This document shows, one piece after another, positions 1 to 32,000 of a stretch of 32,000 nucleotides of DNA. The translations under genes and the position numbers were made by a program. The notes under the pieces are model-generated. The model did not search any database. It was not told where the DNA came from and saw nothing but the letters and a program-made list of their open reading frames with translations. The DNA is from Crocosphaera subtropica ATCC 51142 (GTDB lineage: Bacteria; Cyanobacteriota; Cyanobacteriia; Cyanobacteriales; Microcystaceae). The stretch covers positions 1,050,001 to 1,082,000 of the forward strand of contig NC_010546.1 of the NCBI RefSeq assembly GCF_000017845.1, in the 5' to 3' direction. The stretch's first letter is position 1; each line of letters opens with the position of its first letter.

Positions 1-312
1 GACTTTATAAGAGTTCTCATCATTGCTGAGAATGAACTTTTGCAAGCTTGGGATGAATTTGATCGTGAGTTAGATGTGAATGATTTAGGTGTCGTTCCTA
101 AAGGAGAAGAAGCTTTAGGTATTATGTATTTTCCATTTCGTCAACCTATCACTGACCCAACTAATATTAACCGATTTATTAATCGATTATTTACCAATTT
201 GCTTAGGCAGATGTATACACCCTTTCATGGACGAGATATTTCTCGTCTAAGTCGCATCAATGGTTATCTGTCCAAACCTCTTCAAGCAATCTTTATTACC
301 GGAAATTTATAA
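1..312 (+). CDS. 3' end of a hypothetical protein. The gene starts beyond the left edge, and this is the first visible gene of a tightly packed 3-gene operon.
   Basis: Frame 1 has no stop from position 1 to the TAA at 310-312, so the TTG at 40 in the ORF track is probably internal. The stop lies 11 nt before the next gene's ATG. I recognise no family motif. Confidence 0.5.
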   Translation, partial: DFIRVLIIAENELLQAWDEFDRELDVNDLGVVPKGEEALGIMYFPFRQPITDPTNINRFINRLFTNLLRQMYTPFHGRDISRLSRINGYLSKPLQAIFITGNL

Positions 313-323
313 AGGTGGTCAAT

Positions 324-1382
324 ATGCCAAGTCAAACTTTTGAAACACTTTTTGGACAATTTCAGTCTAGCCCCCAAGACCCTTTAGCTAGTATGGGGCA
401 ATCAACAGCAAAAAATTTTAATGCGTTCAATGTTCAGATTAGTTGTTTATTGGATCATGTCAATTTTCTTGAGAAGGTTGATCAACAAGATCCTATCTTG
501 AAATCTCAATTCTCTCGCAAAACATTTGAACAAGACGTTATTTCTGTATTTAATCAATTGGAAGATAACATAAGAACGCTTAGCCAAAGTGCTGTCCCTA
601 TTCTCAAGGCAATGAGGCACTCAAACAGTCTTGAGATAGGATTTGAGCAATTACGAGACGGACTACGGCAAACTGGCTCGGTTCAGTTCTTGGAATTGAT
701 GCAAGAGACTTTTGAGCAACAGCCAATCTCAGGGGAAGTGAATCAACTCGTCAGTTCTGAAAATCTTCAACAGTTATTTCAGAAGATAAAGAATAGTCAA
801 ATTCAAAGCTTCGTTGATGTTCAAGATGAGAAGTTGCATTTTAATATTCAGAAAGATCAGAATGAGGAATTTTTTGTTAAATTACCTGATAAGAATCAAC
901 AGAAAACGTCACTTAATCAATTAATACATCAAGATGATGTTGACGAGATATTAAATGCTTTTCTTCAAGGAGAGATAATCAACGCCTTTGTCATCTCTCA
1001 GGAAACTCAAAAGTCAGACACTATAACCATTGATGATATCCTGGTTGACCTAGGGTTGATTCCATCTCATGTATTGCATGAGCGTGTTCGTGAGCTAGAA
1101 GATGTGGGTTTGCCAGTCTATCAAGGAAATGATGGGGGCTTAAGTGCATTAGCGATCACTGGATTAATTATTGTTGGCGTTGGTATTGCTGCAGCACTCG
1201 TCGGTGCAGCTTTACTGATAGCCTGTAATACCACTGGTGATGACGATCTGTGTCGCTACGGTTTATGGACATTAACTCTTGGTCTGGCGACAGCTGCCAC
1301 TGGTTTGTTTCTTTTGTCTTGTGCCTATGGCGGCTGTGCCATAGCTGCTGAGCTTGCTGTGGAGGCTTTTAAGAGAATTTGA
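324..1382 (+). CDS. Hypothetical membrane protein. It has a Q/E-rich soluble N-terminal region of about 270 aa and two C-terminal Gly/Ala/Cys-rich transmembrane helices.
   Basis: The ORF track gives 315..1382 with a GTG start. The ATG at 324 follows AAAGGTGG by about 5 nt, which makes a better ribosome-binding-site geometry. The hydrophobic stretches LSALAITGLIIVGVGIAAALVGAALLIA and GLWTLTLGLATAATGLFLLSCAYGG map to roughly nt 1140-1334. The stop lies 3 nt before the next ATG. Confidence 0.6.
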   Translation: MPSQTFETLFGQFQSSPQDPLASMGQSTAKNFNAFNVQISCLLDHVNFLEKVDQQDPILKSQFSRKTFEQDVISVFNQLEDNIRTLSQSAVPILKAMRHSNSLEIGFEQLRDGLRQTGSVQFLELMQETFEQQPISGEVNQLVSSENLQQLFQKIKNSQIQSFVDVQDEKLHFNIQKDQNEEFFVKLPDKNQQKTSLNQLIHQDDVDEILNAFLQGEIINAFVISQETQKSDTITIDDILVDLGLIPSHVLHERVRELEDVGLPVYQGNDGGLSALAITGLIIVGVGIAAALVGAALLIACNTTGDDDLCRYGLWTLTLGLATAATGLFLLSCAYGGCAIAAELAVEAFKRI

Positions 1383-1385
1383 AAA

Positions 1386-1844
1386 ATGATTTTTTATGAT
1401 TTCTTGTGGCTTCCTGAACACATTGTTAACGACTTGAGGTTCTGTTTTCAGAAAACCTCTTTAGTTGGTAGTGAGTGTTGCGGTCTGATTCTGGGTAGCT
1501 ATCAAAAATATATTGCTCATGCGCAACAGCTTCTCCCTGTTCATAATGTGCATCAACAGAAAAATAGCTTTATGCTACCGTTACATACCTATCGTCAAGC
1601 CAAGTATATAAGCAAAAAGTGTAATTGGGATATTATCGGAATCTATCATAGTCATCCAAATGGTAAGCCCTATCCGAGTCCTATGGATGTTCGTGGCATA
1701 GAAAACTCCGACTATCCTTGGCTTATACTAGCACCTGCTTGTAATAAACAAGCTGGACTCGAATTAGTTGCATTTCAGCCAGGTACAATGAAGCCGATCA
1801 CCATTCATACCAAATCCGCTTTAGATACCCCCTTTAAAAATTAA
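1386..1844 (+). CDS. JAMM/MPN+ (JAB, Mov34/PAD-1 family) zinc metallopeptidase
   Basis: The JAMM signature is complete: E30 (SECCG) and H88-S-H90-x7-S98-x2-D101 (HSHPNGKPYPSPMD, nt 1647-1688). At 152 aa it matches stand-alone bacterial JAB proteins. Confidence 0.8.
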   Translation: MIFYDFLWLPEHIVNDLRFCFQKTSLVGSECCGLILGSYQKYIAHAQQLLPVHNVHQQKNSFMLPLHTYRQAKYISKKCNWDIIGIYHSHPNGKPYPSPMDVRGIENSDYPWLILAPACNKQAGLELVAFQPGTMKPITIHTKSALDTPFKN

Positions 1845-1866
1845 TAGCTTCACCCATGAAAACCCT

Positions 1867-1894
1867 TCTGCCCTCTGCCTCCTGCCTCCTGCCT
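1867..1894. repeat. Tandem heptamer repeat (YCTGCCY) x4
   Basis: Read directly as tctgccc tctgcct cctgcct cctgcct. It lies in the intergenic region just after the JAB gene stop. Confidence 0.85.
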
Positions 1895-2114
1895 GTTCTC
1901 AACGATAAGATAGGTTTGAAAAACAGGATTTGGTATCAATGTCAAAAAGATACATTTAGGAAACATAACGAATCACAAATTCCCTACTCCAGCAGACATT
2001 ATTAGCTGTTTCTTTCCCCCTAAATTGGCAAAAGGGGTCAACAAAAGTTGAACCCTACAATAAAAGTAAATTGTAAATCGTTGATTTTAACTATTTACTT
2101 TAAACTAGAACTAA

Positions 2115-2188
<74 letters not shown>

Positions 2189-2299
2189 TCGCCTTTCCTA
2201 GTATAACAGTAAGGTCTAAAAAATTGCAAGCTTTTTTTAAAAAAAAGATAACAGGTTTAGGAAATAGGCAACAGGCAAGGGTTACAGGCACTAACAAAA

Positions 2300-3256
2300 T
2301 CAAGACATGACTAACTCCCCTTCTACTTCTAACCGTTTATAATTGCTTAACATCATAAAATTTTCCGCCAGACTTTCTGCGACACTGGGACTGATCCAAC
2401 CCATTTGCCGTAGGATATGGATAGCTACAGCCGACTTAGCCCGTTTTGAGCCGTCGAGGACTTTGATGGCGAGTCCCATGCCTTCGCCAACACGGCCAAT
2501 ACATTGAATGCCTTCAGCCCCTGCTTTACTGACTAATTCTCCTTCTGTCAAACGCATTAACTCGGTGTCGAATGACCCGGCCCCTGCTACCATAGTGGGG
2601 TAATAGGTCATCGATCGCAAAATCCGTTCTAAGTCGAGGCGTTTCCCAGAGGACAGTTGTGCGTATAAATGAGCCATTTGGGAAAGTTTCATCGAATAAG
2701 TGGGTGCGCCACAATCATCGTGTGCGCCAATCAATTCAGCCCCTGGAATGCTCAATAATTCGCCAATTTTGTCTAAAATTAACTTCTGTACGGCAGATGA
2801 TCGCTTTAAATAGGTGTTTAAAGGCCAGCCTCGTTGCTGACACACAGCTAACATTCCAGCGTGTTTTCCGGAACAATTATGTTGAAGAGGACTACTTCCC
2901 CCTTCAGGAATGGGACATTGTAAGGCACTGGGATCAATATCAGCCCGCCACAACACATTAAACACTTGCCTAGCTTGTTCGACTGTACCTTGATGGGAAC
3001 TACAGATAATCGCTAAGTCTTTATCGCTTAAATCATAGCGTTCTAAGACTCCTGTGGACATCACCCCCAAAGCTTGAAAGGGTTTGAGGGCTGAACGAAC
3101 AAAAGAAGTGGTTTCTGAGTTACCAGCGACGGATAAGACTCGGCCACGATCATCACAGACAGTGGCTTCAATGTAATGGGTTGATTCGACGATCCCTTCT
3201 CGCAAGAGGTGAACTTCTAGTTTTGGTGTGATGTGACGTTTTGCTCTGCTGGTCAT
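2300..3256 (-). CDS. Asparaginase family protein (asparaginase_II / thermolabile L-asparaginase type)
   Basis: The 318-aa ORF contains HNCSGKHAGMLA, ALKPFQA and GAEG-type motifs that I associate with the Rhizobium-type asparaginase II family. This is a memory-based call. Confidence 0.7.
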   Translation of the reverse strand: MTSRAKRHITPKLEVHLLREGIVESTHYIEATVCDDRGRVLSVAGNSETTSFVRSALKPFQALGVMSTGVLERYDLSDKDLAIICSSHQGTVEQARQVFNVLWRADIDPSALQCPIPEGGSSPLQHNCSGKHAGMLAVCQQRGWPLNTYLKRSSAVQKLILDKIGELLSIPGAELIGAHDDCGAPTYSMKLSQMAHLYAQLSSGKRLDLERILRSMTYYPTMVAGAGSFDTELMRLTEGELVSKAGAEGIQCIGRVGEGMGLAIKVLDGSKRAKSAVAIHILRQMGWISPSVAESLAENFMMLSNYKRLEVEGELVMS

Positions 3257-3272
3257 AAATAATTAACTTGAA

Positions 3273-3773
3273 TTATAAACATAGCCAAACCATGCTATCC
3301 CCTGCCATAAATAGGGCTAATATTCCTGTGGTGCGGGTTAAGCGTTCCAAGATGGGGTTAATTTGATAGGAGACTATGAGTCGATCGCGGGTTAACATTT
3401 CTGGGGGTTTAGGCCAGGTTTGCCCGTCGTACCATCCTGACTCTTCGTAGAAGATGGTTTCTTTTTTCAGGCGATCGCTAACATAGTGCCACCCAAAAAA
3501 TAACTGTAGTAAGATCAAGGCCAAAATAAATCCGGCACCTAAATTACTAAAGAGAACAAAAGGCAGCACAGATTGACTCGGAGAAAAACTAGCTGCTGCA
3601 ATGGGACTGGTAATCAGCCACCCTATTGTCCAAACAATAGCTATTTTACGCCAAAATAGTGGGTTGTCTAAGGTTGCCCACCGAAAAAACCAAGATTCTT
3701 TTAACTCTTCATATTCGTTCACTGGTTGTTGTTCTAGGGGGACTGGACACACTTGTAAAGATGATTCCCTCAT
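3273..3773 (-). CDS. ycf36: Ycf36 / DUF1230 (CGLD27-like) membrane protein
   Basis: The N-terminal [24 protein letters not shown] motif is followed by two hydrophobic helices. It overlaps the upstream rsfS stop by 4 nt. The family assignment is from memory. Confidence 0.55.
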
Positions 3774-4213
3774 AGCCGTGATGATTGTGTAACTTCTAGT
3801 GATGAAAATTCTAACCTTTCTGCATGACCCCAGAAGGCTTCTAAGTTATAAAATTCTCGTTCTTCAGGTAAAAAGATATGAACGATCACATCTCCGAAGT
3901 CTTGTAAAACCCAGTTACCGTCGTTTTTTCCTTCTGTTTGTCTGGGAACTTGTTGATGGGTTTGATAGACTTTTTCTTCGATCGCTTCTGCGATGGCTTT
4001 AACTTGAGTGCGAGAAAACCCTGTCACAATGACAAAATAATCTGTTAGATAGGAAATTTCTGTGACTTTGAGGATGGTGATGTCACTGCCTTTGCGATCA
4101 TCGGCTGCTTCGGCTATGGTGAGAGCTAGGTTTTGGATTTGTTGGTCGCTGGTATTTTCGATCACTGTTAAGTTGCTTGAATAGTTGGCGATAGTATTTT
4201 CGTAATGGGTCAT
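3770..4213 (-). CDS. rsfS: Ribosome silencing factor RsfS (iojap-like)
   Basis: Contains [26 protein letters not shown] and [22 protein letters not shown], the typical RsfS/iojap core. Confidence 0.85.
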
Positions 4214-4285
4214 TTATATTTCTATATATTGTACAGATTTTTTTTTAAGATGAGGGCATCAATGGCTCGGTGTTAATAAACTTAA

Positions 4286-4546
4286 CTAACTACTGCGATT
4301 AACCTCTTCTTCTAACCAGGGATCAACTGCTTGCCCATCTTTGCGTTTTAATTCAATTCTGATGCTTGTGTTGAGGTTAGAATTAGTAGGGACTGGTTGA
4401 GGGTGAAATGAAATATCGTAGGCATTGGGGTCTTCGTTTTGTTCTCTTAACCAATCTTGCACTTTAATGGCACAAAAAAAGGATTGTCCTTGCTCAAACA
4501 TCCGAGATATTTGCATTTGTAGGGTGTGGGGATTAACTCTAGGCAT
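4286..4546 (-). CDS. Small hypothetical protein (86 aa)
   Basis: Clean ORF with an ATG start, on the same strand as rsfS and 72 nt upstream of it. No motif recognised. Confidence 0.45.
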   Translation of the reverse strand: MPRVNPHTLQMQISRMFEQGQSFFCAIKVQDWLREQNEDPNAYDISFHPQPVPTNSNLNTSIRIELKRKDGQAVDPWLEEEVNRSS

Positions 4547-4784
4547 AAATTCTTCTATTTAACGTTTAATCTTATTTTCATTCTAGCTAATATTTTCCCC
4601 TTGTAACACAATTTTCTACACTGTTTCAACAACTTTTAACAAACTGGTTGCTTAAGTTGTTATCAGCTAATCTTATAAAGGACTTGGAGCGAAATTTACC
4701 ACCTGTTGATCATCTTGATTAATTAAATAAACCGTCTAAAAATAGGTTTATATATTGAGTATCTGATTTTTATATTATTTCTGG

Positions 4785-5642
4785 TCAACAAATGTTTAAA
4801 TTTAAAGATAATTGTTGACTTTTGATGACAGTTTTTTCGGTTTGATAGTTTCTAATAAAAATTTCTTGTCCTTTTTTGGCTTTTCCTTGTTTATAATTAT
4901 TCATGCCATATTGTAACTGCCAAGGAATAATATTAAAGTCTTGAAAATAGTTTCTAATCTCTTGAGCATCATCATAAGTAATTAACCATTTATGCTGACA
5001 TTCTTTCATGGTTTCGGCAAAGTCTTGATGATTAAATAAGGTATGTAAGTCGCCATCTTTGCCATATAGTTTAGATTTAGTTGCGGTTAAATAAGGAGGA
5101 TCTAAAAAAATAAATGTATTTTCACATTTGTTGTTGATAACTTCTCGATAATCTAAGTTGGTAATACGAATTTCTGGAAGAATATGACCCAACTTTTCAA
5201 CCCGAGCAATAGATGATTCTGTAAATCTACTGTTAAAGGATCTTTCTGAGTAGCCTCCTGATTCAATAGTTCCTGAAAAAGTAATCCTATTTAATACAAA
5301 AAAGCGCACTGCTCTATCAAAATTGGATATTTTTTCTACATCAACTTGACTTAATTCTGTAAATAATTCCCGTCCATTTTTTCTATTTTTTTTGATGTTT
5401 CTAAGTTCAGTAACTAATGTTTTTAAATCTGACTGGGCAACTTTCCAAAATAAGTACAATTCTGGGTTTAAATCATTAATCCAAATGTCAATATTCGGAT
5501 AAATTTGTTTAAGATAAATAAACACCGAACCACCCCCAACAAATGGCTCTCGATACTCAGAAAAATTGTTAGGTAATTGTTCTTGTATTTGTTTAACTGC
5601 TCTTGATTTTCCACCAGGATAACGTAAGGGACTTTTAATCAT
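4785..5642 (-). CDS. dam: Dam-type (alpha-class, D12) N6-adenine DNA methyltransferase, with no adjacent endonuclease
   Basis: Contains N-terminal PLRYPGGKSR, an AdoMet motif FVGGGSV, and catalytic FLDPPY. Motif I precedes motif IV, as in Dam. Confidence 0.85.
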   Translation of the reverse strand: MIKSPLRYPGGKSRAVKQIQEQLPNNFSEYREPFVGGGSVFIYLKQIYPNIDIWINDLNPELYLFWKVAQSDLKTLVTELRNIKKNRKNGRELFTELSQVDVEKISNFDRAVRFFVLNRITFSGTIESGGYSERSFNSRFTESSIARVEKLGHILPEIRITNLDYREVINNKCENTFIFLDPPYLTATKSKLYGKDGDLHTLFNHQDFAETMKECQHKWLITYDDAQEIRNYFQDFNIIPWQLQYGMNNYKQGKAKKGQEIFIRNYQTEKTVIKSQQLSLNLNIC

Positions 5643-5846
5643 AATTTAGCCTAAATTTTTAAGATTAATATTTAATAATTATCAGATAAACTCAGCATTA
5701 AATAAAGAAATTTTATAGCATTATTCTGACTTTAAGATATTAAGAAATATTGATTTTGATTAAATTGCATTTTTATTATGCGTTTTTTGTATAATTTTTT
5801 GGTATAAGTTGATACAATTAGACGACACTGTTACCAAAAAATAGTT

Positions 5847-6494
5847 ATGTATCGTCAACAGACTGCACAAATTCTTAAAGCTAACTTACAAATTGTACCC
5901 ACACTGATTGATTATTTAGAACAGGGTGAGGTGGTTTTATTACCGACGGATACGGTTTACACTTTAGTTGTCAATGGTTTAAAGCCTAAAGCGATCGCAA
6001 AATTGCGAAAAATTAAAAAATTTGGACAAGATCAACCCCTAGGAATTTTAACCAGAGGAAATAAAGCAGAAGAAGTGGCAATTTTAAACACTTCAGCAAA
6101 ACGCATGATATCCCATTTTCCCTATCCTATTACTATGATTGTACAGGCTCATCCTCAATTAAATCGAGAAATTACCCAAGGATTTTCTAAAATTTTTCTC
6201 TCTTGTCCTGACCCTTTTATTTATGATTTAGTAGAGCAAATTCCTTTTCCTTTAGTATCAGCAACTGCTAAAGTAGGAGGTGAACCTATTGTTAGTTTTG
6301 ACGCAGCACAACGCTATTTTAGGGATATCATTCCTTTAATCGTAGATGGAGGACGTAGTCGTTATGGACGCAGGGGAACATTAATTGATTTTACTGTAGA
6401 ATATCCAACTATTATGAATTTTGGACCGATTTCTGTAGATGATCTGCGTCCATTATTACCAGAGATTATTCTCCCGTCTCATTTAATGAAGTAA
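5847..6494 (+). CDS. YrdC/Sua5-domain protein (L-threonylcarbamoyladenylate synthase-like)
   Basis: Contains LPTDTVYTLV (compare PTDTVYGL) and K.RK....QPL motifs, and the 215-aa length fits a YrdC-only protein. Confidence 0.65.
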   Translation: MYRQQTAQILKANLQIVPTLIDYLEQGEVVLLPTDTVYTLVVNGLKPKAIAKLRKIKKFGQDQPLGILTRGNKAEEVAILNTSAKRMISHFPYPITMIVQAHPQLNREITQGFSKIFLSCPDPFIYDLVEQIPFPLVSATAKVGGEPIVSFDAAQRYFRDIIPLIVDGGRSRYGRRGTLIDFTVEYPTIMNFGPISVDDLRPLLPEIILPSHLMK

Positions 6495-6597
6495 GGATTA
6501 ATTTTTCTGTATCCCATCATTTAAACTTTAAAACTTTTTGACCTAAGTTTTGTCCTCAACACTGAGTTTTAATGATGGTGTTTATCCTATTTATGTC

Positions 6598-6613
6598 TGT
6601 AAAATTTAATACA
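6598..6613 (+). promoter_or_regulatory. Candidate NtcA-binding site, TGTA-N8-TACA
   Basis: An exact palindromic tgtaaaatttaataca lies 189 nt upstream of the hupS ATG, in the 307-nt AT-rich leader. I found no convincing TAN3T -10 box at the canonical spacing of about 22 nt. Confidence 0.4.
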
Positions 6614-6801
6614 TTTCATAAATTCTCTTGTCATGATTTCATGGTAATAATTAATAGAAAAACAGGGCAAAATATCAACAAATAATAAGAAAATTTACAG
6701 CATCAAAACTTATCTAAATAACAGTTAAATAAACCTTAAATCATGCCAAGAAATGGCTAAAATTATAGCATAATGACCTGAAAACCTATAAGAGACAGTC
6801 T

Positions 6802-7764
6802 ATGGCTAATGTTTTATGGCTGCAAGGTGGGGCCTGTTCTGGGAATACAATTTCGTTTCTCAATGCAGAAGAACCAACCGTCGTAGACTTAATTACCGAC
6901 TTTGGGATCAATGTCTTATGGCATCCCTCCCTAGGTTTGCAATTAGGTGATGAAGTACAACAACTATTACACGACTGTGTTAATGGTAAAGTCCCCGTAG
7001 ATATCCTAGTCTATGAGGGAAGCGTCGTCAACGCCCCCAACGGAACGGGAGAATGGAACCGTTTCGCCGGTCGTCCCATGAAAGACTGGTTAACCGAGTT
7101 ATCTAAGATAGCTGGTTTCGTTGTCGCTGTGGGAGACTGTGCCACTTACGGGGGTATTCCAGCCATGGAACCCAACCCTAGCGAGTCCCTTGGGGTTCAA
7201 TTCCTCAAACGGAACAAAGGAGGTTTTTTAGGGGCTGACTATGTGTCCCAAGCTGGCCTACCTGTGATTAATATACCCGGTTGTCCGTCACACCCTGACT
7301 GGATATCTCAAATTTTAGTCGCAGTGGCCACGGGAAGAGTCGGGGATCTCACCCTTGATGAATTCCACCGTCCCCAGACCTTCTTCCGTAGCTTTACCCA
7401 GACGGGTTGCACCAGGAATATGCACTTTTCCTACAAAGCAACCACCCAAGACTTCGGACAACGGACAGGATGTCTCTTCTATGATATGGGATGTCGTGGG
7501 CCCATGACTCACTCTTCTTGTAATCGTATCCTCTGGAATCGAGTATCCTCGAAAACCCGTGCCGGTATGCCCTGCTTAGGGTGTACAGAACCGGAGTTTC
7601 CTTTCCATGATCTTAAACCAGGAACAGTCTTTAAAACACAGACTGTGATGGGTGTACCCAAAGAGTTACCAGCGGGTATTAATAAGAAAGATTATGCGTT
7701 AATGACGGTGGTTTCTAAAGATGCAAGTCCTTCTTGGGCCGGTGAGGACTTTTTCACTGTGTAG
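6802..7764 (+). CDS. hupS: [NiFe] uptake hydrogenase small subunit
   Basis: Starts MANVLWLQGGACSGNTISFL and carries the FeS-cluster cysteines (GDCATYGG, PGCPSHP, C..C..PEFP). At 320 aa it lacks a twin-arginine leader, as in cyanobacterial HupS. Confidence 0.95.
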   Translation: MANVLWLQGGACSGNTISFLNAEEPTVVDLITDFGINVLWHPSLGLQLGDEVQQLLHDCVNGKVPVDILVYEGSVVNAPNGTGEWNRFAGRPMKDWLTELSKIAGFVVAVGDCATYGGIPAMEPNPSESLGVQFLKRNKGGFLGADYVSQAGLPVINIPGCPSHPDWISQILVAVATGRVGDLTLDEFHRPQTFFRSFTQTGCTRNMHFSYKATTQDFGQRTGCLFYDMGCRGPMTHSSCNRILWNRVSSKTRAGMPCLGCTEPEFPFHDLKPGTVFKTQTVMGVPKELPAGINKKDYALMTVVSKDASPSWAGEDFFTV

Positions 7765-7890
7765 TACAGGAAAAACCATTGATCATGTCAGAGTTCAAGG
7801 GTTCCAGGAATCACACTTATTCTCTTCCTGTGTTCCCTGTCCTCTTTTTCCTCTAAATTAAATCATTTGACCATTCTTGAGAGTAACATT

Positions 7891-9486
7891 ATGGCAGTAC
7901 AAAAACTAGAAATCTCTCCAGTGGGGAGAGTCGAAGGGGACTTAGATGTTAGGGTTGATATTGAAGATGGCCAGGTAGTCAATGCCTGGACCAAAGCCGA
8001 ATTATTTCGGGGTTTCGAGGTGATTTTAAAAGGAAAAGATCCCCAAGCCGGTTTAATTGTAACTCCCCGTATCTGTGGTATTTGTGGAGCATCTCACCTC
8101 ACTTCAGCTTCTTGGGCTTTAGATACCGCTTGGGGAACAGAAGTGCCTCGTAATGCTATCCTAGCACGGAACCTAGGCCAATTAGTCGAAACCATCCAAA
8201 GTCACCCCAGACATTTTTATGCTTTATATGCCATCGACTTAACCAATAAGAAGTACAAAAATAGTCCTTTCTACGAAGAAGCTTGTAAGCGGTTTAGTGC
8301 GTTTACCGGAACCTCTTACGAACTCGCTATTACCACCTCAGCGAAACCCGTCGAACTTTACGCACTATTCGGAGGACAATGGCCCCATTCGAGTTATATG
8401 GTTCCCGGTGGTGTCATGTGTGCGCCCACTCTCACCGATATTACCAGAGGTTGGGGCATTATGGAATATTTCCGTACCAACTGGTTAGAACCGGTCTGGT
8501 TAGGCTGTTCCTTAGAGAGATACGAAGAGATCCAAACCTACGAAGACTTTTTAGAATGGTTAGATGAGAGTCCTAACCATGCAAACTCCGATCTCGGTTT
8601 CTATTGGCGTATGGGCTTAGATATCGGTTTAGATAAGTATGGTGGTGGTCCTGGCCGTTATTTAACCTGGGGTTATCTTCCCCATGAAGACAAGTATCAA
8701 CATCCTACCATTGAAGGCCGTAACGCAGCCGTGATCATGAAAGGTGGTGTCTATGATAGCTTCACCGATATGCACCACATGGTAGACCATACCTTTGCAC
8801 GGGAAAATACCAGCCATGCGTGGTATGAAGAAGGAACCGCAGATGTGCATCCCTTTGATCGCACCACTCAACCTAAGCATATCAATACTAACGACTATGA
8901 GGGTAAATATTCCTGGTCTACTGCTGTGAGTCATAAGGACTTAGGCCGCATGGAAGTGGGTTCGTTGGCCCGTCAATTGGTTGCCGGCGGTAAGCATGGA
9001 GAAAGTTGGCAACACTATGATGGTTTAATCTTGGATATGTTCAAGAAAATGGGTGGCCCTAGCATCCATTTAAGAGAGTTTGCACGGATGCACGAATCTG
9101 TGAAACTGTATCGGGAAGTAGAAAGATGTCTGCGTGAGTTTAAGTTAAATGATCCTTGGTACATCAAACCCACTGAAAAAGATGGCCGGGGTTGGGGTGG
9201 AACCGAAGCCAGTCGCGGGGCCTTATGTCACTGGGTTGAAGTAGAAAAGGGTAAAATCAAGAATTATCAAGTGATTGCACCGACAACCTGGAACGTTGGA
9301 CCGAGGGATGGAAATCATACCAGAGGACCCATTGAAGAGGCGTTAGTGGGTATTCCCATCGAAGATACCAGCAACCCTGTAGAAGTAGGCCATGTGGCGA
9401 GATCGTTTGATTCTTGTTTGGTTTGTACAGTTCATGCTCATGATGCTAAGACCGGCAAAGAATTAGCCAGGTTCCGTACTAATTAA
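7891..9486 (+). CDS. hupL: [NiFe] uptake hydrogenase large subunit
   Basis: Has the N-terminal RICGICGASH Ni-binding motif and the C-terminal DSCLVCTVH motif. A tail of about 16 aa follows, of the kind removed by the maturation protease. The ORF track starts at TTG 7867. The ATG at 7891 gives 531 aa and is the more likely start. Confidence 0.95.
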   Translation: MAVQKLEISPVGRVEGDLDVRVDIEDGQVVNAWTKAELFRGFEVILKGKDPQAGLIVTPRICGICGASHLTSASWALDTAWGTEVPRNAILARNLGQLVETIQSHPRHFYALYAIDLTNKKYKNSPFYEEACKRFSAFTGTSYELAITTSAKPVELYALFGGQWPHSSYMVPGGVMCAPTLTDITRGWGIMEYFRTNWLEPVWLGCSLERYEEIQTYEDFLEWLDESPNHANSDLGFYWRMGLDIGLDKYGGGPGRYLTWGYLPHEDKYQHPTIEGRNAAVIMKGGVYDSFTDMHHMVDHTFARENTSHAWYEEGTADVHPFDRTTQPKHINTNDYEGKYSWSTAVSHKDLGRMEVGSLARQLVAGGKHGESWQHYDGLILDMFKKMGGPSIHLREFARMHESVKLYREVERCLREFKLNDPWYIKPTEKDGRGWGGTEASRGALCHWVEVEKGKIKNYQVIAPTTWNVGPRDGNHTRGPIEEALVGIPIEDTSNPVEVGHVARSFDSCLVCTVHAHDAKTGKELARFRTN

Positions 9487-9495
9487 TATGGGTAG

Positions 9496-9530
9496 GGTGG
9501 GCAATGCCCACCTTATTTGTTTATTATTTT
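9496..9530 (+). terminator. Rho-independent terminator after hupL
   Basis: ggtgggc-aat-gcccacc forms a 7-bp GC-rich stem with a 3-nt loop (9496-9512). It is followed directly by ttatttgtttattatttt. Confidence 0.7.
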
Positions 9531-9573
9531 AGTAAGCTGACATTAAATTCCTCTGGACTCATGAACAATTTGC

Positions 9574-9759
9574 GTGGGAAAGAAAAACCATAAGAAAACG
9601 ATTCGTTCTTTAACAAAAAGAATTGAAGAACATCAAGAAAAAATTAGACAAGAGTATGCTAAAGAATTACCTGATGAGGGACTTATCCATCATTGGCAAG
9701 CTGAAATAGCTGCGTTTAAAAAAGGAATTAAACAAGCTTATAAAAGATTAGGCAGATAA
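9574..9759 (+). CDS. Small basic hypothetical protein (61 aa)
   Basis: GTG start, Lys/Arg-rich and predicted helical. The stop lies 3 nt before the next ORF's ATG. Confidence 0.4.
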   Translation: MGKKNHKKTIRSLTKRIEEHQEKIRQEYAKELPDEGLIHHWQAEIAAFKKGIKQAYKRLGR

Positions 9760-9762
9760 ATT

Positions 9763-10023
9763 ATGCAACTTAAAGAAACTATTTTACCTATTAAAAACAA
9801 CACTTTAAATCATTTATTATCAGAATTATCTGAAGAATGTAATAACGTTACTATTTTGATTAATCAATTACAATTATCTGAAATTACAGAGAAACAAAAA
9901 GCACAAATTTTAGCTGAACTATTAACAGCAACCATTCATTTACAGGTTCATTGTGGTGAAAGTTTTCAAGACTTAATTGCTGAAGAAATAGAAACTTTAC
10001 CCGATGATGATGAAATAGATTAA
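9763..10023 (+). CDS. Small acidic hypothetical protein (86 aa)
   Basis: ATG start with an acidic C-terminus (LPDDDEID). It is tightly coupled to the preceding small basic ORF. Confidence 0.45.
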   Translation: MQLKETILPIKNNTLNHLLSELSEECNNVTILINQLQLSEITEKQKAQILAELLTATIHLQVHCGESFQDLIAEEIETLPDDDEID

Positions 10024-10218
10024 ATATTCACTATTACTATTAGCAATTATATCTAAAACAATGTTAACTAAAAGGATATTGATAGCTAATGTGTGACTGG
10101 GATCACTGCTGACTTATCCTTTGGAGTCAAAAATGGTGTAAAGTGCGAAAGGCTCTCTTCTAAAGAATAAGAATGAAAATATCACATCTTACGATTGCTT
10201 TGTTAATAGGAATTAATG

Positions 10219-10239
10219 TCCTATCCTCCGAGGATAGGA
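10219..10239 (-). terminator. Hairpin just downstream of the tubulin-like gene, possibly a terminator
   Basis: tcctatcc-tccga-ggatagga forms an 8-bp stem 14 nt past the stop codon. The downstream tract is only moderately U-rich, so the termination function is uncertain. Confidence 0.3.
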
Positions 10240-10252
10240 TCAAGATAAGTTG

Positions 10253-13200
10253 TTAAAATAAATGTTCTAATTCTGCCACTTCTAAAACTGTTTTCCACCC
10301 TTCCATTCCGGCACACCAAATATAGGTTTGAGGTGTTACTCCTTGGGTTAATAACTCATCTTCAGAAAAGGGGCCAGTTTGTTGATTCTCTTGATAAAGA
10401 TACCATTTTTTAGGTGTCGGGGGTTGGGGCGGTTGGGGCGGTTGTTTACTCTTTATTTCTTCAGTATTACTAATAGCATCAGTTGCATACAGTTGATGAT
10501 CATCAATCAATCTTTTAATAATTTCTGCCTCTCGTTTATATTCGGGACTATCTTTGCGCCCTTGTTTTTCTAATTCTAAGGATCGATGTTCTAAATAAGC
10601 GGTTAAGGTTTGATAAAGTTGGCGTTTTTGTTGAGGGGTTTCTGCTTGGTTTAACTGTTCGGTAATTTGTCGTTGTATTTCCTCGCGATCGGGACGACAG
10701 GCACGAACTTCTAATATTTGTGACGCTTCTTCCCAACTTGAAGCAATATCGACGTTTTCTAGACCTATATTGGTTTTACGAGTGTAACGAATCGTGTTTT
10801 CTCTAGTGGCTTGATTTTCTGATAAGTATAAGACATTTAATGCCCTTGCTTGAATCACTAATTGAAAGATTTTCGGATCTTCGGGAAACACATCCCAAAA
10901 AGGTGGTTCTTTTTGAATGTGAACAGGAATGGGTAAGTCCCTGGGTTCTCCTCGTAATTGGGCCCGTTTCGCTTCAATACTATCCCCTTTCCAGTCTTGA
11001 TAGGATTGTCTTAATTCTTTCATCCCATCAATACAACGTAAAGAAAAGCCTCCCGTTTCTTGTACAAATACGATACGATGGCGTTCAGAATCCCCTAAAG
11101 GTTTAATGGCACTTTCTTTAATATCGGGGAATTGTTGTAGTAAAGGAAGCAATTTTTGAGCAGCAGGATCGGCAGTATTTCTACCGCCTAAAATGCCAAC
11201 ATTGACGTTAGTTGAAGGGGTAAACCCTGCATCTTTTCCTGATAAAACTGCCCTATCCATCATAATTAAGGGCTTAGATTTATGATAAGCAATGCGAATA
11301 TTATCGGTAATTTCTGTCTCGTCATTGTAGAGTTTGAAGAGGCGATCGCAAGCTGCCATTTCGGTGTAAAGATGGGCATTTTTAGGGGTTTTATCCACCA
11401 CGGTTTCTTTACTATAATTGTAGATAATTTCTTCTAGGTCTTCTTGCTGTACATCGGGAATTTTGGGAATATCAAATAAGCGCATATATTCATCAGCAAG
11501 ACGATTTTTCTTCCATAAAGGACTGGCTTCGTGCAGGATATCTTCTGAAAGGGTACTACAAATTTGATCCAGTCCCATTTCAAAGCGACTTTTACTCCCT
11601 TGAACGCTAGATCCTAATTTTTCAATTAAGTCTTGATACAGTTCATTCATCTTATCTCTATCATATAATTTGATGCCATTAATGGTTAAAACATCGGCAC
11701 TTTCTGCTTGATGATCGGCTTCTTTGGCAAAGTCATCTCTTGTTTGTATCAAACGCTGTTGAAAACGGTTTAAGCGTCGCTCTAAATTGTCTAATTCTTC
11801 TTTTAAACGATCAATGACAACTAAGGAAGCAGCGCGTGTTTTTCGCTGGATAGTTGCCACTAAACTTCCTTGAAGATTCTCTAATATAGTATTACAACAA
11901 ATTATCATTCTATCTTGTTTTGTAATACCATATTGGGATTTGATTTGACTAAATTCTTCTAATGCTGTTTCATATTGTTTTTGTCTTTCTGTTTCTTTGG
12001 GTTCCCAAAGTTGTTCTTTTTGTTGACTAAATCTTTGTCTGGTATCGTCAAAAATTTGTCTTACCATCGTAATAAAGGTATGAGCAAACTTAGGACCTAA
12101 GTTACGATCTTCAATAATACGATAAAGTTCTGTTTCTAACGCTTTTCTTCCTTGGGCAATGGTGCGATTGCGGTTATCATAAATTCTTTGGAAATAATCC
12201 CCATGTAACCGCTCATCAGGACTTAATTCTCGAAAATGATCTTGTTTATAATTATTAACTTCTTCTTGAATAAATTGATCTAACTCTTTGATTTTTCCCT
12301 GTTCTTTACCAAAAATATTAATTCCCTTTGCCGTACATTGTAAATAATTTTCTTGGTTAATGGTTTGTCGTAGGTTATTAACCCATTGAGACACTTCTTC
12401 AATATAAGATTTATCTTGCGCTGCTCCCATATCGGCTAATAATTCTACGTCGCTTAAACGCATTTTTTTGAGAATATCACTTTTAATCAATTCCATCGAA
12501 TCTGCTGGCAGTTGCACTTGTTCATTTAACCACCAATTAACGATATCTTTAGCGAGGCGATAACATAAAGAATTTCTAATCTGAAAAATAGGAATTTCAA
12601 TGGTAGATAAGCCAAAACTCATAAAGTTTTTGGGATAACCTCTACCGCCAGGATCAGCTTGCGCCCAAGCTGATTTAATATTATCTCGAATAGATCGCTT
12701 ATGGGGAGAAAAATCTGAAGTCAAATCTAAGAAAATATTTTGTGCGATCATTTCCCGTATTTGATCGAGTTTAAAGTCACTTTCTCCGTTTTTGGTTCCC
12801 ACTAAATAGGTAAAATCAAAGGGGGCGCGGTTGCTGCGAACTTCATCAGCTAAGTTCTTACTAAATTGACAATTATATTCGGTTCGATAGTCAGAAAAAT
12901 AGCTTAATTCCATCATGGCTGCGTAGCCATTTGCTAAGACACGATCACCCACTTTTATGCCAGCAAAAGCTTGAGGCATGGGAACAATAGCAGTAACTAA
13001 AGGACTGCCTTCTGCTTCTAACCATTTACGCACACAGTAGCCGATATCGATGAGCATTCCACTTCCAGTTCCTCCAGAAAGTGATCCGGTTACAAACACA
13101 TTAACGGCGTTGGTACTGACTTTAATACCATAGCGATCTAACATAAAATTTTCACGGCCTTTAATGCGATTTACTGCCTCTACAAATTTATCTCTAATAT

Positions 13201-13594
13201 CATGATAATTACAAAATAAGGCAAATCTTCCACAGGCACGAATTTGTCCGGCACCAGCTTCTAAAGAGGTAATATTTCTTTCTAATTCTCTCGGAAACCA
13301 ACTATCAATCCAGGGATATTGTTCCATATTAGAAACCATATCGCTAACTTGTTTCCCGCTAACACTAGCCCAATGTTTTTCGTGATCTTTAAATTTACTT
13401 CCCCCGGCTTCTGGGTTACTAATTTTATAATCTTTATCCGTATCAACCACTAAAAAACTGAGGATAGGAAACGCCTCTAAACTGCCGTAGGTTTCTTCGA
13501 CTAATCTGCGTATTCTTGATAATATTTCTGCGCCGGTTCCCCCCACACCCACTAAGACGGTGGGAACCATGCTTTTTTCTTCTACTGCTGCCAT
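10253..13594 (-). CDS. Large tubulin/FtsZ-superfamily GTPase-like protein with a long coiled-coil region, a PQ-repeat linker and a C-terminal GYF-like domain
   Basis: Three GTP-binding loops are readable. T1-like is VLVGVGGTGAEI (aa 13-24). T3-like is EAGAGQIRACGR (aa 112-123; compare FtsZ GLGAGANPEVGR). The T4 signature is SGGTGSGM (aa 173-180, nt 13055-13078; compare tubulin GGGTGSG). The C-terminus reads QPPQPPQPPTP followed by WYLYQENQQTGPFSEDEL...YIWCAGMEGWKTV, which is GYF_2-like. A strong AGGAGG sits 6 nt before the ATG at 13594. Confidence 0.8.
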   Translation of the reverse strand: MAAVEEKSMVPTVLVGVGGTGAEILSRIRRLVEETYGSLEAFPILSFLVVDTDKDYKISNPEAGGSKFKDHEKHWASVSGKQVSDMVSNMEQYPWIDSWFPRELERNITSLEAGAGQIRACGRFALFCNYHDIRDKFVEAVNRIKGRENFMLDRYGIKVSTNAVNVFVTGSLSGGTGSGMLIDIGYCVRKWLEAEGSPLVTAIVPMPQAFAGIKVGDRVLANGYAAMMELSYFSDYRTEYNCQFSKNLADEVRSNRAPFDFTYLVGTKNGESDFKLDQIREMIAQNIFLDLTSDFSPHKRSIRDNIKSAWAQADPGGRGYPKNFMSFGLSTIEIPIFQIRNSLCYRLAKDIVNWWLNEQVQLPADSMELIKSDILKKMRLSDVELLADMGAAQDKSYIEEVSQWVNNLRQTINQENYLQCTAKGINIFGKEQGKIKELDQFIQEEVNNYKQDHFRELSPDERLHGDYFQRIYDNRNRTIAQGRKALETELYRIIEDRNLGPKFAHTFITMVRQIFDDTRQRFSQQKEQLWEPKETERQKQYETALEEFSQIKSQYGITKQDRMIICCNTILENLQGSLVATIQRKTRAASLVVIDRLKEELDNLERRLNRFQQRLIQTRDDFAKEADHQAESADVLTINGIKLYDRDKMNELYQDLIEKLGSSVQGSKSRFEMGLDQICSTLSEDILHEASPLWKKNRLADEYMRLFDIPKIPDVQQEDLEEIIYNYSKETVVDKTPKNAHLYTEMAACDRLFKLYNDETEITDNIRIAYHKSKPLIMMDRAVLSGKDAGFTPSTNVNVGILGGRNTADPAAQKLLPLLQQFPDIKESAIKPLGDSERHRIVFVQETGGFSLRCIDGMKELRQSYQDWKGDSIEAKRAQLRGEPRDLPIPVHIQKEPPFWDVFPEDPKIFQLVIQARALNVLYLSENQATRENTIRYTRKTNIGLENVDIASSWEEASQILEVRACRPDREEIQRQITEQLNQAETPQQKRQLYQTLTAYLEHRSLELEKQGRKDSPEYKREAEIIKRLIDDHQLYATDAISNTEEIKSKQPPQPPQPPTPKKWYLYQENQQTGPFSEDELLTQGVTPQTYIWCAGMEGWKTVLEVAELEHLF

Positions 13595-13638
13595 GTTCGC
13601 CTCCTAATTCTTACTCTCTATTTTAACCTGAGTTCGGG

Positions 13639-14622
13639 TTAAGCAGATTCAGGTAAAACCCAGTCCATTTCAAGAGAAGGTTTTTTGGGTTGATGACAAT
13701 AAGCAATTAATCCACAAAGGAGGTTTACACAAAAATTGACAGGACTACGGTGACGAGAATGTTCTATTTGAGAGATATTTTTTAATTGATCAATAATTGT
13801 CTCAATAATCGAGCGTTTACGTGATAAAAGCTTGTCGTGAAGTCGCATGAGTTTATTCTTCATATTGCGTCTCGGTTTAGCAAAAAACTCAATTCCCAAA
13901 TTGTCTAAAAGCTCTGAAGCTAATTTCTGGGAGACATAGCCTCGGTCAGCAAAAATTTTGCCAAAAAGCCCTTCAACAAGTTCTAGGACGGGGTTGCGGT
14001 CATCGACATTACCAGCAGTAATGCTGACGTTAAGCAATTCTCCTTGCTCATTAACCACTAAATGCAGCTTAAAGCCAAAAAACCAATCTACTGAAGTTTT
14101 ACCGCGTGCAGCTAGACCATCAAACACTTTATGCCTTGAAATCCGTCGATTATGACAAACTCCCGACCCACCTGGATTTAAAATCCAGGTGGAAAGCGGG
14201 AGTGCATTCCGCACTTTGATGCTCGTAGAATCGAGAAAACTGATCCCACTGCATTGCCCAAAACAATGTTTGAGATAGACACACAAAGGAATTAGGGTCG
14301 AAGGCATCCATTCAATAAATCGTTGATAACTAGGTAAATGGGGAAATTCCGCACGAAAATGACAACAAACTTCCTCAAGATAATAATGTTTGAAGTTACG
14401 ATAGTGATTAGCGTGAAAAACAATTAAAATTGTCATAATCTCACTTAAACATAAGCATTTCCTTCGTTGACGAGTTTGAAAACCATGAGAAATTAATTGT
14501 TTATGCCACAATGGTTCAAAAGTTTGGCAAAAGTCATCTACATGGCAAAATGCGGAGCGAACTGTTCCGAGGTTCCCTCGGAACCAGCACGCGCACCAAG
14601 ATAAAGCATCTATACTAAACAT
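13639..14622 (-). CDS. IS982-family DDE transposase
   Basis: Contains [42 protein letters not shown] and ADRGY, the signatures I associate with IS982 transposases. Two short palindromic segments sit in-frame inside the ORF. Confidence 0.8.
14159..14203. repeat. 45-bp imperfect palindrome embedded in-frame in the transposase gene
   Basis: actcccg-acc-cacctggattt/aaaatccaggtg-gaaag-cgggagt forms an 11-bp inner stem and a 7-bp outer stem. It encodes ..[15 protein letters not shown].. between IKV and CHNRRI. Confidence 0.8.
14564..14584. repeat. 21-bp hairpin (9-bp stem) embedded in-frame near the transposase 5' end
   Basis: gttccgagg-ttc-cctcggaac is flanked by gcg...cgc. It encodes part of [17 protein letters not shown], just before the conserved FCHVDDFC. 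Confidence 0.75.
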
Positions 14623-14695
14623 GGGGAGGAGTTACTGAATATTTGTCTTATTTTCAGCTTACTACTCCTTCCTTTCCTTATCCCGAACTCAGGTT

Positions 14696-14876
14696 CAGTA
14701 ACTTACCCGTTCATAGCTTCCGTACCTTACTAGAAGATTTGGGAACAATTTGCTTGAATACAGTTGAGTGTACCTTAGAGAGTGGAAAATACGTTTTTGA
14801 CAAGATTACTCGACCTACTGAACTGCAACAAAAAGCCTTAGATTTATTAGATATTTCTTCAATTTGTACCCAGTAA
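14696..14876 (+). pseudogene. 3' remnant of a gene truncated by the IS insertion, possibly the tail of another transposase
   Basis: The first 53 nt of track ORF 14643..14876 are IS terminal sequence. Only the part after 14695 (SNLPVHSFRTLLEDLGTICLNTV...ELQQKALDLL) is flanking DNA. My similarity to DDE transposase C-terminal tails is a weak impression from memory. Confidence 0.3.
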
Positions 14877-15048
14877 CGACCCCTAGCTAATTCGGCTTAT
14901 CCCTTATAAAGCATACGTTATGGCATTTTGTCAAAGGGGAAGTTCAGTTATATTTCTGTGCCGAATACTTCAATATAACAAGCGATCGCACTTTAACACA
15001 AGGGATAAAATAAGCGATCGCAAAAGGAATTCCTTTGAGATAGCACTT

Positions 15049-15663
15049 CTAACGATCTATTTCAGTCTCAATAGTAATCATTTTTTCTAAAATTAATTCT
15101 ATCTGTTCTAAAAATGCTCGATTTTCCAAAAGATTAACAATATTATCTTTATACTCAATTGCGATAAATTCATTTAAGTAATCTCGTTGAGAACACTCCC
15201 AAACAGCCACAAAAATATCAGCTAAGTTAAGAAGTACCATTGCACACTCATCTAATCTCTCTTGACCTAAAACGACCATATTTTGATTATTTTCGACTTT
15301 TATAAATTCATGATGTCTATGGTAATCAATATGAGTATGCTTAGACAAATAGCCATATAATTTTCCTACTTTTGGCAGAAATTTTTTAAGTTTAGAAATA
15401 GCTTGATTTGGTTTTATCTTTGATATGGCTTCACGATCATTTAATTCTGAAGCTTCATATGCCCAAGCTATTTGTTCTAGCATCACCCTAGATACCGCAT
15501 GACCTTCATAAACATTACCTAAACTATACAGTAAATGTGCAGAAAATAAAGTTGACTCCAATCTTTCTAGAACTAACGAAGACCCAAAAACCCCCATATC
15601 TGGATTATCGCGTTCAGAAGTTATCAATCGTTTTCTTGCTTCATGAATATAATTTTTAGCCAA
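15049..15663 (-). CDS. Hypothetical all-alpha protein, the downstream part of a reading frame interrupted by one TGA
   Basis: The ORF has a TTG start. The same frame stays open for 56 more codons upstream (15664-15831), with no ATG, GTG or TTG, up to the TGA at 15832-15834. No catalytic motif recognised. Confidence 0.5.
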   Translation of the reverse strand: MAKNYIHEARKRLITSERDNPDMGVFGSSLVLERLESTLFSAHLLYSLGNVYEGHAVSRVMLEQIAWAYEASELNDREAISKIKPNQAISKLKKFLPKVGKLYGYLSKHTHIDYHRHHEFIKVENNQNMVVLGQERLDECAMVLLNLADIFVAVWECSQRDYLNEFIAIEYKDNIVNLLENRAFLEQIELILEKMITIETEIDR

Positions 15664-15831
15664 AAAATAAGCTTTTGTATATTCTTTGTCTAGTGATGTT
15701 TCTATGTCCTCTGATGGTTCTATATTTTCAACATACGCTTTTCGGGTATAGTCTAAACTGGTTAAACCAAGGGATGTTGCAGCTACTGCTGTCTTGACAT
15801 TCTGTATTAACTCGTTATAAGGTTCCCCTGC

Positions 15832-16128
15832 TCAAACTATAGCCATTTCAGTATAAGTCGATATTACCTGAAAATTTTCCAAAAGATTCCTTACTCTACG
15901 ACCAGTATCATCTTCCATTATAAATTCGTCTAAAAATTCATCAATTGAGCTAAAATCTTTTTTTTCTTCGGTAACTTCTTTACAATTTTCTGTTATTTTT
16001 TGTGGTAAAACTTCTCTATAGTCTTGATCTAACCGTTTTTGAATTGTATCAATTAAGATTTCTTGTTCTTCTAATGATAGCTTTTCTACTGTTTCTATCG
16101 CTTCCTGAAGGGCTGATCTTTTTATCAT
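15832..16128 (-). CDS. Small acidic hypothetical protein (98 aa), the upstream part of the TGA-interrupted frame
   Basis: ATG start with a helical, acidic sequence (LSLEEQEILIDTIQKRL). Its TGA stop is in frame with ORF 15049..15663. Confidence 0.45.
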   Translation of the reverse strand: MIKRSALQEAIETVEKLSLEEQEILIDTIQKRLDQDYREVLPQKITENCKEVTEEKKDFSSIDEFLDEFIMEDDTGRRVRNLLENFQVISTYTEMAIV

Positions 16129-16179
16129 AGTTTATTAATGACTAAAGTGTTGTTTAATCCTATTCTCTCAATCACTAAA

Positions 16180-16209
16180 ATAAAATAAAGATAAAATAAA
16201 GATAAAATA
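16180..16209. repeat. 11-bp tandem repeat (ataaaataaag x2.7) in the intergenic region
   Basis: Read directly. It lies between the endonuclease-like gene stop (16276) and the 98-aa ORF start (16128). A 7-bp hairpin, ttgggtt-N9-aacccaa, follows at 16230-16252. Confidence 0.8.
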
Positions 16210-16275
16210 TACCAAAGATTTTATGATTGTTGGGTTGAAGTATGAAACCCAAGCTACGAGATCGGCGGTCACACT

Positions 16276-17259
16276 TTATAAATTAATCAGCCATTCACAT
16301 AATGAAATTAACTGGTTATCATCAGTTAAATTAGCAGCATTAGATAAATGTTTAGCGTCAAGCTGATTAAAAATTTCTTTGGCCATTGCTTTTTCAATAG
16401 CAGCACCAATAAAAAACGTTTTAGGATGTAAATCATTTGACAAGAATGCCTTTTTAATGCGATTTAATGCGGAGTTTGCGGTTTTCCAATGTTCATCTGC
16501 ACCTGCTGGATCAATGCCTCCTTTTAATTCTTCAAGTGCTATATAATTAGAAGGAAAGTAATGACAAGAGTTTTTATTGTTTCTTCTCATAAATTGCTCT
16601 GGTTTAGCATCAAGTAAACAGAGATCGACATTTTTTTTAACAATAGGTACAGTAAGATTATAAATTAAAGTTCGAGCTTGATTACTCTTATTCCAAGATA
16701 GTCCCTTTAAAAATATTTCAACATCAGCATCATCTTGAGAACCTACTATCCATTCTTTTGATTTTGAATGTAAATAGCAATAACTTATCCCCTGTATACT
16801 TAACGTTGCTATTAGCATCCTGGTCATTTTTCTTTCACCTAATACACCTCCTAAATTTCTTATGATTCCTCCTAATGAGTCACCTCGTGTGAGCAAAAAA
16901 CGATAACCTAATTCATCGACAAAATCTTTTGCTGCTGGTTCAAGGAAATTCTCAATTAATCTTTTTATAGCCTCATTTTTATCATTTTCTGTAAGGTACT
17001 TTTTAGCTTTATCAGAAACTCCTGAAGCAGTTAAAAGAGCCGATTTTATTTGAGTTATGTTAATTAATTCAATTGGACTTTCAATTGTGGAAGCTATAGA
17101 TTTCAGAGCTTTTGCTTCTTCAACAAATGGAGTAGCTTTCCTATTTTTTTCTAATGCAAGAGAAATGAAACCCGCTCTTGTTTGTTCATAAGATGTGACT
17201 AAAGATTCCCAAGAACTCAAATGTTTTTTATAATCAAAGTTGGTCCTTTTTTTCTCCAT
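16276..17259 (-). CDS. Candidate type II restriction endonuclease, called from position and a PD-(D/E)xK-like motif
   Basis: It lies immediately downstream of the methyltransferase and overlaps it. The strand-like VDLCLLD followed 26 aa later by IALEELK fits D...ExK. It also has an LLTRGDSLGGIIRN motif. The track start is 17271; the ATG at 17259 (MEKKRT..) is an alternative. Confidence 0.45.
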   Translation of the reverse strand: MEKKRTNFDYKKHLSSWESLVTSYEQTRAGFISLALEKNRKATPFVEEAKALKSIASTIESPIELINITQIKSALLTASGVSDKAKKYLTENDKNEAIKRLIENFLEPAAKDFVDELGYRFLLTRGDSLGGIIRNLGGVLGERKMTRMLIATLSIQGISYCYLHSKSKEWIVGSQDDADVEIFLKGLSWNKSNQARTLIYNLTVPIVKKNVDLCLLDAKPEQFMRRNNKNSCHYFPSNYIALEELKGGIDPAGADEHWKTANSALNRIKKAFLSNDLHPKTFFIGAAIEKAMAKEIFNQLDAKHLSNAANLTDDNQLISLCEWLINL

Positions 17260-18119
17260 ACATAAACACACTTTCTTAAGGGTTTTCTTCCATGAGTTCC
17301 CATTTGTTGACTACTGTTTCCTTTGCCATTTGGTAAAACTAAAATTTTTTCTATCATAAATCCTAAATTTTCAGCAATTTTAGACAATATTAAGTCAATG
17401 GATATACTAGCTCCAGCATAACGAACATTATCATTAACCATAAATAAAAATCCATCATCTTTTAGTATTCTAAAAGATTCTTGTATCACACATGACATTT
17501 CATAAAAGTAACCCTTAACCATTCTTAAAATACCATTATTATTTAGCTTTTTAATTTCTTTTTGATAGGATAAATAACGCAGAATTGTTTGTAAAAGTTG
17601 ATTGTTATCACAAATTTTAATTGCTTTTTCCCAATCGTTATTGATTTCAAGTAATGCTTTTTCTTTATTTTCAACTGTACAACTTAATAATTCTTGTCTT
17701 AACTGTCTTAACTTTTCTTCATCGACTCCTAATAAAGCTAATTCTAAGGCATAGGTTCGAGTGTAATCATATCGATTACAATAAGGAGGTGAGGTAATCA
17801 TTGCAGTATATTGATTAGATTCAATTTTCGGTAATATATTTAAACAAGAGCCTTGATATAATTTAACATTACCAGATTTTATTAAATTATCATTAAATAA
17901 TGATAGTTGTTTCTCATCACCTTGAAGATCATTAATAATTTCCTCAAGCTTAATTGTGATAGCTTCTTCAAAATTATAAATTTTTCCTTTGTCAAAGGCA
18001 CGACTTTTTATTTGTCTTCCAGAACGATAGTCCCATCGTAAGTATTGCCCATCTTTCCTGGTGAAACTCACAGATTCGAGAATGCTTAAAAGTGCTGTTA
18101 ATAAAATTTTCTGCACCAC
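17217..18119 (-). CDS. DNA N6-adenine/N4-cytosine methyltransferase, catalytic part (motif IV SPPY)
   Basis: Contains VKLYQGSCLNILP...AMITSPPYCNRYDY (SPPY at nt 17781-17792) and the C-terminal ...LRKCVYVWRK. It has no AdoMet-binding FxGxG motif of its own. GTG start. Confidence 0.7.
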   Translation of the reverse strand: MVQKILLTALLSILESVSFTRKDGQYLRWDYRSGRQIKSRAFDKGKIYNFEEAITIKLEEIINDLQGDEKQLSLFNDNLIKSGNVKLYQGSCLNILPKIESNQYTAMITSPPYCNRYDYTRTYALELALLGVDEEKLRQLRQELLSCTVENKEKALLEINNDWEKAIKICDNNQLLQTILRYLSYQKEIKKLNNNGILRMVKGYFYEMSCVIQESFRILKDDGFLFMVNDNVRYAGASISIDLILSKIAENLGFMIEKILVLPNGKGNSSQQMGTHGRKPLRKCVYVWRKKGPTLIIKNI

Positions 18120-18170
18120 TTCAGATTCTCTTTTAATTGTATATAAATATTGTCTTATCTGGATTTCTGT

Positions 18171-18656
18171 TTATTTTGTATAAGCACCTTTAGTGATTTT
18201 TAAAAAAGTCAAGTTATCTAAACCTTTTGACTGTTTCCAAGGCTGATCTTTTTGCCAATACTTTAATCTAGATATTTCAAAATTTTGTGCTTTATTCACT
18301 CCATATATTTTATTTTCAATCAGTTTAATTCCAATAGGTAATAACTCAATTCCTTCAGTATCATATCCTAATTCAGATGCAGCAAAAAGGGTTGTTCCTA
18401 TTCCAGCAAAGGGATCAAAAACAATTCCTTTTCGTACTTTATAGTCTTGCAAGAGAAATTTAACTAAACGTGATGAAAATGCTTCTTTATATTTATACCA
18501 TCGATAGAAAGCTTCTGTCTTATTAGCTTGAAAACTAACCAATGTTCTGTCTAATTGATTGTTAACTACTAAGACATCGTTAAAGTAGGTTAAAAGTTGT
18601 TCATCTAGGCAATTGATAGTAAATAATAAATTTTCAGATTTTGGGTCAGGTAACAT
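18171..18656 (-). CDS. DNA methyltransferase, AdoMet-binding part (motif I)
   Basis: Contains YRWYKYKEAFSSRLV...VFDPFAGIGTTLFAA (nt 18390-18416). It ends at a TAA that is in frame with the SPPY-containing ORF 16 codons downstream. Confidence 0.7.
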   Translation of the reverse strand: MLPDPKSENLLFTINCLDEQLLTYFNDVLVVNNQLDRTLVSFQANKTEAFYRWYKYKEAFSSRLVKFLLQDYKVRKGIVFDPFAGIGTTLFAASELGYDTEGIELLPIGIKLIENKIYGVNKAQNFEISRLKYWQKDQPWKQSKGLDNLTFLKITKGAYTK

Positions 18657-18745
18657 CTCAATACAATCAAAGGTAAAATTTTTACTTATATGCCCATTTT
18701 TTAGGGATAATTAGTTTTTGATTATGGCGTTATCCCTATTTATTT

Positions 18746-20764
18746 CTATTTTAAATCAGCGATCGCTCCTCTAGCCATCTGTGCGATCGCTTGATCGGTT
18801 GCCCTGGGTAACTGATAATAAGTGCCTCCGGCGGTTTGGGCCAACTCCTTCCCAAACCCGGTAGAAACAAATTTTTTCTCAGTATCTATCATCAATAACT
18901 TAATCCCTAACCCCCGAATTTTTCCTGCAATATCTAACAATTCTTGTTTTATATCTGGCTTTTCTCCTTCGGGTATGGGTTCCCCTAACGACTTAGCTAA
19001 AGGAATATTCCCCCGTCCATCGGTTATTGCAACTATCACCACTTGACCAATATCCCCAGACATCTTTGCATTCATCCCCACATGAACCGCCTGAGTTAAT
19101 CCGTGGGCTAAGGGTGAACCACCGCCACAAGGCAAGGTTTCCAGGCGTTTACGGGCTAAAGATATGGAACGGGTGGGGGGTAACAATACGTCTGCTTGTT
19201 CTCCTCTGAAGGGTATTAACGCCACTTGATCCCTGTTTTCATAGGCTTCTGTCAACAGACGCATCACTGCACCCTTAGCGGACTGCATCCGGTTTAAGGC
19301 CATTGACCCGGAAGCATCCACTACAAAGACGATTAAAGCCCCTGCTTTCCGTGCTAACCGCTTAGAACGGATATCTCCCTGTTCGACGATGACATTGCGG
19401 CCAGGATGCCTTAAACGGCGGGATTTTTGATAGGGGGCTGCTGCCCGTAAAGTGGCATCGACGGCAATACGTCTCACTTTCCCTTTGGGTAACATGGGTT
19501 TAACGTAGCGTCCCCGATCATCAGAAAAGATAATATTGCGACTGCCTGACTTCCCTTGGTTTTGCGCCATCTGTGCAAAATACAGCACACTAGGATCTAA
19601 GATCACCCCTTCAATATCAAAAACGAATTCTTCCGGAATACCGGGGGGTTCTTGTTCTGGTTCTTCATTATTATCTTCTTCCTCTTCTTGTTCCTCTTGA
19701 TCTTGGTTGGACTCATCTTGAGGTTGCTGGGGTGGGGGTGGTGGGGGTGGTTGAGGGGCATCTTCTGGGGGCGGTTGCATCATGGTAGAACGGGGGACGA
19801 TGACCAGTTCTACGGCCCGTCTCAGATCGTCTGAATTGATGGTATTTCGTCCATCTAGGGCTGCGGAGGCTTTGGCGACGCGAACGGCAAACAGTTCGGC
19901 ACGATGCCCTTCTACCCCTCCTCTGATGGCTTCCTCGACTAAATATTGAATCTGATCAGGGGTAATGGTCACTTCTTTTAACCATTCTCTAGCTAAAATA
20001 ATTTGAGTTTTAATATCGTCTATTTCGTCGTCATATTGAGCAAGAAAGCTTTGAGGAGAGTTTGCGTAATCTAGGGCTTGGTTTACCGCTTGTACCCGTT
20101 GATCTAGGGCTAAAACGCCATCTGCTGATAAGGCGATCGCAATTCGATCAAGTAAATGCCGTCTTAATGGTCCTTCTTCGGGGTTATAAGTAGCGATAAG
20201 AATAGGTTGACAGGGATGTTGAAAGCTGATCCCTTCTCTTTCTATTTGGTTTCTCCCTTCGCTTAATACACTTAAGAGTTGGTTGGAGATTTGATCGTCT
20301 AAGAGGTTTATCTCATCTACGTATAACACGCCTCGATGTGCCTGTGCCAACAACCCCGGTTGAAAGATAGCTTCCCCTTGTTTAACGGACTCTTCTACAT
20401 CAACTGAACCTAATAATCTATCTTCTGTAACCCCGATGGGAACTTGAATAAAGGGGGCGGGGACTATTTCTGTGGGGATATCTTGAGAAGGAGTGTTTAA
20501 ATATTGTTCTTGGGTGTTGTTGTCCCATTCGCTGGGTTTGTTGCGATCGCAGTTAAAGGGATTATCTTCTATTCGTTCAATGGGAGGTAAAAGGGCGTGT
20601 ATTCCCCTTGCCAGAACTGATTTTGCCGTCCCTCGTCTTCCGGCAATAACCACACCCCCTAACCCTGGGTCGACTGCTGCTAATAATAAGGCGAGTTTGA
20701 TGGCTTCTTGGCCAACAACGGCAGTTAAGGGGAAGTTTAATGGGGTTGCGGTGAGGGTAGGCAT
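18746..20764 (-). CDS. chlD: Magnesium chelatase subunit D
   Basis: Has an AAA+ N-terminal domain ([39 protein letters not shown]), a Pro-rich acidic linker ([30 protein letters not shown]) and a C-terminal vWA domain ([10 protein letters not shown]). The track start at 20794 is a TTG. The ATG at 20764 ([13 protein letters not shown]) is the more likely start. Confidence 0.92.
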
Positions 20765-20852
20765 TCCTGGAATATTTTTAACGATTAATGCCAATGTATC
20801 ATGAACCCTGACCGTAAATACACTACCGTACGGGTTTAAGATAATTATCCCT

Positions 20853-23800
20853 CTACCATAATGGCGGTTTATCAGAAGAAGGTTCAGGTTTAGGTTGAAG
20901 GATTTTTTGATTATTCTTATCAGATGTTTGAGTTGTTTTAGGACTAGGAGAAGTTTTCGGTCTATTGTTTGCTTGTTGGCGATTTTTCAACTGTTGAATA
21001 TTAGCGGTAATATTTTCAATTGTCTGATTAATTTTTAACAGTTGTTCATTAATTTGTACTTGTAACGTTCTATCTCCATTCGTATTAATAGTTTGGAGTC
21101 TATTTTTGATGGTGTCCCACTGACCTTTAGCAAGGTTATAGTCTTGAATTGTTGTAGCGGATTTCGTTTGAATCATGGCTTGTTTGATCAAATCGTTAAT
21201 ATTATTAAACTGTTGTCGAAACTGTTGTTTTTTGACAACTTGCTGATTAATTTCTTCAATTTTATTATTAATCGTGTTAATTGTTGTCTCTGTTGATTGT
21301 TTTTCTGTTTGTACTTGAGAAGCGAAGAATTTTGCTGAAGAAATCTGATCCAATTGTTCTTTTACCTGTTCCCATTGTTGTTTCGCTTGTTGATAATCTT
21401 CGAGGGTATTAGCTGTTTGTAAAATTTGAGTCGCTTCTATGGCTAATTGAGAGGCTTCTGTCAATTGTTTTTGTGCTGATTCTTCTTCAGAAAGAGTCGT
21501 ATCAACTTGGGCTAACTGTTTTTCAAAGCGGTTTAATGTTTCTTGAGATTGAGGATAAATAGAGACATCAGTGGGCAAATTTTTCAATTGACCCATAATA
21601 GCCACCAAGCGATCGCGGTATTCTTTTAATTCTTCAAAACTTTCTGCATTTTCCATCTCTAATATAACCCCTTCTCCTTCCGTTAGAGCTTGGGTGTATA
21701 ACCCTTCAAATTCTCGATCCCTAGCACAATTATCCAACAGTTTACACACACCAGCAATATAGGGCGATTGCAGGGTCATTCCTAGGACTCCCAACGTCAA
21801 AAAAGCAGTTATAAACCCGGCTGCCACATAGCCTATTTTTATACCAAAAGGGGAAGAACGTTGGGGTGAACTAGGCTGTTTTTTTATTGTCTGAGACGGT
21901 TTAACGGTTCCTAATACATATTGTTGACAAATAAGAGAGGCTTGTTTTTCACTCTCCGTTTTCGGGTGTCGTAAACGAGGGTGATCTTGTAATCTTTGAG
22001 CGCAAATTTTTAACCAAGTTTGCCAAGTTCCCCCCATTTCGATCTTAAGGGTTCCATCTAAATAACCACTAATTAACTGTTGGCCATCAGGACTAAACTC
22101 AATACAAGTCACTTCACTATTTTGATGAGGCTGAGGATAACTTAACGATTCTCCTTGAACCGTCCATAAACGCAAGTTACCATCCGATCCACCACTAGCC
22201 ACGATTTGACCATTGGGACTAAAGGCAATCTTAGTAATCGAAGCATCATGACAGGCAAGAATCGGCCGTTGAGTGACATTTTTGAGATCCCAAAAACAGA
22301 GATTTCCCTGTTCGTGGCCACTAACTAAAATATTCCCTTGGGGACTCATAGCCAGATCAGTGATTTTCCCTTGATTACTCTTAGATATCATCGTTCCTAA
22401 CCATTGGCTTTCTTCTGGCCATTGTTCACACTGAGGGAAGTCGAAGTGCCAAATTTGACCTCTAGCATCGCTGGCCATCACTTTTTGACCATCAGGGGTA
22501 AACAGGACTGAAGTAATTTCATCTTCCATCTGTCCCTGCTGACAGAACTGACCCTGAGAAGTCCACAGTTTTACCCTGCCATCCTGTCCCCCAGTGACAA
22601 GATAATTGCCTTGGGGATGATACGCCAGACAAGTTACATCCCCGTCATGGGCTTTAATTAACTCGGTGAGAGGTTTTCCTTCTCCAGTCCATAGACGAAT
22701 GGTTTCATCCCAACTACCAGTGACAAAACTGTCTCCTTGGGGACTATAAGCGATACAAGTAACATCCCCATTATGGGCCTGAATCGGGTTGCTGATGGGC
22801 TTGCCCCCTAAATTCCAAAAACGAATCGATCCATTACCCCAATTACTGATCAACCGTTGACCATCCGGACTCATCCCTACCGCCCAAACCGCACAATATT
22901 CACTCTGAGTCCCTTTAAACAACCGTTGACCTTCAATGTCCCAAAACCGAACCTCCTGGTCACTACTACCGCTAATTAAGGTTTTCCCATCGGGGGTAAA
23001 AGCGATGTCTCGAATCGATCCTTGATGACCCAGAAAAGGGGCATAAATCATCTGTCCGTAACGGTTCTGGAGGCGAATGGTGCGATCGCTACTACCACTG
23101 GCAATCATTTCACCATCGGGACTAATGGCCACACATAAGACATAATCCTCATGACCTTCTATGGGAGGACCCATTTCTTTACCTTCTAAATTCCAAAGGC
23201 GAATGGTTTTATCCCAACTCCCACTAATAAAGTAATGACCATCGGGACTAAAGGCTACTGACTCGATGCGTTGTTGATGAGTGGTAATGGGATCAATGAT
23301 TTCTTTACCTTCTAAATTCCAAAGGCGAATGGTTTTATCCCAACTACTACTGACAATGGTTTGACCATCAGGACTAATAGCAATGCTAGTGATTTCTCCG
23401 TCGTGTCCCCAGAAAGGGGGTTTAAGGGGTTCTCCTTGAAAATTCCACATTTTGAGGCTGCGATCGCTGCTACCAGTGATAAAATAATCCCCTTGGGGAC
23501 TACAAGCTAAGGCCGTTATCCCTGCGTCGTGGCCTTCTATGGGATGTGTGACCGCTTGTCCGTGGCGGTTCCAGAGGATAAAGGTGCGATCGCTACTACC
23601 ACTGATCAGATATTGACCATCGGGACTAAAGGCCAAAGTGGTCACTTTTTCCCCGTGACCCGATAAAGGATCTATCAGTAATTGTCCTTGAGGGTTCCAC
23701 AGGCAAATGGTTCCGTCCCAACTGCCACTAGCAATCATGGTTCCATCGGGACTCACGGCCACTGTGGATACTTTGTCTTGATGACCGAAACAGCAATTTT

Positions 23801-24041
23801 TTTCCCTTGCCCCTTCTAGGGTAGCCCGTAAACTCGCTTGTACAGTGGGTAAAATGGTTTGGGGCAGTTTCTCTATGTTTTCTCCGACGGTTTCAATGGC
23901 TAGAGTTAAACTATCGAGGGGTCGTACTGGGAGAAGTTGGGGCGATCGGGTTGCTTTTTCCCTTAATGTTGATTGAATCAGGGCATCATTTAACTGTTTA
24001 ACGTTTTGTTTTGGAGTCTTAACTGGATGAAATTTCCACAT
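20853..24041 (-). CDS. WD40-repeat protein (14 blades) with one transmembrane helix and a C-terminal coiled-coil, low-complexity tail
   Basis: I counted fourteen SP(D/Q/N)G...W(D/N) repeat units, consistent with two 7-bladed propellers. These are followed by the TM helix [22 protein letters not shown] (nt 21771-21836). The final ~300 aa are Q/E/K-rich heptad-like sequence ending in a Pro/Lys-rich tail. Confidence 0.85.
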
Positions 24042-24106
24042 AATTAATTCAATAAAAAAATATATAGATGTTTGATAGATATAATTTACTTTCCCTATTC
24101 CCTTCT

Positions 24107-25396
24107 TTATAATTTACACTCAGACAGTCTTGGGGTTAAATAGGACATTCGACTATAAACGACAGCAATGTTTAGACCCCAACTCCAACGGGGTAAATGA
24201 CCAGGAGGAGCATTAAGAGAGAAGTTAAGGTCATCATATAAATAATAATCGGGATCATTAGGGTTGTCTTGTTTTGCCCATCCCACTTGTTGAGCAAATT
24301 GACGATAAATATTGATATCAACGGTTTCAGAAAGACCTAAACTTTTATAAATTCGTTGTTGTACACTTAAGCCAAATTGACCTTGGGAAGATTCGACCCA
24401 AAGGCGATCGATGGTTTGTAAATCTTCACAAGCAATATCTTCTAATTCGGTACTGGTAATAAACCCAGAATTATCTTGATCCCCTGCTTTTGTCATCAGA
24501 TCGTAGGTCATTTCATCGGCCTGTTGCCATTTTTGTTCTTGTAATAAGGTTTTTAACGCCGTATAGTCAACTCCTGTGGTTTGGGACACTAGGGTAGTCG
24601 AAGGAGGATTTTGAGAGGGTTGAACGGGATCAATAATAATAGTAGGAGTTGGGGGTGGGGGGGGTAAAGCACTGCTAGAGGAGGTTTTTACCTTAGCTAA
24701 TAAGGTGGGAGTGATGGCAATACCTAGATTGAACCCTGTTTTGACGTAGATGTTATCATAGTCTGTGCTTTGGGTTTGAGTGGTATCAGCCCGTCCATGA
24801 ATGCCTACCACTTCCCCTTGTTCGTTAAAGACGGGGCCGCCACTCATGCCGGGTAGGGTATCATTGGTGTAAACTAACCCATAACCATCTCTTAAATCTC
24901 CTGAAGCCGTAGCGGTCAGTTTTCCGGGAACAAAGGTATAAATCGAAGCATCAATGGCTGTGGTAGGTAAAGGAAATCCGGATACATAGACCGTTGTTCC
25001 TTCAATCAGTCGTTCTCCGTTGCCTAGTTTCGCCGTTTCGTAGGGGCGATCGCTATTAAATTCGAGGATGGCTAAATCCATCCCTGAAATAACCTCTATG
25101 TTATTGGTATTAATTAAATGACGTTTTTGGTCAGAGGTAACCACATAAGCTTCTTCTCCAGGGTAGACATTCCCTACTACATGGGCAGCCGTAAAGAGAC
25201 GATAGGTATTACCGATTTTATCAAAAATAACCCCGGTACCGTTACTCCCTGGACCTTCGATTAAAACGGTCACATTTTTTGCCAAACGACTAATTTGCGT
25301 CGCTGATAAAGCCATAACAGAAAACGTGGGAACAGTCAGGATCATAACTATTGTTCCCACCCTGGGCATTAAATATTGACAAAGATAGTTATCCAT
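24107..25396 (-). CDS. Trypsin-like serine protease fused to a GUN4 (porphyrin-binding) domain, with an N-terminal signal or anchor
   Basis: The catalytic triad contexts are TAAHVV (H72), DLAILEF (D107) and GMSGGPVF (S185). A Pro/Ser linker follows. Then comes DYTALKTLLQEQKWQQADEMT...CEDLQTIDRLWVESSQGQFGLSVQQRIY, which closely resembles the GUN4 core as I recall it. Confidence 0.8.
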   Translation of the reverse strand: MDNYLCQYLMPRVGTIVMILTVPTFSVMALSATQISRLAKNVTVLIEGPGSNGTGVIFDKIGNTYRLFTAAHVVGNVYPGEEAYVVTSDQKRHLINTNNIEVISGMDLAILEFNSDRPYETAKLGNGERLIEGTTVYVSGFPLPTTAIDASIYTFVPGKLTATASGDLRDGYGLVYTNDTLPGMSGGPVFNEQGEVVGIHGRADTTQTQSTDYDNIYVKTGFNLGIAITPTLLAKVKTSSSSALPPPPPTPTIIIDPVQPSQNPPSTTLVSQTTGVDYTALKTLLQEQKWQQADEMTYDLMTKAGDQDNSGFITSTELEDIACEDLQTIDRLWVESSQGQFGLSVQQRIYKSLGLSETVDINIYRQFAQQVGWAKQDNPNDPDYYLYDDLNFSLNAPPGHLPRWSWGLNIAVVYSRMSYLTPRLSECKL

Positions 25397-25450
25397 GAGG
25401 GTTAAAATTAGCGATCGCTTCCTAGCTTATCACTTGAAGAAAACCCTATT

Positions 25451-25969
25451 TTAGTTAGAGTGTTTGGCTTGAGTGAGATAATCCTCAAAATTGATATAAA
25501 CTCGACCGGAGGTTTCGTTTAATGGGCCACTGGCGTGAACTCGTACAGCCATTAATTGTTTTAAGGCTTGAGTGGGATCACTTCCCGGTTTTAAGGTAAA
25601 TAGCAGTCCTTCACAACTTCCACCTTGTTTCTGGGTAACGCAAACCACAGGCATACGGTTCATACGTCCGGTGGTTAGGTATTTTAACTGTCCACTGTTA
25701 TAAAAGTATTGAAAACGACCCGATACTAATTGACACCGGGTACTAGGATCGTAACCAGAGTCACTGAAATAGTCGGACTGCCATACTAAAACGGGAACAC
25801 TTTCTTGATCTGGAGTTTTCGCTAAGGTAGCAGGAACCCCCTGCCAGTTTTGACAAAGAAAGTTAGTACCAACATTTTTAGCTTGTATAGACGGGTTGAA
25901 GCCAAAATGACTGATGGCTACTGTTGCCCCAACAGTGGCAAGGGTGGCTAATAAATTTACTTTCATCAT
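25451..25969 (-). CDS. COP23 (circadian oscillating polypeptide) family secreted protein
   Basis: Has a signal peptide, then F.C..W.G.P.T......PV.VW.S..F...GY....RC..VS.RFQ and C.G.LFTLKP. This cysteine pattern matches the COP23 family. Memory-based call. Confidence 0.65.
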   Translation of the reverse strand: MMKVNLLATLATVGATVAISHFGFNPSIQAKNVGTNFLCQNWQGVPATLAKTPDQESVPVLVWQSDYFSDSGYDPSTRCQLVSGRFQYFYNSGQLKYLTTGRMNRMPVVCVTQKQGGSCEGLLFTLKPGSDPTQALKQLMAVRVHASGPLNETSGRVYINFEDYLTQAKHSN

Positions 25970-26111
25970 TCGACCTTTTTGTCAATCATAATTAACTATT
26001 TCAATATAACTGAATCTCAGAAAATGTACTGACTAAGACCTGGCTAACCCCTTCAGTAGAATCCGCTACAATCTAAAATAAGATAAGTTCTACTCATTTA
26101 AACAATCACTT

Positions 26112-27797
26112 GTGAACGCCTCACAAACCCTCATTCCCGAATTTGACCCCATTGATGCGGCCTTAGCGGATATTAAAGCTGGTCGTGCAATTATCGTTGT
26201 GGATGACGAAAACCGTGAAAACGAAGGGGATATCATTTGCGCTGCTCAATTTGCCACCCCTAATATGATTAATTTCATGGCAGTAGAAGCCAGAGGATTA
26301 ATCTGTTTGGCCATGAACGGTCAACGGTTAGATGAGTTAGACCTTCCTTTGATGGTTACCAAAAACACCGACAGTAATCAAACGGCTTTCACCGTCAGTA
26401 TTGATGCGTCTCCCCATCTGGGTGTTTCTACAGGTATCTCCGCCGAAGATCGGGCCCGTACCATTCAAGTCGCTATTAATCCTAACACCCAACCGGAGGA
26501 TTTAACCCGTCCTGGGCATATTTTCCCTATTCGGGCTAAAGTAGGAGGGGTTCTTAAACGGGCTGGTCACACCGAAGCAGCCGTGGACTTAGCAAGACTA
26601 GCGGGACTTTACCCAGCTGGAGTGATCTGCGAGATCCAAAACCCGGACGGTTCCATGGCCCGACTGCCTCAACTATTTGATTATGCCAAAAAACACAACC
26701 TGAAACTAATTAGCATTGCCGACTTAATTAGTTATCGCCTCAAACACGATCGCTTTGTTTATCGGGAAACCGTCTGTCAGTTCCCTAGTAAGTTCGGCAC
26801 ATTTCAACTCTACGCTTACCGCAACGTTTTAGATGATACCGAACACGTTGCCATTGTTAAAGGAGACCCCAGTGAGTTTAAAGAGCATCCTGTGATGGTA
26901 CGGATGCACTCGGAATGTTTAACCGGGGACGCTTTGGGTTCCCTCAGATGTGACTGTCGAATGCAACTACAAACTGCCTTACAAATGATTGAAAAAGCAG
27001 GATCGGGGGTTGTAGTGTATCTTAGACAAGAAGGTCGAGGGATCGGTTTGGTCAATAAGTTAAAAGCCTATTCTCTGCAAGATATGGGTCTGGATACTGT
27101 CGAAGCTAACGAAAAATTAGGGTTTCCTGCGGACCTACGAGACTATGGCATGGGGGCCCAAATGTTAAATGACTTAGGGATCAAAAAAATTCGCTTAATT
27201 ACCAATAACCCCCGAAAAATTGCAGGTTTAAAAGGCTATGGTTTAGAAGTAATTGAACGGCTTCCTCTGTTAATTGAACCTAACAATTATAATTCTAGTT
27301 ATTTATCCACCAAAGCTGAAAAATTAGGACATTTATTCTTACAAACCTATTTAATTACCATTGCCATTGACTGGGAAACCCAAACGGGATCAGTCAGAGA
27401 AAGATATCATAACTTAGAAGAAGTTCGCCAGTTAAGTCGTTCCGTTCAATTAGTCCTGCAAGAAGAAGCAAGACCCGTGGCGATCGCTTTATTTGAACAA
27501 CCTTCTTTGATCTTTCATCTCGGTTTTGAACAGCTACAGATGGTAAAAGCTAATTGGTATAAAAATATGAATCATCCTTATGTTCAAGCCATTACTAATA
27601 TTCTCGATAGTTTAGTCACTTGGCCAAATATCAAACGGTTAGAATTTTTAGTTTCATCAGGGGATGATCCCATGTTAGGACTACAAGTCAAATTAGATCG
27701 TCGTCCCTTTTCTATTAAGAAAAAACCCTCTCAATGTACCCTTCCTTGGGAACAACAAACTATTTATAGTTTTACTGAATACACAGTTAATAGTTAA
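26112..27797 (+). CDS. ribBA: Bifunctional 3,4-dihydroxy-2-butanone-4-phosphate synthase / GTP cyclohydrolase II, with a C-terminal extension of about 150 aa
   Basis: The RibB part has [12 protein letters not shown] and [14 protein letters not shown]. The RibA part has [19 protein letters not shown] and NPRK. The canonical end, [11 protein letters not shown], falls near aa 408. GTG start. Confidence 0.92.
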
Positions 27798-27843
27798 TAT
27801 ATAGCAGTTCTCATACTTGTTACGTAAACCATTTTCTAGTTTT

Positions 27844-27870
27844 AGGAGTCAGGAGTCAGGAGTCAGGCGT
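27844..27870. repeat. Tandem heptamer repeat (AGGAGTC) x3, plus a degenerate fourth unit
   Basis: Read directly as aggagtc aggagtc aggagtc aggcgt. It is intergenic, between ribBA and the HicB-like gene. Confidence 0.85.
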
Positions 27871-27919
27871 TAAATATTAGTTATTAAAGCAATTAAAGAA
27901 GTTTAAATGAGGCAAAACA

Positions 27920-28138
27920 ATGGACAAAATTAAGTATCGTATGGTTATTCAATGGTCTGAAGAAGATAATTCTTTTTTAGTAGCATTACCTGATTTTCTC
28001 GGTCAATATTGGCGGACTCATGGAGAAACTTATGAGGAAGCAGTGATTAATGGAAAAGAGGCTATAGAATCTCTTATTATGGCTTATCAAGCTGATGATG
28101 AACCCTTACCTGAACCTTTATTAGCTAATCTAGTTTAA
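27920..28138 (+). CDS. HicB-like (UPF0150) antitoxin-family protein, with no adjacent HicA
   Basis: Contains YRMVIQWSEEDNSFLVALPDF.G....G.T.EEA..NGKEAIE. This is the typical HicB N-terminal fold signature, without a C-terminal DNA-binding domain. Confidence 0.65.
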   Translation: MDKIKYRMVIQWSEEDNSFLVALPDFLGQYWRTHGETYEEAVINGKEAIESLIMAYQADDEPLPEPLLANLV

Positions 28139-28151
28139 TTGAATTAATAAA

Positions 28152-29243
28152 ATGATTTATAATCGTCGTCAATTTTTAATACTTACAGGAGGATTAGTTG
28201 GGATCACATTTGCTACAATTAGCCATAAACTTTTTAGTCAATCTCAACCGAATTTATCTCAAAATAAACAAATTGCCCCCCCCGAACCATCTCCTATTAA
28301 TCAACCAATTGCTATTGCCCCTGATGGCTTATATGCCCCCATGAAAGGGGATGTTAGAATTGTTGTGATTAGTGATTTAAACAGTCAATACGGATCAACA
28401 GATTACGATCCAGAAGTGGATAAAGCGATCGCTTTAATTCCTCAATGGAAACCTGATCTTCTCCTCTGTGGGGGGGACATGGTAGCAGGACAAAAACGGT
28501 CTTTAACGAAGCAACAAATAGAGGCTATGTGGTCGGCATTTGATGTTCATATTGCTGCCCCTTTAAGACAAGCTAAACTCCCCTTTGGCTTTACTATTGG
28601 CAACCACGATGGATCGGGTTCGATGAGTGGCGGAAAATACAATTTTCAACAAGAAAGAAATCTTGCTTCTGCTTATTGGAATAATCCTAATCATAACCCA
28701 GGATTAAACTTCGTTGATCAGGCTAATTTTCCTTTCTATTATTCTTTTAAAGAAAAAGATATTTTTTACTTGGTTTGGGATGCGTCAACCCATATTATTG
28801 ACGTAAACCAGTTAACTTGGGTAGAAAATAGTTTAAATAGTTCACAAGCTAAACAAGCAAAGTTACGCCTTGCTATCGGTCATCTTCCTCTCTATCCTGT
28901 AGCAGTGGGAAGAAATACCCCAGGAAACTATATGGCAGAAGGAGAAAAATTACAAAATCTTTTAGAACAATATGATGTTCATACTTATATTAGTGGGCAT
29001 CATCACGCTTATTACCCAGGAAAAACAGGACAATTAGAATTGCTTCATAGTGGGGCATTAGGAGGGGGTCCCCGTCAACTCTTAAATAGTAACTTATCTC
29101 CCCAGAAAACTCTCACGGTTGTTGATATTTCTTTGGACTCAGAAGCAACTCGCTATACAACTTATGACATGAAAAGCTTACAAGTCATTGATATTCAAAC
29201 CTTACCAAAATCCATCGGCAAAATTATCCGAAAAGATTTATAA
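28152..29243 (+). CDS. Tat-exported calcineurin-like metallophosphoesterase
   Basis: Has the twin-arginine leader MIYNRRQFLILTGG and the metallophosphoesterase motifs GGDMV, GNHD and GHHH. It starts 13 nt after the HicB-like stop. Confidence 0.8.
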   Translation: MIYNRRQFLILTGGLVGITFATISHKLFSQSQPNLSQNKQIAPPEPSPINQPIAIAPDGLYAPMKGDVRIVVISDLNSQYGSTDYDPEVDKAIALIPQWKPDLLLCGGDMVAGQKRSLTKQQIEAMWSAFDVHIAAPLRQAKLPFGFTIGNHDGSGSMSGGKYNFQQERNLASAYWNNPNHNPGLNFVDQANFPFYYSFKEKDIFYLVWDASTHIIDVNQLTWVENSLNSSQAKQAKLRLAIGHLPLYPVAVGRNTPGNYMAEGEKLQNLLEQYDVHTYISGHHHAYYPGKTGQLELLHSGALGGGPRQLLNSNLSPQKTLTVVDISLDSEATRYTTYDMKSLQVIDIQTLPKSIGKIIRKDL

Positions 29244-29494
29244 AATCTTTATGCTTAATGGGAACTTTTTTAAGAGAGTAATACTCTTATATGGCCTAGT
29301 AAATACTAGATAGTTTTTGCTTTCTTTCGAGACAGTTCATCAACCGTCTCTGTTCTCCCTAACCTTTGGGTCGTTCAAAATTACACTAATTCTTAAGCTT
29401 TATACTTTTTATGTTTTGCTAAAAAGTAATTATAGTATGAAAATTTTTTGCTAGTATCGAGATCACAATCTTAACTGATCAAGATATTTGATTA

Positions 29495-30442
29495 ATGTTG
29501 CTTGGAGACAATTTTATGATTAACCCCTTGATTAAACTGCAAAAGGTTTCTATGTCTTGGTCTGTGGTGTGTACAGTAGCCTTAAGTTTCTGGGCAACCC
29601 CCTCCTGGGCCGGTGATCCATTTCGGAGTAGTAACCCTCGTCCCATTGGAGACAATACAGAAGCCGCTTTTGTTGAAATCTTTAAAAATGGTAATTATTT
29701 AGAAGCGAAAACCCATTTACAACAAGCAGTTCAAACGGAAACCGATGAACCCCTCGCTTTTGCCATGAAAGCGTCTTTGGCTTATTCTAATGAAGACTGG
29801 GAAGTGATGAAAAATGCAGCGGATCAAACCCTATCGGCAGCTAAAAAATTAACCTCTAGTGATCCCTTACGAGGTAATTTATATCAAGCAGTCGGCCATT
29901 TTTTACAAGGGGCCTATACCTTTAAAACAAAAGGACCTTTGGGGGCAGTTAATAAGTTACAATTGGTTTTCGATCATCTAGAGAAAGCAGAAAATATCTC
30001 TCCTAATGACCCAGAATTAAACTTACTGAAGGGTTATCTAGATTTAATTTTATCGGTTAATTTGCCCTTCTCTTCCCCAGAAGATGCGATCGCCCGTTTT
30101 GAACAATATGCAGCTCCTAATTATATGGTGGATCGGGCTTTATTTGCAGCTTATCGGGACTTGGATCAATACGATACCGCTATGCAATACATTAACCAAG
30201 CGTTGGCCAATAGTCCTCATAACCCTGAATTACAGTATTTTAAAGGTCAACTGTTGCGTAAGAAAGGAAGAACTAAAGATGGTCAGCCTAAAGATTTAGT
30301 CCTACTCAAAGAAGCTTATACTTACTTTGAACAAGCGATGACTAAGGTGGATCAACTTCCTAAAGGGGTTCAAATACCATTACGTCACGATCATCGGGCC
30401 GTACAAGATGAAATTTCTAAGTTAAGTATGAATCCTAATTAA
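29495..30442 (+). CDS. Exported helical-repeat (TPR-like) protein
   Basis: Has a signal peptide ending ..PSWA|GDP, followed by repeated helical A/L/Y-rich units (NPELQYFKGQLL etc.). The functional family is not recognised. An alternative ATG lies at 29516. Confidence 0.5.
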   Translation: MLLGDNFMINPLIKLQKVSMSWSVVCTVALSFWATPSWAGDPFRSSNPRPIGDNTEAAFVEIFKNGNYLEAKTHLQQAVQTETDEPLAFAMKASLAYSNEDWEVMKNAADQTLSAAKKLTSSDPLRGNLYQAVGHFLQGAYTFKTKGPLGAVNKLQLVFDHLEKAENISPNDPELNLLKGYLDLILSVNLPFSSPEDAIARFEQYAAPNYMVDRALFAAYRDLDQYDTAMQYINQALANSPHNPELQYFKGQLLRKKGRTKDGQPKDLVLLKEAYTYFEQAMTKVDQLPKGVQIPLRHDHRAVQDEISKLSMNPN

Positions 30443-30564
30443 TGTAAATTACCCCAACTAAACCCTGTTATGGTTGGGGACTTTCATCTACATCGTTAAA
30501 TTGCCTTACATTGGGTATTCTCTTAACTCATAACAATGTAATTTTTTTCAGACTGAGGTTATTG

Positions 30565-31215
30565 CTATCCTTGTTGATTTGGTTCTCTTATCCATTGTCT
30601 AACTCGCTTTAATGTTGCTGTTTCCCCAATGATTAATCTTTGTTGTAACCATTGAGGAATTAAGGTAATATCTAAGCCAGGAAAAGCCAAACTTTGGCTT
30701 ATTTGTTCATAATTTTGTTGCTTTAAATTTAAACCATAAATTTGTAACATTTCCCCATTATATCGCCATATTTCTGTTACCCCTAATGCTGCATAAATGG
30801 GTAACTTATTCAAAGAACCACTGGTAATATCAACTTCAATGGCTAAGTCTGGGGGTATATCTCCTTGATTTAAGTCAATATTTTGCTTATTTCTAACTTC
30901 GGGTTCATGTTTCAAATAAAAACAAGCATCGGGTTCTATTCCTTTTTCAAGGTCATCTCTTTTTAAGGTAAGGGAACCAAAACTTTTAATATTCATCTCC
31001 CATTCTTCAGCCATAACAAAAATAAGGCGCGCAATAAACCAATTATTATTCTCATGCTCTCCCAAAGGACTCATTATCTGTAAATACCCTTCATCATAAG
31101 TAAGGCGTTTTCTGGGACTTGGACTTATTTCTTCACTGATACGCACAAAGGTTTCCCAACTAATAGGATGCAATACTATATAGTTTTCTGCTTGGGGTTT
31201 GATGAGGGTTTCCAT
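30565..31215 (-). CDS. Uma2-family (DUF820) putative endonuclease
   Basis: Contains LTYDEGYLQIMSP...H....L.....EW, EPDACFYL and PPDLAIEVDITS...K..IYAALGVTEIWRY. This is the typical PD-(D/E)xK Uma2 core, abundant in cyanobacteria. Confidence 0.8.
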   Translation of the reverse strand: METLIKPQAENYIVLHPISWETFVRISEEISPSPRKRLTYDEGYLQIMSPLGEHENNNWFIARLIFVMAEEWEMNIKSFGSLTLKRDDLEKGIEPDACFYLKHEPEVRNKQNIDLNQGDIPPDLAIEVDITSGSLNKLPIYAALGVTEIWRYNGEMLQIYGLNLKQQNYEQISQSLAFPGLDITLIPQWLQQRLIIGETATLKRVRQWIREPNQQG

Positions 31216-31591
31216 TATCTTTTTTATTACACTTATTATTTATAGTTTGTCTGTTCTAGTGAAAAAAATGGGTTTAAGTCGTTAAAATTTAAGCGATCGC
31301 AGACAACTTTAGACACTAAAAGTTAGATATAGATTAGGTTTCAGGACTTAGTAGTAATTTTGGTTACAATAAGACTCATCATATATCATCACTACCATAA
31401 AATAAAAATAACCAAAAGTCAAGAATTGGGTAAATTTTGGCAAAATCAACGAAAATACAAATTTCATTAACGTTTGTAACAAGAGTTTTGAGTTCAATAT
31501 ATTAAATATTTTTAAGAAAAATAATAAGTTGAGTTTATTCTTCATTAGATTAGATAGCAATACTTGAAATATTTTGCTATCACTAATATTG

Positions 31592-31738
31592 TAACCTGAG
31601 TTCGACGAAAGAGAATCTATGGAAAACTGACAACCAACAAGAAGTCTCAAACCCTGCTTTCCCCGTTAAAAAAATTCTAACTCCGTTGCGTAGCACGACG
31701 TAGTCGCACTCCGAACTCCTAACACCGAACTCACGTTA
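31592..31738. mobile_element. MITE-like non-autonomous element sharing the terminal repeat of the IS982-family element
   Basis: The left end, taacctgagttcg (31592-31604), matches the IS terminus at 13624-13636 exactly. The right end, cgaactcacgtta (31726-31738), is its inverted copy with one mismatch. A subterminal ccgaactc duplication is present, and the element has no coding capacity. Confidence 0.55.
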
Positions 31739-31804
31739 TTGTAAGGTCAAATAATCTAATCTAATGATTAGACCTTCAAGGTAAATCTTTAAATAAAAAA
31801 AATT

Positions 31805-32000
31805 ATGTTAACAATGACAGTTAATTGGACTAAACTAGCAAAAATAAGAGAGTTAGAAGAATATTTTAAAGAAGATTTTGATGGGTTTAAAAAGTTGATA
31901 GGAGAAAAAATAGAAGAATTTGGACATTTTTCTGATGAAGCTCTAGATAAATTTGCGAAACTGCGTGTATTGGAAGTAACTAATGGTTGCACTCAATGGG
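31805..32000 (+). CDS. 5' part of a hypothetical protein running off the right edge
   Basis: From the ATG at 31805 the frame stays open to the end of the window: MLTMTVNWTKLAKIRELEEYFKEDFDGFKKLIGEKIEEFGHFSDEALDKFAKLRVLEVTNGCTQW. This composition is more protein-like than the antisense 67-aa track ORF. Confidence 0.45.
   Translation, partial: MLTMTVNWTKLAKIRELEEYFKEDFDGFKKLIGEKIEEFGHFSDEALDKFAKLRVLEVTNGCTQW

Follow-up and report, generated by a model that had tools for sequence, protein, structure and literature searches.

The tubulin/FtsZ-like protein cce_1067 of Crocosphaera subtropica is an FtsZl1 family member with a GYF_2 tail, parted from its membrane-protein partner genes at an insertion sequence

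cce_1067, a protein of 1113 residues from Crocosphaera subtropica ATCC 51142, is almost certainly a tubulin/FtsZ superfamily member of the FtsZl1/Tubulin_2 branch. Its body of ~1000 residues, comprising a GTPase head, long helices and a C-terminal region, is the family norm, and the tail alone is special. That the gene looks solitary in the 32-kb stretch of DNA that was analysed (the window) is due to a rearrangement at an insertion sequence (IS), which split it from two membrane-protein partner genes. We tentatively propose, with somewhat less than even confidence, that cce_1067 works together with a sensor and a VWA protein in a module that spans the envelope and is conserved in cyanobacteria, and that it provides the cytoplasmic GTPase of this trio.

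The gene and its family are already known. FtsZl1 was catalogued in 2010 (Makarova & Koonin, Biol Direct 5:33; PMC2875224) and equals the Pfam family Tubulin_2 (PF13809); cce_1067 is among the members in Additional file 1 of that paper. The open reading frame (Table 1) starts with ATG and carries no lesion, and the protein recorded for C. subtropica ATCC 51142 as cce_1067 is 100% identical. The Tubulin_2 profile scores 387 bits (cut-off 27; E = 1.1e-115) and aligns from its position 1 to 355 of 356, a match far beyond chance. A preliminary description of this DNA had proposed a tubulin/FtsZ-like GTPase, and the strength of this match, the best structural matches (CetZ and tubulins) and the conservation of loops T1, T3 and T4 all bear it out. 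The description had added that such divergent families were noted bioinformatically and had no established function; this agrees with the listing of 2010 and with the searchable literature, in which we found neither an established function nor functional data for the FtsZl1 family, and no experiments on GTP binding, hydrolysis or polymerisation for any member. Across cyanobacterial orders the orthologues are 60-67% identical to cce_1067 over the full length, with a whole-gene dN/dS of 0.06-0.11; for the closest relatives the values are 94-95% and 0.06-0.07. The cyanobacterial FtsZl1 genes are vertically inherited and slowly evolving.

Table 1. Features of the cce_1067 locus, in window coordinates.
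Feature	Position	Strand	Basis
cce_1067, FtsZl1 (Tubulin_2) protein with C-terminal GYF_2 module	10253..13594	(-)	ORF, family listing
Tubulin/FtsZ-type GTPase head, aa 13-352	12539..13558	(-)	PF13809, Foldseek, hhalign
T1 loop GVGGTGAE, aa 16-23	13526..13549	(-)	conservation
T3 loop EAGAGQIRACGR, aa 112-123	13226..13261	(-)	conservation
T4 tubulin signature SLSGGTGSG, aa 171-179	13058..13084	(-)	conservation, hhalign to FtsZ
Helical region, aa 366-690	11525..12499	(-)	AlphaFold2 secondary structure
Conserved C-terminal body, aa 700-1035	10490..11497	(-)	AlphaFold2, conserved motifs
Disordered Pro/Gln/Thr-rich linker, aa 1036-1062	10409..10489	(-)	pLDDT, variability, dN/dS
9-bp tandem repeat encoding QPPQPPQPP, aa 1051-1059	10422..10444	(-)	Tandem Repeats Finder
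GYF_2 module, aa 1064-1109	10268..10405	(-)	Pfam PF14237
Remaining native upstream region including AGGAGG ribosome-binding site	13595..13624	(-)	BLASTN
1071-bp insertion sequence at synteny breakpoint	13625..14695	(-)	inverted repeats, transposase ORF

The AlphaFold2 model of full-length cce_1067 has a pLDDT of 80.8. Foldseek places CetZ2 (4b45_A), gamma-tubulin (9h9q_A) and beta-tubulin (5o7a_D) first among its PDB matches, with a probability of 1.00 and E-values from 4e-4 to 8e-4 over ~350 aligned columns; the target-normalised TM-scores of 0.38-0.49 mean that only part of the CetZ or tubulin target is matched well. The heads superpose at a sequence identity of 10-13%, whereas the architecture downstream is unrelated. 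An hhalign alignment of cce_1067 with FtsZ, covering 45 columns only, pairs the elements S4-T4-H4-S5-T5 and sets T4 opposite GGGTGTG of FtsZ. A search of PDB sequences with the FtsZl1 family profile found no FtsZ or tubulin.

Loops T1, T2 (DTD), T3, T4, T5 and T6 are conserved both in 85 orthologues and in 107 distant family representatives. Gly18, Gly19, Thr20 and Gly21 of T1 are invariant in the orthologues; in the distant set the glycines are kept in 105/107 and Thr20 in 97/107. The T4 signature is likewise invariant in the orthologues and present in about 106 of the 107. For T3 the distant representatives retain Gly114 (106/107), Arg119 (107/107) and Arg123 (104/107), and elsewhere in the head Asp51 (107/107) and Asn269 (81/107). 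The conservation of the T1, T3 and T4 glycine loops at both distances thus speaks for the GTPase assignment. T1 and T4 (SGGTGSG, aa 173-179) had been read correctly in the preliminary description; its T3-like motif exists, but the first residue was misread, the loop being EAGAGQIRACGR and not GAGAGQ... as given. This loop resembles the GAGxxPxxGR motif of FtsZ.

No acidic catalytic residue of the T7 type is conserved family-wide in the 107 distant representatives, Asp304 at that position being kept in 42. Pfam finds neither FtsZ_C nor Tubulin_C in cce_1067, so the canonical FtsZ C-terminal domain is not recognisable, in line with the preliminary description. Canonical FtsZ was considered and ruled out: PF00091 falls short of its cut-off (19 bits, where 33 are needed) and covers no more than the T4 region, and FtsZ_C is missing. 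We also ruled out a membrane-remodelling GTPase of the dynamin-like (BDLP) type, considered as an analogy only, since the head is tubulin-type rather than P-loop and the match to the MxA stalk is poor (E = 0.16, r.m.s. deviation about 20 Å). The protein has no transmembrane segment.

The GTPase region had been described as being followed by about 650 residues of helical, heptad-rich sequence. The helical character holds for aa 366-690, which include two very long helices, 500-552 (53 residues) and 559-635 (77 residues), with pLDDT mostly 85-95. The following part, aa 700-1035, is instead mixed α/β with β-sheets: the model predicts an α/β block (~794-880), a β-meander (923-951) and a three-helix end (964-1032). 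Its invariant motifs among orthologues are IVFVQExGGFSLRC, PIPVHIQKEPPFWD and GGKDSPEYKRE. Only weak, high-r.m.s.d. matches to helical bundles in the PDB were obtained for the helical region, and the C-terminal body has no Pfam family and resembles no PDB fold (best match E = 0.63). The idea of a fusion peculiar to cce_1067 has to be abandoned, as these regions are the standard collinear FtsZl1 architecture: about 65% of the distant representatives have collinear homology in the helical region, and the 750-870 block aligns in 50-60% of them. Like cce_1067, family members match the profile over its full length, possess T1-T6, lack a recognisable T7/H7 or FtsZ_C/Tubulin_C, and consist of ~1000-1100 residues with a helical region, a unique C-terminal region and a vWA gene partner. 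What differs is that GYF_2 following PPxPP occurs only in the Crocosphaera clade, and that the operon is split in C. subtropica.

The tail begins with a linker that is variable in all orthologues and has pLDDT values below 50 over aa 1038-1060. Its dN/dS is about 1.2, compared with 0.15 for the GYF module and 0.06-0.11 for the whole gene; the linker drifts neutrally, with the GYF module under constraint. The QPPQPPQPP tract with its 9-bp period is encoded by a perfect repeat (period 9, 2.6 copies, 100% matches), as had been noted. The GYF-like module is confirmed by a GYF_2 match (PF14237) with E = 9.1e-14 (51.4 bits against a cut-off of 25.8) over all 50 profile positions, and the conserved W-Y..GPF..W..GM..W residues are present at aa 1063-1109. 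The module is modelled with low confidence (pLDDT about 60) as β-β-α. The terminal module varies among cyanobacterial orthologues, with zinc ribbons (ZnR) in 82, GYF_2 in 19 and SHOCT in 10; the GYF_2-tailed proteins are restricted to Crocosphaera. PPxPP or PPPP is found in the linker of 16 of the 19 GYF-tailed but only 4 of the 82 zinc-ribbon-tailed orthologues, an enrichment that comes from a single clade and therefore counts as one evolutionary event. The suggestion that proline-rich tract and GYF module belong together thereby gains correlational support, and the GYF domain of GltJ is known to bind a proline-rich sequence (PMC11135422).

GltJ, of the Myxococcus gliding machinery (PDB 7z3c), resembles cce_1067 in carrying a GYF_2-type domain on a flexible linker. 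Its ZnR and GYF domains are small cytoplasmic adaptors of an envelope-spanning complex in which a GTPase is involved, and act as switches on their flexible linkers (PMC11135422). In GltJ, however, both modules sit at the N-terminus of the membrane protein itself, and the Ras-like MglA serves as the GTPase, whereas an FtsZl1 protein, itself the tubulin-like GTPase, has either GYF or ZnR at its C-terminus, one in place of the other. The cce_1067 module matches the GltJ GYF structure weakly in sequence (E = 0.29) and the GltJ NCBIfam model weakly as well (E = 2e-4, far below the cut-off).

The arrangement is also reminiscent of FtsZ, which shares the superfamily fold, loops T1 (GGTG), T2 (xTD), T3 (GAG..GR), T4 (GGTGSG) and T5, and a disordered, fast-evolving linker followed by a small conserved docking element. 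The C-terminal docking peptide of FtsZ binds FtsA/ZipA/SepF. cce_1067 differs in having no FtsZ_C and no NxDxxD T7 loop, in the ~650 extra residues between head and linker, and in ending, as FtsZl1 proteins do, with what is probably a folded domain (GYF, ZnR or SHOCT) rather than a short peptide. The cce_1067 gene is not in a division gene cluster, and a role in division was judged unlikely because FtsZl1 coexists with a conventional FtsZ (PMC2875224).

No VWA gene lies within the window, and in this sense the preliminary description was right to call the gene solitary, without operon partners; in most relatives, however, the partners adjoin it, and both are intact elsewhere in the C. subtropica genome. 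At 53 of 73 orthologous loci a gene for a TM-anchored VWA protein is directly upstream on the same strand, and at 42 a sensor gene is also upstream. In Cyanothece BG0011 the partner genes adjoin an FtsZl1 gene whose product is 95% identical to cce_1067. The 19 loci (of 73) without adjoining partners all belong to Microcystis, Thermosynechococcus, Laspinema and C. chwakensis, which means that the genes need not be tightly co-expressed. A neighbouring vWA gene is typical of FtsZl1 without being universal, and forms no part of how the family is defined. In C. subtropica, P0127 is part of a ferritin-FTR1-sensor-VWA cluster, and the partners have dN/dS values of 0.07-0.11. COP23, trypsin-like peptidases and pseudopilins co-occur with FtsZl1 in other lineages, and toxin-antitoxin genes have been inserted beside the FtsZl1 gene in relatives.

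In the sensor, a C-H-C-C zinc knuckle at the cytoplasmic N-terminus is followed by a single transmembrane helix and by a solute-binding domain in the periplasm; this domain is Peripla_BP_6 in 25 cases and PBP_like_2 in 9. The sole invariant residues across 45 sensors are Cys6, Gly8, His22, Cys32 and Cys35. The association of FtsZl1 with vWA genes was published at the family level, and a solute-binding sensor was mentioned for Arthrospira alone and set aside as specific to that lineage (PMC2875224); the zinc-knuckle sensor was not singled out as a conserved component in 2010. The VWA partner has three hydrophobic helices in a TM-VWA(MIDAS)-TM layout and an intact, conserved MIDAS-type DLSxSTY motif. 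Positive charges lie on its N-terminal tail and inter-helix loop, and by the positive-inside rule alone the VWA domain is predicted to be periplasmic. BatA/BatB-type proteins share this domain layout with the VWA partner, and TerY-type vWA signalling triads may offer a further parallel, Ser/Thr kinases being frequent in the neighbourhood of the FtsZl1 loci. We saw no MoxR ATPase or PP2C phosphatase adjoining the FtsZl1 module.

The separation in C. subtropica was located by BLASTN against the loci of Cyanothece BG0011, C. chwakensis and C. watsonii. Homology with the intact loci ends at window position 13625, 31 nt upstream of the ATG, which is the inverted repeat of the IS. The element has 19-nt terminal inverted repeats (13625-13643 and 14677-14695) and a transposase ORF (13639-14622) matching DDE_Tnp_1_3 with E = 4.5e-66. 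A rearrangement with its breakpoint at the IS end has thus parted cce_1067 from its partners. The flanks are as had been described, with the IS upstream and two small ORFs downstream (9574-10023). The window also holds a BsoBI-type restriction-modification (R-M) system, Uma2 and an orphan Dam methylase.

Instead of assembling, cce_1067 could be a non-polymerising GTPase switch, in which a monomer/dimer GTP-GDP cycle would relay the sensor state via stalk and terminal adaptor, with no filament and no membrane remodelling. The T6-H7 region and C-terminal domain for protofilament contacts were identifiable neither in PMC2875224 nor here, the acidic T7 residue is not conserved, and the invariant Arg119 within T3 could act in cis. 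The interchangeable solute-binding domains of the sensors are typical of signalling receptors, and 25 of 80 loci have Ser/Thr kinases no more than 8 kb away. We nevertheless consider the switch rather unlikely: all characterised superfamily members polymerise (also argued in PMC2875224), and a long helical region with a docking tail on a flexible linker would suit a scaffold better. It is clearly less probable that the gene belongs to a conflict or anti-phage system of the abortive-infection type, whose NTPase would sense envelope perturbation and trigger effectors, for instance trypsin-like peptidases or kinases. PADLOC-DB 2.0 gave no match for FtsZl1 at E ≤ 0.1, and neither the VWA partner nor the sensor has one; what it finds in the neighbours are generic domains of kinase, protease and WD40 type. 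An identity of 60-67% across orders at such low dN/dS looks housekeeping-style rather than that of an arms race, and neither core partner, one a solute-binding sensor and the other a VWA protein, is a nuclease or another toxic effector. What speaks for a conflict system are the mobile or defence-type neighbours in the window (IS, R-M system, Uma2, Dam methylase), the inserted toxin-antitoxin genes of relatives, and the Ser/Thr kinases and Trypsin_2 proteins that follow the gene in other lineages, with domains common to PADLOC PD-T4-6 and LmuA. The stretch does look accessory, as had been remarked, but these surroundings are incidental to cce_1067, because the orthologues are inherited vertically, evolve slowly and have no PADLOC match.

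Similarly improbable is a silenced or decaying remnant, cut from operon and promoter by the IS-associated rearrangement. Native upstream DNA does extend for only 31 nt, the IS end abuts the ribosome-binding site, and promoter-like matches in the region do not exceed their frequency in shuffled sequence. The orthologue of C. watsonii WH 8501, with a stop and a frameshift, looks like a pseudogene, so the FtsZl1 system would be dispensable in at least one relative. The 1113-codon frame of C. subtropica, however, is intact and 94-95% identical to its relatives with a dN/dS of 0.06-0.07, a value that reflects the entire period of divergence and gives no date for the IS event; the partner genes are intact too, C. 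chwakensis keeps an intact solitary copy, and the IS transposase ORF is co-oriented with cce_1067, which makes read-through transcription possible. A role in iron acquisition, with sensor, VWA protein and FtsZl1 acting together with an adjoining ferritin-like protein and FTR1 iron permease, seems to us very improbable. In C. subtropica, Crocosphaera XPORK-15E and Gloeothece PCC 7424 these two genes immediately precede the sensor gene and share its strand, but of 80 loci only 7 have FTR1 and 6 the ferritin-like gene, all in Chroococcales relatives; the association is absent in Fischerella, Microcoleus and others, and the binding folds of the sensors are of amino-acid/urea or phosphate type.

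For the envelope-spanning module that we tentatively favour, we infer the following mechanism. The FtsZl1 head would bind GTP and, beneath the cytoplasmic membrane, self-associate to form dimers or filaments; with no conserved T7 acidic residue and no recognisable C-terminal domain, the family may not form tubulin-like protofilaments. Assembly would respond to whether the periplasmic sensor has bound its ligand, the signal passing by way of the cytoplasmic zinc knuckle of the sensor and/or a conserved cytoplasmic loop of the VWA protein. Linker and terminal module would act like the C-terminal linker and docking peptide of FtsZ. In Crocosphaera, the GYF module would bind PPxPP, with the tract of an adjacent subunit as the most likely target, and this contact would cluster or gate FtsZl1 assembly. 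Candidate outputs are remodelling of the membrane or envelope, or the organisation of envelope proteins, which may include COP23, trypsin-like peptidases and pseudopilins.

The cce_1067 product is 100% identical to the recorded protein of Crocosphaera subtropica ATCC 51142 (a strain previously assigned to Cyanothece sp.), and the G+C content of its region (0.36-0.40) is the same as that of the flanking DNA. Residues 13-352 match nearly the full Tubulin_2 profile (Pfam PF13809, E=1.1e-115), and residues 1064-1109 match the full GYF_2 profile (PF14237, E=9.1e-14). The classical Tubulin profile (PF00091) reaches only a sub-threshold match to the surroundings of T4, and the sole addition from NCBIfam is a sub-threshold GltJ match of the GYF region. 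We have hardly any doubt that cce_1067 belongs to the FtsZl1 family, for which an exhaustive search with this protein yields 4844 matching cluster representatives at E<=1e-3. The motifs listed in the preliminary description are all present in the sequence, although the first residue of the T3-like motif had been wrongly read as G. The identification of a tubulin/FtsZ-like GTPase with a GYF-like module is correct, as judged from the Pfam profiles and from the fold matches and loop conservation described below.

FtsZl1 was defined by Makarova and Koonin (Biol Direct 2010, PMC2875224), who reported a coiled-coil region, a C-terminal domain that resisted assignment and frequent vWA-gene neighbours, found the cyanobacterial clade to be vertically inherited, and proposed a role in membrane remodelling. 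Both the family and cce_1067 were already catalogued there; the locus brings no new family. A phylogenetic study from 2023 used Tubulin_2 proteins as an outgroup only (PMC9871819). The family was previously said to have no established function, and this agrees with our literature searches: those on FtsZl1, Tubulin_2, vWA and defence found no functional data and no experimental study of any FtsZl1 member, and those by locus tag (cce_1067, tll1020, MAE_54080, Npun_AF098, PCC7424_5168 and glr0982) found no papers. Synechocystis, Synechococcus and Prochlorococcus are all missing from the family lists of 2010 (PMC2875224), which plausibly explains why model strains have yielded nothing on FtsZl1.

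Features of cce_1067 and of the adjoining insertion sequence (IS)
Feature	Window position	Residues	Orientation	Remarks
cce_1067 ORF	10253-13594		-	ATG start, 1113 codons, intact
T1 GVGGTGAE		16-23
T3-like EAGAGQIRACGR		112-123
T4 SGGTGSG		173-179
Alpha/beta block		~794-880		AlphaFold2 model
Beta-meander		923-951		AlphaFold2 model
Three helices		964-1032		AlphaFold2 model
Disordered stretch		1038-1060		AlphaFold2 model
QPPQPPQPP	10422-10444	1051-1059		perfect 9-bp repeat
W-Y..GPF..W..GM..W module		C-terminus
Small beta-beta-alpha module		C-terminal end		AlphaFold2 model
IS	13625-14695		co-oriented with cce_1067	1071 bp, 19-nt terminal inverted repeats
IS transposase ORF	13639-14622			DDE_Tnp_1_3

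An AlphaFold2 model of cce_1067, built on an alignment of 85 orthologues, has a mean pLDDT of 80.8 and a pTM of 0.65. Its best PDB matches in Foldseek are CetZ2 (4b45_A, E=3.7e-4), γ-tubulin and β-tubulin, all with a probability of 1.00 over ~350 aligned columns, in line with the superfamily assignment made earlier from the motifs. Searches of all PDB chains with cce_1067 and the 85-sequence family profile returned no relative: apart from one weak match to GYF, everything listed was due to chance. On sequence alone the profile did not reach FtsZ or tubulin, and no solved FtsZl1 structure was among these chains. When the profile was aligned by hhalign to E. coli FtsZ, only S4-T4-H4-S5-T5 was covered, with SGGTGSG...PMPQAFAG paired with GGGTGTG...KPFNFEG. 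T6, H7 and T7 can therefore not be mapped by sequence.

The glycine-loop residues of T1, T3 and T4, the loops singled out in the preliminary description, show no variation in the 85 orthologues, and their conservation extends to 107 long representatives of distant FtsZl1 proteins. In the latter set, G18, G19 and G21 of T1 are found in 105/107 and T20 in 97/107; G114, R119 and R123 of T3 in 106, 107 and 104 proteins, respectively; and T4 in ~106/107. D51, part of a DTD sequence after strand 2 that we take to be the equivalent of the NTD T2 motif of FtsZ, is present in all 107, P207 of T5 in 92 and N269 of T6 in 81. This pattern of loop conservation strongly predicts that the head binds GTP. The KRSIRDNIK motif, which contains D304, is invariant across the orthologues, but D304 is kept in 42/107 distant representatives, and we rejected it as a T7-type catalytic acidic residue because family-wide conservation is missing. 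Its low conservation is consistent with the 2010 paper, according to which neither T6-H7 nor the C-terminal domain can be identified in FtsZl1 (PMC2875224).

The region following the GTPase had been described as about 650 residues of helical, heptad-rich sequence, which is half right: in the model, residues 366-690 are helical and contain one helix of 53 and one of 77 residues, but residues 700-1035 have a mixed α/β structure. When residues 700-1040 were modelled alone, high confidence was kept in 905-1035 only, and the pLDDT of the 795-850 block fell from ~85-90 to ~36-55, a hint that this block packs against the remainder of the protein. The 700-1040 model has no significant fold relative in the PDB (best Foldseek E=0.63). 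Matches of the helical region to ClyA-type pore-forming toxins, the MxA stalk and chemoreceptors were dismissed as generic long-helix similarity, given E-values of at least 0.01 and r.m.s. deviations of 20-55 Å. The GTPase had also been described as fused to coiled coils. Among 109 long distant FtsZl1 representatives, collinear homology takes in the head in ~100% of the proteins, the helical region in ~65%, the 750-870 block in 50-60% and residues 900-1035 in 25-30%; by this measure the body as a whole is not a gene-specific fusion.

Orthologues outside Crocosphaera share 60-67% identity with cce_1067 across 93-98% of its length. The conserved core of the orthologues terminates at GGKDSPEYKRE...YKL, and is followed by a variable Pro/Ser/Thr/Gln-rich linker and a small terminal module. 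Among 116 cyanobacterial orthologues with a classifiable tail, this module is a zinc ribbon in 82, GYF_2 in 19, SHOCT in 10 and something else in five, with GYF_2 restricted to the Crocosphaera clade. A terminal zinc ribbon was seen in 13 and SHOCT in three of 109 distant FtsZl1 proteins, and a terminal GYF in none of them. Judged from these sequences, the tail is the clade-specific part of cce_1067. Comparison with the orthologue of Crocosphaera XPORK-15E gives a dN/dS of ~1.2 for the linker, which is neutral, and constrained values for the head (0.05), helical region (0.10), C-terminal body (0.12) and GYF domain (0.15). This layout, in which head, helical region and C-terminal body are followed by a neutral linker and a swappable adaptor, is reminiscent of the linker and docking peptide of FtsZ. 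The linker contains PPxPP or PPPP in 16/19 GYF-tailed proteins, compared with 4/82 with a zinc ribbon and 2/10 with SHOCT, an enrichment that represents one clade only. The earlier idea that the Pro-rich tract pairs with the GYF module appears reasonable by analogy with GltJ, whose GYF domain binds a proline-rich sequence with micromolar affinity and whose ZnR and GYF domains, carried on flexible linkers, are adaptor switches (PMC11135422). The linker and GYF tail were also used in a homology search for a donor or for further units of PPxPP-GYF, but this gave only two fragments, both from the same orthologues.

The gene was initially called solitary, and it is true that tblastn with the partner proteins found no copy of them in the 32-kb window. 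In Fischerella, Gloeothece and Crocosphaera XPORK-15E, a VWA gene and a sensor gene lie 5' of FtsZl1 on the same strand. We surveyed 80 loci (one genome per species), 73 of which extend far enough upstream to be assessed. In 53/73 the VWA gene is located directly 5' of FtsZl1, and in 42/73 the sensor gene; neither is adjacent in 19/73 (all Microcystis, Thermosynechococcus, Laspinema and C. chwakensis). FtsZl1 is probably a member of a three-gene module. The VWA protein has ~300 residues, a conserved MIDAS-type DLSxSTY motif, and one hydrophobic helix N-terminal and two C-terminal to the VWA domain. It bears positive charges on its short N-tail and on the loop between helices, which by the positive-inside rule would place the VWA domain in the periplasm. 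The sensor consists of an N-terminal knuckle of ~45 residues, one transmembrane helix and a periplasmic solute-binding domain, which is Peripla_BP_6 in 25 copies and the unrelated PBP_like_2 in nine; the sole invariant residues among 45 copies (C6, G8, H22, C32 and C35) are all in the knuckle. No transmembrane segment was found in FtsZl1 itself.

In some lineages (Microcoleaceae and several others), genes for a Ser/Thr kinase (25 of the 80 loci), Trypsin_2 (22), COP23 (18) or Pilin_GH (12) lie directly 3' of FtsZl1; the literature on COP23 holds expression data only. The window encodes a COP23 protein (25451-25969), a Trypsin_2+GUN4 protein (24107-25396) and a 1062-aa WD40 protein (20853-24041), all on the minus strand like cce_1067 and 7-12 kb upstream of it. 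The proximity of COP23 and Trypsin_2 may be a remnant of linkage or due to chance. Both halves of the Trypsin_2 protein show a likeness to defence proteins at the domain level: the C-terminal, GUN4-like one matches the C-terminal part of a single PADLOC PD-T4-6 model (E=3.5e-39), and the protease one matches LmuA-type models.

C. subtropica does encode the partners. Its VWA protein, 76% identical to that of XPORK-15E, is encoded elsewhere in the genome within an intact cluster of ferritin-like, FTR1, sensor and VWA genes, which is under purifying selection (dN/dS 0.07-0.11 relative to Cyanothece sp. BG0011). In BG0011, whose FtsZl1 is 95% identical, the order is sensor, VWA, a small nucleotidyltransferase gene (L012:7560-7850 in the BG0011 locus) and FtsZl1. 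The C. subtropica partner locus matches this arrangement up to and including the nucleotidyltransferase gene, which lies 3' of the VWA gene (L009:4660-5171 in the partner locus), has a HEPN-like partner and contains an internal stop in its reading frame. Between the window and the loci of BG0011, C. chwakensis and C. watsonii, homology extends only from 31 nt before the ATG of cce_1067 to its stop codon, and the upstream limit, 13625, coincides with the terminal inverted repeat of the IS. On the far side of the IS, the DNA has no match to the ancestral upstream region, nor does the DNA 3' of the C. subtropica VWA gene match the window. As neither flank matches, a simple in-place IS insertion splitting the operon is ruled out, and the event was a rearrangement. 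The IS points in the same direction as cce_1067 and stops 31 nt short of the start codon, so transcription of the gene may depend on read-through or an outward promoter. The ORF is intact, with a dN/dS of 0.06-0.07 relative to close relatives, a figure that cannot date the IS event.

In C. chwakensis CCY0110 (L019:7964), upstream synteny is lost at -37 nt, at nearly the same spot as in ATCC 51142; this looks like a recombination-prone junction just 5' of the ribosome-binding site. Downstream synteny with BG0011 is kept in C. chwakensis, whereas ATCC 51142 differs on both flanks. The C. watsonii WH 8501 orthologue (L020:8001-11317) is interrupted by an in-frame stop (codon 99) and by a frameshift close to codon 257, and is a probable pseudogene or else an assembly error. 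The surroundings of IS and tiny ORFs noted previously are as described, but the solitary look is a result of the IS-associated rearrangement. For annotation, the case is a warning that such a rearrangement can be what makes a gene within an accessory-looking stretch appear "solitary". The two small ORFs (61 and 86 aa, 9574-10023, plus strand) are 4 nt apart and convergent with cce_1067, and have no Pfam or PADLOC match.

Elsewhere, the window encodes a BsoBI-type restriction endonuclease (16276-17271, minus strand, Pfam E=1.5e-166) adjoined on the same strand by what seems to be a methyltransferase, either split or of unusual make-up, comprising a 300-aa ORF without Pfam match (17217-18119) and a 161-aa ORF matching only the C-terminal part of N6_N4_Mtase (18171-18656). 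A D12-class N6-adenine methyltransferase (4785-5642, minus strand) is apparently an orphan. A Prok-JAB domain protein (1386-1844, plus strand) directly follows a 355-aa ORF without Pfam match (315-1382).

FtsZl1 thus combines a cytoplasmic tubulin-superfamily head and a family-typical helical and α/β body with a neutral linker that leads to an adaptor under constraint. It has a conserved genetic linkage to two membrane proteins, each with a large domain predicted to be extracytoplasmic and with small cytoplasmic elements that are conserved. We tentatively propose that FtsZl1 would self-associate beneath the membrane in a GTP-dependent manner, that assembly would be coupled to periplasmic ligand sensing via the zinc knuckle of the sensor and/or the VWA loop, and that the terminal adaptor would take the role of the FtsZ linker and docking peptide; in Crocosphaera, subunits may contact each other through GYF-PPxPP. 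Taken as a whole, this mechanism is a serious possibility that falls somewhat short of being probable. In its main rival, FtsZl1 would be a GTPase switch that does not polymerise, which we consider unlikely without being negligible. In a bolder version, which seems distinctly unlikely, the module would be a new type of transmembrane signalling device, a "receptor-coupled cytoskeleton", with the periplasmic solute-binding receptor in direct control of the GTP-dependent submembrane assembly of FtsZl1. Subunit clustering in trans would then be set by the swappable zinc ribbon, SHOCT or GYF, the last of these having a PPxPP ligand of its own. If FtsZl1 polymerises although it lacks both a canonical T7 loop and a canonical C-terminal domain, this would also be a new assembly mechanism in the tubulin/FtsZ superfamily.

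A role in defence, one of the options in the preliminary description, is disfavoured by the slow, vertical evolution of the orthologues and by the lack of PADLOC matches for the cce_1067 protein, the VWA partner and the sensor, and we regard it as very unlikely. That cce_1067 is silenced in ATCC 51142 is a minor possibility of similarly low probability. An involvement in iron uptake might be read from the ferritin-like and FTR1 genes directly 5' of the sensor in C. subtropica (L009:512-1981), XPORK-15E (L006:5666-7061) and Gloeothece PCC 7424 (L001:4112-5519), but with FTR1 in 7/80 loci and the ferritin-like gene in 6/80 we judged this synteny to be lineage-restricted, and the link to be scarcely credible.

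Of all branches of the tubulin/FtsZ superfamily, FtsZl1 is the most divergent. The comparative analysis defines a compact module in which FtsZl1 is joined by a membrane-anchored VWA protein and by a sensor of the Zn-knuckle-TM-solute-binding type, and offers a specific binding hypothesis for GYF with PPxPP. Relative to 2010, the analysis adds the swappable tail, in which PPxPP goes with GYF, the conserved sensor with its Zn knuckle, and the operon split associated with the IS. The operons split in two Crocosphaera strains and the probable C. watsonii pseudogene amount to natural "experiments".
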